Shown here: positions 1 through 64,000 of the stretch, one piece after another
Numbering within the stretch: the stretch's first letter is position 1
Layout of the letters: every line of letters starts with the position of its first letter
Assembly: GCA_030765235.1 (NCBI GenBank)
Contig: JAVCCW010000010.1
Span: 30,907-94,906, forward strand
Length of the DNA: 64,000 nt
Reading direction: 5' to 3'
From: Candidatus Gorgyraea atricola
Lineage (GTDB): Bacteria; Omnitrophota; Gorgyraeia; Gorgyraeales; Gorgyraeaceae
The notes under the pieces: generated by a model
Database searches by the model: none
What the model saw: the letters and a program-made list of their open reading frames with translations, nothing else
What the model was told of the DNA's origin: nothing
Position numbers and translations under genes: made by a program

Positions 1-300
1 AGTAGTCTTGTATCCGCTTTTCCACTCGCCAATATCTTCCTTTATAGCCTCTAGCCTTGACAGGACTTTCCTGGTCTCTATCTTGTTTTCATCAGCTGTG
101 TTCTCTAAAGCTATGTAAAGCTTTTTTAAGTCTTTCTCCATCTCTTTAAATTTATCTATGGCAAACCTGGTCCGGCTATCGAGATAAGCTGTTTTTTCTT
201 TATAGTCAGTATAAACAAAATAGCCCGCGACATAACCAGCGCCTATTGAGAAAAAGATCACCATTGTTAATAATCCACTCGCTAACTTTGCATTCTTCAT
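1..300 (-). CDS. Partial CDS (C-terminus runs off window start): N-terminal single-TM anchored protein with Lys/Glu-rich coiled-coil-like region
   Basis: ATG at 298-300 (minus); reading frame open to position 1 with no stop; translation MKNAKLASGLLTMVIFFSIGAGYVAGYFVYTDYKEK... shows hydrophobic TM then charged repeats. Not in ORF track because truncated. Confidence 0.4.
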   Translation of the reverse strand, partial: MKNAKLASGLLTMVIFFSIGAGYVAGYFVYTDYKEKTAYLDSRTRFAIDKFKEMEKDLKKLYIALENTADENKIETRKVLSRLEAIKEDIGEWKSGYKTT

Positions 301-374
301 ATACCTACCCTCTATTTAATGTATTATAATATATTAACAGCTATTATTCAAGCAAATCTATAGAATGACCTCGT

Positions 375-1004
375 CTAACGGCTGTTTGACCATTTTTTGA
401 TGAGATCCTTTATGGCCTCTTCTATGCGGAAGAATTCTTTGCGGGCTATCCATTCTTTTTTAAATATGCTGGCGCCGATGGCAACTGCTGATACGCCGCT
501 GTCAAAGAATGATTTAATGGTATTGGGGGTTACCCCGCCGCACGCGAGAAGCTTGATATTCTTGAAAGGCGCTTTTATCTCCTTAAAATAACCAGGTCCA
601 AAGAATTTAGCTGGGAATACCTTTACCATTGTAGCGCCTGCGCGATGGGCATTGTATATCTCCTGCGGCGTAAATGCGCCAGGAAATACAGGGATCTTGT
701 GCTTTACGCAATATTCTACGACATCCTTTACCAGCGTCGGTAAAACTATAAATGTCGCGCCGGCATCCAGGGCCTTATGCAGCTCTCTCATAGTAAGTAC
801 TGTACCTGCGCCTATTGTTAGACGCTTGCCAGCCACCTTCTTCATGCGCTGGATCGATTTAGGCGCATTGGTTGTATTCATCGTGATCTCGACTGTCTTA
901 AGACCGGAAGAGATTATAGTTTTAGTAAGAGGCTTTATCGCATCTAGCTTCACATCCCGCAATATCCCCATGATCGGAAGTTTTTTAAACTTAGTTACGT
1001 TCAT
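375..1004 (-). CDS. eda: 2-dehydro-3-deoxyphosphogluconate (KDPG) / 4-hydroxy-2-oxoglutarate aldolase
   Basis: 209 aa; TIM-barrel aldolase signature with Schiff-base lysine context GATMVKVFPA, GxGTV and CGGV motifs typical of Eda family. Confidence 0.8.
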   Translation of the reverse strand: MNVTKFKKLPIMGILRDVKLDAIKPLTKTIISSGLKTVEITMNTTNAPKSIQRMKKVAGKRLTIGAGTVLTMRELHKALDAGATFIVLPTLVKDVVEYCVKHKIPVFPGAFTPQEIYNAHRAGATMVKVFPAKFFGPGYFKEIKAPFKNIKLLACGGVTPNTIKSFFDSGVSAVAIGASIFKKEWIARKEFFRIEEAIKDLIKKWSNSR

Positions 1005-1007
1005 AAT

Positions 1008-1952
1008 TTATTCCACAATGGTTAGGCTTTCGTAAAATTCGCGATAATTCTCTTTTTTCTCACTCTTGCGCAATGCCATGGCTGCCTTTGGGTGTTCATT
1101 CATCATGCCGGATATGGCATAAGGAATTATGTAGCCCCATTCGATTTTCTTTCTTAGGGGGATAAACTCGTTTGATATCAGATCTAGTATAGGTCGTATA
1201 TCAAACTTTGGATTCTTCAGAAACCCCATCAATAGCTCTAACGGGCAGTTTCCTGCTGCTCGGCCAATACCATATACAGTGCCGTCCAGATAATTCGCGT
1301 CATGGATGATCGCCTCGATTGTATTGCCAAATGCCAACTGCTGGTGGTTATGCCCATGGAACCCTACTTCTCTTGTCTTGAGAATAGATCTGGCCTTTTT
1401 AACTAAATGCTCTACTGGCTCCTGGTACAATGCCCCGAAACTATCCACGATATAGACGACATCGACCTTGCTCTCTTTTTCTATCTGGTGAAGCGCTTCA
1501 TCCAGCTCTGGCCCCTGGTCCCTTGAAATAGCCATGATATTAATGGTGGTCTCGTAGCCCTTTTCAGCAAAATCATTCACCATGCATATGGCCTTGTCTA
1601 TATCCTTTACGTAAGAAGCGACCCTCATCATATCCACAGGGCTCTCGGATTTAGGTTTTACAGCTTCCATATCCACGCGGCCAACATCAGTCATCACGGA
1701 GATCTTTGTCCTTGACTCTATACCATCTATTATCTTACGTATCTCATCGTCCTCGCAAAATTTCCACAAGCCATATTCCTTGGATGAAAAGAACTTTTTG
1801 GAATTTTTATAGCCCATCTCCATATAATCCACGCCTGATGCTGAAATAGCCTTATACACCTCGCGGACAAACCTCTGGTCAAACTGGTGATTATTAATAA
1901 GTCCGCCATCCCGAATCGTACAATCCAACACCCTTATCTTCTCTCTATACAT
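1008..1952 (-). CDS. DRE-TIM metallolyase family protein (HMGL-like / pyruvate carboxyltransferase domain; 4-hydroxy-2-oxoacid aldolase-like)
   Basis: 314 aa; N-terminal LDCTIRDGG motif characteristic of DRE-TIM metallolyases; HxH metal-ligand region (GFHGHNH). Confidence 0.6.
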   Translation of the reverse strand: MYREKIRVLDCTIRDGGLINNHQFDQRFVREVYKAISASGVDYMEMGYKNSKKFFSSKEYGLWKFCEDDEIRKIIDGIESRTKISVMTDVGRVDMEAVKPKSESPVDMMRVASYVKDIDKAICMVNDFAEKGYETTINIMAISRDQGPELDEALHQIEKESKVDVVYIVDSFGALYQEPVEHLVKKARSILKTREVGFHGHNHQQLAFGNTIEAIIHDANYLDGTVYGIGRAAGNCPLELLMGFLKNPKFDIRPILDLISNEFIPLRKKIEWGYIIPYAISGMMNEHPKAAMALRKSEKKENYREFYESLTIVE

Positions 1953-1996
1953 CTCTATCTCCTTCTTGTTAACTTTGCCGTTCTGTCAAAAAATAT

Positions 1997-2055
1997 ACCA
2001 CAGAGTGCATAGAGATTTTTTTAAATTATAATTTTCTCTGTGTCCTCTGTGGTTT
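1997..2055. promoter_or_regulatory. Conserved palindromic intergenic element (CCACAGAG-N-CACAGAG ... CTCTGTG-N-CTCTGTGG) with AT-rich loop containing TATAAT; copy 1
   Basis: Near-identical (about 85%) to element at 6758-6819; both sit between stop of one minus-strand gene and start of next; loop contains a -10-like hexamer on both strands. Confidence 0.5.
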
Positions 2056-2072
2056 GTTTTTGTGGTTTCTTT

Positions 2073-3053
2073 TTAGGGTAATAAAACTACTTTTAGAGAT
2101 TCTTGGGCATCTGAAAGGATCTTAAAGCCCTTTTGAATCTCGTCTAATGGTAGTTTATGCGTTATCATACCTTTTGCATCTATTTTTTTGCTCTTAATTA
2201 AATCCAGGGCCTCTTTTAAATCACGCGGCGCTGCTCCATAGGATGAAGCCAGGGTTATCTCATTCCTCCAGAAAACCGCGGTCGGTACCTGAATATCCTT
2301 ATCAGGTATTGCGAAAAGCAGTATCGCGCCTTTTCTATCTACAGAGTTAAAAGCCTGTTCAATTGCCTGATACGCGCCAGCACAAACAATAACTCTATCT
2401 GCCTTTACGTTTAGTTTTTCTTCTTTTACATCTACGACAATATCCGCGCCAAACTCTTTTGCCTTCTTCAATCTGTATTTATTTATATCTGTTGCAATAA
2501 CCTTTGCGCCCTTTGATTTAGCCAGCCAGATGTTCAGGAGTCCAGAAACGCCACTTCCTAAAACCAGCACTATCTGACCCTTCTTGACTCCAATAACGCG
2601 CTGACCTCGTACAGCACAGGCCAGTGGCTCTATCATCGTGCCTTCTTCGCAACTAACGCCTTCCGGCAATACATACGTGCCTCTTTCAACGTTTTCCTTT
2701 GGTACCCTGATGAATTCGCTGTAGCCGCCAGGCTCATAATTGCCTTTGTGCAATGTCTCGCATGCAGTATGATTATCATCTGCGCAATATTTACATCTAT
2801 TACAAGGCACATGGTGACTTACAAAAACTCTCTGTCCTGCTTTATATTTTTTTGAATTTGACTCGACGATCTCACCAGCTATCTCATGGCCTAAAATACG
2901 CGGCGCCTTTTTAATCCTATACCACTCCATGGCATCTGTACCGCAAATCCCAGACGCCATCACCCTGACCAGGATCTCGCCTTGTTTGATCTGAGGCCTA
3001 TCTCTTTCCTCTATCCTGATATCGCTATTGTTATAATAAACCGCTACTTTCAC
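2073..3053 (-). CDS. Zn-dependent alcohol dehydrogenase, MDR superfamily (sorbitol/threonine dehydrogenase-like)
   Basis: 326 aa; catalytic Zn motif GHEIAGEIVE, structural Zn Cys cluster (CNRCKYCADDNHTAC), Rossmann GxGxxG (LGSGVSG). Confidence 0.8.
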   Translation of the reverse strand: MKVAVYYNNSDIRIEERDRPQIKQGEILVRVMASGICGTDAMEWYRIKKAPRILGHEIAGEIVESNSKKYKAGQRVFVSHHVPCNRCKYCADDNHTACETLHKGNYEPGGYSEFIRVPKENVERGTYVLPEGVSCEEGTMIEPLACAVRGQRVIGVKKGQIVLVLGSGVSGLLNIWLAKSKGAKVIATDINKYRLKKAKEFGADIVVDVKEEKLNVKADRVIVCAGAYQAIEQAFNSVDRKGAILLFAIPDKDIQVPTAVFWRNEITLASSYGAAPRDLKEALDLIKSKKIDAKGMITHKLPLDEIQKGFKILSDAQESLKVVLLP

Positions 3054-3829
3054 TTTTTCTTATATATTTTAAATGCCTCTTTGACAGACGCATTTTCATG
3101 CACGATCGCTCGAACAGCCTTTATCATGCCGATTGGATTATCTGACTGAAATATGTTCCTTCCCATGTCCACACCTACTGCTCCGGAGCTTATCGCGTTC
3201 TTGGCCATCTGGAGCGCCTTTTTCTCTTCTATCTTTTTTCCTCCTGCTATTATAACAGGTACATTGCCGCACGCCTTTACGACCTTATCAAATCCAGGCT
3301 CGCAATAATATGTCTTTACTATATGCGCGCCTATCTCTACGCAGATCCTTGAGGCTAGGGCCAGATACCTGGAATCCCTTACCAGGGCCTTGCCAACAGC
3401 TGTTACAGCCAAAACAGGGATACCATAACCCGCGCCTTCATTGATAATCTTTGAAAGATTGCCAATAGTCTCTTTCTCATGCTCTCCTCCTATAAAAGCA
3501 GAGCATGTGATTGCCGAAGCATTTATCCTGATCGCATCTTCAATCGAAGTAGTGATTATCTCGTTCGATAGCTCCTTCAATATACTCTGCCCACCTGAAA
3601 CCCTGAGCACAATTGGCAGGTCCACTGATGAGGAGATCCAATTTCTTAAAGCGCCTCTAGTGATCATTAGGGCCTCTGCATAAGGCAATAAAGGACTGAC
3701 TGTCTTGCCTAAATCCTGCAACCCCGTAGTAGGTCCCTGAAAATAACCATGATCAACTGCCAGCATAACACATCGTTTTGTCTTTGGATTAATTATCCTT
3801 GAAAGCCTGTTCTCCATACCCCATTCCAT
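3050..3829 (-). CDS. Class I aldolase, DhnA/FbaB family (fructose-bisphosphate aldolase / ADH-synthase-like)
   Basis: 259 aa; LAVDHGYFQGP N-terminal motif and Schiff-base lysine context HIVKTYY typical of archaeal-type class I aldolases. Confidence 0.7.
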   Translation of the reverse strand: MEWGMENRLSRIINPKTKRCVMLAVDHGYFQGPTTGLQDLGKTVSPLLPYAEALMITRGALRNWISSSVDLPIVLRVSGGQSILKELSNEIITTSIEDAIRINASAITCSAFIGGEHEKETIGNLSKIINEGAGYGIPVLAVTAVGKALVRDSRYLALASRICVEIGAHIVKTYYCEPGFDKVVKACGNVPVIIAGGKKIEEKKALQMAKNAISSGAVGVDMGRNIFQSDNPIGMIKAVRAIVHENASVKEAFKIYKKK

Positions 3830-3890
3830 ACCATACCTCCCCTATGTGCTATATAGCTCAATAATAGGATATATATTATACCTTAAATTA

Positions 3891-4418
3891 TTATCGCTTG
3901 TAAAGTCCGATTAGTTCTGCTTGGGTAAGAATGTGGCCTTGCATTGCCTTTTCAAGATCTCTCTTTCTGGCGTTATCTCGCAGATCGATCTCAGTATCCA
4001 ATGCATACAGCTTGAAGAAGTAGCGGTGTACACCTGAGGGTGGACACGGACCTCCGTAATTTTTTCTACCAAAGTCATTCATGGCCTCTTGCCCTGGGAT
4101 GCTGTTCTCTTCTATGCTGGAGACAACTGGTATGTTGTACACGACCCAGTGCACCCATGTGCCCATTGGCGCGTCTGGATCATCTACTATCAATGCAAGC
4201 GTCTTTGCCTCCCCAGGAACACCCTCAATGACTAGCAAAGGGTTGATGTCTTCGCCCTGACAGGTAAATCTCTTTGGTATAAAACTATTATTTTCAAACT
4301 CAGGGCTGGTAATCTTCATGTCTATAGCCTCCTCTGCTCCACAAGGAGCCATAAATATAAAAATGCCTATAAAAAATACGAAAAGAATTTTATTCATTAG
4401 GCGCAGATAGTATGTCAA
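3891..4418 (-). CDS. YbhB/YbcL family Raf-kinase-inhibitor-like (PEBP) protein, secreted
   Basis: 175 aa; signal peptide; PEBP core motifs DPDAP and GGPCPPSGVHRYFFKLYALD. Confidence 0.7.
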   Translation of the reverse strand: MTYYLRLMNKILFVFFIGIFIFMAPCGAEEAIDMKITSPEFENNSFIPKRFTCQGEDINPLLVIEGVPGEAKTLALIVDDPDAPMGTWVHWVVYNIPVVSSIEENSIPGQEAMNDFGRKNYGGPCPPSGVHRYFFKLYALDTEIDLRDNARKRDLEKAMQGHILTQAELIGLYKR

Positions 4419-5670
4419 ATATCGTCTTTATGATAGCTTGAGCTGGCTCTACTTCCTGTTGTCTTTGTTCACTCCCTTCAGATCCTGCTTCTGTTTCCTG
4501 TTGAGGGTCTTCTTTTCTAAAAATAGCCTTTAGTAATTCCTGGCCAGTTGAAACAGCAAGCTTTTCTATTACATAATCAATATCAGGCTTTATCGACATA
4601 TCACCAAGACTACCTCCGACATGAACAGGCATTGTTATCAGGCCTTGTGAATTCTGCAAATAGCTTAGCTCATAAACTGCGTCAACGCATGCCTCTGAAA
4701 GATCTTTAGGTATAAACAGTTCTGAATCCATATCAAGCCTTCCCCTGAGATCCAGATAACCGCTAGCCACTAGATAAAAAACATCTGACTCAATAGTAGT
4801 CTTCTTAAGAAATACCTTCCCATCCTTCATATCAAGATACCCTTTAATAGGCCTAAAAGAGGTATGATTGTCTTTTAAGAGCCCGCTGTAGTGTTCTGGC
4901 AGCTTGTTTTTTAACTTATACACAAGCCCGGGTAATATATTCTCGAGTCTTTCAAAAGCAACCACTAAAAGATTCATGTTCTTAAGCGCTGCCTTGTCCA
5001 GCTTTATACTGGCCCTGGCTGAAAGCGTATCAAGTAGCTTACGCACATCCAATCCTCTTGCTGAAAGATCCGCGTCTATTTCGAGCATACCTTCAAAGCG
5101 CGGAGCGCCTGGCCCAACATCTGGCAGAAACATGGAAACATCCATGCCCTGCAGCATGATCTCCATATCTGAATCCTGACTAGAAGACAAATTCCTTACA
5201 ATACCTTTGATAAAAAAAGCTCCTCCAGCAATAGACCCGGTAAGGCGGTTTATAATCAGGTTTTCTTCTGATATCTTTGCCCTTAATTCAACATCCTTAA
5301 AGCTATCCTTCAAGGGAAATCTATTCCCAAATTGCACATCAAGGACCTTGATAAACAGCCTATCTATCTGCAGCTTCCTCTTGATAAGCGGCAATATCCT
5401 TATGCGCGCCTCTATAGACACTGCCTCCATCATCGCATTAGACCAGGTCTTTTCTCTATCCTTTACAGAAATCTCATCTACCATAAGCGCCAGGCCTGGA
5501 AAAAAACTCAATGACACATCGTCTATCCTGACATCTTTATCTATCATCTCTTCTATTTTTTCTACTAAGATTCCTTTGTATTCATTAGGGTCAAATGTCA
5601 ATAGATACACTAAAGCGCCCACAACAACAACTATAAAAAGCAATACCACTATTATGAAAAATATCTTCAT
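4390..5670 (-). CDS. AsmA-like / DUF748-type membrane-anchored protein
   Basis: 426 aa; single N-terminal TM helix then long periplasmic domain; composition and layout resemble AsmA family; acidic Glu/Gln-rich tail. Confidence 0.4.
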   Translation of the reverse strand: MKIFFIIVVLLFIVVVVGALVYLLTFDPNEYKGILVEKIEEMIDKDVRIDDVSLSFFPGLALMVDEISVKDREKTWSNAMMEAVSIEARIRILPLIKRKLQIDRLFIKVLDVQFGNRFPLKDSFKDVELRAKISEENLIINRLTGSIAGGAFFIKGIVRNLSSSQDSDMEIMLQGMDVSMFLPDVGPGAPRFEGMLEIDADLSARGLDVRKLLDTLSARASIKLDKAALKNMNLLVVAFERLENILPGLVYKLKNKLPEHYSGLLKDNHTSFRPIKGYLDMKDGKVFLKKTTIESDVFYLVASGYLDLRGRLDMDSELFIPKDLSEACVDAVYELSYLQNSQGLITMPVHVGGSLGDMSIKPDIDYVIEKLAVSTGQELLKAIFRKEDPQQETEAGSEGSEQRQQEVEPAQAIIKTIFDILSAPNE

Positions 5671-5673
5671 GGA

Positions 5674-6759
5674 TTAACGTAACTCCTTCAGGCTCATTAA
5701 CAACTCGTTCTTTCTCTCTGAATAAGCAATGGCTGTTTCTTTTGTTATCCGCTTTTCCTTGTGTAGACATAGCAACACTTGATCAAATGTCTGCATGCCG
5801 TACAGGCTGCCATCCTTTATATAGTACTCTATCTCGTCTAGCTTACCTTCCCTGATCAGCTCCACTATAGTAGGTGTAGGGATAAGGACTTCAGTTGCAG
5901 GGACGCGACCCCCTTCGTCCTTTAAGGGAATCAGCCTTAAAGACAAAACGCCTTTTAGAAGCATTGATAACTGCATCCTTACTTCAGCATGCTGGTGCGG
6001 CTGGAAAAAATTAACTATCCTTTCTATGGTATGAACGCTGCTTATTGTATGTAGATTTGCTATCACCAGCTGCCCTGTCTCAGCAGCTGTCAGGGCAATT
6101 GACATAACCTGTGAGTTCCTTATGTCGCCTATAAAAATAACGTCGGGCGTCTGCAGCATGATGTATTCAAGCGCCTTCTGAAAACTCTCAGTATCTATGC
6201 CTATCTCTCTCTGAGTTATGATCGATTTTTTATCTTCATATATAAATTCTATTGGATCCTCAAGTGTAACTATATGCTTGGCCGTGGTCTTATTTATGTA
6301 TTCCAGCATGCTTGCTACTGTGGTAGACTTTCCACTGCCAGTAGTGCCAGTGATCAGTACCAATCCCCGCTTCTCACCACACAGACCCTCCAGTACCTTT
6401 GCTGGCAGATTTAGTTCTGCAAATGAAGGAATTTTTCCGCTGATCGCACGGATCACGACAACCGTAGACCCGCTCTGTTTAAAAATCGTTGCCCGGAATC
6501 TACCTACGTCATCCATACCAAAAGACACTACGCTCTCGTTTTGATCTTTAAAGACGCTTCTCTTGCTTCTGGTTATTATTTTATCCACTATATCATTTAA
6601 ATCCCTATCAGTAAGTATGTCTTTATCCTTAAATAACCCGCCATTGATCCTCATGCACACAGGACTGCCTGGTTTAAGAATAAGGTCTGACGCATTTTTT
6701 TCAAGCATCTCCTTTAATACATGAACAAGATTCATTGAAACACCCCTCGTTAAAAACAA
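5674..6759 (-). CDS. pilT: Type IV pilus retraction ATPase PilT/PilU family
   Basis: 361 aa; Walker A GTTGSGKSTT, Asp box, Walker B and His box arrangement of PilT; N-terminal MSxxELL-like region. Confidence 0.85.
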   Translation of the reverse strand: MFLTRGVSMNLVHVLKEMLEKNASDLILKPGSPVCMRINGGLFKDKDILTDRDLNDIVDKIITRSKRSVFKDQNESVVSFGMDDVGRFRATIFKQSGSTVVVIRAISGKIPSFAELNLPAKVLEGLCGEKRGLVLITGTTGSGKSTTVASMLEYINKTTAKHIVTLEDPIEFIYEDKKSIITQREIGIDTESFQKALEYIMLQTPDVIFIGDIRNSQVMSIALTAAETGQLVIANLHTISSVHTIERIVNFFQPHQHAEVRMQLSMLLKGVLSLRLIPLKDEGGRVPATEVLIPTPTIVELIREGKLDEIEYYIKDGSLYGMQTFDQVLLCLHKEKRITKETAIAYSERKNELLMSLKELR

Positions 6760-6819
6760 ACCACAGAGAACACAGAGATCTTTTTCAATTATAGTTTTCC
6801 TCTGTGCGCTCTGTGGTTT
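6758..6819. promoter_or_regulatory. Conserved palindromic intergenic element (CCACAGAG family), copy 2
   Basis: aaaccacagagaacacagagatctttttcaattatagttttcctctgtgcgctctgtggttt; lies between outer-membrane protein gene stop (6901) and pilT start (6759); minus-strand loop reads TATAAT. Confidence 0.5.
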
Positions 6820-6900
6820 CTTTTAAATCCTTTCATCATAAAAAAGGCGCAACGGATTCTGTAAATCCGCTGCGCCTTAATACTATTCATCTTAACTTAC

Positions 6901-7698
6901 TTAAAACTTGTATGAAATTCCTACGTTCAATGCCTCTTCATCTATGAACCTGCCTTCGATATTGATCGATAGCTGTTCGCTCTGCGGTGTTGCCTCTATC
7001 TTAGGTGTAATAGTTAAGCCTACAAAACCACCCAGATTCCTATCAGAACCCTTGCCTTTGCTGTCACTATACTGCTGAGGAGCAATAGTGTAGTCACTGC
7101 CAAGCTCTACATCTGAAAACTTTAATCCTACGTAAGGAGCAAAGACACCATTCTTCCACGCAAGTTCAACAGCGCCCTGAATCTCTTCATAATCACTGTT
7201 GGTCACATTTGTTAGTTCCGTAGTCGTGTATACTCTCGAATCTACTGTTACATCGTTAACAGCCAGATCCGTCGTCCTATAGCTTGCATTCGCGCCTATC
7301 TCAAAACCGTTATCCCATCGATAGATTAATGCGCTAGCCCCTACGCCAATGATAGCCTCTGAATCATATTTAACGGTGTGCTTTTCTCCCAAGATCGTAT
7401 AATCCAATTCCATGTCTGATGCTTCACCGATATCAACGTAAAGATTAAATCTGTCAAGCATGCTCAAGCCTATCCTGGCCATCACTGCCTGCATTTCAAA
7501 GTCGCCGCTGTCAACATCTATTCTTCTTTCCTGTACAGCATCATAAACAACTCCAACACTCAAGCCGATATTGTTATCTGCCCATAATTCACCTTCTACC
7601 GCATCTGCCTCTGAGGTAAGGCCAACTGGAGCCGCACATACTGTTGCAGCGAAACCAACAACAAACAAAACAGCTAATAAATATTTTACCATCCTCAT
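6901..7698 (-). CDS. Secreted outer-membrane beta-barrel protein (porin/OmpA-like barrel), C-terminal Phe
   Basis: 265 aa; signal peptide (AATVCA-AP); alternating hydrophobic beta-strand pattern; terminal ...GISYKF outer-membrane sorting signature. Confidence 0.5.
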   Translation of the reverse strand: MRMVKYLLAVLFVVGFAATVCAAPVGLTSEADAVEGELWADNNIGLSVGVVYDAVQERRIDVDSGDFEMQAVMARIGLSMLDRFNLYVDIGEASDMELDYTILGEKHTVKYDSEAIIGVGASALIYRWDNGFEIGANASYRTTDLAVNDVTVDSRVYTTTELTNVTNSDYEEIQGAVELAWKNGVFAPYVGLKFSDVELGSDYTIAPQQYSDSKGKGSDRNLGGFVGLTITPKIEATPQSEQLSINIEGRFIDEEALNVGISYKF

Positions 7699-7872
7699 TA
7701 TTTCCTCCTTGAAGTTAATAGATTACTTTATATATTTAACTTTTTTATTATTAGTTGCTTATTTATAGCTTATCCCATGAAGAATACTATTCCATCCCCC
7801 CTTTCTGTCTTGCATAAGATAATCAACGATAGCAATTATTAATTAAGTAGTAGTTTACACGGTGTTTTTAAA

Positions 7873-8565
7873 TTAGTCAAGGGCTATGTATAATTTCTCT
7901 TCTTTTGTCAAAAACCTCCACATGCCCTCTGACAGGTTACCTAAGGTCAACGCCCCTTCCTTTAGCCTCTTTAAGTGCTTAACTGAATAGCCTGTTTCCG
8001 CAAAGATCCTTCTTATCTGCCTCTTTCTGCCCTCATGAATGGTGATCTTAAGGGTCTTGCCTGGCCCCAGCTGAATCTTACACCCTGCAGTACGTCTTCC
8101 GTCTAAAGAAACACCTTCTTCCAGCCTCAGCTTATCCGGAACCACCAGCTTCCTGTTAAGTGTTACAACATATATCTTATCCACCTTAAACCTGGGATGC
8201 GTGAGTCGATTTATTACGCCCCCATCATTCGTTAAAAGCAACAACCCTGTTGTATCTTTATCCAGCCTGCCAACTGGATTTAAATACCTGAATCTGCGCG
8301 GCAAGAGATCCATCACTGTCTTTTCAGCGAATTTGTCCTTCTTGGTAGTTGTGACTCCTTTTGATTTATGCAATATGATGTAGATCTTTTCTTTTGGAAA
8401 AACCCTTTTATCATCAAAATAAACCTTGTCTTCTTCCGAGGTAACCCTGTGCGACGGTTCAAAGACTATACTATTATTAACGCGCACCCTGCCAGACTTT
8501 ATTATATCTACCGCAGACCTTCGAGACGCGACACCTGAGCTTGATAGAAAGACCTGCAAACGCAT
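7873..8565 (-). CDS. Pseudouridine synthase, RsuA/RluB family (S4 + catalytic domain)
   Basis: 230 aa; N-terminal S4 RNA-binding (RLQVFLSSSGVASRRSAVDIIKSGRVRVNN), catalytic GRLDKDTTGLLLLTNDG motif. Confidence 0.8.
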   Translation of the reverse strand: MRLQVFLSSSGVASRRSAVDIIKSGRVRVNNSIVFEPSHRVTSEEDKVYFDDKRVFPKEKIYIILHKSKGVTTTKKDKFAEKTVMDLLPRRFRYLNPVGRLDKDTTGLLLLTNDGGVINRLTHPRFKVDKIYVVTLNRKLVVPDKLRLEEGVSLDGRRTAGCKIQLGPGKTLKITIHEGRKRQIRRIFAETGYSVKHLKRLKEGALTLGNLSEGMWRFLTKEEKLYIALD

Positions 8566-8570
8566 ATCTC

Positions 8571-9644
8571 TTAAAATCCCCAGTTCAGGCTTGTATTAAA
8601 ACTAACGTCAGGGCTGGAGGCAGCGCTGATATTTTCAACAACCGCAAAATTCCACGACACGTCGGTCCTTTCCTTCCACCTATAATTAAAACCCAGGGCC
8701 CAGTCATGCGCGTCATTGTCCAGAGGATTTGTCTGGCTATATGAATAAGGCGTATTGTTGCCGGTCACCTGTGTGACAACAGAAAACCTCTCTGTAAAAA
8801 AATATTCCAGTGCCAGCATGTAAGAATAAAACTCCTGATCGATACCCAGCACTGAGAAAACATCGGGCTTTTCTATTCTCATGACACTGGCACCCGTGTA
8901 GACAAAAAGCCTGTCAAAGAATCTCTTATCTATTAAAATGCCAAAACCATAATCGAATTCGCCGCTCCCGATCAAATCATCCTCATCAGCTGTTGGAAAC
9001 TTGATCGCTGAGCGCACTGATATATTTGGAAAGAGCCAATGCCACTCGCTTTCCCTTAGCAGCTGATATTTAGCAGTTAGCACGACATCACCCAGGCCAT
9101 GCGTAGAAGTCTTTTGTTGTATGAGGTAGTTGCCGGGACCATACTTGAAACTGTAATCGAATTCGTACGACCCTTGACGCTCTCTTGAGCGAGGCGTCCT
9201 TGCTCCAATTCCATCCTCAAAGCCTTCTATAGCATTATCCAGATATCCACTGCACAGGCCTATATAAGGAACCTCTAATCCGATTTCCAGATTATCGTAA
9301 ACACCATACCTGAAATCAAGCGTGATCCTCTGGACCTCTAAGTCGATCTGGATGTCATAAAAAGATGAGATCGGCGTAAACGCGCTTACAGTGATGTTTG
9401 AAACAGTATAATCCGCATCTATTACAAATCTATTTCTCTCTACAACGCTTGCCTTGTCCGGCACCATCTGTAAATAGAAAAGATATAGCGGCATTTGATT
9501 TCGTATGGCTACCGGGCCGATCCCTGATACCTGATAAGATTCCTCATCTTCTTCTGGTTCATATAAATATGCAAAAGCACTGTCCAAAGACAAAAAACAA
9601 CTGACAAAAAACAACACCACGATAGCTGCCAAAAATACCTTCAT
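8571..9644 (-). CDS. Outer-membrane beta-barrel protein (start refined to MKVFLAAIVVLFF... signal peptide), C-terminal NWGF
   Basis: ORF track start at 9785 gives a non-signal N-extension; internal ATG at 9644 gives a classical signal peptide; C-terminal aromatic residue. Confidence 0.45.
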   Translation of the reverse strand: MKVFLAAIVVLFFVSCFLSLDSAFAYLYEPEEDEESYQVSGIGPVAIRNQMPLYLFYLQMVPDKASVVERNRFVIDADYTVSNITVSAFTPISSFYDIQIDLEVQRITLDFRYGVYDNLEIGLEVPYIGLCSGYLDNAIEGFEDGIGARTPRSRERQGSYEFDYSFKYGPGNYLIQQKTSTHGLGDVVLTAKYQLLRESEWHWLFPNISVRSAIKFPTADEDDLIGSGEFDYGFGILIDKRFFDRLFVYTGASVMRIEKPDVFSVLGIDQEFYSYMLALEYFFTERFSVVTQVTGNNTPYSYSQTNPLDNDAHDWALGFNYRWKERTDVSWNFAVVENISAASSPDVSFNTSLNWGF

Positions 9645-9702
9645 CCATAACCTCCGCGATCTTGAAAATGGTCTAATTATATGGTATACTTGTATTAGCC
9701 GA

Positions 9703-9790
9703 TAAGGGCAAACCCTAGAGAAATCAGGGGGCGCAAAGCCAACAGGCCTAAGTCCTTTAAACGGATATGGCGGCTGGGTTGCCAAGCGAT
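9703..9790 (+). ncRNA. Candidate c-di-GMP-I (GEMM) riboswitch aptamer, plus strand, no downstream plus-strand gene
   Basis: GGGCAAACC-cuagaGAAAucaggg-GGCGCAAAGCC followed by a hairpin carrying the canonical 11-nt GAAA tetraloop receptor halves CCUAAG ... UAUGG, then GGGUUGCC. This matches GEMM-I architecture (tetraloop hairpin, ACGCAAAGCC junction, receptor hairpin). Confidence 0.5.
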
Positions 9791-9802
9791 GAAAAGCCGA
9801 CG

Positions 9803-11311
9803 CTAATCGCCTTTATCGGCCTTTCTTATTGTCTTCCCCATGATTTCAGAAAACTCATCCTCCAGCACAAAAAAAGGAGCTACGTTGCACCCGGTAAAAC
9901 TCTTTACCTTATCTATTGCCTCAATATCCTTGGGATTTAACATAGCAAGGCTTACTACGTTCTTTTCCTTCTTAACTGGAATTACCCCATAATTCTTGAT
10001 CAAATCAATAGGTATCTTGCTTATAACTGCTTTTAATTCTCCATTCTGCTCTAATCTTCTTACATCAAAATGCGGGACATTCAACTGTGACTCCAGGGCC
10101 CTTGCTATGTCGCCTGAACTCGCCAAGCCAAGACCTACAATGCTCTGACCGATCTTCTGGCCTGTTGACCAATGTTTACTTAAAGCTGCCTCGAGCTGCT
10201 GAGAAGTCAAAACATGTGATTCAACCAGTATCTGGCCCAATGGCTTGTGCCTGAATTCAGGCACCACCTTAGAGGCCTTTTCAGAGACAATAGACTGATG
10301 CGAAGCTAAAAACTCTTTCTTCATCATGGTCCTGCGATTTACAAGAAAATTACTTCCAGGCAAGGCCTTCAGGTATCCCTTTATCTCAGCGATTATCTCC
10401 ATGAGCTCCACGATATTTTGAAATCCATAATCTTTATTATTAGCTATTGCCACAGAAAGGCTCATGAGCGGTGTATTTGTTATGTTGCCCCTTCTATCCT
10501 TTGAAATGATATGGCCCAGACCCCTGTCTTCTTTGGTGTAATGAAAAGGCATAAGCCTGTTAAAGCTCAATATGGACTCCGATGCTATTAATCTGTCGCG
10601 CTCAGGCGTGGTCACCACTACAAAATCATCGCCTCCAATATGCCCCACAAAGTCATCCTTGTTCCCGTATTTCTTAACTGTCCTTGAAACAATATGGGCA
10701 GTCTGGCGAATAACCGCATCGCCCTTCATGTAGTTATATTTGTCATTAAAGGATTTGAAGTTATCAATGTCGTAATACGCGACAGAAAAAATCGCGTCCT
10801 CTTCGATCTTTGACTGGATAACCTTTTCTATGCGTCTATTTCCAGGGAGCCTTGTGAGCGCGTTCGCGTGCAGCTGGTGCGTAGTCCTGCGCAGCGCCAT
10901 TTCCATCCTGACCTCCAGGTCAATAGGATCAGGTGGGTTCGCGATATAATCGTCCACGCCCTGCTCTATCTCGAGCATGCGCTTGCGTATCTGTTTTTTA
11001 TCAATGAGTATTATTACCGGTATGTGTGCGGTAAGAAAATCTTCTTTCAAGACCTTTGAGACCTCGAAACCGTCTATCTTCGGAATATTGCAGTCTATAA
11101 TAATAATATCAGGGTGCGCTCGCCGAACCAGCTCAAGCACAGATGCCCCATCTGAAGCAATAATAACTTCGTAATCCCAAGCATTTAAAAGATAAACAAG
11201 TATATCTACTATCTTTTGCTCATGCTCTGCTAACAATACCTTTTTATTCAGTCCGTTCATAAGATCATTATAACGTACAATATTTCCAAGGTCAACATTT
11301 ACCCCACCCAA
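9803..11311 (-). CDS. Response-regulator receiver + non-canonical GGDEF (GGDDF) + C-terminal MshEN/T2SSE_N (c-di-GMP-binding) domain protein
   Basis: 502 aa; REC with phospho-Asp context IIIIDCNIPKIDG; GGDEF-like domain with GHIGGDDFVV; C-terminus LEAALSKHWSTGQKIGQSIVGLGLASSGDIARALESQLNVPHFD resembles GspE/MshE N-terminal domain. Confidence 0.7.
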   Translation of the reverse strand: MGGVNVDLGNIVRYNDLMNGLNKKVLLAEHEQKIVDILVYLLNAWDYEVIIASDGASVLELVRRAHPDIIIIDCNIPKIDGFEVSKVLKEDFLTAHIPVIILIDKKQIRKRMLEIEQGVDDYIANPPDPIDLEVRMEMALRRTTHQLHANALTRLPGNRRIEKVIQSKIEEDAIFSVAYYDIDNFKSFNDKYNYMKGDAVIRQTAHIVSRTVKKYGNKDDFVGHIGGDDFVVVTTPERDRLIASESILSFNRLMPFHYTKEDRGLGHIISKDRRGNITNTPLMSLSVAIANNKDYGFQNIVELMEIIAEIKGYLKALPGSNFLVNRRTMMKKEFLASHQSIVSEKASKVVPEFRHKPLGQILVESHVLTSQQLEAALSKHWSTGQKIGQSIVGLGLASSGDIARALESQLNVPHFDVRRLEQNGELKAVISKIPIDLIKNYGVIPVKKEKNVVSLAMLNPKDIEAIDKVKSFTGCNVAPFFVLEDEFSEIMGKTIRKADKGD

Positions 11312-12438
11312 AAATAATTTACATGCCTGGCTATGAAAAATCCCTGCAGCAGAAAAAATGTAACTAATAACAAAAAGAATCTTTTCTGTCTTTTTTCAAT
11401 ATTAAAATTCATGCCTAAAAACAGATACACTGGAAAGGCTATGGATAAATAGCGCATGTATGACATCATATTGCTGGTCAGGGCTGGTAAAAAACCTACT
11501 AAAAATGCATACAAAAATAAAGAAAATCGCTGCTTTTTAAATGTAAAAAACAGGACTGCGGTAAACAACAAAAACGCGATCCTGTCAACTATAGAGGTCG
11601 TATATCCATGAAGCGTAAAATCAGTCTTAAAAAAATTATTGTATAGGGTCACGAGTGGGTTCAATAGATTAGAAACACTATGCCTTGCGATGTAAATCCT
11701 CTGCGAGTCAAGCCATTCAAAGGCATTGCCTGTTGTAAAATGGAAAAATGCCAATAGCGCCATAAATCCAAGCACAGGAGATAATAGATACAAAATATTT
11801 GGCCTTATTTTAGTCTTGTTATTCTCGAAATATATTACTACAAATACCAACGCAATGGACAAACCTGTCAGCCTTGTCAGCGGCAAAAATAAGGCACATA
11901 ATGCCGCCGGGAGATACTTTTTAGCAAAGGCATAATAGAAAAACATCATTATAAGCATGAAAAACAGGGCCTCTGAATATATGATGGAAAAATAAAACGC
12001 GGTTGGAAACGCCAAAAGGATCAACAAGCTCGCCTTGGCAACAGCAAGGCTAAAGTGTCTGCAGGCAAAATAATAAAAATACATCATACCGATAAGCGAA
12101 AATATGCTAGAGAGCAGGATGCCGCACATGACAGCGTCGCCTTTAAAAACAGGCAGGAAGATCTTTATTAAAACAGGGAATAGCGGAAATAGTACATTGA
12201 ATTTATTGTGGCCTTCTGTGTAGCCATTTTTGGCAATATACAAAAAATTATAACTATCCCACGTCTTAAAAGGCGAACGACTGTTCAAGGCCTCGTCATC
12301 CGAAAGAACTGTATTTTCCTGGTATGAGGCCTCGTAAAACGGCATCATCTCATATGCAAGAGGTATAAAAATGGTGAGCAAAAATAACTTATATACAACA
12401 AGAAAGATTATCAGATTCCTTTTATTTAGCATAATCAT
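11299..12438 (-). CDS. Polytopic membrane protein, putative GT-C-fold glycosyltransferase (PIG-V/GT87-like)
   Basis: 379 aa; about 10 predicted TM helices, aromatic-rich; first gene of glycan cluster, co-directional with GtrA/GtrB genes. Confidence 0.4.
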   Translation of the reverse strand: MIMLNKRNLIIFLVVYKLFLLTIFIPLAYEMMPFYEASYQENTVLSDDEALNSRSPFKTWDSYNFLYIAKNGYTEGHNKFNVLFPLFPVLIKIFLPVFKGDAVMCGILLSSIFSLIGMMYFYYFACRHFSLAVAKASLLILLAFPTAFYFSIIYSEALFFMLIMMFFYYAFAKKYLPAALCALFLPLTRLTGLSIALVFVVIYFENNKTKIRPNILYLLSPVLGFMALLAFFHFTTGNAFEWLDSQRIYIARHSVSNLLNPLVTLYNNFFKTDFTLHGYTTSIVDRIAFLLFTAVLFFTFKKQRFSLFLYAFLVGFLPALTSNMMSYMRYLSIAFPVYLFLGMNFNIEKRQKRFFLLLVTFFLLQGFFIARHVNYFWVG

Positions 12439-12441
12439 CTC

Positions 12442-13305
12442 CTATGTATGAATATCTTTTATTTCGACCGATGTATGGCCGAATTCTTGAAGCCTATTCG
12501 TTTTGATTTTTACGTCACAGGGATTACAGTGACCAAATCTATCACACGACCTAAAGACATCTTCCAATTGAAACTCAGTATCCAATATACTCTCTGTTGA
12601 CTCACGGCATTCATATAGGTCACTATGACATCTATGCACTCCTCCAGTGGGCCCGATGATAAATTCAGTGGTCTTACAAAGACACTTTTTTTTGAATTTT
12701 CTATTCACTGCCATTTCGTATTTATATGTGCCGAACAAAGAATCCTCGTAGTCTCCTAAAAATTCTTTTGTTCTGAAATCTATGCCTATTGTCCTTGCCT
12801 TGTCCTGGGCCCTTAAAATAATATCCTTATACGCTGGATGTGTGACTCCCCACATGCCAATACTAAACCCGGCATCCTGCATCTTTAAAACCTTCGCAAG
12901 GGTCTCGTCTAAACGCATCACCTCTGGATGGAAGCTCACCCTGATAGATGCATAAGGCGAGTCTCTTTTGAATCTCTCAGGCTTTACTGATCTAGTGAAT
13001 TCATCCACGTCAAACTGTATGTTTGTAAGCATGTCTAATTTTAGCTCTGGCTTAAGATTATTGATAATATAAATAAAATCCCTGTGTAAACTCGGCTCTC
13101 CCCCTTGCAGTGTGATGGGTAAATCGTTTCGCAAGGCAATCCTGTTAAGCCCTCTTATCCAATCCTCTCCACTTATCAGCTTCTTGTTGAATCTGGCCTT
13201 TTTATTTTTGAAGTAATTTATGCAATAACTGCATCGGTAATTACAGTTGAGTGTTAAAAACAAGGCTATATAATTATAGGTTTTGGGGATAATTATATCT
13301 CTCAT
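12442..13305 (-). CDS. Radical SAM protein with C-terminal Cys-rich (SPASM/twitch-like) region
   Basis: 287 aa; CNYRCSYC (CX3CX2C) at residues 21-28; GGEP motif; C-terminal CxxxxC...CNPC cysteines. Confidence 0.75.
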   Translation of the reverse strand: MRDIIIPKTYNYIALFLTLNCNYRCSYCINYFKNKKARFNKKLISGEDWIRGLNRIALRNDLPITLQGGEPSLHRDFIYIINNLKPELKLDMLTNIQFDVDEFTRSVKPERFKRDSPYASIRVSFHPEVMRLDETLAKVLKMQDAGFSIGMWGVTHPAYKDIILRAQDKARTIGIDFRTKEFLGDYEDSLFGTYKYEMAVNRKFKKKCLCKTTEFIIGPTGGVHRCHSDLYECRESTESILDTEFQLEDVFRSCDRFGHCNPCDVKIKTNRLQEFGHTSVEIKDIHT

Positions 13306-13306
13306 T

Positions 13307-15556
13307 TTAAGTCTGCGTTCTGTTCTCTTCAGGCTTAAACCTGTACAGGTAATAATTCAAGGAAAACCATACAAATACCGAGATCAATATATAAATCCAG
13401 AATAGGATAGGATATATTGTCTTAAACTCAAACACAACTCTATGTTTACCAACGGGGAGCTGAATTGCCTGAAATGCGTAATTGGCCCTGTAGATTTTTG
13501 CTGGCACACCGTCGATAGTGGCCTTCCATCCCCTATGGAAATTCTCTAATCTCGTTAAGAATCCATCTGCTGGAACATCTATTACTATATCTATTCTGTT
13601 AGGATCATCCCTTTTTATGATAGCCATGGCATCGGGCCCTAAAAAATACTTTGCCTTCCTCTTGTCAGGGACATCGAAATCAATCTCGTTTTCCTGAAAA
13701 AAAACTCGTAGAGTTTTCTGCTCTTCATCTATAAAATCTCTAAATATCTCCTTTATCATCTCATCTTTTTGCATGTTAGAACCAAAAACCCTCGCATTAT
13801 TAGTGAAGAACATAGTAGGCATGCCAACACCAAATGCCAATTCATGCCTTGACCCCTGCCTAAGCATTCTTAACATATCATGGAGACGCGTATTTCTTAA
13901 GAATATAAGATTTTCCCTTCGACTAGTCAGGCTCGCTTCCTTAAAGTATAAAGGAAAAAAATCGAAGGGCATTGCTGGCGATTGCCTTGCAAAAAGGCCT
14001 CTTTCAAGCGGATAGATTACAGGAGCAGGGGGTGATAGATTATCATAGGGGCGCGTGACAAATCTGGAAGGGGCATAAGATGATAATGCGATATTAAAAA
14101 AGCAAATATCTAATATTAAAATTAAAAAAAACAGTAAATATGCTGTTCTTACTGCCAGGACCCTATTTTTGAAAATCTTTAGCAGCATAAGCGAAAGTAC
14201 TATTACTATGCAACTTGATAAAATCAATACCCTGCCTATATTATCCTTCGCGGCCAAAAATAATACCAGGCCAGCTATAATAGTAATAAGGGGTATTTTA
14301 AATTTAGATTTTTCAGATAAGATCGCTTTCAGGCCAAATCCTGATGTACAAATTAAAAGAAAAGAGACGAGCTGGGAAAACATGAACGTATGCCGCATCA
14401 TGTTAAATCCTGGCACATGTTTAACTAAGGAGGGGAACACAAAAAACTCCTTCCCTGCTCCAACCGAAGCAGTGAATATAGCTGTAATAAAAAATGGCCA
14501 TACCAATTTATCTTTTGATCTAAGTAGAGCTATGGGTATAAGGATAAGCAGGATGATGCCAAAATAGAAGCCGTGATGAATAATGCTGTGAGTTTGACTG
14601 TCTTCAAATATCCTGTCTATAAGCAACCTATAATCTGAAAAAGAGGCATTAACCCTTGGTTGAGTACCATCTTGTTCTATAGAAAGGGCCGCGCCTGGGG
14701 CAAATGCCCCCCTCGAAGGGGAAACGAAATTTTTCATCTCGGAATTGAGAAAAATCAATGGCCCTGCCGCTAAAACTGCTATAAAAACAGCAAGGATAAT
14801 CAATTTATAATGCTGCCTCACAATCTGATAAACTATTTTAAGGTATGATAAATTAAACAGGAAAATTACAGCAACAAAGAAAAAAGAAACCAGAAAAATA
14901 TAAAGAGGAATATAGATATTCCACGACAAGCTGGTGTATATAATCGCGAGGGCTATACCATAAGGAGATTTATTTTTGATGGAGCTTACCAGGCCAAAAA
15001 GAATATAAGGGAAGAAATATAATAAAGCTATCCCTGCAGGCTGCCCCATATTCACATAAAAACAACCACTTAGTAAAAGAGATAAAAAACAAAAGAACGC
15101 AATCCTGAAATCATCAAAGAGCACATGAAATAATAAATATGCGCCGATACAGAAATTAAGAAATAAAAAAATCCAATATTGGTTAAAAAGGGTGTGGTCG
15201 TCTATTCTTATAAATTGGCTTAATAAAGAAAAAAATACATAGGGGGCCTTAAAACAACTGTTCGAAAAAAGATAGATAGGCTCACCCGCGTTCATGAACG
15301 GATTCCAGCCAGGATAAAATCCAGCATGAATCCACTGTTTTACTATGCGAAAGAAAATCTCGCCATTCCAGAAAGTATCATGATATGTGCTGGCTTTACC
15401 GAGAAAGAAATCTCTATAAAAAAACAGGAATAAAAATACGGCAGATCCTGCCAGGAAGGCCTTAGAAATAGATTTTGTAAACAAAAATACAGGAAGCAGG
15501 CAAAAAAACAATATTACCGCAAAATATACAAACGGCTGTACATTGACATCTAACAT
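13307..15556 (-). CDS. Large polytopic membrane protein with C-terminal extracytoplasmic domain (YfhO/GT-C-like glycosyltransferase candidate)
   Basis: 749 aa; more than 12 TM helices over about 480 aa followed by about 250 aa soluble domain and a final TM; layout typical of GT-C lipid-linked-sugar transferases. Confidence 0.45.
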   Translation of the reverse strand: MLDVNVQPFVYFAVILFFCLLPVFLFTKSISKAFLAGSAVFLFLFFYRDFFLGKASTYHDTFWNGEIFFRIVKQWIHAGFYPGWNPFMNAGEPIYLFSNSCFKAPYVFFSLLSQFIRIDDHTLFNQYWIFLFLNFCIGAYLLFHVLFDDFRIAFFCFLSLLLSGCFYVNMGQPAGIALLYFFPYILFGLVSSIKNKSPYGIALAIIYTSLSWNIYIPLYIFLVSFFFVAVIFLFNLSYLKIVYQIVRQHYKLIILAVFIAVLAAGPLIFLNSEMKNFVSPSRGAFAPGAALSIEQDGTQPRVNASFSDYRLLIDRIFEDSQTHSIIHHGFYFGIILLILIPIALLRSKDKLVWPFFITAIFTASVGAGKEFFVFPSLVKHVPGFNMMRHTFMFSQLVSFLLICTSGFGLKAILSEKSKFKIPLITIIAGLVLFLAAKDNIGRVLILSSCIVIVLSLMLLKIFKNRVLAVRTAYLLFFLILILDICFFNIALSSYAPSRFVTRPYDNLSPPAPVIYPLERGLFARQSPAMPFDFFPLYFKEASLTSRRENLIFLRNTRLHDMLRMLRQGSRHELAFGVGMPTMFFTNNARVFGSNMQKDEMIKEIFRDFIDEEQKTLRVFFQENEIDFDVPDKRKAKYFLGPDAMAIIKRDDPNRIDIVIDVPADGFLTRLENFHRGWKATIDGVPAKIYRANYAFQAIQLPVGKHRVVFEFKTIYPILFWIYILISVFVWFSLNYYLYRFKPEENRTQT

Positions 15557-15572
15557 TATGGCTGTCCTTGCA

Positions 15573-16031
15573 TTAGTCTACGCCAGCATAAAAAGAAAAT
15601 CGCGAATGTCCAAGATAGCTTATTATAGCACACATAATCATCACAATCGCCGCAGCGATTCTTGGAGAGATATATAGAATTTCCACAAAAAATGGCAAAA
15701 GGATCAGGCTCGATAAAAAAGTGACAACATACGTCATGCAAAATTTAAAAAACTCCGTTATTATCCTCCAACCTCTCACTCTTGACTTGAAGGTTATATA
15801 TTTATGAAAAATAAAGGCGTTGATAATCGCTATGAATGCCCCTAAAATCATGGCAGACATATAAGAAGTGTGTCTAACTTTAAATATATGTAAAAAAACC
15901 GCATAGAGAATCAGAAAAACTCCATATCCAAAAATTGTATTCCAAATCCCTACGATTATAAACTTTGTCTGTACTTTGTATTTACTTATGATAGTTTTTA
16001 TAATATTTGTCACGCTCTTAATGTTCATCAA
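15573..16031 (-). CDS. GtrA-family small membrane protein (polyprenol-P-sugar flippase-like)
   Basis: 152 aa; four TM helices; overlaps downstream GT2 gene by 4 nt (operon); GtrA-like size and topology. Confidence 0.6.
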   Translation of the reverse strand: MMNIKSVTNIIKTIISKYKVQTKFIIVGIWNTIFGYGVFLILYAVFLHIFKVRHTSYMSAMILGAFIAIINAFIFHKYITFKSRVRGWRIITEFFKFCMTYVVTFLSSLILLPFFVEILYISPRIAAAIVMIMCAIISYLGHSRFSFYAGVD

Positions 16032-16960
16032 AAATTAATCTTCTCTTTAATAACGACGAAAGGCTTCTTGCGAACCTGGGAATGAATAGCGCCGATATAT
16101 TCGCCGATAACGCCTAAGAAAAAAAGCTGGATTCCAAAAAACATTAAAAGCAGCGTGATAACACCTGCAACTGCTGGTATCTGGGCCTGCCAAATAGTAA
16201 ATTTCAAAATCAGATATATCATACATGCCAAAAAACTCAATGATGCCAGGCCCAGCCCTATATATGTGCTCAGCCTTATCGGAACAATAGAATAACTAAT
16301 TACTGCATTAATCGCAAAATCAACGAGATACTTAAAGCTGCTCTTTGAAACCCCTTTAGGCCTGGCCTTCCTTTTATAAGGAACACCGATTTGCTTAAAA
16401 CCAATGGAGGATATTAATCCCCTGATATATGGTTTATAATCGTCCAGTTTAAGAAGTTCATTAACTATTTTCCGGTCTACTAGGCGAAATCCACCAGCAT
16501 CCAGAGGCAGCTTTTCATCTGATAACGCATTAACAATTCGATAAAATGTCTTGCGCATAAAAGACATGGGGAACATATCGCGAGTTTTCTTTCTGACTCC
16601 ATAAACTACATCGTATCCATCTTCCCAATATTTTACAAAAGTTGGGATGAGTTCTGGGGGGTCTTTCAGATTCGCCTCATAAGAAATTACCGCATCACCA
16701 ACGGCATACCTATAACCCATCATTCCACTTTTTATTGGTCCAAAATCCTTAGAATATACCAAAATCTTTACTCTTCTATCCTGCGAGGCTATCTCTTTTA
16801 AAATGAAAATTGTTTCATCAGTACTGCAGTTGTCCATAAAGATGTGTTCGTAATCATAGCTCTTCTCTAACCCTGCAAATACTTTTTTAATTACATGATA
16901 TACATCCCTTACTGTCTCAGCTTCATTACATACCGCGGTAACAACAGATATCTTTTTCAT
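16028..16960 (-). CDS. GT2 polyprenol-phosphate glycosyltransferase (GtrB/ArnC/DPM1-like) with C-terminal TM helices
   Basis: 310 aa; ISVVTAVCNEAETV N-terminus, DxD region (FMDNCSTDET), two C-terminal TM helices as in GtrB/ArnC. Confidence 0.8.
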   Translation of the reverse strand: MKKISVVTAVCNEAETVRDVYHVIKKVFAGLEKSYDYEHIFMDNCSTDETIFILKEIASQDRRVKILVYSKDFGPIKSGMMGYRYAVGDAVISYEANLKDPPELIPTFVKYWEDGYDVVYGVRKKTRDMFPMSFMRKTFYRIVNALSDEKLPLDAGGFRLVDRKIVNELLKLDDYKPYIRGLISSIGFKQIGVPYKRKARPKGVSKSSFKYLVDFAINAVISYSIVPIRLSTYIGLGLASLSFLACMIYLILKFTIWQAQIPAVAGVITLLLMFFGIQLFFLGVIGEYIGAIHSQVRKKPFVVIKEKINF

Positions 16961-16974
16961 AATAACACCTCTCG

Positions 16975-18291
16975 TTATATCGGTTTCAACATCTTATCAA
17001 AAATACTACAAATAAATTCAATCTGCTCCTTCTTTATCCCAGGATAGACCCCTATCCAGAAAAGATTATCCATTACCATGTCTGTATTTTTTAAACTGCC
17101 ATGGATCCTGTATTTTATATTTTCATAGGCAGGATGTTTTATTAGATTTCCACCAAAAAGCATCCTTGTGGCAATCTTATTTTTTTCTAAATATTTCACT
17201 GTCTCATTTCGCGTAAATGGGGCATCTTTTTTTACTAAAACAGGGAAGCCAAACCAACTTGGGTCAGAATTTTTTGCTTCCAGGGGAAGAACAAAATACC
17301 TCTCATATTTTTTAAAAAAAGCGTATAAAAACTTAAAGTTTTCTTTCCTTGCCCTTATAAAACCAGGAAGTTTTTTTAACTGTGCCACGCCAATTGCAGC
17401 TTGCATATCAGTAATCTTCAAATTATAGCCAATATGTGAATAGATGTATTTATGGTCATAACCATCCGGCAATCCCCCAAACTGCTGAGAGAATCTTTTA
17501 CCACAGGTGTTATCGTGTCCTGGTTCACACCAACAATCTCTTCCCCAATCACGAAATGATAAAATTATCCGTTTCAACAGCAAATCATTAGTCAAGACCG
17601 CGCCTCCTTCACCCATCGTTATGTGATGCGATGGATAAAAACTACATGTAGCAATATGTCCAAACGCCCCTGTATATTTTTTTCTGTATCTTGAACCCAT
17701 GCTATCGCAGTTATCCTCGATAAACCATAATTTATGCCTTTTTACTATCTTTAAAATCTTATCCATATCGGCAGGATTACCTAATGTATGGGCAATAAAA
17801 ATTGCCTTGGTCTTTTTGGAAATCGCCTTTTCGATTCTTTCTGCCTGGATGTTATAAGTCCCCAAATTTATATCTACAAAAACGGGAACTAACTTATTCT
17901 GCACAATGGGGTTGAGGGTGGTTGGAAATCCACAGGCAGTAGTAATTACTTCATCGCCTGGTTTTAATCGCCGCTCCTTTAATAGCGGTGAAGTCAAGCT
18001 AGAAACTGCCAGTAAATTCGCAGAAGAACCTGAGTTTGTAAGTATACAATATTTTATGCCTAAAAATTCTGAAAATTCTCTTTGAAATTGCTTGGCAAAT
18101 CTACCGGAAGTCAACCAAAAATCAAGCGAGGCATCTACTAAATTTGTCAATTCTTTTTCATCGTAAATGCGGCCCGCATAATTAATTAAAGTTTTTCCGG
18201 GTATAAACCTTGCCTCCTTTTCTCTGTATCTAAAGAGTTTGACAACTTTTTTAAAGACCTCCTGCCTTATTTTTCTCCGTGTCTTCGTCAT
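16975..18291 (-). CDS. rfbH: CDP-6-deoxy-D-xylo-4-hexulose-3-dehydrase (E1; RfbH/DdhC), PMP- and [2Fe-2S]-dependent
   Basis: 438 aa; DegT/AHBA fold; active-site [15 protein letters not shown] (His replacing the PLP lysine, the E1 hallmark); Fe-S motif [21 protein letters not shown]; SDPSWFGFP block. Strong resemblance to RfbH. Confidence 0.8.
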
Positions 18292-18315
18292 ATATAAATT
18301 TACACCGTGTATGCT

Positions 18316-19386
18316 CTAATCAATAAAATCCTCACTTGTAAATACTTCAGTATAAGGTACTGGGAGCGGTTTACCGTAGATTTTTTTCACCGCATAGTCA
18401 TTAATAAATTTTCTGTCCTCTGCAATAAGACAAGTGTCAGCATATTTTCCAAAATATTTAACCTTCATGCCTCTTTCAATAATGTCTTTTAATGGTTCTT
18501 CAAAAAAGTTTCCAAGAGAAACATGAATATATGGACAGGGCATTACGTCGCCATACTTTGTAATAGACACCATTCTTTTAACTGATATGCATCCTAAATT
18601 AAGGCCATACGATGGGGTTAAATGTGTAAACACATTATACTTTTTCTCGAGTTCTCCCATATAATCCATGTCATCCTTATCGACAAGAACATCAAAATTC
18701 CCTTCCCATGATCCAACAGGCTTTGCATATGTTACAAATACTCCTACTCCTTTTCCGTTCAGAAATTCCAAAAATTCAATGAACTCTTGTGATCTAACCC
18801 TTTGCTTTGTAACTACAGTTTGTATGATAATATTTAATCCTGCGCCCAAGGCCGCATCAACAGCTCTTACGGCTCTTTCTTGCGAACCCGCCTTGCGTCT
18901 AAATGCATCATGTTCCGCCGCCGACATGCTATCAATGCTCAACTGAATTTTGTCAACGCCTATACTTTTTAGATGTTTTGCTTTTTCTGAATCCAAAAAC
19001 CAGCCATTGGTATCCGAAACTATCCAAAATTTCTGCGGGTCGATAGCCTTAACTATATCATCAAAATCCGGAAATACTAATGGTTCGCCGCCTGTAATTA
19101 CAATTTGCGCAAGCCCCATTTCGTCCGCTTGCCGTGAAAGTTCCCTTACATCATCAGGCGTAAAAAACCTTCCTTCCTTTTTCCCCTGAAATCTTTTCGT
19201 TGAACAGTGTATGCAAGAAAAATTACACCTATAATCGTATTGGAATTGAATTATAGCTATGCTCTCTCCATTTTTAACCTTTTCATCAAATTTCATGATT
19301 TTTTCATAGACATACGGTTTTTCTTCTTTTAGTGAGGCCCTTTTTTTTATTTCATTTAGTTTTAATTGTCCTTGTTGGCCTGGCAT
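18316..19386 (-). CDS. Radical SAM protein (SPASM/twitch-like C-terminal cysteines)
   Basis: 356 aa; CNFSCIHC (CX3CX2C); GGEP; later Cys pairs (CISVKR...MPCPYIH). Confidence 0.75.
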   Translation of the reverse strand: MPGQQGQLKLNEIKKRASLKEEKPYVYEKIMKFDEKVKNGESIAIIQFQYDYRCNFSCIHCSTKRFQGKKEGRFFTPDDVRELSRQADEMGLAQIVITGGEPLVFPDFDDIVKAIDPQKFWIVSDTNGWFLDSEKAKHLKSIGVDKIQLSIDSMSAAEHDAFRRKAGSQERAVRAVDAALGAGLNIIIQTVVTKQRVRSQEFIEFLEFLNGKGVGVFVTYAKPVGSWEGNFDVLVDKDDMDYMGELEKKYNVFTHLTPSYGLNLGCISVKRMVSITKYGDVMPCPYIHVSLGNFFEEPLKDIIERGMKVKYFGKYADTCLIAEDRKFINDYAVKKIYGKPLPVPYTEVFTSEDFID

Positions 19387-19412
19387 AATATTTATCTCCT
19401 TGTATCGCTATG

Positions 19413-21047
19413 CTATATAGGGATATTAAACATATCTGCATATTTGCGCCAGAAAGGGCTTTCTTTTACGATTATCTTTGCAGTATCCATATATTGTTGT
19501 GCTTTATTAAAATTGCCGAGTTTTTCATAGCATTTTGCGGCACAGTAATATGCAATGGCATGGTCATTTTTTGCTCTTATTGCATTCTCAAACCCGCGCA
19601 GCGCCATTTCGTAATTGCCCAAACGAAAGTCGCTGTTTTCTACAAGGTTAAGCTCTATATTTAAGATATATGCCTTCTCCTGTATATATTCAGCGGTAAA
19701 ATTCTCTGTTTCGACAACCGCTTTTTTATAATGGCAGTCAATGTAACCGCCTTTGATGTAATTCTTTTTAAGGCATATATCAAACATTTCACTCCCTACA
19801 AGAGGAGTTGCAACCGTTATTCTAAACCAGTTTGCATTAATAGTTTTTAAAAATGCCCTTGTATCCTCAATATCCTGCTTTGTTTCGCCGGGGAGTCCTA
19901 TTAATATGTTCACATCCATATATATTCCCAATTCACGGCAATCGTCAGCCACAGGCTTTACCATTGAAAGGTCAAGGGGCTTGTGCATTATTTCCTTTAA
20001 AACCCTGCTGCTCCCCGATTCAATCGCCAGAACAAGCTGATCAATCCCTGCGCTTTTTAAAGCCTCAAGCATCTTTCTGTCAAGCTCATACAAAGGCAGT
20101 CCATTTTGAAAAACAGCAGTTAATCGCAATTCCTTTACTATATCAATGATCTCAAAGGCCCTCTGTTTTTTCGCAATGAAATGATCGTCCTGAAAAATAA
20201 TTACTTCTGCCCCGTATTGGTCTCTAAGGCGCTTAAAATCCTCTCTGATCCTCTTGATGCTATAATAGCGCATCCTTCTTCCATGGACCGAGTGTGATGC
20301 GCAAAAACAACAATGGTATGGGCACCCCCTGGACGTCATTACATGAAAGTTTTGTTTTTTCTTGGTGACAGCCGAATAGGCCTCTATTGCAGGGTTTAAT
20401 CCATATTCGTCTATCTCGCAAATATCATAATCATAAAAAGGTATTTCATCAAGGTCTTCGATAAAATCATGCAGGAACGTCTGTCCTCTTTCAACTTTTC
20501 TCCGCGTAATCCAGGAAGGATTTTCTTCAAAGTACGACACTTTATCATCGGCTTGCACAAGGCCTAAAAGAGGTTTTTCGCCTTCACCATAACATAGAGC
20601 GTCAAATCCTGCGCTAGTTTTAAATATATCTTTATATATATTTGTTGGAATGCCGCCGCCTGCTATAATGATGGCATCGGGAAATATGTTACGACAACAT
20701 TCTGCTATATCCAGCATATTTTGATACGAAGGCGTGAACAGCGAAGATATCCCGACTATAGTTGGCGCATAATCCAAAGTTGAAAGAGATTGCTGAAAAA
20801 AATCTACAAAAGAATGATACTCAAAACTTTCTAACTTATTTAAAGTAGTAGCAAAATCTAAAAGCTTAGTTTCTGCTGCGGCATGTTTTTTTAAGCATGA
20901 GCTCATAGACATTATACCTAAAGGCATATCGGTGAGCACACTTGCAAAATCTCCATTTTTCTTTTTTACTATTCTTGCATTATAATCAGGTTTGACAAAA
21001 TCGACATACATAATAGGCGGGGGTACTATAAATAAGACCTTGTCCAT
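19413..21047 (-). CDS. Cobalamin-binding radical SAM enzyme (class B rSAM, methyltransferase-type) with C-terminal TPR
   Basis: 544 aa; N-terminal Rossmann B12-binding-like region, rSAM cluster CPYHCCFC, C-terminal TPR-like segment. Confidence 0.7.
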   Translation of the reverse strand: MDKVLFIVPPPIMYVDFVKPDYNARIVKKKNGDFASVLTDMPLGIMSMSSCLKKHAAAETKLLDFATTLNKLESFEYHSFVDFFQQSLSTLDYAPTIVGISSLFTPSYQNMLDIAECCRNIFPDAIIIAGGGIPTNIYKDIFKTSAGFDALCYGEGEKPLLGLVQADDKVSYFEENPSWITRRKVERGQTFLHDFIEDLDEIPFYDYDICEIDEYGLNPAIEAYSAVTKKKQNFHVMTSRGCPYHCCFCASHSVHGRRMRYYSIKRIREDFKRLRDQYGAEVIIFQDDHFIAKKQRAFEIIDIVKELRLTAVFQNGLPLYELDRKMLEALKSAGIDQLVLAIESGSSRVLKEIMHKPLDLSMVKPVADDCRELGIYMDVNILIGLPGETKQDIEDTRAFLKTINANWFRITVATPLVGSEMFDICLKKNYIKGGYIDCHYKKAVVETENFTAEYIQEKAYILNIELNLVENSDFRLGNYEMALRGFENAIRAKNDHAIAYYCAAKCYEKLGNFNKAQQYMDTAKIIVKESPFWRKYADMFNIPI

Positions 21048-21066
21048 ATTTCTTATCCTCTAAGAA

Positions 21067-22212
21067 TTAGCAATCCTGAATAACTTCCAATCCAAAATCT
21101 CTCAATATAGAGATATTTATATTTCTATCATACTTTTGCCGTATAATACTTGCTACTTCATCGGAATAACCAGCCGCCATAATAATAACAGCATCGACGG
21201 GGTCTGAGTTAAGTGTGTCAGGAGAAACTATACGAACATGTGTAGCTGGCGTGAATTTGCCTTGCTTAAACGGAGCTGAATCAACAACATATTTTATTTT
21301 ATCAGCTAAATTTGCCAGAGAGATAACTGCAAGCGCCTGATGGCCGGCGCCCCATATTGCAACTTGTTTGCATCTATATTGGCCCATATAGTTGTTTATT
21401 TCATTTTTAAGCTGCGACTGATATTTATAAAAATGCGCTATATCCAGTCTTACCTTTTTTTTTACAACAGCAGAAATTATATAGTCATGCCACTCTTCAT
21501 TGCATTCGATAATTTTAAAACCATTTCGCTCTATGACTGCATTTAAAGTTTCTTTCGTAAAATAAAATAGATGATCGCATGTAAATTCAGAGAAAAGTTT
21601 ATTTCGTAAAATCATATCAAAATTTGGTACCTCGATGAGTCCTATGGCGTCATCTGTCAAATTGTTATATATTCCTCTAAGGGCTGAATGTGGATCAGGC
21701 AGATGTTCAAGAAAATTCAATATAAAAAAGGCATCGAACGGGGCATGGTTTAATTTATAAGTACTGCTTTGGATGAATCCTTTTGAAGCCTTTAAGCCGT
21801 TCTTGACACACTGCCTCACCGATTCTGTGGAATGCTCCAATCCATAAGCATCTACCCCAAACTGCTGCATGATAGACAAATACTCCCCACAACCACAGCC
21901 GATTTCAATAACTTTCTTTCTTTTGAGAGAATATTTTTGTATAAAGCGGTTGAATTGCTTCCTTCGAAAATCTTTCATTTCCTCTGAAAACCGAGCGGCG
22001 CGTATAACCTCCTTATAATAAGGGACAGGATCATTGCTTAGCTGTACTAATCCGCAGCCTGAACACTGACAGACTTCCAGATCAATTCCCTTATCGTCTT
22101 CGAGCGACTCTGCATCTGGCAAAAATTGAGCAGCCTTTGGCATATTTTCGTATCGCAGCAATGGTTCTTCGAAAAATTTATGGGCACATACTCTACACTT
22201 GTTTATTGGCAT
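21067..22212 (-). CDS. Zn-ribbon + class I SAM methyltransferase + C-methyltransferase C-terminal domain (TylCIII/TcaB9-like NDP-hexose C-methyltransferase)
   Basis: 381 aa; N-terminal CxxC...CxxC; SAM motif I VIEIGCGCGEY; C-terminal Rossmann-like domain (VAIWGAGHQA). Confidence 0.55.
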   Translation of the reverse strand: MPINKCRVCAHKFFEEPLLRYENMPKAAQFLPDAESLEDDKGIDLEVCQCSGCGLVQLSNDPVPYYKEVIRAARFSEEMKDFRRKQFNRFIQKYSLKRKKVIEIGCGCGEYLSIMQQFGVDAYGLEHSTESVRQCVKNGLKASKGFIQSSTYKLNHAPFDAFFILNFLEHLPDPHSALRGIYNNLTDDAIGLIEVPNFDMILRNKLFSEFTCDHLFYFTKETLNAVIERNGFKIIECNEEWHDYIISAVVKKKVRLDIAHFYKYQSQLKNEINNYMGQYRCKQVAIWGAGHQALAVISLANLADKIKYVVDSAPFKQGKFTPATHVRIVSPDTLNSDPVDAVIIMAAGYSDEVASIIRQKYDRNINISILRDFGLEVIQDC

Positions 22213-23084
22213 AAAAACAGCTTCCCATCAATAGAATCTTTCTTTTCTAAATACCAATGATACAATTCATCAATACAATCATCCATATTGCAAAAAGAAT
22301 AGTCCCCTATTTTGCTAAGTAGTTTGGAATTATCACCGCTATATTCTCTGCCAAGATCACCATGAGAGACTTTAATATCTAATCTTTTTCCAGATACCTT
22401 AAGGACTTTTCGAGCCAATGTCAATAGGTCGAAAGTCTCGCCTCTACAAACGTTATAACATTTATCCTCTGGTTCATTTTCGATAAACCATCCTGTAATC
22501 CTTATAAGGTCATCAATATAGAGATAATCAAGAAATACATTCTGCTTTATTGTTATTGGTAAGTCCCATACTGTTCTGCAGCACGCGTTAGAAATAAATC
22601 GTATTTTCCAATCCTCATATTTGCCAAAAACACCGAAAACTCTCAGATTGTAAATGTTTTCGGATTTTTCCGCATACTTGCACATAATGTATTTCGAAAA
22701 AACATCTTGATCTTTTGGCACGCAAATATCAAAGTAATCTTCATTCATTCTATGTATCCAATGTTCTCGGCCATAGACCGCTCCTGACCCATAGTAAATC
22801 ATCTTTCCGTATTCACCATGGCAGCGGGCAAGATTAAAAAACATCCTGAGATTGTATTCCAAGATTTTATTTGTATCTTTTTTTGAGTTCCTTGCTGCAT
22901 TCCATGCACAATGAACTATCGCGTCAAAATGGTGTTTCTTAAGATAATTACTGACTTTTCTTTCATTTAACAGTTCGAGTTCTTCATGGGATGGGGCATA
23001 AATTTTATATTTATCCTGAAGCTGCTCCTTTAGGTTTCGACCGATAAACCCTGTTCCTCCTGTAATAAAAATCTTCTTTTTCAT
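22203..23084 (-). CDS. NAD(P)-dependent epimerase/dehydratase/reductase (extended SDR; CDP/NDP-4-keto-sugar reductase candidate)
   Basis: 293 aa; N-terminal FITGGTGFIGRNL Rossmann motif; overlaps neighbours (operon). Confidence 0.7.
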   Translation of the reverse strand: MKKKIFITGGTGFIGRNLKEQLQDKYKIYAPSHEELELLNERKVSNYLKKHHFDAIVHCAWNAARNSKKDTNKILEYNLRMFFNLARCHGEYGKMIYYGSGAVYGREHWIHRMNEDYFDICVPKDQDVFSKYIMCKYAEKSENIYNLRVFGVFGKYEDWKIRFISNACCRTVWDLPITIKQNVFLDYLYIDDLIRITGWFIENEPEDKCYNVCRGETFDLLTLARKVLKVSGKRLDIKVSHGDLGREYSGDNSKLLSKIGDYSFCNMDDCIDELYHWYLEKKDSIDGKLFLCQ

Positions 23085-23104
23085 CCTGCCTCGCCCCGCA
23101 TGCC

Positions 23105-24616
23105 TTAATCTAACCAGTGAGTAACTAAGGTCTTGCGATGTTTATTCTTTGCTATTTCTTTATCAGTATAATATGAATCCTTTGCATGATGCGTTGATGA
23201 AATCTCTTCGATTATTGCGCCGGCCCTGCTGCCAAAACTATGTTTTTTCTTTCTCTCCACAGTAACTAAGCTGCCGGCCTTATATTCCGTCTCGACCCCA
23301 TCTATCGTAAGCAGGATATCTCCATATAAAACCTGGAAGGTCTCCTCTTTTATCTTGTGGTATTGCTCAGGGTGCTTCTGCCCGGGAAGCATCACTATCA
23401 GTTTCTTGCAATATTCACGGTTTACAAAATTAATCATCGTACAGCCCTGCTCTTCGACCTTATCTACCCCATAGTGATGCGATATCTCAAGATCTAATTT
23501 GCCTGGAACCAACACATTACTCTTCTTTAAAATAGCCTTTACCTTCTGAACCACACTATAGACCCTTTCTCTGTTATCCACCTGCCTTAGATTAGCTAAA
23601 GGTATCGGCTTATTTACATCCATGTCTGAAGTGGCATAAAAATCTGTGTATTTGGACATATCATTTGCCGTGATCTGACCCTCTGCCGTAGGTATAGCCA
23701 GAAAGGTATTAGATAGCTCAATCATCTCGCCCTTTTTTATTTTTCTACTGGCAAAGACACCTCTTTTTAAAGACTGTAGAGCCTTTGTCTCTTTCTCGGT
23801 AAATCCTGACCTCTTCATAGCGGTTCCGCACATCTGTAAGGCCTCAAGCGCTGACTCCAACCATAGCCTGACTTGTCCGGGAACAACTGAATAACCATTA
23901 AGGCCAAACTGTCCTGTCCTTATCCCTGCATGCTTTTCAAATACCCTTGCGCCTTTTCCTATCGCGATCTTAATGGAAACAAAATTATCAGGCTCCTCAT
24001 GAGCTGAATAACCAATATCTACCTGAGGGTACCTTGCCTTCAGTAAGTCTATCTGATTTAATTGCAGGCCTTTTTTAGGAGTAGGGTATTCAGCTACGCA
24101 ATGCATGAGCGCAAAGGCCTTCTCCCTGTGTTCAAGAAAACTAACAACCTTATCTATCTCTTCCAGAGGCAAGCCAGCAGTGGAGACAATAATGGGTTTA
24201 TTGGTCTTCACAACCCTTTCCAGCAAAGGCCAATCAGTAGCAGAGCAGCTGCCGATCTTAATGATGTCAAAATCCTGTCTTTCTATTAGATCAACTGAGG
24301 CCTCATCAAATGGCGTACAAACCGAGACAAACCCCAGGTTATCGATCTCGTCCTTCAATACCTTAAACTGATTTTCATCAAGCCGAGTTTCTAAAAAACG
24401 TTTAACGTATTTAAATTCAAACTTCTTCTTAAAATCCGGGTGAATAAAGGTATCTAAATCCCTGTATTGCAGCTTAAACCCAAAATTAAAGTCGAACCCC
24501 TTGCAGATCTTATGTATCTCCCTGATGATCTTTAAGCCGTGCTCCACGTTTCCCATGTGGTTATTAGCCATCTCGAAGATAAACAGATTGTGAAATATGC
24601 CCTTGTCCAATCCCAT
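23105..24616 (-). CDS. NeuB-like ulosonic-acid synthase (TIM barrel + SAF domain) fused to C-terminal cupin domain
   Basis: 503 aa; N-terminal IFEMANNHMGN (NeuB/SpsE-type), SAF block (GVFASRKIKKGEMI), extra about 130 aa C-terminal beta-rich His-containing cupin-like domain. Confidence 0.6.
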   Translation of the reverse strand: MGLDKGIFHNLFIFEMANNHMGNVEHGLKIIREIHKICKGFDFNFGFKLQYRDLDTFIHPDFKKKFEFKYVKRFLETRLDENQFKVLKDEIDNLGFVSVCTPFDEASVDLIERQDFDIIKIGSCSATDWPLLERVVKTNKPIIVSTAGLPLEEIDKVVSFLEHREKAFALMHCVAEYPTPKKGLQLNQIDLLKARYPQVDIGYSAHEEPDNFVSIKIAIGKGARVFEKHAGIRTGQFGLNGYSVVPGQVRLWLESALEALQMCGTAMKRSGFTEKETKALQSLKRGVFASRKIKKGEMIELSNTFLAIPTAEGQITANDMSKYTDFYATSDMDVNKPIPLANLRQVDNRERVYSVVQKVKAILKKSNVLVPGKLDLEISHHYGVDKVEEQGCTMINFVNREYCKKLIVMLPGQKHPEQYHKIKEETFQVLYGDILLTIDGVETEYKAGSLVTVERKKKHSFGSRAGAIIEEISSTHHAKDSYYTDKEIAKNKHRKTLVTHWLD

Positions 24617-24626
24617 AATATATCCC

Positions 24627-26426
24627 CTATATTTTAGAAATACTCATATTTTCTGCCAGCTCTTCTCTTGACAAAAACGGAAACATGTCTTCCAGAGGCC
24701 TTGACTCAAAGGACCCGTCCGCTCTTTTGTAAGAGGCTGCCTTTGGATTCAATCCTTGATGAGGTGATATATTCAATTCACACAAGATAGGCCCTGGCTC
24801 TGATAAAACCCTACTTACCTTGCTTTCGATCTCTTTATTTGTTAAAATTTTTTCATAACCTAATCCATAGGCAATAGCTACCTTTTTAAAATCTGGATTG
24901 CTTATACCTGACCGTTCGTCTGCCCCCACATAATGACTATTAAAAAAGGTATCTTGTGTCAACCTGATAGATGTATAGCCGGCATTGTTAATGATAAATA
25001 TCTTTATCGGAAGATTATGATGCCTTATAAGCTGCAGTTCCTGGATATTCATCTGCATGCTCCCGTCTCCTGTAATGCAAATAGTCCTTTTACGATCATT
25101 AGCGATACAGGCCCCGATACTGGCAGGTAATCCCCACCCCATTGCCCCATAGCCATTATTTGTAAAGGCCCTCTGCTGCGGCTTCACCTTAAATGCCTGG
25201 TAAAGACATAATGCGGCCATGCCATTACCCGTGACTACCACATCCTGCTCTGTTAATAAGTCTGATAATTTGTCATAAAAAATATATGTATCAACATGAG
25301 CCTCATCTTCAAAAAATTCATTAACGATAGAGGGATAGCGTTTTTTCCAATTTTTACATGCGTCAAGCCACCCCGCAGGGGCACGAAGATCTATTTCTTT
25401 AAGCTGATTTAAAAATTCTTCTAAAAAATCTTTCGCATCGGCTTGAATACGAACATCAGGAGAGAGTGTTGACTTTTGTAATTCTCGTTCATCTACATCC
25501 ACTATAATCTTTTTGGCATTCGGGGCAAATGCCTTATAATTATATCCAACAATCTTTATGTTCATTCGAGATCCTATGCTTAAGAGGCAATCAGAATTCT
25601 GTATCGCAAAATTCGCCCTTCTCTGGCCTATAATACCTGCCTTTCCTATAAGTAATGGGTGCGCGTCTGGAATCAAATCCATGCCGTTAAATGAAAGCAC
25701 TGCGGGAATCTGAATCCTTTCAAGGATTTGCTTCAACAAGTCTTCTGCCCTGGCTATTCGTATGCCATATCCACATAATATCACCGGCCTCTTGGCCCTC
25801 TTTAGCATCTCCATGACTTTACTTACGTGGAGTCTTTTTTTAAGCCGCGGCAACGAGTCCTTTGGCCTAAAGGAATGAAGATTTTCTATATCAATAAAGC
25901 TGCCCTGGACATCAAGAGGTATATTGATCCATACTGGCCCAGGCCTCCCTGTAGTGGCTTTATAAAAAGCTAACTCTAATTCGTATTTAATCATCTTGGG
26001 GTCTAAAATTGTTTTGGCGTATTTTGTAATAGGCTTGATCGTCTCGATAATATTGATCTCCTGCTCGCCTATCTGTCTTATTTTCGAATAATCCGCTATA
26101 AGCTCCCTTTTAACCTGACCGGAAATAACCATCATCGGTACAGAATCAACCCATGCGCTCGCAACCCCTGAAATCGCATTTGTACTTCCGGGACCTGTAG
26201 TGACAAGACATGATGATATATGATTTTTTAACCTCGCATACCCTTCTGCGCAATATCCAACAGCCTGCTCATTATAATTACAAAAATACTTTATATTTTT
26301 ATTTCGCCCCACTGAGTCCACAAGGTGGATGATCCCCCCTCCAGCGATCATGAATATATCCATGATCCCTTTTTGGACTAAAAAATCTATTACATAATCT
26401 GAAAGCTTTATCATCTTATCCTTCAA
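24627..26426 (-). CDS. Thiamine-diphosphate-dependent enzyme of the acetolactate-synthase-large-subunit family (YerE-like branched-sugar synthase candidate)
   Basis: 599 aa; three-domain TPP fold; TPP-binding GDGSMQMNIQEL motif; located beside rfbF/rfbG/rfbH. Confidence 0.8.
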   Translation of the reverse strand: MKDKMIKLSDYVIDFLVQKGIMDIFMIAGGGIIHLVDSVGRNKNIKYFCNYNEQAVGYCAEGYARLKNHISSCLVTTGPGSTNAISGVASAWVDSVPMMVISGQVKRELIADYSKIRQIGEQEINIIETIKPITKYAKTILDPKMIKYELELAFYKATTGRPGPVWINIPLDVQGSFIDIENLHSFRPKDSLPRLKKRLHVSKVMEMLKRAKRPVILCGYGIRIARAEDLLKQILERIQIPAVLSFNGMDLIPDAHPLLIGKAGIIGQRRANFAIQNSDCLLSIGSRMNIKIVGYNYKAFAPNAKKIIVDVDERELQKSTLSPDVRIQADAKDFLEEFLNQLKEIDLRAPAGWLDACKNWKKRYPSIVNEFFEDEAHVDTYIFYDKLSDLLTEQDVVVTGNGMAALCLYQAFKVKPQQRAFTNNGYGAMGWGLPASIGACIANDRKRTICITGDGSMQMNIQELQLIRHHNLPIKIFIINNAGYTSIRLTQDTFFNSHYVGADERSGISNPDFKKVAIAYGLGYEKILTNKEIESKVSRVLSEPGPILCELNISPHQGLNPKAASYKRADGSFESRPLEDMFPFLSREELAENMSISKI

Positions 26427-27412
26427 AAAATACCCTTATACCAGTTTATGGTTTTCTTCAAGCCTTCTTCCAAGCTATGCTTTGGTTTCCAGCCAAGGGC
26501 CTTTCTTGCCTTCCATGATGAAAGATGCTGATGTCTAATCTCATGCCTTACCTTGCTTAGAATTTTATAAGATGGCCTTATGCCGGCTAGTTGATAAATC
26601 TTTTTTACCATCTTTATGACCGATACGGGTTTCTCATTGCTGAAGTTAAATGCCTCTCCTTCTAATTTCAATCTTTGCAAATTTTCAGCAAGCAGAATAT
26701 ATCCATTCATAATATCCTCGACATAAACATAATCACGCGTAAATCTTCCATCGCTGCGAATAAGTAATTTCCTGTTCTGAAGCGCTGATCTGATTGCATC
26801 AGGGGCAATCCTTGAAAAATGGAAATCCCCAGGGCCAAAGACATTGCCGCATCTGGTTATGCCTACAGGTAAATTATAGGTATTATAATAAGTATGCGCT
26901 AATAAATCCGCGCAGCTTTTAGAAGCGTCATATGGATGATTACCAGATAAAGGAGCGTCTTCCTTATATGGAAGTTTATTAGTCTCTCCGTAGGCCTTAT
27001 CGCTTGAGGCTATTACAATGGATTCTATGAATTTTTTATTTCTTGACGCCTCTAAAATATTCCATGTGCCTTCAATGTTTGATTTAAAAGTCTTAATGGG
27101 GTTCTTGTTAGCCTCGAGAACTATCGCCTCAGCAGCCAGATGAAAAATAGTCTGCGGCTTAAATCTTTCAATGACATTTTTAACTAATTCTAAATTTATA
27201 ATATCTCCCCTGACGCAGGTTATATCCTTTCTTAAGCCGTTAAGCATAGAAACTGGGCGATTTTTTATCTTGTCGATGCCTGTTATTCTAGCGCCATAGC
27301 CCAGTAAAACCTTGGCAAGCCAAGAACCCAGAAAACCTTCATGGCCTGTTATCAAAACCTTTCTATCTTTCCAAAAGACACCTTTTCTATTGCTCATTCC
27401 CAGACCTTCCAA
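26423..27412 (-). CDS. rfbG: CDP-glucose 4,6-dehydratase
   Basis: 329 aa; FWKDRKVLITGHEGFLGSWL N-terminus characteristic of RfbG/DdhB; SDR YxxxK; 4-nt overlap with rfbF (operon). Confidence 0.8.
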   Translation of the reverse strand: MEGLGMSNRKGVFWKDRKVLITGHEGFLGSWLAKVLLGYGARITGIDKIKNRPVSMLNGLRKDITCVRGDIINLELVKNVIERFKPQTIFHLAAEAIVLEANKNPIKTFKSNIEGTWNILEASRNKKFIESIVIASSDKAYGETNKLPYKEDAPLSGNHPYDASKSCADLLAHTYYNTYNLPVGITRCGNVFGPGDFHFSRIAPDAIRSALQNRKLLIRSDGRFTRDYVYVEDIMNGYILLAENLQRLKLEGEAFNFSNEKPVSVIKMVKKIYQLAGIRPSYKILSKVRHEIRHQHLSSWKARKALGWKPKHSLEEGLKKTINWYKGIF

Positions 27413-28182
27413 GGAGCCCTATTTTCCTTCCACATCTGATTTAAGTTACCATATTCCCTGATAGTGTCAACACAGTACCAAAATCCTTTATGTTCATATA
27501 CGCCCATCTGTTTATCTTTTACCATGTTAGGCAGGGTCTCGCCCTCCAAAACTAAATCTTCTCCTGGCCTGAAATATTTATGAATGACCTTTTTATTAAA
27601 GACCATAAATCCGCCATTAAACAACCCCGTGCTTACATTAGGTTTCTCATTAAAGGAAGATATCATATTGCCGGTGGCCTGTATTTCACCAAAACGGCTA
27701 GCAGGATAAACTCCTGTTATTGTACCCAATAAACTGGATTTTTTATGAGTCTCTATCAACTCCTTTATATCAATATCAGCGACACCATCCGCGTAAGTCA
27801 CGCCAAAGATATTACTGTGCTCTAAATACTTACGCACATTCCAAATCCTTGCTCCAGTTTGAGAATTCTCCCCTGTTTCCACCATAGTAACTTTCCAATC
27901 TAAATCTTCATTACGATGATGACGATAGACTGCCAAACCTTTTTTATTTAAATTTACGGTTACATCTGAAACCTTGGCCATGTAATTTAAGAAAAATTCC
28001 TTTATCAGCCATCCTTTATAACCAAGGCATAGGACAAAATCTTTTATGCCATAATGAGCGTACATCTTCATTATATGCCAGATCATAGGCCTATCGCCTA
28101 TAGGAAGCATGGCCTTAGGCAAAACCTCGGAAACATCCCTGATCCTTGTTCCTCTACCACCGCATAGGATTACTAACTTCAT
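27394..28182 (-). CDS. rfbF: Glucose-1-phosphate cytidylyltransferase
   Basis: 262 aa; MKLVILCGGRGTRI...LPKAMLPIGDRPMIWHIMKMY, near-canonical RfbF/DdhA. Confidence 0.85.
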   Translation of the reverse strand: MKLVILCGGRGTRIRDVSEVLPKAMLPIGDRPMIWHIMKMYAHYGIKDFVLCLGYKGWLIKEFFLNYMAKVSDVTVNLNKKGLAVYRHHRNEDLDWKVTMVETGENSQTGARIWNVRKYLEHSNIFGVTYADGVADIDIKELIETHKKSSLLGTITGVYPASRFGEIQATGNMISSFNEKPNVSTGLFNGGFMVFNKKVIHKYFRPGEDLVLEGETLPNMVKDKQMGVYEHKGFWYCVDTIREYGNLNQMWKENRAPWKVWE

Positions 28183-28263
28183 GATATCCTCCTCTGGACT
28201 TTGAAATTCCCTGCAATAAATTATAAGTATACAGCCTAATTCTCTTTAAGTCCAATATTTTAC

Positions 28264-29367
28264 TCAGATAAAATTAACATGCATCGGTTCTTTGCCTTTT
28301 ACATCTTCTAATGCGGCCTCTCCGCGCTTCAGATCCAATAGAAAGTCATTAACGCTATGTTGAAGGCATAAAGTGCCGCACATGGTCCTGGCGTCAAACT
28401 CCTCAGACGCGATTAGATCTATAACATCCCAGTAGCGCTTGCTTTCCCAGATCTTTTTAAACGGTGTATCAACTATATTTCCTATATGATATTTTTTATA
28501 CCTTCTGTTAAATAACATCCCGCATGGCGCCACAAGGCCTGAACCTGAAAACTGCATGATAAAAGGCGGGCCATAGCAGCGGGAATATCTGCGCTTACCC
28601 TTGCTTAAAATCTTAGACCATTTTACCCTTACTATGCACTGCTTGTCTGAATACGATTCTGCCTGCTTTAAGAGATCCTTGAGCGGCTCATATTTGGAAT
28701 AATCAATACCTAAAGACCCCCTCTCGTCATCACTGCAGTGTTTGATAATAACATAGTCTACTCCGAGCTCCTTGCCAAGCCTTACCACTGGAATGATCTG
28801 GTCTTTAAAATCAGGCATTAGAACCATCTGCAGGCCAAGCGTAACATTCAGGTTTTTCTGTCTTTTTATCTTCACGCATTTTTTTATAATATCACTTACT
28901 GCGTAAAAATGTTCTCTCCTGCACCCCATAATACGCGCATATCTTTCAGGTTCTCCAGCTGAAATATTGAACCTCAAATACGTAAGCGCTGATAAAATTT
29001 CCTCTAAGCGCTCTTCTTGCAAAAGATAACCGTTTGTAGCCAGGGCCATGTCTAATCCATTGGCCTTACCCCTTATTATGGCATCGTATAAATGAGAAGA
29101 GCATGTGCTTTCTCCGTCGCTTACAAGGCTTATTGCCTTTACGCCGATCTCAGCCGCATCATCCAGGAATCTGAAGATAACATCCCTGGTCATCCTTTTT
29201 TCATCATTGGCCTGAAGCTGGCCATAGCAATACACGCATCTATACGTGCATTTCCTGGTAAGCGCGCAGTCTATGGTTATGGGCGCAATCCGTTCCCCCT
29301 GCAGCCAGGCCTCAACCCTATCTCTGTGCCAGTGTAATTTATGACCATCCAGTAGCAGCTCTGTCAT
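28264..29367 (-). CDS. Radical SAM protein, paralog A (shared family with 32154-33218)
   Basis: 367 aa; CTYRCVYC (CX3CX2C); N-terminal HKLHWHRDRVEAWLQGERIAPI block and C-terminal ...HVNFI both shared with the 354-aa paralog. Confidence 0.75.
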   Translation of the reverse strand: MTELLLDGHKLHWHRDRVEAWLQGERIAPITIDCALTRKCTYRCVYCYGQLQANDEKRMTRDVIFRFLDDAAEIGVKAISLVSDGESTCSSHLYDAIIRGKANGLDMALATNGYLLQEERLEEILSALTYLRFNISAGEPERYARIMGCRREHFYAVSDIIKKCVKIKRQKNLNVTLGLQMVLMPDFKDQIIPVVRLGKELGVDYVIIKHCSDDERGSLGIDYSKYEPLKDLLKQAESYSDKQCIVRVKWSKILSKGKRRYSRCYGPPFIMQFSGSGLVAPCGMLFNRRYKKYHIGNIVDTPFKKIWESKRYWDVIDLIASEEFDARTMCGTLCLQHSVNDFLLDLKRGEAALEDVKGKEPMHVNFI

Positions 29368-30137
29368 TAAGATTTTTTATAACGCTGCGCTGATGCGCAA
29401 CCCTGAGTAAACTTGTATCTTTTGCTTTTCTCTTTCTTTCCAAAGTATATGTCATACACTAATTTCAGGTATTCCTTTATAACCTGCAGAGAATTTGAGA
29501 ATGTAGTTGCCTTTGATTTGCCAATCTTTCTTGATCCTAACCTATAGGGAACCTCTGCAAATAGATATCCTCTCTTTGCGAGCCTTATTAAAATATCCGC
29601 CTGAAAAAAGAAACTCGAGCTTCTATAATCCAAATCACTCAAGATCGATCTTCTGTAAAGAACAGTCCCGTGGGGATAGTTAAAGGACGTGCCGAATGTG
29701 CTATTAAGAATTTTCAATAAGAAAAAAGATAGTATATTTCTAAATAATGTCCTGTCGCGTTTATTATAGACAAAGGGGATTACCATATCGACTTCATCCA
29801 AGAGTTTTAAATAGCGAAATATCTCATAAGGGTCATTTTCATCGTCTCCGGGCAGCATGCAAACTATCTCACCCCTGGCATTCAGGATGCCATCCCAAAA
29901 TGACACGCCTATGCCCTGCGGAGTTTCGTGATTAATCAGGCGGATTCTATTGCCTTCTTTGGACATTAATTCTTTCACAAGCTCCAATGTCTTATCGCTC
30001 GAGCCATCATTAATAATAACAATCTCTCCATCTACTTTAAAGGCCTCAAAGGCCTTTAAAGTATTATTGATAGCGGATAAAATGTTCTTTTGTTCGTTTA
30101 ACGCTGGCATTATTATACTTAAAAATACAGGGCTCAC
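29367..30137 (-). CDS. GT2 glycosyltransferase (Dpm1-like, soluble)
   Basis: 256 aa; LSIIMPALNEQ N-terminus, DGSSD, DxD-type region (MLPGDDENDP). Confidence 0.75.
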   Translation of the reverse strand: MSPVFLSIIMPALNEQKNILSAINNTLKAFEAFKVDGEIVIINDGSSDKTLELVKELMSKEGNRIRLINHETPQGIGVSFWDGILNARGEIVCMLPGDDENDPYEIFRYLKLLDEVDMVIPFVYNKRDRTLFRNILSFFLLKILNSTFGTSFNYPHGTVLYRRSILSDLDYRSSSFFFQADILIRLAKRGYLFAEVPYRLGSRKIGKSKATTFSNSLQVIKEYLKLVYDIYFGKKEKSKRYKFTQGCASAQRYKKS

Positions 30138-31180
30138 TCTTTCACCTTTTTGCTTATAACATCGACTATATCTTTATAATCAGGGTAAAATTCTTTTTCC
30201 AGCGCAGAAGAGGCAGGTGTATGCGATTCAGGCAAACCAATTCTTGCTGCAGGAGACTTTAGATATTTGAATGCCTTTTCAGAGACCCTTGAAACTATCT
30301 CTGCTGCCACCCCGCAATTACTCCAACCTGTATCTGCCACAACTAATCTGCCTGTCTTTTTAACGGATTCTAAGATCAGATCTTCGTCTAATGGTGTTAA
30401 TGTGCGCAGGTCTATCACCTCGACGCTCACCCCATGTTTTTGTAAAACCTCTTGTGCCTTCAGAGATTCAAACATCATATAAGAAATACCCACAAGAGTC
30501 ACATCTCTGCCGATTCTCCGAACAACACCTTTGCCGAACGGTACAGTATACATATCTTCAGGGACATACCCTACGTGTTCATATAACCATCTATGTTCTA
30601 TGAAAATAACAGGGGTATTTTCCTTTACGCTCGAAATCAAAAGGCCTTTAACATCATAAGGAGTGGCTGGCATTGCGACCCTCAAGCCAGGCACATGCAT
30701 AAAAAGCGCCTGCAGGCTTTGTGAATGCTGGCTGGCAGAACCCCAGCCCCTGCCTATTATCGACCTTATGGTCAAAGGGATTTTGACTGTCCCGCCAAAC
30801 ATATAGCTCCATTTTGCAGCATGATTAATTATTTGATCCATTGACATGGGTAAAAAATCCATTCGCATATGAATAAAAACTGGCCTCATGCCAGTAATTG
30901 CAGCGCCTATGGCAATGCCTGTGGTGGCATTTTCTGCAATAGGTATATCAATAATTCTGGATCGTCCAAACCTTTTATGTAGATCTTTGGTAGTGCCAAA
31001 TACCCCACCTGCATCATCTATGCCTTCGCCGATTAAAAAGACTCTGCTATCTTCCTCTAATATCTGAGTAAAGGCCTCTTTTATGGCCTCTCTATAAGTA
31101 AGGCCTCTTAAAGGCTTGCCACTCTCCTTGCGAGCATTTTCAAATTCTGTCCTGTCAGGATAAACCTTTGTCCACGGCAT
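30134..31180 (-). CDS. TPP-dependent 2-oxoacid dehydrogenase E1 component beta subunit (transketolase-like Pyr + C-terminal domains)
   Basis: 348 aa; E1-beta layout (GEGIDDAGGVFGTT ... transketolase C-terminal domain); 4-nt overlap with GT2 gene and adjacent to E1 alpha. Confidence 0.8.
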   Translation of the reverse strand: MPWTKVYPDRTEFENARKESGKPLRGLTYREAIKEAFTQILEEDSRVFLIGEGIDDAGGVFGTTKDLHKRFGRSRIIDIPIAENATTGIAIGAAITGMRPVFIHMRMDFLPMSMDQIINHAAKWSYMFGGTVKIPLTIRSIIGRGWGSASQHSQSLQALFMHVPGLRVAMPATPYDVKGLLISSVKENTPVIFIEHRWLYEHVGYVPEDMYTVPFGKGVVRRIGRDVTLVGISYMMFESLKAQEVLQKHGVSVEVIDLRTLTPLDEDLILESVKKTGRLVVADTGWSNCGVAAEIVSRVSEKAFKYLKSPAARIGLPESHTPASSALEKEFYPDYKDIVDVISKKVKE

Positions 31181-31182
31181 AG

Positions 31183-32157
31183 TTAATACACGTCCTCTAA
31201 CAATCCTTCTTTTTTCGGAAACGATGAAGACTTGGCAAAGGATACTGCTTTTTCGATTTCTCTTCCCAAGCTTTCCTTTATATCCCCTATATCCCGTATT
31301 GATAAAATTCCTTCTTTCAAAATAGATTTTCTAAACCTCTCTATCGGGCATTTTTTAAGCCACCTATCCAGTTCCCCTCTTGGCCTGCACCCTGTTTCAA
31401 AATCACAATCCGGCCCCACATGGCCTTTCCATCTATAGGTCCTGCATTCAAGTAAGCTCGGGCCTTTGTTGTTTTTCGCCCTTTCCACAGCAACCCTGGC
31501 CGCTTCAAAAACCTCTCCTACATCATTTCCATCTATCTTTATGCCTGGGATTCCATAAGGTAGTCCTTTTTTATATATATTATCCAGGGCCTGCCTCGCA
31601 GATGCTGGCGAATTAGTCGCATAAAAATTATTTTCGCAGACAAAGACAACAGGCAGTTTTTTTAAGGCTGCGAAATTCAAGCTTTCGTTAAATGTGCCTT
31701 CATCTGTTGCGCCATCACCAAAAAATACCACGCTGATTCTTTTCTGCTCCTGCATTACTGAACCCATGGCCGCGCCAACTGCAATAGGTATGCCTCCGCC
31801 CACTATTGCAGAGCTGCCCATAAACCCATTCTTAGTGTCCGCTAAGTGCATAGAGCCGCCCTTACCTTTTGAACAACCTGTAACCCTTCCGTACAGCTCA
31901 GCCATAAACTCATTTAAATCCCCACCATTAGCAATATAATGACCATGACCTCTGTGGTTACTAAACACATAATCTGTTTTTTTGAGGTTTGCGCACACGC
32001 CAGCAGCTATTGCCTCCTGTCCTATGCATAGATGCACAGGACACTTTATCTCCTGATCAGGATAGAGCTCGATTATCTTTTCTTCAACCATCCTGATCTT
32101 CAGCATGGTTTCAAAAAGCCAGATAAATGTCTTTCTGTCAATCCCTTGCATTTTCAT
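31183..32157 (-). CDS. TPP-dependent 2-oxoacid dehydrogenase E1 component alpha subunit
   Basis: 324 aa; TPP-binding GDGATDEGTFNESLNFAA motif of E1-alpha; paired with beta subunit. Confidence 0.8.
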   Translation of the reverse strand: MKMQGIDRKTFIWLFETMLKIRMVEEKIIELYPDQEIKCPVHLCIGQEAIAAGVCANLKKTDYVFSNHRGHGHYIANGGDLNEFMAELYGRVTGCSKGKGGSMHLADTKNGFMGSSAIVGGGIPIAVGAAMGSVMQEQKRISVVFFGDGATDEGTFNESLNFAALKKLPVVFVCENNFYATNSPASARQALDNIYKKGLPYGIPGIKIDGNDVGEVFEAARVAVERAKNNKGPSLLECRTYRWKGHVGPDCDFETGCRPRGELDRWLKKCPIERFRKSILKEGILSIRDIGDIKESLGREIEKAVSFAKSSSFPKKEGLLEDVY

Positions 32158-33218
32158 ATAAAATTGACATGTGCCAGGGGCCTTTTAAGCTCCCATAAGT
32201 ACCTATTTACGTCATCGAGCCTACAAATCTCGCGGCAATTTCGCGAATCGAGTCTCGTTGCAGCCATATTCAAAATCTTTCTACGCGCCTCACCTTTAAT
32301 GATGTCAGAAAATTCACCCTTATATATATTCCCATACACAAATCTCTTTTCACCTAAATACGCGCTGCAAGCAGAGACATTACCCTCTGCGTCTATATAT
32401 GCCCAGAAAGGTAGCCCCGGGCAATGTTTATAGACCCTGTTCTTTTTTAGTTTTTCCATTGTCTGGGATCTGAATATTATCTTGAATTCCTCTGTCGATA
32501 TCCTTTTAAGCCTATCCTCCAGATATAAAAATTTAGCATAGTCAAAATCCTTGTCTATATTACTACGGCTCATTGGATGTTTTGAAAATGGCTTTATTAT
32601 TAGATAATCCACGCCTGTCTTTTTAATGAGTTTGGCTAACTTAATGACCTCTCCCTTGTTTTCTGGAATCAATAGCATCTGGACGCCTATCGTGCAATCT
32701 AATCTAAATTTACGTTTGTATCTTACAGCCCTATCCAAATTAGAGAGGACTTTTTCAAAATCTCCCTTTAAGCATCTATGAATCTTTTTGTAGGTAACTG
32801 CGGTAGATGCATTAAAACTTACTCGTATCCACGAGAGACTCTTAAGGCACTTTTTTATTATTTCATCATTAAGAAATACCCCATTTGTAGTAACAGCTGC
32901 ATCAATCCCTGAGCTTTTTGTAAAATTTATTATACGGGCTATATCCCCATGAAGAAGGGGCTCGCCCTCACCTGCGTACATTATGCTTTTTACTCCACAT
33001 TTAGCCGCGCTTTTTACAGCCCCTAGTAAAATCTTTGTATCCAGGAATTTCGGTTTATATCCCATATAATCTAATCCGCAGAATATGCATCGATGATTGC
33101 AGGCGCCAGAAGGCGCGATCTCCATGTAAATAGGCGCTATCAACTCGCCCTTCTGCCATCGATTTACCCTATCAACATGATATATTAATTTATGATTATC
33201 TATTCTCAGTTCATCCAT
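32154..33218 (-). CDS. Radical SAM protein, paralog B
   Basis: 354 aa; CNHRCIFC; N-terminal HKLIYHVDRVNRWQKGELIAPI and C-terminal ...AHVNFI shared with paralog A. Confidence 0.75.
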   Translation of the reverse strand: MDELRIDNHKLIYHVDRVNRWQKGELIAPIYMEIAPSGACNHRCIFCGLDYMGYKPKFLDTKILLGAVKSAAKCGVKSIMYAGEGEPLLHGDIARIINFTKSSGIDAAVTTNGVFLNDEIIKKCLKSLSWIRVSFNASTAVTYKKIHRCLKGDFEKVLSNLDRAVRYKRKFRLDCTIGVQMLLIPENKGEVIKLAKLIKKTGVDYLIIKPFSKHPMSRSNIDKDFDYAKFLYLEDRLKRISTEEFKIIFRSQTMEKLKKNRVYKHCPGLPFWAYIDAEGNVSACSAYLGEKRFVYGNIYKGEFSDIIKGEARRKILNMAATRLDSRNCREICRLDDVNRYLWELKRPLAHVNFI

Positions 33219-33231
33219 AACAATCTCTTCT

Positions 33232-34161
33232 CTATTTTAATAATTTTGCAATGTTTTTATATATGGACTCTGGTTTTATATTGTGCATACAGCTTTTACT
33301 GTATTTACAAACAGTGTTAAAACACGGCATGCATTCTAAGCTCTTATCCGGTTTTATTACCATACCTCCATTGCAAAGAAACACCTCTTTCTCTGAGGTT
33401 GGGCCAAACATTGCAATGATGCCTTTCTTCAGCGCTATTGCAAGATGCAATCCCAGCGAATCGTTTGTAATAATAAGCCTGCAGCTATTAAGCCAGTCAA
33501 TGTAACCATTTATATCACTAAGCGACTGCTGGTATGAAATTGAATATCTTCCATCTATTAATTTCTCTAATCTTCTCCAGTTTTTTTTGGGCCATGTCTT
33601 GTTTGGCCATCGCATCCCAACCTTGGTATTAAACCCTATATCAAATCTCTGCTGAGTCTTTGGTTTATAGCCCAGTATATAGCCTTGTTCTGACCATCTT
33701 GCCCCTACCATTTCATAAAGCATCTGGGTCCAGTTTTTTTTCATCTTCCGCCGCAGCACAGGATCTTCGGAATTTGCCACTGCTTCATATGAATGCTCGT
33801 ACGCCTCTGCTGTTCCTTTTTTTACATCAAATCTGAAACCATATCTCTTCCACGCGTTTATAGAATCCGTAAGCGCGCATACACCCGGAATCTTTTCCAG
33901 ATTTATAATCATGTCGAACTCTTGGGACTTAAGCTGCAGGGAAGTGGTTAAGTCATACACCAGCAGCTTATTTATATAAGGATTGCCTGTCAAAAGGGGG
34001 CTCGCCTCTTTAGTGGTAAGCCATGTTACATCATCCTTCTTGAACAGATGCAATATTGCCGTGGTCCTAAAGACATCGCCAAGGCTGACATTTTCAGTAG
34101 AGACCTTTTTATCAATAGTCTCTGTAAACCCCATCTTAACGATAAGTATCTTTCTTTTCAT
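33232..34161 (-). CDS. GT9-family glycosyltransferase (heptosyltransferase-like); start refined to MKRKILIV
   Basis: ORF track start at 34176 lies inside the palindromic repeat; internal ATG at 34161 gives MKRKILIVKMGF...; GT9 features (LGDVFRTTAIL..., C-terminal GPTS/ FGPTSEKE). Confidence 0.6.
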   Translation of the reverse strand: MKRKILIVKMGFTETIDKKVSTENVSLGDVFRTTAILHLFKKDDVTWLTTKEASPLLTGNPYINKLLVYDLTTSLQLKSQEFDMIINLEKIPGVCALTDSINAWKRYGFRFDVKKGTAEAYEHSYEAVANSEDPVLRRKMKKNWTQMLYEMVGARWSEQGYILGYKPKTQQRFDIGFNTKVGMRWPNKTWPKKNWRRLEKLIDGRYSISYQQSLSDINGYIDWLNSCRLIITNDSLGLHLAIALKKGIIAMFGPTSEKEVFLCNGGMVIKPDKSLECMPCFNTVCKYSKSCMHNIKPESIYKNIAKLLK

Positions 34162-34171
34162 AGGAGTTAGA

Positions 34172-34226
34172 CCCATCCGACCGCGTAGGTCAGATTTAAA
34201 TCTGACCTACGCGGTCGGATGGGTAG
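34172..34226. repeat. 55-bp perfect palindromic (REP/MITE-like) element, copy 1, intergenic
   Basis: cccatccgaccgcgtaggtcagatttaaatctgacctacgcggtcggatggg; homologous (about 85%) to palindrome at 46129-46184. Confidence 0.7.
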
Positions 34227-34228
34227 TC

Positions 34229-35968
34229 TTACAGTCTCTTTAGAAGCACGAGGCTGAATTCATTGCTGGTAAAGGGCCAGGGTCCGAATTGTTTCTCAAT
34301 CACATAATGGTCTGCTAGATAGCGCATGATGTCCTGCGCATAATCCATGCCGAACCGCGCAGCCCCATATTCTGATGTCAGGCGCCTCAAGATAACAACA
34401 TATTTTACATCTTTATCCTCGAGTTCCTTGGATAGATTTTTTTCGCAGTCTGGCGTCAATGAAATCAAAAGTGGCAAAAACGCATACTGGTGCAGCGGGC
34501 TATCCCTTTCAGAGAGAAAATTTATGGTCAGGCCCTCTGGAAATACTGCAAGCTTATCAGACGGGTCAGTGTTTTTACGCAAATACTCCACTAATTGTTT
34601 GCACCTATAATAACCAGGATGCACCAGCATTGCGCCCCTTGGAGAAGATATCTTCATTGTGCGATTTTTATACCTATAAAGCGAGACAGGTACATGGGCC
34701 ATGATAAAAGATATTGATAGAACTGTAAAAGCAAATCTATAAAAAGCACGCGTGTCTTTCCTCTGCGATATACGTGGAACTATCCTCAGGAAAAAGATGT
34801 AATAACATAGCATGCCAGGGGCAAGCAGATAAAAACCACTATGTTCTGCCCTGACATTGAAAAACATGCGCGCCAATAAAAGAAGTGAAAAAATAGAAAA
34901 AACCGCCAAAAACAGGTCTTGCCTGTCTTTCTTTGCGAAATATCTTCGACAACTGACAATAAACACTAATATGCAGACAATAGGTACGCATCGATATTGC
35001 GCATTATAATGAAAGAATTCTTTTTGAAACAAAACAGTAGTAGCTGCGACAACTAATGTCACTCCAATGCCAATGAGGACCTTCTTTGTTGTTGAGATTT
35101 TTTTTACCAGAGAAATCAACCGGCCTGAGGCAAAGAATACAGCGCTCATAGCTACATAATACAAGCTTGTTTTTAGTATGGCTGCGATGTTTCTCCAAAA
35201 ATCAATAGTGCCAAGGGTCTGTCCAGTAAAAGGCCCTTTTATATCTAAGTTTATTAAAAGGGCTTCTTTGCTTGCTACAGTACTGCCTGTAATAATGCCA
35301 AAGAAACCGTAGACGATAGCTGCGGCAAGGGCTGGAAAAAGGCAATAGGCCGCTACCCTTTTAAGCCTATCCTGTTTCTGGCTATCAAGGATTATGCCAA
35401 TAAATATTGAGACCATAAGCACGATGCCTATCTCTACTCGAGTAATCAGCAAAAGCGCTATGAATAAACTGGAGAAGTATGTGCGGCTGCGATAGTAGAA
35501 AAATAAGGCTAAAAACGCTAACGTGATAGCGTGGATCGAGGCATAGCTATAGGGGATGATGTAATTGAAGATGCCTGCCTCATAGTGCTGGCTGAACGCG
35601 AATACAAAAAGAAATGTAAGCACGCATAGCGTTGAAAAAAGCGCGTTTAAAAATATGCGGGATGTCTTGTATAGGAGCACGCACATGAGAGTAGCTGTAA
35701 GTGCACCGCTTATTATAAAAGCGCGCATATGAACGCCAAAGATCATGCACAGAAGACTATTAAAGTATGGTGAAAAAGGCCCGAATTCATAAAATATATC
35801 CCTGTACGGCAATTTGCCAGAAAGGATACTTAAAGGCAAATAAAGCTCCCTACCTGTATCTATCAACAAACTCCCCCACCTGAGCCAGGATACACTAAAT
35901 AAATAAAAACCAGCTCCCATTATAATAAGAGCTGGTATCCATCCTCTCTTCCACAACCGCTTAACCAT
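34229..35968 (-). CDS. Polytopic membrane protein with C-terminal soluble domain (GT-C-like glycosyltransferase candidate); start refined to MVKRLWKRGW
   Basis: ORF track N-terminus (36187) reads through the MITE copy; internal ATG at 35968 begins the first TM helix; about 13 TM helices then about 170 aa soluble tail. Confidence 0.45.
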   Translation of the reverse strand: MVKRLWKRGWIPALIIMGAGFYLFSVSWLRWGSLLIDTGRELYLPLSILSGKLPYRDIFYEFGPFSPYFNSLLCMIFGVHMRAFIISGALTATLMCVLLYKTSRIFLNALFSTLCVLTFLFVFAFSQHYEAGIFNYIIPYSYASIHAITLAFLALFFYYRSRTYFSSLFIALLLITRVEIGIVLMVSIFIGIILDSQKQDRLKRVAAYCLFPALAAAIVYGFFGIITGSTVASKEALLINLDIKGPFTGQTLGTIDFWRNIAAILKTSLYYVAMSAVFFASGRLISLVKKISTTKKVLIGIGVTLVVAATTVLFQKEFFHYNAQYRCVPIVCILVFIVSCRRYFAKKDRQDLFLAVFSIFSLLLLARMFFNVRAEHSGFYLLAPGMLCYYIFFLRIVPRISQRKDTRAFYRFAFTVLSISFIMAHVPVSLYRYKNRTMKISSPRGAMLVHPGYYRCKQLVEYLRKNTDPSDKLAVFPEGLTINFLSERDSPLHQYAFLPLLISLTPDCEKNLSKELEDKDVKYVVILRRLTSEYGAARFGMDYAQDIMRYLADHYVIEKQFGPWPFTSNEFSLVLLKRL

Positions 35969-36044
35969 ATCGCCTATTCTACTATATAACCAATATAGGT
36001 GCAAATATATTATTACATTATTTAAATAATCGCGTTGCTTTTTT

Positions 36045-36312
36045 AAGCTAAATGGAAGGCCTGTTCGCTCAGGTGAAAATTTCCCTCCTCGCTTCGCCCC
36101 GCCCTTTCTACGAAAGGCCGGGGCTTCGCTCGGAAACAGGTCGTCTTTTATTCCGCATTTTGGCGGGACTGAAAAAACTTCACCCACACCATAGGTGTGG
36201 GTGTCGAACAGTTTTCAGCCTTTTGGGCTCATATAATGTGCCAAAGAAACCGCCAAAATGCTACATAAAAGACTAAATTTTCAAATTCGCGCCCAGACCT
36301 TCCATTTAGCTT
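36045..36312 (+). mobile_element. MITE-like element, about 268 bp, family copy 1 (TIR aagctaaatggaaggcctg...; internal hairpins)
   Basis: 23-bp imperfect terminal inverted repeats; shares more than 85% identity with 48841-49096 and, in reverse complement, 50026-50293; contains perfect hairpin cacccacaccataggtgtgggtg; no credible ORF. Confidence 0.6.
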
Positions 36313-36369
36313 AAAAAAGAAAGTTAACTTTACATTTAAAGCAAGACCTTAAAGTGTAAACTTAAGTAT

Positions 36370-37752
36370 TTATATGTCATTGTTATGGAGTGCTGTAATC
36401 TTTTCAACTAGCCCTTGTTCTGGCTTTAGAATCTTAATCCCGTCCTCTGCCGCAGAACCTGTCTGGTCATTAGAAGCTATATTTTGTGAAACTGGAAAAC
36501 TAATTACAACATCTGCCCCTTCCTGATTATTACCCTTGATATCCATGAACACGCCATAGTCTCCAAGTTTATAAATAATTGTAGCTCCTATACCACTACC
36601 TCGTTGCTCTTTTTCAGAATATACACCATTATCACTGAATATAACTTCTACGGCTTTTTCATCCTTTTGTTGTGTGATTTCATTTGTCTTTATGATTATA
36701 ACTCCTTTTTTTATTGATTTTTGTAATAGTCGCTCGATTATAGCTTGTCTTGCATCGTTGATTAAATTTGCCCATACTTGATACATAAAAAGAGAATTTG
36801 TATAGACATGTGGTATATTTTCATCTAGTTCCAACTTTATCTGTGCATACGTATCATTCTTGTATAATTCTACTAATTTCATCAGACTTTCATTGATATC
36901 TACTAGAGTAGTCTCTTTACTTTCTCTTATATATTTTCCTATCTCCTGGAAGATTATAAAATTAATTAATGGGGTATTTATTCTTTCAACATTTTCTCTA
37001 AAAGAGGTAATTTTTTGATTATTCTTGTATTTGTCAAGAAAGGTTTCTGCTTGAGACATAGTATCTAATAGCTCACTATAAAAAGCTATAAAATTATCTA
37101 TTAGAGCTACGATAACTTTAGGATTTAACGATTTTAACTTTTCTAATTTCCTAAAAAGCATATTCCAGTGACTATATGGTTCCTCGTAAGAATCTAATGC
37201 CTTTGACAGCTGGCTAGCTCTTCGAATGTCAACATCCTCTTTCTTCTCAACCAATTCTACTTCTAAAAATTTTCTAATTTCATACGTGTAATTCGTTATC
37301 TGTCCTAAAGTATGCGCGAAATAATAATTCAGAGTTGCTCTTATGGTAGGAAAGGCATCGCTTTTAACTTCGGAATAATCTAAAGAATCCAGCTCAGCAG
37401 AAGCCAAGTTATACAGCATGCCCACTTCTTGCAGCAACTCTCCTGGGCCTGCATCCTCTCTAATAAAATCTGAACTAAGATTAAAATGCTTCAAGACTTT
37501 TGTTGTTAAATACTTTCTAAGTTCTTTATAGTCAATTTGAAGCCACTCTTCCTCCTGATAGGTTTTAAGCTTAGCTATTATCTCTTTTGCCTCTTTTTTT
37601 ATTTTATCTCGGGCAATCTTATTTGCGACTTTGACTTCGTTATCTTTATCGTTTCTTATAGGAACTCTCAGGCAATACGCCTCCTGACACGCCCCTACCC
37701 CTATTAGTATCAATATTAAAGCTATAATGCATTGTTTTCCAATCTTCATCAT
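36370..37752 (-). CDS. Signal-peptide/anchor protein with C-terminal histidine-kinase-like ATPase (HATPase_c) domain; no obvious DHp H-box
   Basis: 460 aa; N-terminal hydrophobic segment then CLRVP motif; C-terminal N-box (ANLINDARQA), G1 (DNGVY) and G2 (GSGIGATI) boxes. Confidence 0.5.
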   Translation of the reverse strand: MMKIGKQCIIALILILIGVGACQEAYCLRVPIRNDKDNEVKVANKIARDKIKKEAKEIIAKLKTYQEEEWLQIDYKELRKYLTTKVLKHFNLSSDFIREDAGPGELLQEVGMLYNLASAELDSLDYSEVKSDAFPTIRATLNYYFAHTLGQITNYTYEIRKFLEVELVEKKEDVDIRRASQLSKALDSYEEPYSHWNMLFRKLEKLKSLNPKVIVALIDNFIAFYSELLDTMSQAETFLDKYKNNQKITSFRENVERINTPLINFIIFQEIGKYIRESKETTLVDINESLMKLVELYKNDTYAQIKLELDENIPHVYTNSLFMYQVWANLINDARQAIIERLLQKSIKKGVIIIKTNEITQQKDEKAVEVIFSDNGVYSEKEQRGSGIGATIIYKLGDYGVFMDIKGNNQEGADVVISFPVSQNIASNDQTGSAAEDGIKILKPEQGLVEKITALHNNDI

Positions 37753-37914
37753 AATCCACCCAAAAAAATCTGCTTCACTGTGCTGCTTTTATGCACAGAT
37801 TTGCAGGAATTTTATATTAATTAGATTATTATAGCATATAAATAGCACCCATGCAAGGCTTTTATGGGATAGTGTATAATATTTGAAGAGTTGCGTTACG
37901 GTTTATTGGGTCTT

Positions 37915-38094
37915 ATGCACCGCCCAGACCACTGGCTCTCGGGGCATACGCCGTGCCGAGCGGGCACGGTGCTAAAGTAGACAAAACAGTCACTGACTGT
38001 TTTGTCTACTTTAGCGAGCGAGGCACGGGGCTGAGCAAAATTCTCACGCTGGGAGAATTTTGCGTCCCCGAGAGCCAGTGGTCTGGGTGGTGCA
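37915..38094. repeat. GC-rich element bounded by 29-bp near-perfect inverted repeats, with three nested internal hairpins (MITE-like or structured RNA)
   Basis: tgcaccgcccagaccactggctctcgggg ... ccccgagagccagtggtctgggtggtgca; internal perfect 21-bp hairpin ctaaagtagacaaaacagtca/tgactgttttgtctactttag; local GC far above window average. Confidence 0.4.
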
Positions 38095-38126
38095 AAGCTG
38101 TCACGTAACATTGAAAATATTACATT

Positions 38127-38226
38127 TATGGGATAAGTGGGGCGCGGGGTGTTCTGTGAGTGGGAGGATCCACACCGGGCGGAGGGGCCCACAAATAGAA
38201 TACCCCGCGCCCCACGATACGGGATT
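38127..38226. repeat. Second GC-rich inverted-repeat element (14-bp arms gtggggcgcggggt / accccgcgccccac) immediately upstream of GT2 gene
   Basis: Perfect 14-bp inverted repeat flanking a 60-nt GC-rich interior with further small hairpins. Confidence 0.3.
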
Positions 38227-38264
38227 AAGTTGCAAAATGGGTGAAAGTAGGATATACTCGATGC

Positions 38265-38951
38265 ATGAAACTTTCTATTTTGATCCCGGCGTATAATGAA
38301 GAGAGGTTTATTCAGAAGGTCTTGGGGGATATAAAATCAGTCCGGATTTCGGCTGAAAAAGAGGTTATCCTTATAGATGATGGGTCGACTGATAAGACCG
38401 TGGAAAAGGCACAGGCTGTAATGCCTGGTATAAGAGTAGTGCATCATGTAAAAAACCAGGGCAAAGGCGCAGCGCTCTCTACGGGCATTGCGCATGCAAC
38501 AGGAGATATCCTGTTGATCCAGGACGCGGATCTGGAGTATAGCCCACACTCCTACCCTGACCTCCTAAAGCCATTCTTTGAGCAGAATGCAGACGTAGTA
38601 TATGGCTCGCGATTTCTGAATAAAAAACGGCCGGAAAACATGAAACTGGCGTACTTTTTGGCAAATCGCTTTGGAACCATGCTCACCAATCTCCTGTATG
38701 GCACGCATGTCACAGATGCCATGACATGCTTCAAGGTCTTCAAGGCTCACACAATTAAAGGCGTAAAATTTACAAGCAAGGGTTTTGGCGCTGATTCAGC
38801 AGAACTTACTGCCAGGATAGCTAAAGGAAAATTTAATATAAAAGAAGTGCCCATCCCTTACAAGGCAAGGACATTTGAGGAAGGAAAAAAATTCCACCCT
38901 ATCTACTCACTGAACGTCTTGTGGGCTATAATCAGATACCGATTTATCTGA
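38265..38951 (+). CDS. GT2 glycosyltransferase, dolichyl/polyprenyl-phosphate mannose (Dpm1)-like
   Basis: ORF opens with GTG at 38241; first ATG at 38265 gives [16 protein letters not shown]; DDGSTD; DAD motif ([10 protein letters not shown]). Confidence 0.75.
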
Positions 38952-40490
38952 AATCTTATCTAAAACCTGCTGCGCTATTTTATTCTGCGGCTCTCTCTCA
39001 AGCACAAAAACCGCCTCTTTCTTCGCAAGATCAAGCCTATTCTGATTAAAATAAATAAGGGCCAACGTCTCATGGGAATACAGAAAATCATTGTCTATCT
39101 CTATGCTCCTTTTAAGTTCCTTGATCGCGGCAGAATAATCCCCTTTGCCAAGGTATATATTTGAGAGATTATAGTGCGGCTGGGCATAGTAATCGCCGAG
39201 CTCTATTGCCTTTTTATATTCCCTGATCGCGCCCTCTATCCTCCCTTCATCCGCATATGCCATCGCAAGATTATTGTGAAGCCTCGCGGAATCAGGTTTG
39301 TGCCTTATTGTGCTCTCGTAAAAAGATATGGGATCATGCCATTCCCTGTTTCTCTCGTAAGTCCTCCATATGTAAAAACTGCTGATCAGCGTTATTAATA
39401 AAAGCGCCAACGACCTCAATGCCTTACCTTTACTCAAAAGTCTATCCATGCACCACGCGACTACCATAAAAAAACCTATTGATGGCAGGTAGAGCCAGTG
39501 TTCGTAGATCAGGGCATTTATAGGAATGATATTTGAATTAGGAAAAATAGAAATAAAAAACCAGGCTACTGAAAATAATAAGAATTTATATCTTTTTCTA
39601 TATGCAAAACTCCCTAGAAAAATAGCCGCAACCATAAAAAACCCCAGGAAAACCTTTGGCTCAAAAATAGAATACGATAAGGCTATATCCCTTTCCATGT
39701 GCAGGCCAAACGGCCATAAAAGTATCCCGAAATATACAGGCACCGCCTTTAAAAACGTGCACAGCCTTATATAAAATGGGACGTAGAAAAACGCCTTGGG
39801 CACGTTTTCTGGTATAGTATGGGAAAAATCCAAAACAGTAAGCCTTAAAATGCCGTATACAATAATTATGGCGATAAAAGGAAGTAAATACTTCAATTCG
39901 CGCTTGAGGTCTCTATCTCTAAAAATGATATAAAGTAATATCAGAACCGGTGTCAATAAAGCCGACTCCTTGGAGAAAATCGCGAATAAAAAAGCAAGAC
40001 ATGATAGAAGAATATTCTTTTCAAATAACAAAATACTCAGCAGGATAAACAAAACTGACATAGGGTCTGCCCTGCCGGATATATAGGTGACTGCCTCTGT
40101 TTGAACGGGGTGTATCGCAAAGAACAATGCGCTGAGAAAGGCCATACCCTGAGAAAAAAGGTTTTTGAGAAGCAGAAATAGAAGAATCGCCGCTATAGCG
40201 TGAAAAAAGATATTGCTCGCGTGATGACCCGGCAATCTATATCCCCATACCATGTAATCTATGCCATGACTTATTGCCTGGATAGGCCTATAAAAATTGC
40301 TGCCTTTTCTCGCGCCCTGGATACTATTCTGCGTAAACAGCGCTGGCCATCTATGCCAATCCTTTACTGTCTCGTTTCTTAATATCCAATCCTCATCATC
40401 CCAGATAAACTGATTGTGCAGGGAATTTGCGTAAGATAACACTGCGGCGAAAAGCAGGATCAAAATAAAGGTTATATTTAATCTATTCAT
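38907..40490 (-). CDS. TMTC/PMT-like membrane glycosyltransferase candidate: about 11 TM helices + C-terminal TPR repeats
   Basis: Start refined to ATG 40490 ([12 protein letters not shown]...); C-terminal TPR repeats ([23 protein letters not shown]..., [26 protein letters not shown]...); overlaps convergent GT2 gene 3' end by 45 nt. Confidence 0.55.
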
Positions 40491-40526
40491 AAAAAAATGC
40501 CCCCACCGCAAAACGATGGGGGCAAA
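40491..40526 (-). terminator. Rho-independent terminator of cspA (GC hairpin gccccc-N13-gggggc followed by U7 on minus strand)
   Basis: Minus-strand RNA: GCCCCCAUCGUUUUGCGGUGGGGGC-AUUUUUUU directly after cspA stop; T-tract abuts the start codon of the next gene. Confidence 0.5.
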
Positions 40527-40541
40527 GGTAGCTATCTAAAA

Positions 40542-40745
40542 TTAAGCTAAAGGTTTTACGTTAGCTGCCTGTTCTCCCTTTGGTCCTTGGACAATATCAA
40601 ATTCTACATCCTGACCTTCTGCTAAGGTCTTATAGCCGTCACCCTGTATGGCTGTGTGATGCACGAATACATCCTTGCCATCTTCAGGAGTAATGAAGCC
40701 GTAGCCTTTTTTATTGTCAAACCACTTCACTTTCCCTTTTGACAC
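40542..40745 (-). CDS. cspA: Cold-shock protein (CspA family)
   Basis: 67 aa; [18 protein letters not shown] (RNP1) and VFVHHTAI (RNP2) motifs. Confidence 0.9.
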
Positions 40746-40842
40746 TCTACTACCCTCCTTCCGTACACCTTGTTATGATACATTCAAACAAGGCAAAAAT
40801 TAGATTCTAGAGAAGTTTACCACAAGGTGGCCATTTTGTCAA

Positions 40843-41556
40843 TTATTTTTTGCTCCTACGCAGTTTCTTATATTTTCTTAGCTCATAGAATATACCTATG
40901 CCGTATTTTATGCCCCTGGATATACTTATCTGGGATGCCTCCTTGAAATAGCGAGTCTCTATGGGTATCTCTTCTATTTTGAAACCAAGACTCGCGGCAT
41001 CTATTAATATCTGGCCATCAAATAAAAAATCATCTGAATAGCTGTTCCAATCCGCAGCCTCCAGGAATCTGCGGCTGAATGCGCGAAAACCCGTATGATA
41101 CTCTGAAAGTTCCAACCCTAATACTTTATTCTCATATATAGTGGAAAGTCTGTTCGAGATATATTTGCATAGCGGCATGCCGCCTTTAAGCGCGCCTCCA
41201 TTTAAAACCCTTGAGCCCAGGACCACATCTGAGCGGCCATCCAATATAGGCTGGATCAGCTCCGGTATCTTTTTTGAATCATACTGATAATCAGGGTGAA
41301 GCATTACAATAATATCTGCTTCTTTACGAAGGGCCTCTCTGTAGCAAGTCTTCTGATTGGCTCCATAACCTTTATTACTATCATGGGCTACAAGGGTAAG
41401 ACCCAGATCCCTGGCTATCTCAACAGTCTTATCCCTGCTGTAATCATCGCACAATATGATCTCATCAACGACACCTTCTGGTATATCCCTGTAGGTCTTT
41501 TCCAGGGTAAGCTCAGCATTGTAGGCTGGCATTACAACTATTATTTTCTTATTCAT
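40843..41556 (-). CDS. GT2 glycosyltransferase (polyprenol-phosphate sugar synthase-like)
   Basis: 237 aa; IIVVMPAYNAELTL, CDDYSRDKT, DYQYD (DxD-like) motifs. Confidence 0.75.
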   Translation of the reverse strand: MNKKIIVVMPAYNAELTLEKTYRDIPEGVVDEIILCDDYSRDKTVEIARDLGLTLVAHDSNKGYGANQKTCYREALRKEADIIVMLHPDYQYDSKKIPELIQPILDGRSDVVLGSRVLNGGALKGGMPLCKYISNRLSTIYENKVLGLELSEYHTGFRAFSRRFLEAADWNSYSDDFLFDGQILIDAASLGFKIEEIPIETRYFKEASQISISRGIKYGIGIFYELRKYKKLRRSKK

Positions 41557-41582
41557 ATCATTTGAATGGCAGGTCGGCAGGA

Positions 41583-42293
41583 TCAGGTATCCGGCATTTC
41601 TTCTGTTGCCTTTTCTTCATAGTCGTGAAATATGCTTTTTGCTTTTATGCTATGATCTTTCTCTAACGTCTTTAGTCTCTGCTCTAATTCATGCTGCATC
41701 TTTAACATGATCTTCACGACATCTGCTATTGGGTCAGGAAGATTCCCGTGTTCGAAATCCAATTCAAGTTTTTTCATGACCTTTTTTTCAACAATCTTGC
41801 CTGGTATGCCTACTACAGTAGCACCGCTCGGCACATCCTTTACAACAACAGAGCCAGATCCTATCTTGGCGCCATCACCTATTGTAATCGGGCCAAGCAC
41901 ACAGGCATTGGATCCTATTACGACATTCTTGCCTATCGTGGGGTGGCGCTTGCCTTTTTTAAGGGCAGTCCCGCCAAGCACTACACCTTTATATAGCAAG
42001 GCATCATCGCCTATTTCTGAAGTCTCTCCTATAACAACACCCATGCCATGATCCATAAACACACGCCGGCCTATCTTTGCCCCAGGATGTATCTCTACTC
42101 CTGTTAGAAATCTCGAGACATGAGAAATAGCCCTGGCAATAACATACATCTTATGTGCGTAAAAAAAGTGCGCCATTCTGTGGAACCATAAGGCATGAAC
42201 GCCTGGATAGCATAAAAATACCTCCAACCCGCTCTTGGCCGCAGGATCCTTCTCCATAGCAGACTTTATATCTTCTTTTATCCTATTCAACAT
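41583..42293 (-). CDS. cysE: Serine O-acetyltransferase
   Basis: Start refined to ATG 42293 (MLNRIKEDI) with AGGAGG 8 nt upstream; left-handed beta-helix hexapeptide repeats (GIPGKIV...), conserved [16 protein letters not shown] motif. Confidence 0.8.
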
Positions 42294-42461
42294 ACATCCT
42301 CCTACTACTTGTCTATATCCGGATCGCCGTCCAGTAATATCCAATCAATATCATCACCTATGCGCTCTGCCCGCGCCCTCGGATGCTCACATCCAACTAT
42401 GCTGGAAATCAATATCAATACTAGTATTATCCAAATAAAAGATCTCATATGTACCTCCTGG

Positions 42462-43610
42462 CTATTTTGGTAATGTAAAATAAAATTGACTACCCTTGCC
42501 TAATTCGCTCTTGACCCACATCCTTCCGTTGTGAAGCGTAACTATATCCTTTGCTATGGGTAGCCCCAGGCCCGTGCCTTCTTTTTTCTCAGCAGTCACC
42601 CTTGTAAACTTGTCAAATACTGTGTCTATGTTCTCAGGGGCTATGCCTTCACCCGTATCTGAGACCTCCACCATTATTTCTTTCTCAAGAGTAGTACTTT
42701 TTACTGTTATCTTACCACCCTCAGGGCTATACTTTATGGCATTGCTTAAAAGATTGATGAATACCTGAGTTGTCTTGTCTATGTCAGCGTTTATACCAGG
42801 CATATCCCTTGCAAGATCTTTGTTAAGGGTCTGCTTTTTGTCTTTCATTATCTTGCTAAAAACAGCCAGGTTCTCTTCTATTATCTTATTTATGTTAAGG
42901 TTCCCCTTCTTTAGTTTCATCTTACCCGACTCTATCTTTGATATATCCAGCAGATCATTTACAAGCCTGGAGAGCCTATTTGCTATATTTACAGCGCCGT
43001 CGAGCATATCCTTTTGCTCTGGGGTCACTTTGCCGAGCCCTCCTTTAATAACCAGATCTGTATTACCTTTTATGATAGTAAGAGGTGTTCTGAATTCATG
43101 TGCTACATTCGCAACAAAGTCAGATTTGATCCTATCTAATTCCTTCAGTTTTCTATTCGCTGCTTCCAGCTCAGTGTTCTTAGCAGCGATCTCTTTCTGC
43201 AGGCGCTCTTTTTCCTTCTGCGCCTCAAACGCCCTTAATGCATTATGGATCACGAGGCTCAGACCTTTCTCAAATCCTTTTTCCTTTATTACATAGTCAT
43301 ACGCGCCCTGTCTCATTGCCAGCGTGGCAAATTCTTCATCACCTTTGTCTGCCATCATTATAACAGGGCCCTGCAGGTCTTTATATTGTAAATCAGAGAG
43401 TATTTCCAGGCCATTCGCGCCAGGCAGGTTATAGGAAAGGAGGATGACATTGAACGCTTCTTCGTCGACCTTTTTAAGCAGATTCCCCTCTTCTTGTAAC
43501 CACATCAACTCATACGAAACACCTGACGGCTTAGAAAGGGCCTCTTTTATTTTTAATATATTCTGTGAATTAAATTCTATTATCAATATCTTTATAATCT
43601 TATCTTCCAT
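42462..43610 (-). CDS. Hybrid sensor histidine kinase: N-terminal receiver-like domain with Asp-to-Ser substitution + HisKA + HATPase_c
   Basis: 382 aa; receiver fold but phospho-acceptor position reads LLSYNLPG; H-box HEFRTPLT; N, G1 (DTGEGI), G2 (GTGLGL) boxes. Confidence 0.75.
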   Translation of the reverse strand: MEDKIIKILIIEFNSQNILKIKEALSKPSGVSYELMWLQEEGNLLKKVDEEAFNVILLSYNLPGANGLEILSDLQYKDLQGPVIMMADKGDEEFATLAMRQGAYDYVIKEKGFEKGLSLVIHNALRAFEAQKEKERLQKEIAAKNTELEAANRKLKELDRIKSDFVANVAHEFRTPLTIIKGNTDLVIKGGLGKVTPEQKDMLDGAVNIANRLSRLVNDLLDISKIESGKMKLKKGNLNINKIIEENLAVFSKIMKDKKQTLNKDLARDMPGINADIDKTTQVFINLLSNAIKYSPEGGKITVKSTTLEKEIMVEVSDTGEGIAPENIDTVFDKFTRVTAEKKEGTGLGLPIAKDIVTLHNGRMWVKSELGKGSQFYFTLPK

Positions 43611-45118
43611 CAGGCCTCCGTCAATCTTATTATATCCTCAACATGAGAAAGCGCCTCTTGTTCGCCCTTTTTAATAAAATCATTCGCAAGATGAAAATCA
43701 GTCGAGCTGGCAGATGAAAGTACAGGTCGCAGGGCAATGTTTGCTTTTTTGCAGCTATTCTCTCCGAGCACATATTCCATGGACTGCATGGTGGCCATGA
43801 TAACGTCAAAGATGTTGGGTGTAAAAATTTTTCTTAAACGTTTCATTATAGATAAGCCTATCCTTACATTAAAAGGGGCTGTAAGCATAAGATTTTTCTC
43901 TTCGCTATCCCTCTTTTTTAAAAGCATATTTTTTTCATATATATCTCTGGGGCCTGGCAAGACATTCACGGCTATTATCTTTTTCACACCCTGCTTTAAT
44001 AATATATCTACAGGCACAGGATCTGAAACCCCGCCATCAATGATCACTCTTTCCTTTTCGACCTTGGGTTTAAATATGCCTGGCACTGCTATGCTCATAT
44101 AAACCGCGTCCGCAAGCAAACCCTTCTCTATCACAAGTGTCTCTCTGTTTGCCAGGTCGTATACCATTATCTTAACAGGTATTTCCAGATCTTCAAATGT
44201 TTTTTCCTCAAAAATCTTCTTCAGAAACCTCTTCAGTCTTTTTCCAGCCAGGATGCCTGATATAGGTATTGTAAAGTCCAGCAGTCTCATGATCTTTAGC
44301 TTGCTTCTTAGTTTTCTTGCTATACTCTCTATCCTGCCTGCAGAAAAACCAAGGCCGTGCATACCTGCTATAAGCGCGCCTATGCTTGAACCTGACACAA
44401 TGTCTATAGTTATGTGCCTATCCTCCAGCATCTTCAAAACTCCTATATGCGCCAGGCCAAATGCAGAGCCGCTTCCCAGGGCAAGACCCAGTAACTTGCC
44501 TGACTCTTTCTTTGCAATACGCAAGATCGCCTTTGAATAAAGGGCGTCCTTGGATTTTAAAACAAGTGGTATCCCGCTTGAGTCTAATGCTGCATCCATG
44601 ATACCTGGCTCAGGCACAATGGCTGAGATATTTCTTTTAACTAACCACGCCATTTCCTCTTTTGAAAATCTATCGAATATATTCAGCCTGTTTACAATAA
44701 TGCTTGTCTTGGAGTGAATAGGCTCGAGGTCCTTCTCGAGCAAAACTTCTAAAAATCCATGGCTGGCTCCAAGATCGTCTTTAGTTGAATCCACAAAAAA
44801 ATGCACGACATCAGAACATGTAAACATCCTATACAGTGACTCGTCTGCCTCGCCTGAGGCATTAATTACAGTATAAAGATAATCTTTTTTTACGTTCTCG
44901 ATCTGGCGCTCTTTAATGCGGCCTTGCCTTAGGCGCTCTATTTTCACATCACTGCTTATTTTGTATTCCAGAGTACTTAAGACATCAATAAATAAAACTT
45001 TGCCTTTTGTAATCATGGCAAGCGCTGCTGCAAGGTTTATTGCATACCATGTCTTTGCCTCTCTGTGCGTAGTGTTATATACTGCTATCACCTTGCCGTT
45101 ATCGCTCATGCCTCCCAT
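43610..45118 (-). CDS. Patatin-like phospholipase with N-terminal degenerate ParA/MinD-like (P-loop-less) domain
   Basis: 502 aa; N-terminus VIAVYNTTHREAKTWYAINLAAALA aligns to ParA KGGVGKTT...NLAAALA with the P-loop destroyed; patatin oxyanion GSGSAFG and GSSIG (GxSxG) nucleophile; DGG near C-terminus. Confidence 0.65.
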   Translation of the reverse strand: MGGMSDNGKVIAVYNTTHREAKTWYAINLAAALAMITKGKVLFIDVLSTLEYKISSDVKIERLRQGRIKERQIENVKKDYLYTVINASGEADESLYRMFTCSDVVHFFVDSTKDDLGASHGFLEVLLEKDLEPIHSKTSIIVNRLNIFDRFSKEEMAWLVKRNISAIVPEPGIMDAALDSSGIPLVLKSKDALYSKAILRIAKKESGKLLGLALGSGSAFGLAHIGVLKMLEDRHITIDIVSGSSIGALIAGMHGLGFSAGRIESIARKLRSKLKIMRLLDFTIPISGILAGKRLKRFLKKIFEEKTFEDLEIPVKIMVYDLANRETLVIEKGLLADAVYMSIAVPGIFKPKVEKERVIIDGGVSDPVPVDILLKQGVKKIIAVNVLPGPRDIYEKNMLLKKRDSEEKNLMLTAPFNVRIGLSIMKRLRKIFTPNIFDVIMATMQSMEYVLGENSCKKANIALRPVLSSASSTDFHLANDFIKKGEQEALSHVEDIIRLTEA

Positions 45119-46776
45119 ATCCTCCTGGATCTTGGAAACCCCACACCCAACAATAATGCCAGATCAATATCTTCGCGGCTACCTACAATCCCCTCTTTTA
45201 AACACAATTCAGCCTGCCTTCTTATGGGGCATAAAAGTCGATTTGCTATGTCTTTTCGTCCGGATGACTGCTGCGTCTTTATTTTATCTCCAAGACCTTG
45301 CTCGAGTATCTCGCTGGCCTTATAGGCCACATCATGGCCGATCTCTTCTAAAAGGCGCAGGGGACCCACTGGCATACCAAAATCCAACATTGCATTCTCA
45401 ATATCCTCTGCATTAAAACCATTTTTCAACATAAAAAGGGCCTCATTTAGATATGGCAGGATCATGCGGTTTACAAGAAATCCGGGACTATCCTTGACCA
45501 CAAGGGGTATCTTTTTGAAGCTGCGCAAAAAGCCAATAGTTGAGCTCAGGACCTCTTTGCTCGTGAATCTCGTGGGAATAACCTCTACCAGCTTCATCTT
45601 ATACGCTGGATTAAAAAAATGCATGCCAATAAAACGCTCGGCATTCCTCAATGATCTTGACAATTCCTCAATAGAAATACACGAGGTATTTGTAGCTATT
45701 ATGCAATCCTTGCGTAACGACTTCTCTATCTGACTAAATAATATCTTTTTCTTTAGCGCATCTTCTATTATAGATTCTATCACTATATCAGTATCCTTGC
45801 ATACACCATTGCCAAATCTTATGTTTTTAATGCTTGGCCTCATGCCCCTGGAAATCGCATCTTTGCATATATTTTTTATATACGGTCTTGCCTTTTTTAA
45901 AACATTCTTATTGGCATCTGTTATATCGACTGGCAATTCTGTCTTTAAGCTTATTAGATAAGCAATATCCCTGCCCATTGTGCCGGCCCCTATAACTGAA
46001 CATCGCTTTAGGCGCGGGCTTAACAACTCAGGACCTTTATATTTATCAACCAACAAATATGAGGATAGCGCATTCTGTGCTGGCGGTTGAAAGATCTTAT
46101 CAATCACCTCTTGTCTCTCGACAGCCTCTACCTGTCCAACCGCGTAGGTTGGATTTAAATCCAACCTACGCGGTTGGACAGGTAGCCTTGCAAGCTTCTC
46201 ATAATCGCATTTTCTTGATTCTGGAATAATCTTGTCTATTATTCCCAGCTCTTTCGCCTCTTTTGCAAAAATCAACTCCCCTTTATCCATAAGAGAATCT
46301 GCTCTCTTTGATCCTATCTTTTCTTTTAATCTATGAGGACCGCCAAAACCAGGCGAGATGCCTAATTTTACCTCTGGGAGCCCGATCTTCACTCTCTTGT
46401 TTGTAGTAGCAAGTATATGGTCACAAGAGAGCGCCAGTTCCATGCCGCCACCGACACAAGCACCATCTACTATAGTAAAAGTCGGCATCTTTAAGTCAGC
46501 TATTTTGCTAAATAGCCTTTGCCCATTTTTACAAAAACTAACCACCTCTTTTTCTGTACGCATGGCAGCAAGCTCTTTAATATCTGCGCCCGCGATAAAG
46601 ACATTCTGCTTCTTGCTCGTGAAAAACAATGCGCGAAGTTCGACTTTATTACTTGTAACGCTATCTATGATACTCTCAAGCTGCTTGAAATTTTCTTTGG
46701 ATAACAGGTTTACCTCTGAATCAGGATCATTAAACTCTATAACACCCATATCATCTTTTTTGTAATAGGAGATCAT
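45106..46776 (-). CDS. FadB-like bifunctional enoyl-CoA hydratase / 3-hydroxyacyl-CoA dehydrogenase, with 18-aa in-frame palindrome-encoded insert in the interdomain linker
   Basis: 556 aa; crotonase fold N-terminus (FIAGADIKEL, GGGMELAL), 3HCDH NAD-binding VIGAGTMGRDIA; residues PVQPRRLDLNPTYAVGQV are the direct translation of the 46129-46184 palindrome. Confidence 0.75.
   Translation of the reverse strand: MISYYKKDDMGVIEFNDPDSEVNLLSKENFKQLESIIDSVTSNKVELRALFFTSKKQNVFIAGADIKELAAMRTEKEVVSFCKNGQRLFSKIADLKMPTFTIVDGACVGGGMELALSCDHILATTNKRVKIGLPEVKLGISPGFGGPHRLKEKIGSKRADSLMDKGELIFAKEAKELGIIDKIIPESRKCDYEKLARLPVQPRRLDLNPTYAVGQVEAVERQEVIDKIFQPPAQNALSSYLLVDKYKGPELLSPRLKRCSVIGAGTMGRDIAYLISLKTELPVDITDANKNVLKKARPYIKNICKDAISRGMRPSIKNIRFGNGVCKDTDIVIESIIEDALKKKILFSQIEKSLRKDCIIATNTSCISIEELSRSLRNAERFIGMHFFNPAYKMKLVEVIPTRFTSKEVLSSTIGFLRSFKKIPLVVKDSPGFLVNRMILPYLNEALFMLKNGFNAEDIENAMLDFGMPVGPLRLLEEIGHDVAYKASEILEQGLGDKIKTQQSSGRKDIANRLLCPIRRQAELCLKEGIVGSREDIDLALLLGVGFPRSRRIWEA
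46129..46184. repeat. 56-bp perfect palindromic (REP/MITE-like) element, copy 2, inside FadB-like CDS in frame
   Basis: tacctgtccaaccgcgtaggttggatttaaatccaacctacgcggttggacaggta; same family as 34172-34226 (shared core ccgcgtaggt-N-gatttaaatc-N-acctacgcgg). Confidence 0.7.
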
Positions 46777-46901
46777 AATAAAAAAAAGAAGCCGATAAAG
46801 ATTGATCGTATAGACGATCCGGCTTTGCCTGTTATCAGGCTCATCTTTATAACTTTATCGGCTTCAATAAAAGTATAGCACAGTTTTTTACAAATTCAAG
46901 G

Positions 46902-47312
46902 CTACCCAACCAACTTATATACTGCGTCGTGCTCCCTGGTCCTGACCTTTACCTTAATGCCTATTTCCTGTCCTACAGAAGCGCTTGCAATGGGAGCGCG
47001 GTCAAGCTGCATAGAATCTACCTTTTCCTTAAATTCAGTTGTGTGGCCTTTAATGACAATAGTATCCCCTTCGGCAAGCGAGCCTTTGGTCAGCTTTATA
47101 ACAGCTGCTTCAACATGGCCAAAATAATGAGTCACTATTCCGATCTCTTCCAGAGACATGCCAGCAGGTATAGAGATCTTAGATTTTGCCTTTTTCTTCT
47201 TGGCAACCTTTCTCTTTGACTTCCTTACAGCCTTCTTTTTCTTCTTCCGCTTTACTACCTTCTTCTTCCTGGCCACTTTTTTCTTGACCTTTCCCTTCTT
47301 CTTTTTCTTCAT
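46902..47312 (-). CDS. Lysine-rich (histone H1-like) N-terminal tail fused to small beta-barrel domain (EF-Tu domain-2-like)
   Basis: 136 aa; first 45 residues are almost entirely K/R/A/V; C-terminal 85 aa resemble translation-elongation-factor-like beta-barrel proteins; ATGA overlap with upstream LOG gene. Confidence 0.35.
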   Translation of the reverse strand: MKKKKKGKVKKKVARKKKVVKRKKKKKAVRKSKRKVAKKKKAKSKISIPAGMSLEEIGIVTHYFGHVEAAVIKLTKGSLAEGDTIVIKGHTTEFKEKVDSMQLDRAPIASASVGQEIGIKVKVRTREHDAVYKLVG

Positions 47313-47965
47313 GCCTCACCTCCTTTATTTGAATAAAAATCCTTTATTGTCTGCGAGACCTCTTTGGGTGTGTCTACAACGGTAAAGATGTCCAAATCTT
47401 TCTTGTCTATGCGATCTTCCTTTAACATGAAAGTCTTCATCCATTCTACAAGGCCCTTCCAATATTCATTCCCTACCAGTATGACCGGGAATTCTTCTAT
47501 CTTTTCTGTCTGGATAAGCGTGATAGACTCAAAGAACTCGTCCATTGTGCCGAATCCTCCTGGAAAGATCACAAAGGCCCTGGCGTATTTTACAAACATG
47601 ACCTTGCGGCAGAAAAAATATCTAAAGTCAATAAGGTTTGTTATGTATTTATTAGGCTTTTGCATAATAGGCACCTGGATGTTTAGACCTATAGAAGCTC
47701 CACCCGCATTCTTTGCGCCCTTGTTTGCCGCCTCCATGATACCAGGGCCAGCGCCTGTAATTATTGCATAACCGTCCTTGACCAGGCTTGCTGCAGTCTG
47801 CTCAGCTAATTTATAGTATTTATCCCCTGGCTCTGTCTTGGCTGAACCAAACACAGTAACTGCAGGGCCTATACCTGAGAGCTCCTCAAACCCATCAACA
47901 AACTCTGCCATTATCCTAAATATGCGCCAAGGATCTTCCTTGGTGAAATCGTAGTTCTTTACCAT
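47309..47965 (-). CDS. LOG-family protein (cytokinin riboside 5'-monophosphate phosphoribohydrolase / TIGR00730 Rossmann fold)
   Basis: 218 aa; GxGxxG-like ITGAGPGIMEAANKGA, PGGFGTMDE motif typical of LOG/YvdD family. Confidence 0.8.
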   Translation of the reverse strand: MVKNYDFTKEDPWRIFRIMAEFVDGFEELSGIGPAVTVFGSAKTEPGDKYYKLAEQTAASLVKDGYAIITGAGPGIMEAANKGAKNAGGASIGLNIQVPIMQKPNKYITNLIDFRYFFCRKVMFVKYARAFVIFPGGFGTMDEFFESITLIQTEKIEEFPVILVGNEYWKGLVEWMKTFMLKEDRIDKKDLDIFTVVDTPKEVSQTIKDFYSNKGGEA

Positions 47966-47975
47966 TAAACCCCCC

Positions 47976-48776
47976 TCAATGTAGCTCTACCGGTTTGTTC
48001 ATATAATCCGTATAATCGATCTCTCCTGTCAGCTCCTGTTTGACCATGCGTATACGATCAGCAATATGCGGGTGAGAGCGATAACTTCTATGCGGCCTTA
48101 TTGGTGCTTCTCTGTTCACCTCTTGCATCTTTTTTAAAAAACTCAGCATTGCCATGGGATCAAAGCCTGCGGCCTTTAGATATTTGATCGCGATCCTGTC
48201 TGCAAGCGCCTCATCTTCTCGAGAGTACTCCATGACCAGCTGGCCAAAGGCTGCATTGATCCTGCCATAGTCCTGAGCGCCCTGGCCTGAAAAAACCATG
48301 AGTAGCTGCAGTATATTAAATCCCACGCCGCCTTGCAATCTTTTCATGGAGTGTCTTGCTACGACATGCGCCACTTCATGAGCCATTACTGACGCCAGCT
48401 CATCATCTGTCTCGACCTTTTCCATAAGTCCTCTAAAAATAAATATATACCCGCCTGGCAATGCAAACGCATTGACATCATCATCATCTATCACCCTAAA
48501 CGTATAATTTACCTCCTGCCTATCAGAAACAGCAGCAATCCTCCTGCCAAGTTCTCTTAGGCGCTCTGCCTCCAGCGGATCCGGGTCTAATTCAATATCC
48601 GGATTCTTCTCAATACTATTCGCGATACTCCTACCCATGTTTATTTCACTCTCAGTGCTCACAAACATAATATCATCCCTACCCGTAACAGCATTATACT
48701 CACGCTCCACGCACCCAGCCAATAAACACACACATAGCACCAATATATACTTCATATAGACATAAGTGTATGCCAT
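47976..48776 (-). CDS. M48-family Zn-metalloprotease lipoprotein (BepA/HtpX-like)
   Basis: 266 aa; lipobox LLAGC; HEVAHVVARH (HExxH) motif plus downstream Glu. Confidence 0.75.
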   Translation of the reverse strand: MAYTYVYMKYILVLCVCLLAGCVEREYNAVTGRDDIMFVSTESEINMGRSIANSIEKNPDIELDPDPLEAERLRELGRRIAAVSDRQEVNYTFRVIDDDDVNAFALPGGYIFIFRGLMEKVETDDELASVMAHEVAHVVARHSMKRLQGGVGFNILQLLMVFSGQGAQDYGRINAAFGQLVMEYSREDEALADRIAIKYLKAAGFDPMAMLSFLKKMQEVNREAPIRPHRSYRSHPHIADRIRMVKQELTGEIDYTDYMNKPVELH

Positions 48777-48840
48777 AAAGGCCCAATCGTCAAATATATT
48801 TTTATTGAAGTTTTATTATGCCTAGATAGGTCGAGTTGTA

Positions 48841-49096
48841 AAGCTAAAAGGAGGCCTGTTCGCTCAGGGGAAAATTTCCCTCCTCGCCCCGCCCTTTCTA
48901 CGAAAGGGCGGGACTCGGAAACAGGTCGCCTTTCATTTTGCATTTTGGTGGGGCCGAAAAAACTTCACCCACACCATAGGTGTGGGTGTCGAACAGTTTT
49001 CGGCCTTTTTGTCTCATAGAATGTGACAAAATAAACCACCAAAATGCAAAATGAAAGACTAAATTTTCAATTCGCGAACAGGCCTCCTTTTAGCTT
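48841..49096 (+). mobile_element. MITE-like element, family copy 2 (perfect 23-bp TIR aagctaaaaggaggcctgttcgc)
   Basis: Same family as 36045-36312; perfect terminal inverted repeats; internal hairpins ccccgccctttc-uacg-gaaagggcgggg and cacccacaccataggtgtgggtg. Confidence 0.65.
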
Positions 49097-49125
49097 TACA
49101 AAGTAAGCGTACCTAAATAGGGTGT

Positions 49126-50022
49126 CTATAAAAAACTCAGTGCTTTTTTTGATTTAGTATTTAATATTTTGCCAATAAAGCCTCTTGCTCCTGTCATATC
49201 TTTTACTATAGAAGCATAATTAAATTCACTTATGAAAGGAGCTGTATTTATTGCCGCATTACGCAGTCTCTTTGTTTCCTCTTTTGATGGACGGGTTTCC
49301 TTCCAAATATTCTTAATGATTCCTGCAAGATGGGGTGTAAAGTTGCTTCTTATAAAATCTCCCACTTCTTTTTTACTGCGAATTATTGCTGTAATATACA
49401 TTATAACCTCATCTTCATCTAAGCCAAAGAACTCCATTAACTGATAAATCTGGCCAAATGAAGAAGGATCAGATCTAGCTAATTTTTCCCATCTTAAATG
49501 CATTCTTTCATGCCACAGTAAAGACATGACTATTTCTTCTAATGTCCTGTTCCAACTACTAGAATTAACCTCTACTTTTATCCAATCAGGATTTAACACT
49601 TTAGAAGCTTTAAAAAAACATCCATCCCCCTTTTTATATAGCTCTAACAATTTAGATGCCCCTGGCAACCTCAAGGCAGACGCTTTGTTAAGGAGTGACA
49701 ATATCTCTTTATTTTCAACTGAATCTTCTGAGGCTGTTTTTTCTGAAATTGCTAGTGCAGTATTGCTTTCGCTTCCTAAGTTTAATAGCGAGAAAAGCTG
49801 GTCCGTAACCACATAGGTCTTGAAAGGAGAATCTGTACGAACTTGGTGTATTAACTTCTCCTCCGACGGAATACTTGGCGAGTCATTTTTATCATCCTGC
49901 TCGAAATTCAGAGGAACTCTTAGGCAATCTGCGTCGATCGAATACGCTGGATTTGGGCACAAAAATGCTCCTATTAATGTAAATAGCAAGGCTATATGAT
50001 TTACCTTTCTCATATAGATCAT
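49126..50022 (-). CDS. Secreted hypothetical protein (signal peptide + CLRVP motif), bracketed by inverted MITE copies
   Basis: 298 aa; N-terminal signal peptide; shares post-signal CLRVP motif with 36370-37752 product; no recognised domain. Confidence 0.4.
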   Translation of the reverse strand: MIYMRKVNHIALLFTLIGAFLCPNPAYSIDADCLRVPLNFEQDDKNDSPSIPSEEKLIHQVRTDSPFKTYVVTDQLFSLLNLGSESNTALAISEKTASEDSVENKEILSLLNKASALRLPGASKLLELYKKGDGCFFKASKVLNPDWIKVEVNSSSWNRTLEEIVMSLLWHERMHLRWEKLARSDPSSFGQIYQLMEFFGLDEDEVIMYITAIIRSKKEVGDFIRSNFTPHLAGIIKNIWKETRPSKEETKRLRNAAINTAPFISEFNYASIVKDMTGARGFIGKILNTKSKKALSFL

Positions 50023-50025
50023 CTT

Positions 50026-50293
50026 AGCCCAAACAAGGAGGCCTGGGAGCGAATTGAAAATTTAGCCTTTTATGTAGCATTTTGGCGGTTTCTATGGCTC
50101 ATTATATGAGCCCAAAAGGCTGAAAACTGTCCGACACCCACACCTATGGTGTGGGTGGAGTTTTTTCAGTCCCGCCAAAATGCGGAATAAAAGGCGACCT
50201 GTTTCCGAGCCCCGTCCTTTTGGCTAAAAGCCAAAAGGACGGGGCGAGGAGGGAAATTTTCCCCTGAGCTCCCAGGCCTTCTTGTTTGGGCGA
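50026..50293 (-). mobile_element. MITE-like element, family copy 3, inverted orientation (TIR cccaaacaag[ag]aggcctgggagc)
   Basis: Reverse complement aligns along its length to copies 1 and 2; one internal hairpin is remodelled with compensatory changes (ccccgtccttttggc-uuuua-gccaaaaggacgggg). Confidence 0.6.
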
Positions 50294-50302
50294 CACAGGT
50301 AA

Positions 50303-52381
50303 TTATCTAAAAATCAATAATAAAGTTCCTAAGAGGAAGAATAATACCGCGGTGGATAGTTTTACCAGGCCTAGGTGTTTCTGCATGAATTTGGAGAAGG
50401 TGGTTGAGGTGGCGCCGAAGAGGCCTAGGATGAATACGGCTATTAGGGGTAGGATAAAGGCTAGGTTGTAGAGTACGAGGTATGCGAATGCGGATATGGC
50501 CTTGCCAGGCATCCTCATTACAAACGCTATAGTGGGGAGATAGACCTGGCCAGTGCAAAAGGATTCAAGGATAGACACCATAAATCCCGCGGTAAACGCG
50601 ACCCATATTATCTTGGCGATATTGTGCTTCTCGCCCCTGAAATCAGAGCCAATGACCGAATGGATCCTCTTCTTAATAGATTCCGGAAGTTTCAATATGA
50701 TACTGCTAGTATCCTTTGTCTTCTTGAATCTAAAATAATCCACAAGGCTCAGGATTCCGAGCAAAATAGCAAGCCCGCCTATCAGAATATTTATAGCAAG
50801 CATTACATAACTAAATCCACTCAATATCTTTAAAAACCTGAAGATCCCCAGGCCAATAAGAAGATACGCGATAAATACAGCCACAGTAAAAGACGCGCCC
50901 GCGAAAAACATCTCACGCCTACGATAACCAACAAACGCAAGAAACGATATAAAGAACACTATAGTCGTAAAAGCGCAGGGATTAACGCCATCGAGCAGTC
51001 CTGCCGCCATAACAGTATATACACTAAAGGATTCAAACTTGGACAGGATAAGTGACTCTGTAGGCGGGTGATATTCAGCGGCCTCGAGAGCTAATTCCTT
51101 GTTTTTTTTTAGAATAGCTGGATCCTCTTCCAGGGCATCGTGTATAACCTCATCCAGCCTGGAAAAGATCTCTTCCTTGCCCATTAAAACATATCCTGAG
51201 ACGATGACCTCAGGCACATAACCGCCTTCTATCCCGTATAGATTCTCGAGCTTAGTCATGTACTCGAAATTTTTCGTAGTGCCTATGTCAAGGTGCTCCA
51301 GCGTGATAGCATCGCCATATTTCTGCTTGATCTCAGGCAATAGTTCCTTTTCTATATCCATGCATGCCTTGCACCCTGCTGTGTAAAAAACAAGGACCTT
51401 TAATGGCCTATCGAAAAGCAATGACCCTACCGCCACAGAGTCCATTTCCTCTATCTTTTGTGACTTCGGCAGCCTTGAGGAAATATCAGCTACTACATTA
51501 ATACCGTCGTATTCTTCCCCTAGCGGCGTAGATTCCCATGTATATGAATGGACTTTACCCTTGTACAGTTTTAGATCTAACCTTCCTATCTTTCTTGAAT
51601 GATAAGAAGTCGGCATGACCAGCGTATCATTTATCTTCATGGGCTCCTGGCTCTGAGCATCCCAGTGCCCGCTAAGTATTACATCTATTCCCTCAACACT
51701 CTTTGCGAGATCTATTGAATATGGCAGGCCCAGATGGCCAAGCACGATAATTACATCTGAGTTAGCCCTTAACTCAGGGATATATTTGGAAATAGTTTTT
51801 TTATTCGACAGTATGTCCAGTCTCTTAGAATTAAGAACGTAACGCTCATTTACAAGCCCGATAATACCCACCCTTAAACCATTCTTCATAGTCTTTATTA
51901 TATATGGCTTTGAAAAGGGCTCTTCTGTATTTTTATCCACTATATTCGCTGATATCAGAGGAAATGACAGGCCGTCCTCTTGCTGTCTTAAGAAAGATTC
52001 TCCTAGAACAAGGTCGCTCTCGCCAATATTCATTACATCATATTTCATGAGCTTCATTGCCTCAAATGAAATAGACGCGTTGCGCGCTACATCTTCTTTC
52101 TTTAGATCCGCTGTAAGCAGAGACACGACATCCCCTACATCTAATAGCAGGACATCATCTACCTTTTTCCTTACCTCAGAGAGATATTCATATCTTCTAT
52201 TAAGGCCGCCAAAATCATCCTTAGGACAATGGCAATTCTCCAGCTCTCCGCGCATATCTCCTGTAAAGACAATAGTGAGTTTCTGGGATCTTGCAAGGCA
52301 GGGCTGCGCGATCAGGATGGCGAATATTAGCGCTAAAATTGTTTTTATCACCTTTTTATGCATTATATATAAGTATACCAC
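50303..52381 (-). CDS. Three-module protein: periplasmic metallophosphoesterase/5'-nucleotidase-like domain + thioredoxin-like CxxC domain + C-terminal CcdA/DsbD-type transmembrane domain
   Basis: 692 aa; signal peptide; calcineurin-like fold lacking the canonical GDxHG His (FTGDMRGE) but with CHCP; Trx-like FYTAGCKACMDIE; C-terminal 6-8 TM helices with DsbD-type GLLDGVNPCAF motif. Confidence 0.5.
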   Translation of the reverse strand: MVYLYIMHKKVIKTILALIFAILIAQPCLARSQKLTIVFTGDMRGELENCHCPKDDFGGLNRRYEYLSEVRKKVDDVLLLDVGDVVSLLTADLKKEDVARNASISFEAMKLMKYDVMNIGESDLVLGESFLRQQEDGLSFPLISANIVDKNTEEPFSKPYIIKTMKNGLRVGIIGLVNERYVLNSKRLDILSNKKTISKYIPELRANSDVIIVLGHLGLPYSIDLAKSVEGIDVILSGHWDAQSQEPMKINDTLVMPTSYHSRKIGRLDLKLYKGKVHSYTWESTPLGEEYDGINVVADISSRLPKSQKIEEMDSVAVGSLLFDRPLKVLVFYTAGCKACMDIEKELLPEIKQKYGDAITLEHLDIGTTKNFEYMTKLENLYGIEGGYVPEVIVSGYVLMGKEEIFSRLDEVIHDALEEDPAILKKNKELALEAAEYHPPTESLILSKFESFSVYTVMAAGLLDGVNPCAFTTIVFFISFLAFVGYRRREMFFAGASFTVAVFIAYLLIGLGIFRFLKILSGFSYVMLAINILIGGLAILLGILSLVDYFRFKKTKDTSSIILKLPESIKKRIHSVIGSDFRGEKHNIAKIIWVAFTAGFMVSILESFCTGQVYLPTIAFVMRMPGKAISAFAYLVLYNLAFILPLIAVFILGLFGATSTTFSKFMQKHLGLVKLSTAVLFFLLGTLLLIFR

Positions 52382-52445
52382 AAAAAAGGCCCCAATTAAA
52401 GTCTTTGTGGGGCCTTTTTTGCAACTATTCGTATTATTGCTTATC

Positions 52446-54995
52446 TTACATTACTTCAATTATAGGAACTGGAGTTGCATTTACTGTGGCCACCAGCGTA
52501 TCAACTGCAGTATTGCACTCAGTACCTGAATCATCCTTAACTGTTAGAACCACTTTATAAAGGCCTATGCCCTTGTAAGCATGCCTTACCTTTGTCCCTT
52601 GCGCAGTTTGGCCATCACCAAAATCCCATGTATACGTAAGGTTATCATTATCTGGATCAAATGAATCTGACGCATCAAATTCAACCTCGTCATTAACGCA
52701 GATCAAAAGATCCCCGCCAGCCTCTGCTACAGGAGGTGTGTTTACGTTAAGGTAATGCACCTTTGTCGAGCCTGAGCAATCTGAATTTTTACCATCATCA
52801 ACAAACAGCGTTGCTTTATAGAGCCCACCCTTTGCATAATTATGCTTTACGTTAGCTCCGCTTTCAGTAGTACCATCGCCAAAATCCCAAACATAATCCA
52901 GCTTATCTCCGTCAGGATCGTTCGATAACGCGCCGTCAAACTTTATCCCCTCGTCAACACAGGCAATGTCCTTAGAGCTTATGTCTGCGGTGGGATTGGA
53001 GTTGACATTCACTGAAATGGCATCTGTCGCGCTTGAACACTCTGCGCCAGCACCATCATCTACCTTAAGAGTAGCATTATAAAGGCCTCCTTTTGCATAC
53101 TGATGAGAGACCTTTTTTCCTCTGGCTGTTTTTCCATCGCCAAAATCCCATAGATAGCTAAGAGTATCCCCGTCATTGTCAAACGACAAAGAGGCATCAA
53201 ACTCTGCCTTCTCTGTCAGGCATATGTTTATATCGTTTCCTGCGTTAGCCATTGGCGCCCTGTTTAAGTTAACAAGCTTTGTCGCAGTTGACTTATTGCA
53301 ATCTGTATAGGTATTGTCGGTAACAAGGAGTTTAGTCGCGTACTCTCCGCCCCTTTCATACCTATGAGTGACTACCTTGCCTTCCTCTGTCTCGCCATCA
53401 CCGAAATCCCAGACATAAGTCAGATTATCATTATCCGCGTCCTTTGACTTTGACGCGTCAAAAGTGACTTCCAGGGGATCATTAGGATCTTTCTTGCACA
53501 ACATTATATCTTTACCCGCGTCAGCGATAGGTGCGGTATTTACTGCTACATTTAATCTATCCACGCCTGTATCGCACATGGTCCCTGAATCATCGACTAC
53601 AGTAAGCGCGACTTGATAATCTCCGCCTTTAGCGTATTTATGAGAGACCTTTACGCCTTCAGCTGTCTCGCCATCGCCAAAATTCCATTTGTATGTCAGA
53701 TTATCTTCGGGACTATCTGTTGACTGTGTGCCATCGAATAGTATCTCTGTATCAACACAGGTCACATTAGGGCCGTCTGCTATAGCGCATGGCGGCTGAT
53801 TGACTTTTACGACCTGCTGAGTCGAAGCTGTATTACAATCCACCTCTGAGGCATCTGTAACTGTCAGCTTGACAAGATATTTTCCAGCATCCTTATAGGT
53901 ATGCATGTTCTTTAACTGTGTGCTGGTAGTACCATCACCAAAATCCCAGAAATACGCAAGGGTCTGATCATCTGGATCGTAAGACTTTGAACCATCAAAT
54001 GTAAATGTATTACATGAAAGCTTTGACTCCATCCATGGCTCTTCCTTTGCCTTAGCCTTAGTAGGCCGCTCAACAAAGACCCTCTTAGGTCCTCCTGCGC
54101 CAGGTGTAAAAAATACAGGAACTGCCGCGCCATCGCCTGTTGTCAGATACATCGCCATGTTTGCATTGGGCTGCCTGTCCTTTGTTATTTCATATACCCA
54201 TCTCTTGCCAGCATCAGATGGCAGAACATCTACTTCAGTATTTGCCCATATGCCGGTCCCAGAACCTTTTATACTGTAAGAACGAGATGCGCTTACGAGC
54301 TCTATATCTCCTCCGGTCGCGTCCAGATCATAATTGTACTCGATTATCTTTGCCGCGTCCGCGGGTATTGCGGGATAAAGCGCCATCTTTGTTCCGCGCT
54401 TCTCTGATAGTCTTAATGAAAGCGCGTAGCTGAATGCCTCCATTGTATCCGGTGATATCTCAAGGGCAAAGACATTGTTGTCATCCCCTGACAGCCCTTC
54501 AGCAACTATCTTAAAATATCTGAAATTTCCTACTTTCTCACCCTTGTCCGCTTCTATAGGAGAAAAGTGATAAAACTTTTTGTCATAGGATTCATCTTCT
54601 CCGAACTCCTGGGAATCCAGAAGCGTACCTTCAAGAAAATCTACGATCTTTGCCTCGCTTATCCCTGCTATGGATGAATACGCTTTCTTTCCGCCAAAAA
54701 TAGAAAAGCGGGTCGAGGTATTCCATTTTCCACTCTTTTCATCAATATAATCACCGACATCAGGATCATAGATGGATATTTCTATGTTACCAGTGTAATT
54801 CTCAGGAACTCTCAAGAATACGACTTGGGGCGCCTTTTTTGCGCCATAACTTTTTCTTCCATCCTCGCCAAAGGTATATAAATACCTGAGCTTACTCTCT
54901 TCTGGTGGTATTCTATAGCAAAGAGCATCCTTTACTATAGCAAAGCTTAAAAACAACACTGATGCGATTATGATATGCAATGTCTTCCTGCACAT
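52446..54995 (-). CDS. Secreted protein with at least seven tandem PKD domains
   Basis: 849 aa; signal peptide; repeated [YT]xWDFGDG[TQE]T blocks at about 85-95 aa spacing. Confidence 0.75.
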   Translation of the reverse strand: MCRKTLHIIIASVLFLSFAIVKDALCYRIPPEESKLRYLYTFGEDGRKSYGAKKAPQVVFLRVPENYTGNIEISIYDPDVGDYIDEKSGKWNTSTRFSIFGGKKAYSSIAGISEAKIVDFLEGTLLDSQEFGEDESYDKKFYHFSPIEADKGEKVGNFRYFKIVAEGLSGDDNNVFALEISPDTMEAFSYALSLRLSEKRGTKMALYPAIPADAAKIIEYNYDLDATGGDIELVSASRSYSIKGSGTGIWANTEVDVLPSDAGKRWVYEITKDRQPNANMAMYLTTGDGAAVPVFFTPGAGGPKRVFVERPTKAKAKEEPWMESKLSCNTFTFDGSKSYDPDDQTLAYFWDFGDGTTSTQLKNMHTYKDAGKYLVKLTVTDASEVDCNTASTQQVVKVNQPPCAIADGPNVTCVDTEILFDGTQSTDSPEDNLTYKWNFGDGETAEGVKVSHKYAKGGDYQVALTVVDDSGTMCDTGVDRLNVAVNTAPIADAGKDIMLCKKDPNDPLEVTFDASKSKDADNDNLTYVWDFGDGETEEGKVVTHRYERGGEYATKLLVTDNTYTDCNKSTATKLVNLNRAPMANAGNDINICLTEKAEFDASLSFDNDGDTLSYLWDFGDGKTARGKKVSHQYAKGGLYNATLKVDDGAGAECSSATDAISVNVNSNPTADISSKDIACVDEGIKFDGALSNDPDGDKLDYVWDFGDGTTESGANVKHNYAKGGLYKATLFVDDGKNSDCSGSTKVHYLNVNTPPVAEAGGDLLICVNDEVEFDASDSFDPDNDNLTYTWDFGDGQTAQGTKVRHAYKGIGLYKVVLTVKDDSGTECNTAVDTLVATVNATPVPIIEVM

Positions 54996-55164
54996 ATGTT
55001 ACCTCCTTGTTTGTTTTTTGTTCCCAATTACTTAATAAGTATTATAAAGTATTTAATCTAACATGTCAACAAAAAAAATAACTATTTTTTAACGTTATTA
55101 TACGATTATAGCTTGTTTTTTACGGTATTTATGGCATACTTTAAGTAGAAACAAGTAAATAATA

Positions 55165-55325
55165 TGGAACGACAAAGGCAAACCACTTGAAAGAGTGGGA
55201 CGTCATGAACCACAGAAGGTTCATGATCCCGTACTTGAGCGAAGCGAATAGTACGGGGCAAAACCACGGGCCCTGAGCAAAGCCAACGAAGTTGGCTGCG
55301 TCGAAGGGTGGCCGGGTTACCGAAA
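55165..55325 (+). ncRNA. Candidate c-di-GMP-I (GEMM) riboswitch with enlarged internal insertions, 5' leader of rlpA-like gene
   Basis: AAAGGCAAACCACUUGAAAGAGUGGGACG matches 25/29 of the Vibrio cholerae Vc2 core; ...GAGCAAAGCC...GGGUUACCGA present; two inserted perfect hairpins (ucaugaacc/gguucauga; cccguac/guacggg); ends 5 nt before ATG 55330. Confidence 0.55.
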
Positions 55326-55329
55326 CCAT

Positions 55330-55716
55330 ATGAAGAAACTCATAATTATAGCACTAACATTATCCCTCTTATCCGTCTTTCCAGGCAATGCTGGCTCAAC
55401 TCACGCTATATATAAAGGTACAGCATCATGGTATTCCCAGACTGATCCTGGAATCTTAGAGACAACTGCCAACATGGAGATCTTTGATGATTCAAAGCTA
55501 ACATGTGCCATGTGGGACCTGCCTTTTAATACCCTTCTAAAAGTCACGAATCTCGATAATAATAAATCTATATATGTAAGGGTAAATGACAGGGGTCCTG
55601 CTAAGAGACTAGTGAATCGTGGCAGGATAATAGATCTCTCAAAAAGGGCATTCTCTTATTTAGACGATCTAGGTAAAGGGTTGATTAAAGTCAGAGTGAA
55701 GATTGTAAAGCTATAA
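55330..55716 (+). CDS. RlpA-like double-psi beta-barrel (DPBB) secreted protein
   Basis: 128 aa; signal peptide; GTASWY ... NTLLKVTNLDNNKSIYVRVNDRGP ... GRIIDLSKRAF, hallmark of RlpA/3D-domain DPBB proteins. Confidence 0.75.
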   Translation: MKKLIIIALTLSLLSVFPGNAGSTHAIYKGTASWYSQTDPGILETTANMEIFDDSKLTCAMWDLPFNTLLKVTNLDNNKSIYVRVNDRGPAKRLVNRGRIIDLSKRAFSYLDDLGKGLIKVRVKIVKL

Positions 55717-57054
55717 CAACTCTGCGGCAAGGCTGGCTAGACTTGAGCGTTCGTTTTGAATAAGGGAGATGTGGCCAAACATCTCCTGACCTTTCATCTT
55801 CTCAACCGCATAGCTCAGACCATTAGAAGAAGAATCAAGATAGGGACTGTCTATCTGATATGGGTCTCCTGTTAAGATCATCTTTGTGTGATTCCCTGCG
55901 CGGCTGACAACAGTCTTTATTTCATGCGGCGTAAGATTCTGCGCCTCATCCACTATAATAAATTGATTAGGAATGCTCCTTCCTCTCATATATGTCAATG
56001 CCTCTAGCTGCAAAAGATCAGAATCTATTAAATCCTCAATGTGTTCTTTTCTCTTTCTTATGGTCAAGATGTATTCCAGATTATCATAAATTGGCTGCAT
56101 CCAGTTTATAAGCTTCTCTTCCTTTGTGCCAGGAAGGTATCCTATGTCTTTTCCCATAGGTATAACAGGTCTTGAAACAAGAAGCCTCTTGTACGCATGC
56201 TCATCCACTGCCTTCTTTAAGCCAGCTGCCAAGGCCAGAAGTGTCTTCCCAGTACCTGCCTGGCCTACGAGCGTTACTAGCTTCACGCTATCATCCATTA
56301 AAAGATCAAATGCCATGGCCTGCTCTTTATTCCTTGGCTTGATCCCCCAGGCATCGCTTGCCTCAGGCCTTAGAGCCATCGCGCCTTTTTTCTTGTGGCA
56401 AAACCTTGCGAGGGCAGTATGTTTTTCGTTTGTACTGTCTTTCAATAAAACATATTGATTTGGAAATATATCCTTGTCTTTGATCTCTAGAAATTTTTTA
56501 TTATAAAACCTGTCTATATCTTTTCTATCTACCAGGACCTCTTTCCACCCGCTATAAAGCCTGTCCATGTCCACCTTTTGTTTTTCAAAATCCACTGCCT
56601 TTATGCCAAGGGCATCTGCCTTGACTCTTGCGTTGATATCCTTTGATACAAAGACAACTATGGATCCCTTCTGCTGCAGGCTATATGCTGTCATCAGGAT
56701 CTTGTTATCCCTTTCTTCGCGAGAAAGATCAAAAGGCTTTTTTATATCTACATGCATGATTATGCGTAAGAGGCCTCCTCCTTCCAGAGGCACACCTTCA
56801 CCTAATCTGCCTTTTTCTCTCAGCTCATCCAGCATCCTTATGGTAGCACGGGCATTCCTGCCTTTTTCATCGCTATCCTTTTTAAATATGTCCAATTCCT
56901 CTATGACATCAATAGGCAGGACGACCTCGTTATCAGCAAACGATTCTAAGGCACTGGCATTATGAAGAAGTACATTTGTGTCTAATACAAATATCTTTCG
57001 CATATGTTTACAAAAAAATCCCTCAGGAGATTTCTCTCCCGAGGGATTTTGCAT
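55711..57054 (-). CDS. PIN-domain + PhoH-like ATPase (YlaK family)
   Basis: 447 aa; N-terminal PIN (FVLDTNVLLHN); Walker A GQAGTGKT; Walker B IIVDEAQN. Confidence 0.8.
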   Translation of the reverse strand: MQNPSGEKSPEGFFCKHMRKIFVLDTNVLLHNASALESFADNEVVLPIDVIEELDIFKKDSDEKGRNARATIRMLDELREKGRLGEGVPLEGGGLLRIIMHVDIKKPFDLSREERDNKILMTAYSLQQKGSIVVFVSKDINARVKADALGIKAVDFEKQKVDMDRLYSGWKEVLVDRKDIDRFYNKKFLEIKDKDIFPNQYVLLKDSTNEKHTALARFCHKKKGAMALRPEASDAWGIKPRNKEQAMAFDLLMDDSVKLVTLVGQAGTGKTLLALAAGLKKAVDEHAYKRLLVSRPVIPMGKDIGYLPGTKEEKLINWMQPIYDNLEYILTIRKRKEHIEDLIDSDLLQLEALTYMRGRSIPNQFIIVDEAQNLTPHEIKTVVSRAGNHTKMILTGDPYQIDSPYLDSSSNGLSYAVEKMKGQEMFGHISLIQNERSSLASLAAELL

Positions 57055-57070
57055 TCATGTTGTAATCGAC

Positions 57071-58576
57071 TTAAAAAGCAACAGCTACTGAAGCTATGAC
57101 TTCTGTAGCTGTGTCGTTGTTAGTAGGGGTCGCGCTATCAAGAGAATTATCAAACGCAGCTCCTGGAATAAACCAACCAGTTGCAAGGCTCATGGTAACA
57201 TCTTCAGTGTAAGCATAATCTAAGACTATGTCTACCTCATCACCAAGATCCTTATCATCCTTTACATAATACGCGGCGCTGCTTCCACCGTTTAAGGTCC
57301 TAGCATTACTAGCACCAACAGCATTGGTTGAATACCACGCCTCAGCCAATCTGAAGTTGTAATAATCCACAGATACAGTAAGGTCCTCTATAGGCTCTGC
57401 GCTGGCACCAACACATATTGTACGGCCATTTGAATCAACGCCATCATTAAGGCCGTCAAATATTCGGTTTGCGATCATGCCGTGGGTCTGATCTTCGAAC
57501 ATCGGATCCCATGCATTAACTTCTGTTACTGTGGTTGAGAAATCATCATCTGTAGTTGCGCCATCACTGGTCTGTCCAGAACGATAGGCATAAGCTGTTC
57601 TCAAAGATAGCCCTGGCAAAAAGCTAACGCTGTCACTCAAGCCATCGTATGCTAATGCAAGATCAAGTGCCCATGCATCACGATCAATTATCCTGTCAGG
57701 TGTGGTGCTTTGTATATCTAGATAATCACCTCTCTGAATAGCAACTTCGCCACTCAACAGCAAACCATCTACTGGCGCTAAGTTACCGTTTACGCCAAAA
57801 ACATCGCATACATCTGCTCCGCCAACTTCAGTAGTGTTTATGACTCCCCTTCTGTCACGCCTTGAGAAAAAATAACCTTCAACAGCTGCATTGTACTCAT
57901 TATCAAAATCATAAGCTACATTGACACCCCAAAGATCCATATCATCTCTTGGCTGAGCAGTACCAGCTGTGGTTGCTACGAGTTGGACTTGTGCATCAAT
58001 CTTTGAATAAATGAGGTCCACTACTATTGGGCTGTAATCCAATGTTGCCCTTATTGCGTCAAACGCCTTAATGGTACTTAAGTCATCTGCGGCGAGTCTA
58101 GCAACTCCCTCTGAATCATTAGTAGTCGGATCGCCAACAACTAAGGCATTACCGAATAGTAGATTTTGTCTACCAATCGTAACTGTTAAAGGAGAATAAA
58201 AACATTCCTTTAATGTCACGTATGCCAGATCAAGATCGATGTCTGTTCTTGCGCCATCGCTAACGTTACCTGAATCTATGGCATCCGCATATTCCTCATC
58301 CCAATCTCTCTCATTTACTACTCTTACAGTTGTTGATACATTGTCTGTAAGATCCGCATCTATTCTGACTCTGGTAGTGGTCATAAACCATACGTCATTG
58401 TCTTTAACGCTTGTTCCTTCTCCTGTATCGTCTGCCAAGAAATCATAGTCAGCACGATAGATCATCTTTGAATCGATATCGCCGCTTACTTTTACGTTCT
58501 GCACTTCTGCGAACGCAGGTGCTGCTAAGAAAGCAACAGCCGTAAGTACGATACATAGTGTCATTAACTTCTTCAT
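57071..58576 (-). CDS. Major outer-membrane beta-barrel (porin-like) protein
   Basis: 501 aa; signal peptide AAPAFA-EV; acidic, Asp/Thr-rich amphipathic strands; C-terminal ...SVAVAF. Confidence 0.45.
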   Translation of the reverse strand: MKKLMTLCIVLTAVAFLAAPAFAEVQNVKVSGDIDSKMIYRADYDFLADDTGEGTSVKDNDVWFMTTTRVRIDADLTDNVSTTVRVVNERDWDEEYADAIDSGNVSDGARTDIDLDLAYVTLKECFYSPLTVTIGRQNLLFGNALVVGDPTTNDSEGVARLAADDLSTIKAFDAIRATLDYSPIVVDLIYSKIDAQVQLVATTAGTAQPRDDMDLWGVNVAYDFDNEYNAAVEGYFFSRRDRRGVINTTEVGGADVCDVFGVNGNLAPVDGLLLSGEVAIQRGDYLDIQSTTPDRIIDRDAWALDLALAYDGLSDSVSFLPGLSLRTAYAYRSGQTSDGATTDDDFSTTVTEVNAWDPMFEDQTHGMIANRIFDGLNDGVDSNGRTICVGASAEPIEDLTVSVDYYNFRLAEAWYSTNAVGASNARTLNGGSSAAYYVKDDKDLGDEVDIVLDYAYTEDVTMSLATGWFIPGAAFDNSLDSATPTNNDTATEVIASVAVAF

Positions 58577-58799
58577 TTAGTTTTCCTCCTTGGTTTAAAT
58601 CTAATTTATTGTATTTTTAGGATGAACCTAAAAATTATCCTACTTATATATAATATATCGCCTTTTAGTTGACTGCTTCCGGCTATTCGGTGTTCCCTCC
58701 TCTCTCTGCCTGATTAAAGCGGTCTATAGCGGTATATTCACACTTTCCTATTTATTAAGAAAAGAGTATACCTTATATATATAATAATGTCAAGGGTAT

Positions 58800-59261
58800 T
58801 TAATTATCCCTGATCTCGACCTTCATGGGCCTTGACTTGGGTGAAATGGCTATAATGAGGGTGCTTTTTCTGCCTTTTCCTTCAATAGTCACTATGCAGC
58901 TCTCCCCGCTCTTTTCGTAATTTAACATCCTTCGCTCGTATTCTATGATATTTATAGGGTTCCAGTTATACATGGGCATCTGCTGTTTGTAGAACGCTAC
59001 TACCTGGTCTGCTGTCTTTGATCCTGTGTATTTCAAGAGCGCGACCCTTGTCACATCATTCTGGAACGCGAATGATTCGGCATTGAGTACCTTGAAGCCT
59101 GTAGGCACAGGTACGTCTTCGAGTCGCAGCATTGCCGCGACATCTAAAGAAGTATCACCACTGCTTGAGTAAGAACTGCTTCCAGACATTGTGGTGCAAC
59201 CGGACAATACTATTAGGGACAAGAAACATGGGACAAGGAACAAGTATAATAGCTTCTTCAT
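58800..59261 (-). CDS. Small lipoprotein, unknown function
   Basis: 153 aa; lipobox LSGC; Ser-rich linker. Confidence 0.4.
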   Translation of the reverse strand: MKKLLYLFLVPCFLSLIVLSGCTTMSGSSSYSSSGDTSLDVAAMLRLEDVPVPTGFKVLNAESFAFQNDVTRVALLKYTGSKTADQVVAFYKQQMPMYNWNPINIIEYERRMLNYEKSGESCIVTIEGKGRKSTLIIAISPKSRPMKVEIRDN

Positions 59262-59296
59262 GATTACCTCCTCTTTTTATATTTCTATAAAGTTTA

Positions 59297-59962
59297 CTAC
59301 ACTAACTTCTTTATGTCAAGTAAGCGGCAGGCCAATCTTTCTGAGTTTGCGAAAATCCCTTTTGCCTCTTTTTGGTTAAGGCCTGCTGCGAGTAAAATAT
59401 TTTTTGCGAATTGTTTTGTGATCAAGTCTCCTGGTTGGTGTGAATCTGTGTTAATGACTAGCTTGGCGCCTGTTGCGCCAGCCATCTTCGCGACATGGCC
59501 ATTAGCCAATGAATGCCCTGAGCGCGATGTGATCTCAAGGTGTACGCCTTTAGCGCTGGCCAGCTTTGCATCTTCTAAAGATATTAGTCCGGGATGCGCC
59601 AAAATATCCGCGCCAGAAACTATCGCTTCTTTGTTTGTTCCAGGCATCACTGGTTCAACTAAACTCTCTCCATGCACCACTACGAGTTTGATTCCTTTGG
59701 AACGCACAAATTTAATAGCACCTTTGATCGATGCGATCGGCATGTGCGTTATCTCAACGCCAGGTATTGCCTTTATCTTCCAATGTTTATTTATATCCTT
59801 GCAAGCCTTTAAAATCGCATCGCAGATAAATTCAATATTAGACGCGCCCACATGATCAGTTATGCCAATAACCCTGTAGCCCTTATCCTCCGCCCGCCTC
59901 GCAAGCTCCGTAGGCAAAACCGCCCCATCACTCAACCAACTATGCGTATGCAAATCAATCAT
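59297..59962 (-). CDS. PHP-family metal-dependent phosphoesterase
   Basis: 221 aa; MIDLHTHSWLSDG ... ITDHV histidine motifs of PHP domain. Confidence 0.7.
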   Translation of the reverse strand: MIDLHTHSWLSDGAVLPTELARRAEDKGYRVIGITDHVGASNIEFICDAILKACKDINKHWKIKAIPGVEITHMPIASIKGAIKFVRSKGIKLVVVHGESLVEPVMPGTNKEAIVSGADILAHPGLISLEDAKLASAKGVHLEITSRSGHSLANGHVAKMAGATGAKLVINTDSHQPGDLITKQFAKNILLAAGLNQKEAKGIFANSERLACRLLDIKKLV

Positions 59963-60085
59963 CGCTTACTCCTTTATATTATGGCTTGCCACCCGCCACT
60001 CACATATAGCGATTCTTCGTAGCATGTTATGGGTGGTTTACCACCCGAAGCATGCTTCGAAGATTCGCCCCATATGAGCGTAGGG

Positions 60086-60162
60086 TGGCGTCCCTAAGAG
60101 GATTCGAACCTCTGGCCCCAAGTTTAGGAAACTTGTGCTCTATCCATCTGAGCTATAGGGAC
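60086..60162 (-). tRNA. tRNA-Arg (anticodon CCU), CCA encoded
   Basis: Manual fold: acceptor GUCCCUA/UAGGGAC 7/7 bp, D-arm GCUC-AGAUGGAUA-GAGC, anticodon arm CAAGU-UUCCUAA-ACUUG, T-arm AGAGG-UUCGAAU-CCUCU, discriminator G + CCA. Confidence 0.85.
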
Positions 60163-60295
60163 ACATTAGTACCAGCACAGGAATGCAACTTGCCTGCCCC
60201 GTTCCAAATTCTTAAAGGTCATCAAGTAATCTATAATAATTGGCCTCTACAAATTTACAAATAACTAATAACTTACCGCTCAGAATTTGGAATGG

Positions 60296-60324
60296 GGTGC
60301 TCTATCCATCTGAGCTACAGGGAC
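60296..60324 (-). other. Duplicated 5' fragment of tRNA-Arg (27/27 nt identical through the D-arm, then diverges), separated from the intact gene by a 16-bp inverted repeat pair
   Basis: Minus strand reads GUCCCUGUAGCUCAGAUGGAUAGAGCACC...; inverted repeats cccgttccaaattct (60197-60212) and agaatttggaatgggg (60281-60296). Confidence 0.5.
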
Positions 60325-60349
60325 GTTCTTGCGTATATTACTGCAACTC

Positions 60350-60432
60350 TTGTGTAATGTTGAATGTGTAATGTGTAATGAACCAAGTTGCCCCAATTAC
60401 ATTACACTTTACACCTTACACATTACACAAAC
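60350..60432. repeat. GTGTAATG hairpin repeat, copy A (between apt stop and tRNA region)
   Basis: tgtgtaatgtgtaatgaaccaag..ccccaattac...cttacacattacacaa; same motif as 61797-61865. Confidence 0.5.
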
Positions 60433-60948
60433 CTAGTACTTGACCATGGAATACACCGGAATATCCCCAAGCTTCGCACGGCCATTCAGGGCTGAGAGTT
60501 CTATTACAAAAACGATCTCTGCGATTTCGCCCTTTAGCTTTTTTACAAGATCTATTGCTGCTGATATTGTGCCGCCTGTTGCCAGGAGATCATCTATCAA
60601 CAAAACCTTTGAGCCTGGCTCAAGCGCATCCTCATGGATCTCCAGCGTGTCTTCTCCATACTCTAAAGAATATGTAGCGCTTAATGTCTTGTAGGGTAAT
60701 TTCCCCTTTTTTCTTATGACTGTCAATGCTGAGCCTAATTTATACGCCAGGGCGCTACCAAAGAGAAATCCCCTCGAATCAATAGCCACAACCGAATCGA
60801 TCTTCTTATCTTTATACCGCTCGTACAGGATATCTATCACTTCTCTAAATTTTTCCTTGTTACCCAAAAGAGTGGTGATGTCCCTAAAGAGGATTCCTTT
60901 CTTTGGGAAATCGGGTATATCGCGTATGAAACTTTTTAAACTTTCCAT
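60433..60948 (-). CDS. apt: Adenine phosphoribosyltransferase
   Basis: 171 aa; PRPP-binding VLLIDDLLATGGT; overall near-canonical Apt. Confidence 0.85.
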   Translation of the reverse strand: MESLKSFIRDIPDFPKKGILFRDITTLLGNKEKFREVIDILYERYKDKKIDSVVAIDSRGFLFGSALAYKLGSALTVIRKKGKLPYKTLSATYSLEYGEDTLEIHEDALEPGSKVLLIDDLLATGGTISAAIDLVKKLKGEIAEIVFVIELSALNGRAKLGDIPVYSMVKY

Positions 60949-60949
60949 G

Positions 60950-61834
60950 TTAGTACTCTCCTAACTCGCCGCTTTGTTGGATAATATATATTCTTAATTT
61001 TTCCAACGCAGCGCTTTCGATCTGCCTGACTCTTTCACGCGTTATGCCAAAGACCTTTGCTGCCTCGCCAAGCGTATGAGTAGTGCCGTCATTCAAACCA
61101 AAACGCAAACCCAGTATCTTCTTCTCTCTGTCATTCATGCGGCTCAACAGGCTCTCGACTCTTTCTCGGCGTAATTTTTCTGTTATGTTCTCCATAGGAG
61201 ATGTGCTTGTCTCATCCTGTATAAGATCCATGAACTGCCCTGTGCCATCATCACCGATAGGCGCGTCCAGCGAAGAGATCTTTGTGGCTATCTCACTTAT
61301 CTCTCTTACCTTTTTCATCGGAAGCCGCATCTTTTTTGCAACCTCTTTTACCTTGGGCCGCCTGCCGTATTTCTGGGTCAGCTGTTCAGTTATTCTTTTC
61401 CACCTGTTTATTATCTCTGTCATGTAAACAGGTATCCTTATTGTCTTGCCCTGATTCGCAATGGCACGCGTTATGTATTGCTTTATCCACCAAGCACCAT
61501 ATGTGCTGAACCTGTAACCTCTATGAGGGTTGAATTTTTTAACTGCCTTAATAAGGCCAAGATTTCCCTCCTCTATAAGGTCCATCATTGGAACACCCAG
61601 CTTTGAGTATCGCTTAGCAATATTAATCACGAGCCTCAAATTAGACTGGATCATTTTCCTGCGCGCCTTGGCATCGCCTCTCTTGACTTTACGCGCAACA
61701 GATTGTTCTCCTTCAGGAGTAAGAAGAGGTATATCCTTGATCGCCCTCAAATAAAGTTTTATTGCATCCACTGTGTACCTCTCTTGCTTTCGACGTTTGT
61801 GTAATGTGTAATGTTTAATGTGTAATGAAACCAA
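60950..61834 (-). CDS. RNA polymerase sigma factor, sigma-70 family (short RpoD/RpoS-like; regions 1.2, 2, 3, 4)
   Basis: 294 aa (TTG start in track; true start uncertain); region 2 LIEEGNLGLIKAVKKFNPHRGYRFSTYGAWWIKQYI; region 4 HTLGEAAKVFGITRERVRQIE. Confidence 0.8.
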   Translation of the reverse strand: MVSLHIKHYTLHKRRKQERYTVDAIKLYLRAIKDIPLLTPEGEQSVARKVKRGDAKARRKMIQSNLRLVINIAKRYSKLGVPMMDLIEEGNLGLIKAVKKFNPHRGYRFSTYGAWWIKQYITRAIANQGKTIRIPVYMTEIINRWKRITEQLTQKYGRRPKVKEVAKKMRLPMKKVREISEIATKISSLDAPIGDDGTGQFMDLIQDETSTSPMENITEKLRRERVESLLSRMNDREKKILGLRFGLNDGTTHTLGEAAKVFGITRERVRQIESAALEKLRIYIIQQSGELGEY

Positions 61835-61865
61835 GCAACCCCAATTACCTTACACATTACACAAG
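61797..61865. repeat. GTGTAATG hairpin repeat, copy B (overlaps annotated start of sigma-factor gene; downstream of ppdK stop)
   Basis: ttgtgtaatgtgtaatgtttaatgtgtaatgaaaccaagcaaccccaattaccttacacattacacaa; arms tgtgtaatgtgtaatg / cttacacattacacaa. Confidence 0.5.
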
Positions 61866-61870
61866 ATACG

Positions 61871-64000
61871 TTATTTCCCGTTAAGCAAGGCTGCTTGAGC
61901 AGCTGCTAGCCTTGCGATAGGCACCCTGTAAGGAGAACAGCTCACGTAGTTCATGCCAACGTTATGACAGAACTTAACTGATCTTGGCTCTCCGCCGTGC
62001 TCTCCGCAGATACCGATCTTGAGTTTCTTGCGAGCTTCTCTTCCGAGCTTGATGCCCATCTTAATAAGAGAACCTACGCCTTCCTGATCGACTGATTGAA
62101 AAGGATCCTCAGGCAAGATCTTTTTGTTTATATAGTCCGGCAAAAATACACCTGCGTCATCACGGCTGTAACCAAACGTCATCTGAGTCAGATCGTTTGT
62201 GCCGAATGAGAAGAACTCTGCCTTTTCAGCGATCTTATCAGCTATTAATGCCGCGCGCGGGATCTCTATCATCGTACCTACAAGATAATTTACTTTCTTT
62301 TTTGCCTTTTTAATTACTGCCTTGGCTGTTTCGCGGACAATAGGTTCAAGAAAATCAAACTCCGCCTTTGTCCCCACCAGAGGTATCATTATCTCGGGCA
62401 AGACTTTTATGCCTTTTTTTGCCATATTGCAGGCTGCCTCCATGATCGCCCTTGTCTGCATGACGCAGAGCTCAGGATATGTGACAGATAGCCTACATCC
62501 ACGATGACCCAGCATAGGATTCATCTCATGCAGGCTCTTAACAAGATCTTTTATCCTGGCAGGTGTTTGCTTTAATCTCCTTGCCATTTCCTTTATGCCT
62601 GACTCATTGTTCGGCAGGAATTCATGTAGCGGTGGATCCAGTAACCTTATAGTAACAGGCAATCCATCCATCTCCTTAAATATGCCCTCAAAATCCTTTC
62701 TCTGAAAAGGCAACAGTTTCTTAAGCGCCTTTTCCCTTGCCTCTTTGTCCTGGGCAAGAATAAACTCCCTGACAGCCCATATCCTTTCGCCTTCAAAAAA
62801 CATATGCTCTGTCCTGGTAAGGCCTATGCCTTCAGCGCCAAGCCTGCGCGCAGCCAGAGAATCCCTTGGTGTATCTGAATTCGTGCGCACATTTATCTTG
62901 CGATACTTATCAGCCCATTCCATGATCTGGTTGAACATTTTATAAATTTCGCTCTTCTTTGCTGAGGAGTTTTCTTCTACTACTCCTGCAATAACAGGAC
63001 TCGAGGAAACCTTGATATCTCCCAGCATGACTTCCCCAGTCGAACCATCCAGAGAAATAAAATCACCTTCCTTTATCGTCTTTCCAGCAACCCTTATCTC
63101 TTTCTTTGTATAATCAATATTTAACGCGCTGCATCCAGCTATACAGCATTTTCCCCAGCCCCTGGCAACAACAGCAGCATGAGAAGTCATGCCTCCAGTT
63201 GATGTCAATATCCCTACTGCGGCATGCATACCCGCGACATCTTCAGGAGATGTCTCGTGCCTGACCAGGATAACCTTTTTGCCTTTACTCTTCCATACTT
63301 CAGCATCCCTTGCAGTAAATACTACCTGGGCTGATGCTGCGCCAGGACCAGCAGGAAGGCCTTTAGCAACTACAGTAGCATTGGATTTTGCCTTGGGTTC
63401 AAATATAGGGAAAAGAAGCTGATTGAGCTGATCCCCCTCTATCCTCATAATGGCTTCTTTAGGGCTGATCATTTTTTCTTTTACCATGTCGTACGCTATC
63501 TTTACAGCTGCCAGGCCTGTACGTTTGCCAGTGCGCGTCTGCAGCATGTAAAGCGTGCCTTCCTGGATAGTGAATTCCACGTCCTGTATATCCTTATAAT
63601 GCCTCTCTAGCTTATACCTGATAGCATCGAGCTCTTTGTAAACTTTTGGCATTTCTTTTTTCAAGTCGCTGATTGGCTCTGGCGTCCTTATGCCAGCCAC
63701 GACGTCTTCGCCCTGCGCATTTATAAGAAACTCCCCGAAAAATTTATCCTCGCCAGTAGATGGGTTACGCGTAAAGGCAACGCCTGTGCCTGAAGTATTG
63801 CCCATGTTACCGAATACCATTGCCTGGACATTTACAGCTGTTCCGAAAAGTCCGGTGATCCTGTTGATCCTCCTGTAAACTACAGCCCTTTCTGTATTCC
63901 ATGATCCGAATACCGCCTTTACAGTAGCCATCAGCTGATCCTTGGCATTATTTGGAAAAGGTTTTTTGACATGTTTCTCATACACCTTTTTATATTCTCC
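61871..64000 (-). CDS. ppdK: Pyruvate, phosphate dikinase (C-terminal about 710 aa; N-terminus beyond window end)
   Basis: Phospho-histidine motif [22 protein letters not shown]; PEP-utilising TIM barrel; ORF-track Met at 63985 is internal, frame stays open to the window edge. Confidence 0.85.

Follow-up and report, generated by a model that had tools for sequence, protein, structure and literature searches.

YerE-like carboligases, namely YpYerE (yersiniose A), ErwE (erwiniose), MMAR_2332 (caryophyllose), MyGE (gastriose), and JanthE, are three-domain ThDP enzymes that resemble acetolactate synthase (ALS) and carry a canonical GDG motif. In the published 'unifying scheme' they stand with CDP-glucose synthesis, a 4,6-dehydratase, an RfbH-type 3-dehydrase, and a flanking SDR reductase, and their partner is a pyruvate aldolase of the BphI/HpaI/citrate-lyase type (PMC9306805). 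The E1ab-type (alphaKADH2) enzymes add two-carbon branches from pyruvate (PMC12247030, PMC4753412). This second set comprises AviB1/AviB2 (avilamycin), Pau11/Pau12 (paulomycin), KbDH-alpha/beta (kibdelomycin), and the aldgamycin and kosinostatin enzymes, and its known members belong to actinomycete antibiotic clusters.

We analysed a 64,000-nt stretch of DNA (the window) from Candidatus Gorgyraea atricola (Omnitrophota), in which one tightly packed minus-strand gene array (~36187 to 12442) holds all of the genes flagged by a first-pass annotation, whose coordinates coincided exactly with ORF boundaries. The domain matches of the ALS-like, E1 alpha, E1 beta, and RfbH proteins were far above chance. 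On our reading, to which we assign a probability of about 0.6, the flagged span straddles the junction of two separable glycan-building modules joined into one co-directional array, and the operon's most likely output is two distinct branched sugars, each formed by a ThDP reaction of its own rather than by a relay, with a donor for the YerE-like enzyme that is probably not pyruvate. One long cell-surface sugar operon would then unite two normally separate modules, each with its own thiamine-dependent C-C bond-forming enzyme, and both look like variants of sugar-branching chemistry so far undescribed. The reaction steps proposed below for both modules are predicted from family membership and gene context. 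The contigs used for comparison were often short, and absences from them carry lower confidence than presences.

A YerE-like carboligase in a CDP-sugar cassette

The gene at 24627..26426 (minus strand, as are all genes below) encodes a 599-aa protein in which the TPP_enzyme_N/M/C domains were recognised (E 8e-30 to 2e-35) and the GDG motif lies at residue 453. JanthE (PDB 8rph) was its best solved relative with 453 bits and 38% identity, versus 284 bits for the best true ALS, and the protein scored under every ALS equivalog cutoff. Neither an ALS small subunit nor IlvC was found in the 64,000-nt window. As judged from its sequence the product is a YerE-like carboligase and not an acetolactate synthase, as the first-pass annotation had proposed; it did not cluster with genuine ALS.

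The 80 homologous YerE loci were embedded in CDP-4-keto-3,6-dideoxyhexose cassettes, and the 80 YerE-centred metagenome loci contained a 4,6-dehydratase (48), RfbH (45), a cytidylyltransferase (38), an SDR (35; 35/83 in the larger set), and GtrB (29; 29/83). The genes around the carboligase in the window, which we call cassette B, are by their family assignments a self-contained YerE-type pathway. The cassette opens with a glucose-1-phosphate cytidylyltransferase (27394..28182; TIGR02623, 299.1 bits against a cutoff of 300.25), which has a GGAGG ribosome-binding site in the 81-bp gap before it, and a CDP-glucose 4,6-dehydratase (26423..27412; TIGR02622, 247 bits, cutoff 278). An RfbH/DdhC/AscC-type CDP-6-deoxy-4-hexulose 3-dehydrase (E1) is encoded at 16975..18291 (NF011936, 713 bits, cutoff 423). 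A candidate for branch-ketone reduction is a YerF/ErwF-like SDR reductase at 22203..23084 (Epimerase/RmlD_sub_bind), which clustered with SDRs adjoining YerE in 35/83 loci. Cytidylyltransferase and 4,6-dehydratase would yield CDP-4-keto-6-deoxyglucose, RfbH would take off its 3-OH, the YerE-like enzyme would put an acyl branch on the C4 keto group of the resulting CDP-3,6-dideoxy-4-hexulose, and the SDR would then reduce the branch ketone.

The annotation had also stated that both ThDP enzyme types lie together near rfbH. The YerE-like gene, the E1 pair, and RfbH do share the array, but RfbH is not adjacent, since it lies 6.3 kb from the YerE-like gene. Cytidylyltransferase, CDP-glucose 4,6-dehydratase, and E1 dehydrase are also those of the CDP-3,6-dideoxyhexose pathway (DdhA-D/AscA-D), and the RfbH protein carries the marks of that pathway's E1 dehydrase, namely a His where the Schiff-base Lys would stand and a [2Fe-2S] cysteine motif (C195-X57-C253-X-C255-X7-C263). 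Unlike that pathway, the window contained no E3 (DdhD/AscD): none was detected by a Pfam scan (Fer2/FAD_binding_6/NAD_binding_1) that covered every window ORF of 110 aa or more except three of 153-221 aa, nor when all ORFs of 200-500 aa in the window were searched for a three-part motif. This bore out the absence reported earlier, but not its standing as a special feature. E3 was missing from nearly all related cassettes (1 match among all loci), so that its absence here is the norm for the clade. Some 3-dehydrases, such as SpnQ, run on general cellular reductases. Since no E3 is encoded nearby, RfbH probably draws on a general ferredoxin or flavodoxin system for its electrons.

Beyond the published YerE systems, cassette B adds three modifying enzymes: an NDP-sugar C-methyltransferase with a TylC3-type domain set (21067..22212; Methyltransf_13, _23, _14), a B12-binding radical SAM enzyme with a C-terminal TPR that is a probable methyltransferase (19413..21047; profile match), and a SPASM radical SAM enzyme, rSAM C (18316..19386; profile match). 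The first two may methylate the branched product. Homologs of the C-methyltransferase occurred in L085 (64%) and L171, and those of rSAM C in L085 (77%), L044 (66%), and L171; in L044 the rSAM C homolog adjoins a 56% homolog of the B12-radical SAM enzyme. The exit route also appears to differ from the published systems. It consists of a GtrB-like GT2, a polyprenyl-phosphate sugar synthase by profile match (16028..16960), with a C-terminal membrane anchor (hydrophobic residues 230-290, which fit two TM helices), a GtrA-family flippase-like membrane protein (15573..16031; PF04138, E 1e-19, 4 TM), and, as the last gene of the cassette, a YfhO-like GT-C membrane glycosyltransferase (13307..15556; weak YfhO match, ~13-16 TM). 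GtrB would load the branched sugar on undecaprenyl phosphate, GtrA would flip it, and the YfhO-like enzyme would pass it to a surface glycan. L085 and L171 repeated nearly the whole cassette of the window, and cassette B recurred across phyla without the E1 pair.

A probable long keto-acid donor for the YerE-like enzyme

The published partner of YerE is a pyruvate aldolase, whereas the gene beside the YerE-like gene here (23105..24616; NeuB + Cupin_2) encodes a fusion of a NeuB-like PEP-condensing synthase with a D-lyxose-isomerase-like cupin. The fusion protein matched PDB 3g8r with 392 bits and the lyxose isomerase 2y0o with 40 bits. The NeuB-cupin gene was adjacent to, or one gene from, a YerE-like gene in seven other contexts from different phyla (L084, L085, L164, L165, L168, L170, L171), and also preceded a GtrA-YfhO pair in L166. 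Elsewhere it is accompanied by MBL-fold and 190-aa genes, both of which are missing here.

We found that 35 of the 83 YerE neighbourhoods contained an HpcH aldolase and 24 a NeuB-like gene, but none contained both (Fisher p = 7e-8, a value that overstates independence because the YerE loci are phylogenetically related). The YerE sequences themselves sorted by partner type, 53/58 matching the partner of their nearest labelled neighbour. This either-or pattern suggests that the YerE-like enzyme receives a long keto-acid donor from the NeuB-cupin, and the branch would therefore probably be longer than C2. The cupin may isomerise a ketose to an aldose, which NeuB would condense with PEP; the product, a 3-deoxy-2-ulosonic acid, would be longer than pyruvate and polyhydroxylated. 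Where a YerE cassette has an HpcH/HpaI pyruvate aldolase instead, that enzyme would be the donor maker. The donors of the YerE homologs ErwE, MMAR_2332, and MyGE are likewise gamma-hydroxy keto acids made by aldolases (PMC9306805).

The pyruvate donor assumed in the first-pass annotation is thus disfavoured by the conserved NeuB-cupin neighbour. It is unlikely, though to be weighed, that the YerE-like enzyme makes a plain two-carbon branch of the yersiniose type from pyruvate, while the NeuB-cupin separately supplies the same glycan with a sugar resembling sialic acid or Kdo. Pyruvate is accepted by YpYerE and JanthE (PMC12247030, PMC12188165), nonulosonic acids are the normal products of the NeuB family, and in several YerE loci NeuB was found with a NeuC-like/UDP-GlcNAc 2-epimerase-type gene, which may be an ordinary nonulosonic-acid pathway. 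However, NeuB-like genes and the HpcH aldolase strictly excluded each other next to YerE, the NeuB-cupin scored far under the NeuB and PseI equivalog cutoffs, and neither the operon nor the cassettes of L164, L165, L170, and L171 contained a CMP-sugar (CMP-ulosonic acid) synthetase that could activate a NeuB product.

An E1 pair among radical SAM enzymes and glycosyltransferases

The second ThDP system consists of E1 alpha (31183..32157; 324 aa; E1_dh, E 3e-79) and E1 beta (30134..31180; 348 aa; Transket_pyr, E 2e-36, and Transketolase_C, E 2e-35), an E2-less heterotetramer of the 2-oxoacid dehydrogenase type in which the E1 beta start overlaps the E1 alpha stop. E1 alpha, which matches a Candidatus Gorgyraea protein at NCBI with 100% identity, keeps the ThDP-binding GDG...NN motif and the GH catalytic His, and its TIGR03182 score (332.5) was below the cutoff of 393.85. 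In E1 beta, the Glu that activates the cofactor (PIAEN) and the His128 equivalent are kept. Fold and catalytic residues are common to AcoA/AcoB and PdhA/PdhB (43-46% identity over concatenated alpha and beta), but E2 directly followed E1 beta in 4/4 canonical plasmid-borne controls, 3/4 of which also carried LpdA, whereas the window yielded no protein with an E2 domain (lipoyl or 2-oxoacid_dh) and none of 80 homologous E1 loci had an E2 ORF (DHRxxDG motif) nearby. In an NJ tree of concatenated E1 alpha and E1 beta, the canonical acetoin and pyruvate dehydrogenase pairs formed a clade separate from that of the E1 pair. These results agreed with the earlier proposal that the pair is not housekeeping.

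Ordinary metabolism, with a true acetolactate synthase and a housekeeping pyruvate or acetoin dehydrogenase E1, is what generic family annotations would favour; E1 beta barely exceeded a 'PDH E1 beta' subfamily cutoff (325.9 vs 321), and JGI labels some E1 homologs acetoin oxidoreductase. The low ALS scores and the JanthE match, the lack of E2, E3, ilvH, and ilvC in the window, and the different gene context and clade of the canonical controls already contradict it and leave it scarcely credible.

The pair instead resembles the alphaKADH2 enzymes in its separate E1 alpha and beta, its intact ThDP site without E2/E3, and its setting among sugar-modifying and glycosyltransferase genes. Members of the broader E1 clade often stand beside 4,6-dehydratases, aminotransferases, and methyltransferases, again as alphaKADH2 enzymes do. 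In contrast to the antibiotic clusters, the clade here occupies cell-envelope glycan loci (Omnitrophota, Desulfobacterota, Nitrospirota, Planctomycetota, and others), and its E1 pair is flanked by two or three radical SAM enzymes and GT9 or ADP-heptose genes.

These flanking genes and the E1 pair are a widespread, uncharacterised unit, module A. Its first gene (variant II) encodes a GT9-like glycosyltransferase of the heptosyltransferase family (33232..34176; PF01075, 52 bits), a partial match under the heptosyltransferase cutoffs (TIGR02195, 49 bits); homologs with 44-70% identity adjoined the E1 pair in 24/80 loci. Radical SAM/SPASM enzyme A (rSAM A; 32154..33218) is kept upstream of E1 alpha in 46/80, and the soluble GT2 after E1 beta (29367..30137; Glycos_transf_2, E 4e-23, no TM segment) in 36/80. 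The last gene before cassette B encodes radical SAM/SPASM enzyme B (rSAM B; 28264..29367, by domain match), with homologs of 63-79% identity in several phyla; a radical SAM enzyme D (rSAM D; 12442..13305) is displaced. The rSAM/SPASM-E1 alpha-E1 beta core was present in 46/80 species-representative genomes (Omnitrophota, Desulfobacterota, Nitrospirota, Planctomycetota, Elusimicrobiota, and others), and companions of the E1 pair included HldE (PfkB + cytidylyltransferase) in 23, GmhA (SIS) in 16, and GT9 in 24 of the 80 loci. In the other 34/80, E1ab stood beside DegT aminotransferases, SDRs, methyltransferases, and PglF-like dehydratases, which is a classic setting for keto-sugar branching.

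From this context the E1 pair may be an AviB/KbDH-type carboligase that decarboxylates pyruvate and joins the remaining two carbons to a sugar intermediate with a keto or aldehyde group, which its radical SAM partners would supply. The most likely substrate would be a nucleotide-heptose, then transferred by the GT9 enzyme; HldE and GmhA are absent from the window. Alternatively, the SPASM enzymes could be peptide, protein, or cofactor maturases served by the E1 pair, with module A no sugar pathway at all. The best NCBIfam matches of rSAM A and rSAM B (tungsten-enzyme maturase, MoaA, peptide maturases) point that way, all far below cutoff. This is very improbable: the module A genes overlap or lie at most 13 bp apart and so leave no space for a precursor-peptide ORF, GT2, GT9, HldE/GmhA, aminotransferases, and SDRs recur as constant companions, and among solved proteins rSAM A comes nearest, though weakly, to BlsE (38 bits), viperin, and DesII, each with a nucleoside or nucleotide sugar as its substrate.

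Relation of the two modules

The first-pass annotation had offered two different branches or a donor/acceptor relay. Two branches, most likely on two sugars, are plausible, but the relay fared poorly. E1ab was found within 10 kb of YerE in 0/83 YerE loci, and YerE near the E1 pair in 1/80 E1 loci, there on the opposite strand and with 38% identity. Module A recurred in many anaerobic phyla, frequently with ADP-heptose genes as neighbours and hardly ever with YerE.

A single pathway, in which the E1 pair and the YerE-like enzyme work on the same CDP-4-keto sugar line, is improbable. The acceptor could be shared, with E1ab adding a C2 branch to CDP-4-keto-6-deoxyglucose and YerE acting on the 3,6-dideoxy form, or an aldehyde or acyloin made by E1ab could feed NeuB or YerE. 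The genes lie tightly packed on one strand, no terminator was found at the junction, and the window is without heptose genes. The CDP-glucose genes directly follow module A, and the junction recurs: an 88% relative (L167) has module A, then YerE directly after rSAM B, and NeuB, and Nitrospirota and Gammaproteobacteria loci have module A followed by cytidylyltransferase-4,6-dehydratase-RfbH-NeuB-cupin (L009, L014) or cytidylyltransferase-4,6-dehydratase-rSAM C-B12 radical SAM (L044), so that shared use of a CDP-4-keto sugar is possible. Against this stand the near-complete separation of the two enzymes in other loci, the own glycosyltransferases of each module, and 75%-identity relatives that carry module A without CDP genes.

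The reading of two separable modules also draws on gene order. The loci L001, L002, and L004 hold GT9, rSAM A, E1 alpha, E1 beta, (B12-rSAM), GT2, rSAM B, and rSAM D in this order (homologs 70-83% identical), and no CDP or YerE genes. Their gene directly 3' of rSAM B is 72-74% identical to rSAM D of the window, where the 15 kb of cassette B sits between the two. Because the modules are separable and flanking module A genes adjacent in these closer relatives lie 15 kb apart here, a relay is unlikely.

Upstream of the GT9 gene, 34229..36187 encodes a polytopic membrane protein (652 aa; ~12 TM by hydropathy scan) without a Pfam or NCBIfam match. It may serve as a glycan polymerase, ligase, or GT-C; its membership in module A is uncertain, and a 590-aa gene takes its position in L167.

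Gene content of the glycan array

Calling of open reading frames revealed about 20 tightly packed genes in one minus-strand array, running from approximately 36187 to 12442, in the host, a metagenome-assembled genome of the Omnitrophota (Candidatus Gorgyraea atricola). Genes were assigned by Pfam and NCBIfam. In array order, a 12-TM membrane protein, a GT9-like protein, a radical-SAM/SPASM protein (rSAM_A), 2-oxoacid dehydrogenase-type E1 alpha (31183-32157) and E1 beta (30134-31180), a soluble GT2, and a second radical-SAM/SPASM protein (rSAM_B) were followed by a glucose-1-phosphate cytidylyltransferase (CytT), a CDP-glucose 4,6-dehydratase (46DH), an ALS-like ThDP enzyme (24627-26426), a NeuB-like/cupin fusion (NeuB-cupin), and an SDR. 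Then came a TylC3-type C-methyltransferase (CMT), a B12-radical-SAM/TPR protein, a third radical-SAM/SPASM protein (rSAM_C), RfbH, a GtrB-like GT2, GtrA, a YfhO-like GT-C, and a fourth radical-SAM protein (rSAM_D), all of them on the minus strand. The first-pass annotation had placed two ThDP systems within one sugar operon; its coordinates proved to be the exact ends of reading frames, and the Pfam and NCBIfam assignments agreed with it.

We refer to the genes from GT9 to rSAM_B, together with rSAM_D, as module A, and to those from CytT to the YfhO-like gene as cassette B. In the window, rSAM_B (28264) and rSAM_D (13305) were 15 kb apart, with the twelve genes of cassette B between them. The distal half of cassette B (14001-22000) had a G+C content of 0.356-0.380, versus about 0.41-0.43 elsewhere, as would fit a cassette gained by horizontal transfer. 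At the junction, CytT was preceded by an 81-bp gap that held a GGAGG ribosome-binding site and a weak promoter-like site; the scan for promoters and terminators did no better than on shuffled sequence. Just downstream of the array, a response regulator with a truncated GGDEF and a C-terminal, c-di-GMP-binding MshEN was encoded on the minus strand (9803-11311).

The YerE-like enzyme and its putative donor

The ALS-like protein displayed the TPP_enzyme_N/M/C architecture in Pfam and a canonical ThDP GDG motif at residue 453. Its closest solved relative by a wide margin was JanthE (8rph; 453 bits, 38% identity, full-length alignment), versus 284 bits for the top acetolactate synthase, and 5ahk, which we take to be PpYerE, scored only 250 bits. 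No acetolactate synthase model reached its cutoff among the best 25 of 54 matching families (TIGR00118, 392 against 538), and neither the small subunit nor IlvC was found among the scanned open reading frames of the window, so that the genuine synthase in an ilvH/ilvC context, named by the first-pass annotation as the competing outcome, did not emerge. Around 80 metagenomic homologs (44-72% identity), we found 46DH in 48 loci, RfbH in 45 (52-70% identity), CytT in 38, the same SDR in 35, and GtrB in 29. Likewise, the genes that would supply the acceptor, CDP-4-keto-3,6-dideoxyhexose, and reduce the branch (CytT, 46DH, RfbH, and the SDR) share the array of the window. The scores and the CDP-dideoxyhexose neighbours bore out the earlier assignment to the YerE type, and the protein is predicted to be a YerE-like carboligase, not an acetolactate synthase. 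JanthE itself is a characterised YerE-like aldehyde-ketone carboligase that takes short to long 2-oxo acids (PMC12188165). Two metagenomic cassettes (L114 and L145) each carried two YerE-like paralogs, which were 41-48% identical to the protein of the window. Exact-sequence look-ups of the YerE-like and E1 alpha proteins of the window matched no contig.

For three YerE homologs (ErwE, MMAR_2332, and MyGE), Steitz et al. demonstrated that the donors are gamma-hydroxy 2-oxo acids; a cluster-encoded pyruvate aldolase supplies them, and erwiniose, caryophyllose, and gastriose owe their long branches to them (PMC9306805). Of 83 loci, 35 had an HpcH/HpaI aldolase and 24 a NeuB-like protein, and no locus had both (Fisher p = 7e-8, an optimistic value given that the loci are related). 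The nearest labelled neighbour shared the partner type for 53 of 58 YerE sequences, and the enzyme of the window fell in a NeuB-partnered clade. In several aldolase loci (L108, L109, L118, L119, L123, L124, and others), YerE adjoined a recurring set of three genes, for an HpcH aldolase, a short-chain dehydrogenase, and a 3-dehydroquinate-synthase-like protein, suggesting that the aldehyde with which the aldolase works is made by a dedicated route; the last of these proteins occurred in 24 YerE-centred loci.

The closest PDB entry to the NeuB domain was 3g8r (392 bits), and the domain scored far under the equivalog models (TIGR03569, 134.9 versus 399.65; TIGR03586, 117 versus 340). The cupin domain was most like D-lyxose/mannose ketol-isomerase. 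Judged by NeuB motifs, the putative PEP and metal ligands appear to be retained. A CMP-ulosonic acid synthetase was found neither in the operon of the window nor in its sister cassettes, making it unlikely that the NeuB product is an activated sugar in its own right. With the equivalog scores missed and no CMP-sugar synthetase in the array, the fusion is unlikely to be a NeuB/PseI/LegI nonulosonic acid synthase. We infer from gene context that the NeuB-cupin product is probably the donor of the YerE-like enzyme. The cupin would isomerise a ketose to an aldose, which NeuB would condense with PEP to a 3-deoxy-2-ulosonic acid. The YerE-like enzyme would decarboxylate this acid and graft it onto C4 of CDP-3,6-dideoxy-4-hexulose, after which the SDR would reduce the branch and two methyltransferases would decorate it. 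The resulting sugar would have a very long branch and count 13 carbons or more.

The same cassette was found across phyla. The closest YerE locus (L084, 72% identity) had the order CytT-46DH-YerE-NeuB-cupin, and the next (L085, 67% identity) CytT-YerE-NeuB-cupin-SDR-CMT-rSAM_C-46DH-RfbH. A Saganbacteria locus (L171) read CytT-46DH-MBL-NeuB-cupin-190aa-ThDP-CMT-rSAM/SPASM-SDR-RfbH, and similar cassettes were present in Calothrix sp. NIES-2098 (L164) and in two further loci (L165 and L170). The NeuB-cupin fusion was 60-74% conserved in Omnitrophota, Verrucomicrobiota, Margulisiibacteriota (Margulis-/Saganbacteria), Endomicrobiales, cyanobacteria, and one nanoarchaeon. An E1 alpha/beta pair occurred in none of the 80 YerE-centred loci, nor in the NeuB-cupin-centred loci L164-L166. 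Cassette B is a separate, cross-phylum unit. After NeuB-cupin, L164, L165, L170, and L171 conserved a 190-195 aa protein with a faint NT5C/HAD-like match, and in L170 and L171 a metallo-beta-lactamase-fold protein preceded the NeuB-cupin/ThDP gene pair. Both genes, which are absent from the cassette of the window, are a hint that NeuB takes or releases a phosphorylated compound. GtrB had a C-terminal membrane anchor and the YfhO-like protein about 13 TM segments; the GtrB/GtrA/YfhO trio suggests that the sugar would be delivered through undecaprenyl phosphate to a periplasmic acceptor.

RfbH of the window scored 713 bits against NF011936 (cutoff 423) and carried the hallmarks of an E1 3-dehydrase, namely a His in place of the catalytic Lys ([14 protein letters not shown]) and a C195-X57-C253-X-C255-X7-C263 [2Fe-2S] motif. 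We found no AscD/DdhD-type ferredoxin-FNR reductase (E3) in the window, as the first-pass annotation had remarked. Throughout loci L001-L169, a crude motif test, in which plant-type 2Fe-2S, RxY[ST], and GxGxxP were all required, recovered a single open reading frame (in L116). This lone candidate indicated that cassettes lacking E3 are the rule in the clade, and the missing E3 was dropped as a distinguishing anomaly. SpnQ is a precedent for an E3-less 3-dehydrase that uses a general reductase. Electrons for RfbH likely come from such a reductase, or from an E3 whose gene lies elsewhere in the genome.

The E1 pair and the radical-SAM module

The GDG...NN motif and GH histidine of E1 alpha were intact, as were the cofactor-activating Glu and the His128 equivalent of E1 beta; by these residues the pair is predicted to be catalytically intact. 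No lipoyl, E2, or E3 protein was found among the scanned open reading frames of the window. We then compared 80 loci from the species-representative genomes with the closest E1 alpha homologs (48-75% identity), and the E2 catalytic motif appeared in none of them on the plus strand of the locus, which bears the E1 pair. In four canonical plasmid-borne pyruvate/acetoin dehydrogenase operons (44-47% identity), by contrast, E2 directly followed E1 beta in all four and LpdA was present in three. When E1 alpha and beta were concatenated and placed in a midpoint-rooted NJ tree, these controls grouped as a clade of their own; the tree has no bootstrap values and is suggestive only. Against NCBIfam, E1 alpha scored 332.5, under its cutoff of 393.85, and E1 beta 325.9, just above the subfamily cutoff of 321. 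The pair of the window thus differs from the E1 of a pyruvate or acetoin dehydrogenase complex in having no E2 or E3, a sub-cutoff E1 alpha, and a position apart from the E2-linked controls, in keeping with the first-pass annotation, which placed it in a sugar-tailoring operon and named a housekeeping E1 as the competing outcome. The combination of a true acetolactate synthase with a housekeeping pyruvate dehydrogenase was accordingly rejected, the synthase cutoffs being missed and no E2, E3, small subunit, or IlvC being found among the scanned open reading frames of the window.

The pair resembles the AviB1/B2-like alphaKADH2 enzymes in its separate alpha and beta subunits, intact ThDP motif, catalytic Glu and His, and a cluster free of cognate E2 or E3. 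AlphaKADH2 enzymes transfer a C2 branch from pyruvate onto a keto sugar, and the branch is then reduced, methylated, or transaminated (PMC12247030, PMC4753412). When the neighbouring genes were clustered de novo, a rSAM/SPASM-E1 alpha-E1 beta core appeared in 46 of the 80 loci, in Omnitrophota, Desulfobacterota, Nitrospirota, Planctomycetota, Geobacteraceae, and Elusimicrobiota. One variant of the core had HldE and GmhA (ADP-heptose synthesis, by Pfam) upstream (15 loci), the other had GT9 and rSAM_D (23 loci, the type of the window), and the two were never found together. In the other 34 loci, the pair lay beside DegT aminotransferases, SDRs, methyltransferases, PglC-like transferases, and PglF-like dehydratases, a setting that matches the literature on alphaKADH2 enzymes (PMC12247030, PMC4753412). 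Across the E1 clade, the partners were GT9, GT2, HldE/GmhA, aminotransferase, SDR, and PglF-like proteins.

The module was seen by itself in the 75% relatives, an Omnitrophota single-cell genome (L001/L004) and L002, in the order GT9, rSAM_A, E1 alpha, E1 beta, B12-rSAM, GT2, rSAM_B, and rSAM_D. Its proteins shared 70-83% identity with those of the window, rSAM_B adjoined rSAM_D, and no CDP-sugar or YerE genes were present in these loci. We propose that this combination of radical-SAM enzymes with an E2-less E1 pair, which recurs widely among uncultured anaerobic phyla, would serve the cell envelope by adding a branch to, or extending, a nucleotide sugar of the heptose type. The heptose acceptor, which comparative gene context points to, is the weakest point of the proposal, and HldE and GmhA are absent from the window. 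The former of the keto sugar is presumed to be a radical-SAM enzyme; against NCBIfam and PDB, the radical-SAM proteins gave weak, sub-threshold similarities only. For module A, a function in RiPP formation or as a maturase system was weighed and rejected. In the setting of the other 34 loci, an E2-less E1 alpha/beta pair (47% identity) was also present in a cultured bacterium, on plasmid pDMC1 of Solidesulfovibrio magneticus RS-1 (22514-35407), among GT2s, radical SAM, NUDIX, kinase, SDR, DegT aminotransferase, nucleotidyltransferase, and PMT-like glycosyltransferase genes, and this host is tractable for studying E1 function.

Two proposed branching reactions in one operon

The first-pass annotation had left a choice between two different branches and a donor/acceptor relay. 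A relay, or an acceptor shared by the E1 pair and the YerE-like enzyme, would agree with the lack of a terminator at the junction of module A and cassette B, and with several genomes in which the units adjoin: YerE and NeuB directly followed rSAM_B in a metagenomic 88% relative, module A was followed by CytT-46DH-RfbH-NeuB-cupin in two Nitrospirota genomes, on contigs JAKAGF010000005.1 and JAKAHR010000006.1, and by CytT-46DH-rSAM_C-B12-rSAM in a gammaproteobacterium. However, each unit stood alone in the vast majority of genomes, each has its own glycosyltransferases, and a YerE-like gene lay within 10 kb in only one of the 80 E1 loci (L078), on the opposite strand and with 38% identity. A relay is therefore improbable. 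Since the units mostly occur apart and bring their own glycosyltransferases, two independent pathways are favoured, and we put at roughly 60% the probability that two independent branching reactions provide two unusual sugars for one surface glycan. It is a more tentative reading, and on balance a doubtful one, that these are two novel routes side by side, with radical-SAM proteins and an E2-less E1 pair acting on a heptose-type nucleotide sugar and a NeuB-cupin-fed YerE-like enzyme branching CDP-3,6-dideoxy-4-hexulose.

Two kinds of ThDP-dependent sugar branching are established, the YerE type of Gram-negative lipopolysaccharide and the E1 alpha/beta type of actinomycete antibiotics (PMC4753412, PMC12247030); a third, by split transketolases, is a proposal only (PMC12247030). 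The components here are of known kinds, namely YerE-like and alphaKADH2-like ThDP carboligases and the CDP-3,6-dideoxyhexose pathway. What appears to be new is the occurrence of the E1 alpha/beta type, with constant radical-SAM partners, at loci for envelope glycans in many uncultured phyla, the NeuB-like synthases as an additional type of donor supplier for YerE-like enzymes that does not co-occur with the aldolases, and the fusion of both units in one operon. We found no literature pairing YerE with sialic acid synthase, none joining ADP-heptose, radical SAM, and thiamine, and none joining branched-chain sugar, pyruvate dehydrogenase, and O-antigen. Krug et al. 2024 reportedly surveyed YerE-like and alphaKADH2 clusters in silico, and may already list some of these clusters. 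If the proposal is true, AviB-type chemistry would extend beyond actinomycete antibiotics and be paired with radical-SAM formation of keto sugars, Omnitrophota, Nitrospirota, Desulfobacterota, and cyanobacteria would be expected to carry new higher-carbon sugars in their surface glycans, and a biocatalytically valued enzyme class would gain wider donor and acceptor scopes. Cultured organisms for testing are S. magneticus RS-1 (plasmid pDMC1) and Calothrix sp. NIES-2098.

Several other features of the window were recorded. At 38241-40511, an opposite-strand GT2 overlapped the end of a gene for a 534-aa TPR protein; in L167, the 88% relative, the pair of PMT_2/TPR protein and reversed GT2 was likewise conserved on the upstream side of module A, and module loci repeatedly held TPR homologs (cluster c19). 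Four adjoining minus-strand genes (375-3829) encoded a KDPG/KHG aldolase, an HMGL-like lyase, a Zn alcohol dehydrogenase, and a DeoC/LacD-type aldolase, enzymes that could form or split 4-hydroxy-2-oxo acids; unrelated envelope genes lay between them and the glycan operon. Also on the minus strand were an 849-aa, probably surface or secreted protein with six PKD domains and a Sde0182-like C-terminus (52446-54995), a patatin-like phospholipase with an N-terminal AAA_31-like region, the latter a weak, sub-threshold Pfam match (43610-45118), and a PIN-PhoH fusion protein (55711-57054).

Follow-up and report, generated by a model that had tools for sequence, protein, structure and literature searches.

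DesII, the TDP-4-amino-4,6-dideoxy-D-glucose deaminase/dehydrogenase, belongs to the radical SAM enzymes; its substrate is a nucleotide sugar and its product a keto-sugar. BlsE, viperin and MoaA are likewise sugar or nucleotide enzymes. BtrN and anSME possess a Cys-rich C-terminal domain after the radical SAM core and convert alcohols to carbonyls, with an aminocyclitol and protein Cys/Ser as their substrates. Two-carbon branches are added to keto-sugars by the TPP enzymes YerE (yersiniose), AviB1/AviB2 (avilamycin) and AlmDI/DII (aldgamycin), the last two being E1-alpha/beta pairs. There, the keto-sugar is made by NAD- or PMP-dependent dehydratases and not by a radical SAM enzyme, and we know of no radical SAM partner in any of these pathways. 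In the Arn (ArnC-ArnT) and GtrA/B/C systems a sugar is modified, loaded onto polyprenyl phosphate and transferred outside the cell. BlsE is a cytosylglucuronate decarboxylase, a radical SAM enzyme working on a sugar nucleoside (PMC3715490).

The window, a stretch of 64,000 nucleotides from Candidatus Gorgyraea atricola (GCA_030765235.1 JAVCCW010000010.1:30907-94906), contains five minus-strand genes in series according to ORF calls: rSAM-A (32154..33218, 354 aa), the alpha subunit of a TPP enzyme of the PDH-E1-alpha type (31183..32157, 324 aa), its PDH-E1-beta type partner (30134..31180, 348 aa), a GT2 glycosyltransferase (29367..30137, 256 aa) and rSAM-B (28264..29367, 367 aa). Stop and start codons overlap by 4, 4 and 1 bp at three junctions and the single gap measures 2 bp; the five genes are a translationally coupled operon. 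ORFs and Pfam thus bear out the description in an earlier note of two radical SAM proteins of 367 and 354 aa bracketing GT2 and E1 alpha/beta genes. On the same strand, a GT9-like (heptosyltransferase-like) glycosyltransferase (33232..34176, PF01075 52 bits) is followed by a large polytopic membrane protein (34229..36187) with a weak PMT_2 match (E 0.008), possibly a GT-C glycosyltransferase using a lipid-linked sugar. A YerE-like ALS-type enzyme lies near the cassette (24627-26426).

Both rSAM-A and rSAM-B are members of the radical SAM superfamily, as seen from the cluster motif, the modelled beta/alpha core and PF04055 (Radical_SAM; 68.6 and 62.3 bits, gathering score 29.5); PF13186 (SPASM) matches with 29.9 and 31.1 bits (gathering score 21.5). 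A B12-binding domain was not detected by Pfam in either. They share 32% identity over their full length (BLASTP, E 1e-55), the moderate value that the earlier note had anticipated, and its other observations on the pair hold as well. The CX3CX2C site of the radical SAM [4Fe-4S] cluster is invariant and comprises C40, C44 and C47 in both proteins (33078..33101 in rSAM-A, 29227..29250 in rSAM-B, both minus strand). Upstream, both carry an HKLxxHxDRV..W..GE.IAPI block at residues 7-29 (33132..33200 and 29281..29349), which in rSAM-A has the form D-x-HKL-xx-H-xx-R-V-xx-W-xx-G-xx-I-x-P and precedes beta-1. Its residues D7, H9, K10, H14, W21 and P29 are conserved to at least 97% among 46 rSAM-A sequences, and D7, K10, H14, R17, G24 and P29 to the same degree among 84 rSAM-B sequences. 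The auxiliary-cluster site, CX17C...CX3C, consists of C266, C284, C328 and C332 in rSAM-A (32223..32423) and C264, C282, C330 and C334 in rSAM-B (28366..28578), and its four Cys are 100% conserved in both sets. The pentapeptide HVNFI ends both proteins (32157..32171, up to the stop codon, and 28267..28281); H-x-N-F-[ILV] forms the C-terminus in 46 of 46 rSAM-A sequences, and H-x-[NS]-F-[IV] in 83 of 83 rSAM-B sequences, 82 of them with N. Three further Cys (C34, C89, C211) are invariant in rSAM-B and absent from rSAM-A. The full seven-Cys SPASM pattern with two auxiliary clusters (CX9-15GX4C...CX2CX5CX3C...C) does not apply, with only four Cys conserved across the 46 and 84 sequences. To judge from these alignments, the four Cys fit a twitch-like single auxiliary cluster, an arrangement which we take to resemble the twitch domain of BtrN.

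AF2 models of rSAM-A (pLDDT 94.6) and rSAM-B (pLDDT 86) place a helix at residues 15-22 and 10-22, respectively, within the N-terminal block. The top PDB fold match of both is DesII (8hzv, 8hzy; E 1e-15 to 1e-17, TM 0.63-0.72, 0.70-0.72 for rSAM-A) at 14-17% identity, and BlsE, viperin and MoaA also rank high. SkfB, SuiB and anSME, the peptide-modifying SPASM enzymes, score nearly as high as DesII. The N-terminus of DesII is about 100 residues longer, and the DesII sequence has neither the HKL..H block nor the HxNFI tail; DesII also lacks, to our knowledge, an auxiliary cluster, whereas rSAM-A and rSAM-B keep their four invariant Cys. BlsE (PDB 7vob) is the best PDB sequence match of rSAM-A (1.1e-8, TM up to 0.73), but the alignment is confined to the core (residues 31-203) and BlsE does not possess the termini of rSAM-A and rSAM-B. 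BtrN and anSME occur among the fold and profile matches and share the position of the Cys-rich domain; BtrN has low TM values against the models (0.27-0.44), and neither enzyme gives a family-level sequence match.

None of the NCBIfam models is matched above its cutoff by rSAM-A or rSAM-B, and no curated family or solved structure fits. The best match, the tungsten cofactor oxidoreductase maturase (TIGR04317), yields 85 and 93 bits against a cutoff of 380. The equivalog cutoffs are likewise missed for the DesII family (TIGR04426; rSAM-B 30 bits, cutoff 450), the BlsE family (TIGR04466; rSAM-A 45 bits, cutoff 400), prokaryotic viperin (NF038283; 50 and 60 bits, cutoff 180) and the MoaA GTP 3',8-cyclase (TIGR02666/TIGR02668; 39-66 bits, cutoffs 284/325). 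Because of the latter scores, the source label "GTP 3',8-cyclase" on some homologues is an over-annotation. The AprD4 diol-dehydratase family (NF033070, cutoff 500), which is marked by a B12-binding-like N-terminal domain, is absent from the best 25 NCBIfam matches of both proteins. In profile comparison with the PDB neither the upstream block nor the tail aligns to a solved radical SAM sequence; together with the NCBIfam scores, this supports the earlier note, which had not recognised the block from characterised radical SAM families.

The termini are, however, not distinctive of the pair, although the earlier note had called the N-terminal block so. Both are near-invariant in a superfamily of about 1,496 clusters at 50% identity (membership threshold E<=1e-30): among 138 representatives conservation reaches 0.96 for K10, 0.97 for H14 and 0.99 for P29 in the block, and 0.91 for H350, 0.89 for N352 and 1.00 for F353 in the tail. 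Most of the best 150 representatives combine the K10/H14/W21/P29 block, the four auxiliary Cys, N338/L341 and an H-x-N-F-[IV] C-terminus, and rSAM-A and rSAM-B carry every one of these features. By sequence, both termini mark out a large clade of twitch-domain radical SAM proteins that resemble DesII and BlsE and bear no family name. The family is therefore as large as the note's own counter-argument envisaged, but it is neither named nor characterised, and our literature search found no paper on it. Its members include fusions of the radical SAM protein to a cytidylyltransferase, a SIS domain or an ALS-type TPP enzyme, as well as GT2 fused to rSAM-B, and some contain inteins.

The five-gene unit, with a two-subunit TPP enzyme between rSAM-A and GT2, is found hardly altered in numerous uncultivated phyla of bacteria and archaea, being kept in Omnitrophota, Nitrospirota, anammox Planctomycetota, Patescibacteria, DPANN archaea and others, with identical gene order on Paceibacterota and Auribacterota contigs. 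In a set of 58 loci, counted at species level, a TPP pair is adjacent in 51, a GT2 gene adjoins rSAM-B in 47, rSAM-A is present in 37 and the full set in 30. The most conserved cassette gene is rSAM-B, with 69-78% identity in 80 species-level genomes that span more than 15 phyla and also take in DPANN archaea; rSAM-A orthologues are 45-78% identical. In about one third of the loci rSAM-B occurs without rSAM-A, and so it does on an Azospirillum plasmid, where GT2 is absent too. The cassette is mobile; Patescibacteria and DPANN archaea retain it in their reduced genomes, and within phyla it is patchy. Neighbours comprise HldE-like kinase/nucleotidyltransferases (30 loci), GmhA-like SIS proteins (19), SDR dehydratases (32), DegT aminotransferases (24) and membrane transferases resembling STT3/AglB or PMT_2. 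The flanking nucleotide-sugar genes vary, being those of a CDP-glucose pathway at this locus and HldE/GmhA-like genes elsewhere.

The alpha subunit of the TPP enzyme is nearest to pyruvate dehydrogenase. It (PF00676, E1_dh, 266 bits) has human PDH E1-alpha as closest PDB match (1.6e-55) and scores 332 bits with TIGR03182, under the cutoff of 394; the beta subunit (PF02779 + PF02780, Transket_pyr + Transketolase_C) exceeds the NF006667 cutoff of 321 barely (325.9 bits). No E2 or E3 gene was found among the 42 ORFs of at least 150 aa scanned in the window. An orphan TPP enzyme amid sugar genes is thus shared with the YerE, AviB1/AviB2 and AlmDI/DII pathways, the likeness to AviB and AlmD being one of description. 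In other loci a split transketolase-like pair takes the place of the E1 pair; the two types have been exchanged repeatedly, with no deep split in the rSAM-A or rSAM-B trees and an identity of 0.741 within the same TPP type and 0.739 between types, which implies one shared TPP reaction.

The nearest solved relatives of GT2 (PF00535, Glycos_transf_2, 82.8 bits), to which its catalytic domain aligns, are ArnC (1.4e-14, ArnC residues 10-213), GtrB sll0501 and dolichol-P-mannose synthase. GT2 is shorter than ArnC and GtrB (about 320-340 aa), lacks their C-terminal membrane helices and reaches only 59 bits with NF007986 (cutoff 529); it resembles polyprenyl-phosphate sugar transferases, with such a lipid as its putative acceptor. 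Of the membrane glycosyltransferase candidates, a PMT_2-like protein is found beside the cassette at 8 loci; where its position could be scored (5 loci), it lies downstream of rSAM-B in 4. In 24 and 16 loci the genes immediately downstream of rSAM-B code for small conserved membrane proteins. A GT9-like gene stands upstream of rSAM-A in 16 of the 58 loci. This set of partners recalls the Arn and Gtr systems, whose logic would be the same as that proposed here, but homologues of ArnA, ArnB and ArnD are absent.

The reading that we tentatively prefer, without regarding it as established, is a route in which radical SAM and TPP enzymes place a carbonyl on an activated sugar, add two carbons and load the product onto polyprenyl phosphate. 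One radical SAM enzyme would take H from a nucleotide- or phosphate-linked sugar and leave a carbonyl, by radical dehydrogenation or diol dehydration as in BtrN, DesII or AprD4; by analogy, the chemistry may be of the alcohol-to-carbonyl kind known from BtrN and anSME. The orphan E1-alpha/beta would then decarboxylate pyruvate and put the two-carbon TPP carbanion on the carbonyl, a role that the interchangeable split transketolase/DXS-like enzyme would fill elsewhere, giving a C-branched or chain-extended sugar as thought for YerE and AviB1/B2. A further radical step would fall to the second radical SAM enzyme, most likely rSAM-B in view of its three extra invariant Cys and its occasional fusion to GT2. 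GT2 would finally load the product onto polyprenyl phosphate, for transfer by the membrane GT-C enzyme. A sugar-acting role is suggested by DesII as best structural match of both models together with the gene context.

The earlier note had seen in the pair one ancient duplication retained in the operon, suggesting that two regiochemically distinct radical steps follow one another on one scaffold, which we take to be a sugar. Full-length paralogues do share one coupled operon, with the order rSAM-A...rSAM-B kept in 37 of 58 loci and DesII-like folds in both models, and two steps in succession on a common scaffold are plausible. Comparison across subfamilies, however, gives 29% identity between rSAM-A and rSAM-B, 30% between rSAM-B and other subfamilies and 37% between rSAM-A and others, so that by sequence the two are not each other's closest relatives, and the operon appears to unite two old subfamilies, not to have retained the products of one duplication. 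The same termini throughout the clade and the loci with rSAM-B alone speak against the duplication too, and the TPP enzyme gene between the two suggests non-consecutive steps; the model as a whole is unlikely. Arn-like chemistry at the lipid level, in which GT2 loads an ordinary sugar and rSAM-B, perhaps also rSAM-A, modifies the lipid-linked sugar before flipping and transfer, would account for the GT2-rSAM-B fusion (in P0163), the closeness of GT2 to ArnC and the membrane proteins and transferases nearby. The clade's fusions to cytidylyltransferase and SIS, domains for soluble sugar phosphates or nucleotides, the lack of a predicted membrane segment in both models and the Azospirillum locus without GT2 render it decidedly unlikely.

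A small-molecule or cofactor pathway, where a conserved metabolite would arise from the DXS-like or E1 TPP enzyme and the two radical SAM enzymes and GT2 would merely glycosylate it, would agree with an rSAM-B as similar between bacteria and DPANN archaea as core metabolic enzymes are, with retention in reduced genomes and with the inteins, which are typical of essential enzymes; the cassette nevertheless always lies within polysaccharide or glycosylation loci, has GT9, GT-C and STT3 genes as partners and is spread patchily, consistent with an accessory trait, and we consider such a pathway very unlikely. Protein or peptide maturases akin to anSME or the tungsten-enzyme maturase, acting on a protein (the TPP enzyme or one of the cell surface, for example) or on the precursor of a RiPP, are highly improbable: the SPASM matches, TIGR04317 as best partial NCBIfam match and SkfB and SuiB as best PDB matches by sequence profile point that way, but every such NCBIfam score is far under cutoff, there are just four auxiliary Cys, Pfam detects no RRE/PqqD domain, no conserved small ORF was seen within the cassette, fusion partners and neighbours are sugar-metabolic and DesII is the best fold match.

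Several observations count against the preferred radical SAM and TPP route as well. With TM about 0.7 the fold match to DesII is a moderate one, the peptide SPASM enzymes coming nearly level, and some loci possess rSAM-B but lack rSAM-A or GT2. The change of flanking nucleotide-sugar genes from locus to locus points to no one sugar as substrate, and the missing membrane helices of GT2 weaken the case for a polyprenyl-phosphate acceptor. The conservation of rSAM-B across domains is far above that usual for glycan tailoring, which may indicate a different kind of role. The glycan context of the cassette is well supported, while its substrate, step order and chemistry we infer; in the organisms that carry it, the cassette probably makes an unusual or modified sugar for a cell-surface glycan.

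The two radical SAM genes, rSAM-A (354 aa, 32154-33218) and rSAM-B (367 aa, 28264-29367), bracket E1-alpha (31183-32157), E1-beta (30134-31180) and a GT2 gene (29367-30137), with a GT9-like gene upstream (33232-34176; all on the minus strand and assigned with Pfam). From the GT9-like gene to rSAM-B, three junctions are overlaps (4, 4 and 1 bp) and the others gaps of 2-13 bp, so that the run is almost certainly co-translated. End to end, rSAM-A and rSAM-B are 32% identical (E 1e-55). The features by which the earlier note had paired them, i.e. an N-terminal block, CX3CX2C (residues 40-47 in both proteins), the cysteine spacing near the C-terminus (CX17C...CX3C) and a terminal HVNFI, are present in both sequences. 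A promoter and terminator scan of the operon is uninformative, with counts near shuffle expectation. It flags an inverted repeat within the GT2 coding sequence (30033-30063, +), with perfectly matching 14-bp arms around a 3-base loop (TACTTTAAAGGCC TCA GGCCTTTAAAGTA), which is probably incidental. A strong hairpin, rich in GC and with a T-run after it (36181-36203, -), overlaps the GTG annotated as start of an ORF for a 652-aa membrane protein; the true start of this ORF is probably further downstream, and the transcript of the upstream gene may terminate at the hairpin. Over the whole window the minus strand carries nearly all long ORFs, GC skew is negative throughout, and the closest homologues are indicative of Candidatus Omnitrophota.

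No NCBIfam model scores above its cutoff for either rSAM-A or rSAM-B. TIGR04317 (tungsten-enzyme maturase) is the top match of both with 85 and 93 bits (cutoff 380), and the DesII, BlsE, MoaA and viperin models score far under their thresholds. Membership in MoaA, viperin, NirJ, PqqE, W-maturase, DesII and BlsE was rejected on score; NCBIfam and Pfam give superfamily-level matches only. Among PDB sequences rSAM-A matches BlsE (1e-8) and rSAM-B matches MoaA (2e-4), both in the core only, and neither single-sequence nor profile searches of the PDB find anything closer than core matches to BlsE, SkfB or DesII. Aligned to solved enzymes, the family profile starts at about position 18-36 and ends at positions 200-340, so that solved radical SAM enzymes offer no sequence counterpart to either the N-terminal block or the C-terminal tail. 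Homologues of the two proteins number in the thousands and are labelled 'radical SAM protein' or otherwise generically or mistakenly. Searched exhaustively with a profile, 1.84 billion representatives yield 1,496 clusters at 50% identity (E<=1e-30). C-terminal H-x-N-F-[IVL] occurs in about 120 of the best 150 representatives, and in 138 of these 150 the end columns are near-invariant (K10 0.96, H14 0.97, W21 0.86 and P29 0.99; N338 1.00, L341 0.98, H350 0.91, N352 0.89 and F353 1.00). Judging from cluster number and column conservation, the termini are therefore hallmarks of a large unnamed clade (DxHKLxxH block, H-x-N-F-[IV] end) and not private to rSAM-A and rSAM-B. The earlier note had raised the possibility that they are common to a large, already annotated family: the family is large indeed, but it is neither named nor characterised. 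Full-text literature searching gave no paper on this clade; a Campylobacter fetus paper mentions a region (CFF8240_1582-1612) in which two transketolase subunits accompany several radical SAM genes, the latter being candidate members of the clade. Sugar-acting radical SAM enzymes are an already known kind; none of the libraries and papers searched describes this clade, its sequence hallmarks or the systematic pairing of its members with TPP enzymes. In three clade members (P0345, P0347 and P0384) an intein with Hint/intein splicing domains interrupts the protein where the radical SAM core starts or shortly ahead of it; one of these inteins has LAGLIDADG and one has HNH.

Within the clade, mean identity is 50% among A-like and 63% among B-like proteins. 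Across subfamilies it is 29% for A versus B, 30% for B versus others and 37% for A versus others. As the A-B value is not above those to other subfamilies, rSAM-A and rSAM-B are not mutual closest relatives, and the ancient duplication retained in the operon, as previously proposed, is not borne out. The picture suggested by these identities is of two old subfamilies joined in one operon, with no simple duplication in place. Each protein has four invariant auxiliary cysteines (C266/284/328/332 in rSAM-A, C264/282/330/334 in rSAM-B), which fits one twitch-type cluster rather than the seven-cysteine SPASM arrangement. Further invariant cysteines of rSAM-B (C34, C89 and C211) are absent from rSAM-A; in the model they are located at or just past the ends of beta-strands.

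AlphaFold models of both proteins are confident (pLDDT 94.6 for rSAM-A, 86 for rSAM-B). The best PDB fold match of both is the TDP-sugar radical SAM enzyme DesII (E 1e-15 to 1e-17, TM 0.63-0.72), followed by SuiB, SkfB, anSME, BlsE, viperin and MoaA. In the models the N-terminal block forms a helix just ahead of beta-1, and the last 10-20 residues (from about 346 in rSAM-A and 348 in rSAM-B) are predicted as ordered coil. By analogy with MoaA and viperin, whose C-termini are essential, the conserved H-x-N-F-I at the end of the chain may cover the active site.

With one genome per species scanned, rSAM-B has 158 relatives, the best 80 of which are all 69-78% identical to it. Bacterial hosts of these best 80 are Omnitrophota, Nitrospirota, Planctomycetota (Scalindua, Anammoxibacter), Elusimicrobiota, Patescibacteria, Desulfobacterota, Dehalococcoidia, Verrucomicrobiota, Negativicutes and Latescibacterota; archaeal hosts are DPANN Nanoarchaeia and Woesearchaeota. 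Mapping of the window genes shows order and strand kept in related loci, with rSAM-A, two TPP enzyme subunits, GT2 and rSAM-B forming a cassette. Among 58 loci with enough upstream sequence, the TPP pair is present in 51, GT2 in 47, rSAM-A in 37 and the whole set in 30, with a GT9-like gene upstream in 16. In these loci identity is no more than about 45-60% for rSAM-A, E1 and GT2, for which reason the very high conservation of rSAM-B reflects constraint and not recent transfer. Phage collections contain distant matches only (23%), plasmid collections two informative plasmids, both from cultured carriers. Azospirillum oryzae KACC 14407 (NZ_CP054615.1, HUE56_RS00800-00825) possesses rSAM-B at 59.6% identity together with E1-alpha/beta, an HldE-like gene, SIS, two DegT genes and NUDIX; rSAM-A and GT2 are absent from this locus, and the 'hypothetical protein' adjoining rSAM-B, considered as a second radical SAM gene, is unrelated. 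Solidesulfovibrio carbinolicus pDCAR1 contains more distant paralogues amid methyltransferases and a Maf/MptE-like protein.

In 32 loci the TPP enzyme belongs to the PDH-E1 type; 11 loci have instead a split transketolase/DXS-like pair (subunits of about 270 and 163 aa), and 7 more a distant version of this pair. The 163-aa second subunit is without the usual C-terminal domain (loci L005, L007, L014 and others; L001, 7924-9235). Identity of rSAM-B between loci of the same TPP type is 0.741 versus 0.739 for different types, and that of rSAM-A 0.547 versus 0.538; concordance of TPP type among nearest neighbours is only moderate, and neither the A nor the B tree is separated by type. The lack of separation in both trees implies repeated exchange of the TPP enzyme, and that both types must do the same job; on this sequence evidence the swapping between PDH-E1 and the split pair is a clean non-orthologous displacement. 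E1-alpha of the window is closest to pyruvate dehydrogenase E1-alpha, and neither E2 nor E3 occurs among 42 scanned ORFs of at least 150 aa in the window.

Domain fusions and neighbours connect the clade with sugar metabolism. Clade members are fused to a cytidylyltransferase-like domain (P0252, P0268, P0289), a SIS sugar-phosphate isomerase domain (P0254), an ALS-type TPP enzyme (P0258, 951 aa) or a methyltransferase (P0261), and rSAM-B is fused to GT2 in P0163. Frequent cassette neighbours are HldE-like nucleotidyltransferases/kinases (30 loci), GmhA-like SIS proteins (19), SDR dehydratases including the LegB family (32), DegT aminotransferases (24) and PMT_2-like or STT3/AglB membrane transferases. 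Among solved proteins GT2 is closest to ArnC, GtrB and dolichol-phosphate-mannose synthase. Directly after rSAM-B, small membrane proteins (about 173 aa) of two families are encoded in 27 and 20 loci (e.g. L032, 16156-16677; L054, 4200-4724); they have no Pfam match, are absent from the window and could be flippase-like or regulatory partners.

In the window the cassette is directly upstream of a CDP-3,6-dideoxyhexose module (24627-28182 and 16975-18291, -). This module consists of a glucose-1-P cytidylyltransferase (27394-28182, -; TIGR02623, 299 bits, just under the cutoff of 300.25), a CDP-glucose 4,6-dehydratase-like SDR (26423-27412, -; 247 bits, cutoff 278), an RfbH 3-dehydrase (16975-18291, -; 713 bits, cutoff 423) and an acetolactate-synthase-like TPP enzyme (24627-26426, -). 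As a set these genes resemble a yersiniose-type (YerE-like) branched-sugar pathway, so that the island holds two separate TPP-dependent sugar steps. A 503-aa protein (23105-24616, -) combines a NeuB-like domain (sialic/pseudaminic acid synthase family) with a C-terminal cupin; its scores of 135 and 117 bits are well under the NeuB and PseI cutoffs, and it may accordingly condense PEP with a different sugar. Three further radical SAM genes are present in the same array: a B12-binding one with a TPR tail and no NCBIfam match above cutoff (19413-21047, -), whose homologues lie near the cassette in 30 other loci; one of 287 aa (12442-13305, -), with homologues near the cassette in 13 other loci; and an rSAM/SPASM gene (18316-19386, -), rejected as a third paralogue because it has only the core motif in common with the pair. 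A complete three-component surface glycosylation set (13307-16960, -) comprises a GtrB-like GT2 (16028-16960, -), a GtrA-family flippase-like protein (15573-16031, -) and a large YfhO-like membrane protein (13307-15556, -).

A sugar or glycan pathway is the likely setting of rSAM-A and rSAM-B, and we infer an activated sugar as their substrate. The clade is tied to each of three TPP enzyme types that have no relation to one another (E1, transketolase/DXS-like and ALS-like), for which the simplest shared logic would be that the radical SAM enzyme supplies a carbonyl acceptor for a TPP-bound two-carbon carbanion, most likely derived from pyruvate. The carbonyl could originate from radical dehydrogenation, as in BtrN and anSME, or from diol or amino-alcohol elimination, as in DesII and AprD4. 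A C-branched or chain-extended sugar would result, of the kind attributed to YerE and AviB1/B2; the second radical SAM enzyme would contribute one more radical step, and loading of the product onto polyprenyl phosphate by GT2 would make it available to a GT-C transferase. This route is tentative as a whole, falling somewhat short of an even chance, and its individual chemical steps are less certain still.

Four other readings were considered for the pair. One is the duplication in place with consecutive steps on the same scaffold, as in the earlier note; another places an Arn-pathway-like modification at the lipid-linked stage; the remaining two assign the enzymes to protein or peptide maturation or to a soluble metabolite pathway. 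The one observation named as poorly explained by all of them is the extreme conservation of rSAM-B. The radical-TPP sugar route can be extended to a new type of sugar biosynthesis with direct coupling of radical SAM to thiamine chemistry, in which a carbonyl or even a substrate radical made by a twitch-domain radical SAM enzyme would be attacked by the pyruvate-derived TPP carbanion, C34, C89 and C211 of rSAM-B (taken as proximal to the active site) would then serve in reductive deoxygenation of an RNR-like kind, in epimerisation or in a sulfur-related step, and a new branched or chain-extended surface sugar would result in Omnitrophota, Patescibacteria, DPANN archaea, anammox bacteria and Nitrospirota. 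That all of this holds jointly is improbable.

Few sugar-acting radical SAM enzymes are known, and new chemistry came to light with every one that has been characterised (DesII, BtrN, AprD4, BlsE, viperin). The present clade, with its roughly 1,500 clusters at 50% identity and clear sequence hallmarks, has no curated name and no studied member. It is tied by gene order and domain fusions to three kinds of TPP enzyme, and this pairing leads to a specific prediction, namely radical carbonyl formation followed by TPP-dependent two-carbon addition. The cultured carrier Azospirillum oryzae KACC 14407 offers an experimental entry point. The cassette is one of few multi-gene units shared at high identity by candidate-phyla bacteria, DPANN archaea and free-living anaerobes, and may therefore define a common surface sugar of largely uncultivated lineages.

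Follow-up and report, generated by a model that had tools for sequence, protein, structure and literature searches.

The SPRITE, BOX and RUP elements of pneumococcus include a terminator-like repeat and are found bunched, with the families inserting into one another (PMC10969869). The repeat described here, which we named element A, is similar to SPRITE in being small, non-coding and intergenic, with a hairpin and U-tract resembling those of Rho-independent terminators and no known transposase. Like SPRITE, it also clusters with other palindromic repeats (families B, D and E and REP sequences), and E is found nested. It differs in having no sequence relationship to SPRITE, in coming from another phylum, in being a much longer nested palindrome with a closing stem of 24-31 bp, and in carrying its terminator-like hairpin at the apex, where it reads both ways.

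Correia/NEMIS of Neisseria and QMITE2 of Coxiella share with A a size of 100-300 bp, a non-coding and intergenic character, terminal inverted repeats of 23-29 bp, transcripts predicted to form very stable stem-loops, a possible TA-type flank, and a potential to affect the transcription of neighbouring genes. Correia elements have TA direct repeats and conserved termini, and QMITE2 has conserved termini and direct repeats of 7-9 bp, whereas A has variable termini, no consistent duplication and a conserved centre. The REPIN/RAYT systems consist of mobile DNA that forms hairpins, keeps its arms complementary by means of compensated changes and leaves no target duplication, a description that A would also fit, and in a related single-cell genome a RAYT with GTAG-type REPs is located 1.8 kb from an A copy. 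However, A is 2-3 times longer than a REPIN and is branched, its ends lack the GTAG/CGTC head (GTAG occurs only in the loop of hairpin H1, on the minus strand), and the repeat that flanks the RAYT is not A. Long-stem and bidirectional intrinsic terminators resemble the apex of A, a GC-rich hairpin of 10 bp between an A-tract and a T-tract, but an ordinary terminator is neither a repeated unit of 260 bp nor enclosed in two more layers of long-range stems, and its sequence is not shared between loci. Because it has neither a target duplication nor conserved termini, A falls outside the MITEs in the strict sense, and because it has no GTAG head and no RAYT association it falls outside the REPINs. 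A is a new family of bacterial interspersed palindromic repeat, outside any named family.

Three complete copies are present in the 64-kb window (the whole stretch of DNA that was analysed) from Candidatus Gorgyraea atricola, and a nhmmer profile search of the window returned these three only:

36038-36319, plus strand: copy 1 (c1), complete element of 282 nt, subfamily I
48836-49101, plus strand: copy 2 (c2), complete element of 266 nt, subfamily II
50027-50291, minus strand: copy 3 (c3), complete element of 265 nt in inverted orientation, subfamily I

Core identity is 96% between c1 and c3, 89% between c1 and c2 and 86% between c2 and c3, with a mean column identity of 86% for the three-copy alignment when the flanks are included. 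The preliminary description had reported three copies at these places with more than 85% identity, and the range of 86-96% bears this out, the full palindromes being slightly longer than it gave. Across all copies, including those from other genomes described below, the element measures 239-326 bp. The copies have no ORF in common, and three of them (c3 and the copies L010 and L002a) contain no ORF of at least 40 aa, in agreement with the earlier view that the element is non-coding. The two ORFs at 36052-36276 and 48752-48943, which lie inside elements or start in them, are spurious as had been suspected. The N-terminal extension of the 34229 gene into c1 is likewise an artefact, its true start being the ATG at 35968 according to the orthologues at loci L002 and L013.

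Element A is a nested, branched palindrome in which the closing stem encloses two more long-range stems and three hairpins. Both strands fold, with minimum free energies (MFE) of -127 to -159 kcal/mol for the strands tested; relative to dinucleotide shuffles, none of which folded as well, the z-scores are -12 to -18. The parts of the three copies are as follows:

36038-36068, plus strand: c1 closing stem, 5' arm, pairing with 36288-36319
36097-36123, plus strand: c1 hairpin H1, a variable module with the direct repeat CTTCG on both flanks
36288-36319, plus strand: c1 closing stem, 3' arm
48836-48863, plus strand: c2 closing stem P1, 5' arm, pairing perfectly with 49073-49101 over 27-28 bp
GAAAATTT with AAATTTTC: c2 short A/T stem, next inside P1
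48887-48912, plus strand: c2 branch hairpin H1
48925-49059, plus strand: c2 inner domain, in which P2 encloses P3, H2 and H3
48925-48951 with 49036-49059, plus strand: c2 long-range stem P2
GGCCGAAAA with TTTTCGGCC: c2 stem P3
48966-48988: c2 apex hairpin H2, CACCCACACC-ATA-GGTGTGGGTG
49006-49031, plus strand: c2 second branch hairpin H3
49073-49101, plus strand: c2 closing stem, 3' arm
50027-50051, minus strand: c3 closing stem, 3' arm
50210-50244, minus strand: c3 hairpin H1, extended variant CCCCGTCCTTTTGGC..GCCAAAAGGACGGGG, also found in L010
50268-50291, minus strand: c3 closing stem, 5' arm, with the outer sequence GCCCAAACAAGAAGG, unlike that of c1 and c2 and matched in the other arm

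A 23-nt terminal inverted repeat had been described as perfect in c2; it is, and its perfect pairing in that copy extends to 27-28 bp. Both internal perfect hairpins of that account, H1 (CCCCGCCCTTTC..GAAAGGGCGGGG) and H2, are present, and to them we add the stems P2 and P3 and the third hairpin, H3.

The helices of A are maintained by compensated changes. In a 12-copy alignment from which the outer stem was left out, 90% of the cells pair and 23 pairs carry double-sided changes, compared with 11.9 +/- 2.1 in shuffled alignments (0 of 500 reach 23) and 4-9 in controls with slid partners. Structure-preserving covariation, first proposed from a single hairpin of c3, is therefore real, and it is strong elsewhere in the element. 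The c3 hairpin itself had been thought to be replaced by a different, equally perfect stem; the compensated change stands (one pair, C-G to T-A), but there is no wholesale replacement, the variant differing mainly by a distal extension of 8-9 nt. The same H1 variant recurs in L010.

MAFFT misaligns the outer stems, and for these a separate analysis took the GGCC/CAGG core as its anchor. The outer closing stem varies between copies in both sequence and length (AAGCTAAATGGAAGG, AAAGCTAAAAGGAGG, GCCCAAACAAGAAGG, ACCCCAAAAGGAGG, AAGCCAAAAGTAGAGG and others), yet the two arms of any one copy match almost perfectly as complements, down to indels that are present in both. It continues for 15-23 bp past the GGCC anchor, nearly perfect in every copy, and the complementarity of the arms often extends a few bases beyond the point where similarity between copies ends. 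The best-conserved part is the apex, with some 45 nt that do not vary within a subfamily; conservation declines from there towards the ends, the terminal 10-15 bp being the least conserved part of A.

The apex, in which the A-tract, the GC-rich 10-bp hairpin and the T-tract follow one another, is terminator-like on both strands:

36181-36203, minus strand: c1 apex hairpin H2, followed by AAGTTTTTTC, terminator-like in the sense of the flanking genes
48966-48988, minus strand: c2 apex hairpin H2, with its U-tract on the minus strand, in the sense of the flanking genes
50135-50157, plus strand: c3 apex hairpin H2, with the U-tract GAGTTTTTTC, antisense to the flanking genes

The U-tract of the strong strand begins 3 nt beyond the stem; in c2, TTTTT follows an extended P3/H2 hairpin whose end on the plus strand is at 49005. 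The three H2 sites rank first, second and third among the terminator-like sites in their 20-kb scans. The same scans contain clear gene-end terminators at 40524-40498 and 6878-6844, indicating that the organism uses canonical intrinsic terminators. Copies c1 and c2 turn the stronger terminator orientation towards the upstream gene and are followed by predicted promoters at 36005-35976 and 48793-48765, respectively. From its match to the consensus pattern, we predict that the H2 apex acts as a bidirectional intrinsic terminator.

All A copies are intergenic, and they occur in both orientations, several beginning 0-25 bp past a stop codon. Copy c1 lies 50 bp downstream of the stop of the ORF at 36370-37752 (minus strand) and upstream of the predicted promoter and true start (35968) of a PMT_2/ArnT-like gene. 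Copy c2 lies 25 bp past the stop of the ORF at 49126-50022 (minus strand) and upstream of the predicted promoter of an M48 peptidase gene. Copy c3 is fitted between two genes, beginning 11 nt past the stop codon of the ORF at 50303-52381 (minus strand) and ending 4 bp ahead of the ATG of the ORF at 49126-50022. The neighbouring ORFs of 298 and 460 aa contain no Pfam domains; they share a short N-terminal signal/CLRVP motif only. The M48 peptidase and the 298-aa ORF match proteins of the Candidatus Gorgyraea atricola MAG with 100% identity.

The family extends well beyond the window. The preliminary description allowed that these three copies might be the only ones; we found 13 more at 9 further loci, which brings the total to 16 copies and 12 loci. 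Scans for exact matches to the H2 core recovered copies from a related Omnitrophota single-cell genome, AM-312-B13 (loci L002 and L003), and a few metagenome contigs (L004, L005 and L010-L013) only. A protein-database search with a spurious ORF of A returned four clusters only, through which further copies were reached (L028-L035), among them a subfamily with a compensated H2 variant, CCCGACACC/GGTGTCGGG, that is invisible to exact-motif scans. Among the other core-motif matches, L006 and L008 were dismissed as chance or coding matches, and L007, L009 and L014 belong to a different GC-rich palindromic repeat. Viral contigs (core-motif scan) and plasmids and phages (BLAST) gave no match to A. 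Short-read contigs break inside A, as expected of a repeat. No match to A was found in Rfam (Rfam 15) at the gathering threshold, and E-values of up to 10 added only miRNA-precursor-type or generic long-hairpin noise far below threshold; literature searches found no published description of such repeats in the Omnitrophota. The gathering-threshold Rfam scan of the window detected a c-di-GMP-I element and a tRNA only, both away from the copies.

The occurrence of A differs between relatives at orthologous sites. In the window, c3, the 298-aa ORF and c2 are located between a 690-aa gene and the M48 peptidase gene. At loci L015-L018 (76% M48 identity) the 690-aa gene is followed by a 74-bp spacer and M48, so that the c2/c3 site is empty, and the metagenomes of these loci carry A copies elsewhere. 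Other elements occupy the site in three further relatives: L019 and L022 have family F with nested E, plus D, and L024 (GCA_018818505.1), whose flanking genes have 86-92% nucleotide identity to those of the window, has family B with nested E at the c3 position and other elements at the c2 position. L024 also carries a counterpart of the 298-aa ORF in the same place, with a 92%-identical 5' end and only the first 49 residues in common. Subfamilies of A, of which H2 defines three, cut across loci. Identity is 98% between c1 and L011, which lie at different loci in different genomes, and only 72.5% between c1 and L002b, the copy at the c1 locus of the related single-cell genome and a member of another subfamily.

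Element A is one of a larger set of palindromic families, at least five others (B, D, E, F and GTAG-type REPs), which cluster together, nest in one another and take one another's place at the same sites between genes. A block of about 500 bp comprising A, a hairpin and D is inverted between L013 and L002, with collinear flanks. E has inserted into copy L002a, duplicating CGGG, and into the B element of L024, duplicating CCCG, both clear cases of nested transposition. Replacement of elements is seen between genomes that are about 90% identical. Among the relatives compared there is no clean filled/empty pair at high identity, and no insertion event is directly seen. The comparisons show turnover at intergenic sites within a community of palindromic mobile repeats; A's own mode of movement is not revealed by them. 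Perfect REPIN-like palindromes are also found in the window.

The ends of A read (TT)AAGCTAAAAGG..., also given as (TT)AAGCTAAAAGGAAGG. At about half of the loci (c1/L002b, L013, L004/L032, L028 and L033) TTAA or TA borders GCT...AGC; as TTAA is palindromic, it is indistinguishable from A's own end. The copies c3, L005, L010 and L011 are without TA or TTAA on both sides and have termini beginning GCCC.., ACCCC.., CAAGCC.. and GACAGCT... A target-site duplication was sought, but no consistent one was found among the loci, nor was there a direct repeat outside the palindromes. A cognate transposase, and likewise a longer element with the ends of A, was sought in the window and in the approximately 200 kb of fetched loci, and neither was found. 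The only transposase nearby is the RAYT of the related single-cell genome (Y1_Tnp, E 2.8e-14), located at 3525-4145 of L002, 1.8 kb from copy L002a. This gene is flanked by perfect 27-nt inverted GTAG-type repeats, GTAGGGTGTCCCCAAATGGGACGTCCC, which are unrelated to A, and its role as the cognate enzyme of A is unsupported because its flanking REP differs from A. A REP of the same GTAG type adjoins copy L010. The window contains no RAYT. The earlier label MITE-like thus fits A in part: the element is small and non-coding, has inverted repeats and is dispersed at 12 loci, but it has no consistent duplication, its termini are variable and a cognate transposase was not found.

We consider A best read as an interspersed palindromic repeat, non-coding and non-autonomous, that belongs to the Gorgyraea lineage of the Omnitrophota. 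Of the two possibilities raised originally, a mobile DNA palindrome or a structured small RNA, our results favour mobile DNA, in the broad sense only, and weaken the RNA reading. On balance, A is probably mobile palindromic DNA of a MITE-, SPRITE- or REPIN-like kind, broadly understood, that carries a bidirectional terminator. A structured non-coding RNA family, whether a small RNA gene or a cis-acting UTR element, in which RNA folding is the property under selection, seems unlikely to us. Such a family would account for the strong covariation in every helix, for a core that is conserved while peripheral hairpins vary and inserted hairpins are tolerated, and for copies that are 96-98% identical at different loci and in different genomes when coding genes are 86-92% identical. 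The strands also differ in a manner suggestive of RNA, with 12 of the 12 copies tested folding 1.5-20 kcal/mol better on the same strand and 39 versus 20 G.U pairs in the MFE folds; the alignment itself, however, has no significant wobble asymmetry (27 A.C versus 22 G.T mismatches, many shared by descent). Further difficulties are the lack of an Rfam match, the lack of a promoter common to the copies, since homology stops at the palindrome, and an orientation of 4:4 relative to the upstream co-directional gene. Terminator-like signals in the middle of the element and in both directions would truncate a transcript before its 3' arms, unrelated elements are found at the same intergenic site in close relatives, and the paired indels appear to fit templated DNA copying better than selection at the RNA level. 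We give an equally low probability to a classical cut-and-paste MITE that depends for its movement on a trans-acting DDE transposase bound to its terminal inverted repeats, either IS630/Tc1-like and targeting TA or of a kind targeting TTAA. The copies that lack TA or TTAA on both sides and have different termini are at odds with it, as is a pattern of conservation, least at the termini and greatest at the centre, that is the reverse of that expected of a transposase-bound MITE, and neither a transposase gene near the copies in the window nor a longer element with these ends was found. In its favour are terminal inverted repeats of 23-31 bp and a consensus end of (C)TTAA followed by GCTAAAAGGAAGG, bordered left and right by TTAA or TA at c1/L002b, L013, L004/L032, L028 and L033, a palindromic TTAA not being separable from the element's own end. 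Sequence past the consensus end is also often symmetric, as with palindromic target preferences, and IS-family transposases are common in the Omnitrophota (bioRxiv 10.64898/2026.06.07.730766).

Alternatively, the copies might not be mobile at all and instead be paralogous bidirectional terminators or insulators that spread by recombination and gene conversion and were kept for cis-regulation. The apex that is terminator-like in both directions, the position of copies at gene ends, often 0-25 bp from a stop codon, and the subfamilies that are common to genomes yet differ at the same locus, which fits conversion, all agree with this explanation; it nonetheless leaves the arrival at new loci unexplained, including a c2/c3 site that is empty in L015-L018, and termination does not need the outer 100+ bp of nested stems. 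The presence beside A of REP/RAYT and of E, a demonstrably inserting element that duplicates 4 bp, suggests that the setting is one of mobile DNA, and we regard a non-mobile origin as improbable, somewhat more so than either an RNA family or a classical MITE. It is hardly credible that the ORF at 49126-50022 arrived in a composite transposon with c3 and c2 as its inverted ends, even if the window has an inverted A, the 298-aa ORF and another A where L015-L018 have 74 bp. We rejected this reading because L024 carries the inserted gene at the same place, flanked by other elements and not by A. Moreover, c2 and c3 share 86% identity and represent different subfamilies, the c3-ORF-c2 unit is not bordered by a direct repeat, and the ORF has no homologue besides the L024-type gene and none flanked by A elsewhere. 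A bolder proposal, to which we attach little weight, is that A, B, D and F are all fold-back mobile DNA, in which the structure and not the sequence of the termini matters, or that the A fold is a functional RNA family that is new and restricted to the Gorgyraeia. In the fold-back case, a single-stranded hairpin form of A, recognized at its invariant apex (for example by an enzyme of the HUH/RAYT type), would be what is copied or moved, with the arms regenerated by self-templating. Such self-templating would give rise to paired indels, to ends that are specific to each copy yet perfectly complementary, and to complementarity that reaches into the unique flanks.

Returning to A as mobile palindromic DNA with a bidirectional terminator, we suggest that the element is propagated or maintained as DNA via a folded hairpin state, because it is complementarity, and not a terminal sequence, that is required. 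One possible route would be single-strand, hairpin-dependent mobilization, as in REPIN/RAYT or IS200/IS605-type systems; templated correction between the arms could equally be responsible. The nearly invariant apex, functioning as a terminator, would cause each insertion to punctuate transcription between neighbouring genes, and c1 and c2, each of which has a gene end on one side and the predicted promoter of the following gene on the other, may be examples of such punctuation.

For annotation, A is a source of spurious ORFs, false N-terminal extensions and broken short-read assemblies of these uncultivated bacteria. It opens no new category of system, its unusual feature being a fixed centre with free complementary ends, and this combination of a fixed apex with variable complementary ends offers a natural test of hairpin-dependent DNA maintenance against RNA-level selection. 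The intergenic regions of the Gorgyraea lineage emerge as an ecosystem of nested palindromic repeats whose turnover is faster than gene divergence, and these repeats may supply ready-made bidirectional terminators beside rapidly changing genes for secreted proteins.

Besides A, the non-coding nested palindromic repeat, there is another family of structured palindromic repeats, B, which is ~185 nt long, is closed by arms of 29 nt (TGCACCGCCCAGACCACTGGCTCTCGGGG/CCCCGAGAGCCAGTGGTCTGGGTGGTGCA), carries a 19-bp perfect hairpin inside and is often found beside copies of A. At the site in GCA_018818505.1 (L024) orthologous to that of the third window copy of A (c3), B is found in its place. The elements named alongside A, in the window and at loci in relatives or metagenomes (L numbers), are as follows:

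Window 37913-38097, L004 1888-2074, L010 1115-1285, L024 4527-4643 and L033 ~1400-1565: copies of B
Window 38137-38215: C, an intergenic inverted repeat, GTGGGGCGCGGGGTG...CACCCCGCGCCCCAC
Window 36320-36368: hp, an intergenic AT-rich hairpin, TTTACATTTAAAG..CTTTAAAGTGTAAA
L002 ~1445-1545, L019 ~5490-5590 and L024 ~4655-4700: E, a small element
Window 34171-34224 (54 nt) and 46128-46185 (58 nt): two related perfect palindromes containing GTAG/CTAC
L002 3525-4145: a RAYT-type Y1 transposase (Pfam Y1_Tnp, E 2.8e-14)

The hairpin hp goes with A's 3' end in the first window copy (c1), in the copy that the single-cell genome AM-312-B13 has at that locus (L002b), and in L013 and L012. A block of ~500 bp comprising A, hp and a further palindromic family, D, is inverted in L013 (~2290-2800) relative to the single-cell genome L002 (~7250-7760), and the flanks on both sides of the block are collinear between these two related genomes. 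Element E (43-100 nt, CCCCGTTCCAAATTC...GAATTTGGAACGGGG) occurs nested within A (the copy L002a), B (L024) and another palindromic element, F (L019, L022). Because a 4-bp duplication (CGGG/CCCG) is present at E in two of its nested cases, E is in those two a genuine nested MITE insertion.

The two GTAG/CTAC-containing palindromes of the window look like REPINs. The longer lies in frame within the linker of an enoyl-CoA hydratase/3-hydroxyacyl-CoA dehydrogenase gene (45106-46776), a linker that has five more residues than that of the L016 orthologue. The L002 RAYT is bracketed by perfect inverted 27-nt GTAG-REPs (3446-3472 and 4146-4172), and GAGAGAGTAGGGACGTCCC repeats are clustered ahead of it; a further copy of this REP, at L010 1294-1320, adjoins a copy of A.

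An unrelated GC-rich palindromic repeat in other metagenomes (L007 ~1700-1900, L009 ~2150-2350, L014 ~1500-1700) happens to have the same 10-bp stem at its apex (CACCCACACC..GGTGTGGGTG). IS21-family transposase/IstB pairs (L029 929-5455, L030 316-2491) are inserted ~0.8 kb upstream of a copy of A that is also present in L028, with no sign of a link between these pairs and A. Near tRNA-Arg (60086-60162), at 60196-60324, lies a sequence of ~100 nt that is similar to the 3' portion of the tRNA region, matching 60124-60162 at 85% identity over 39 nt. Sequence resembling it (75% identity) lies beside a copy of A in L005 and upstream of a 692-aa gene in L024; this could be a tRNA fragment or a further repeat. 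The window also contains a c-di-GMP-I riboswitch (9697-9786, +; Rfam RF01051, 68.8 bits) and a PKD-domain protein gene (52446-54995, -) with six tandem repeat units of 261-276 nt each.

Two ORFs that each adjoin a window copy of A, 36370-37752 (-; 460 aa) and 49126-50022 (-; 298 aa), contain no Pfam domains. The corresponding locus lacks the 460-aa ORF in the single-cell genome, in L013 and in L004. For the 298-aa ORF the only homologue found was the same-position gene in L024, with which it shares the first 49 residues (signal peptide and CLRVP), the remainder being unrelated. Both ORFs have the look of rapidly changing genes for secreted proteins, located where repeats turn over.
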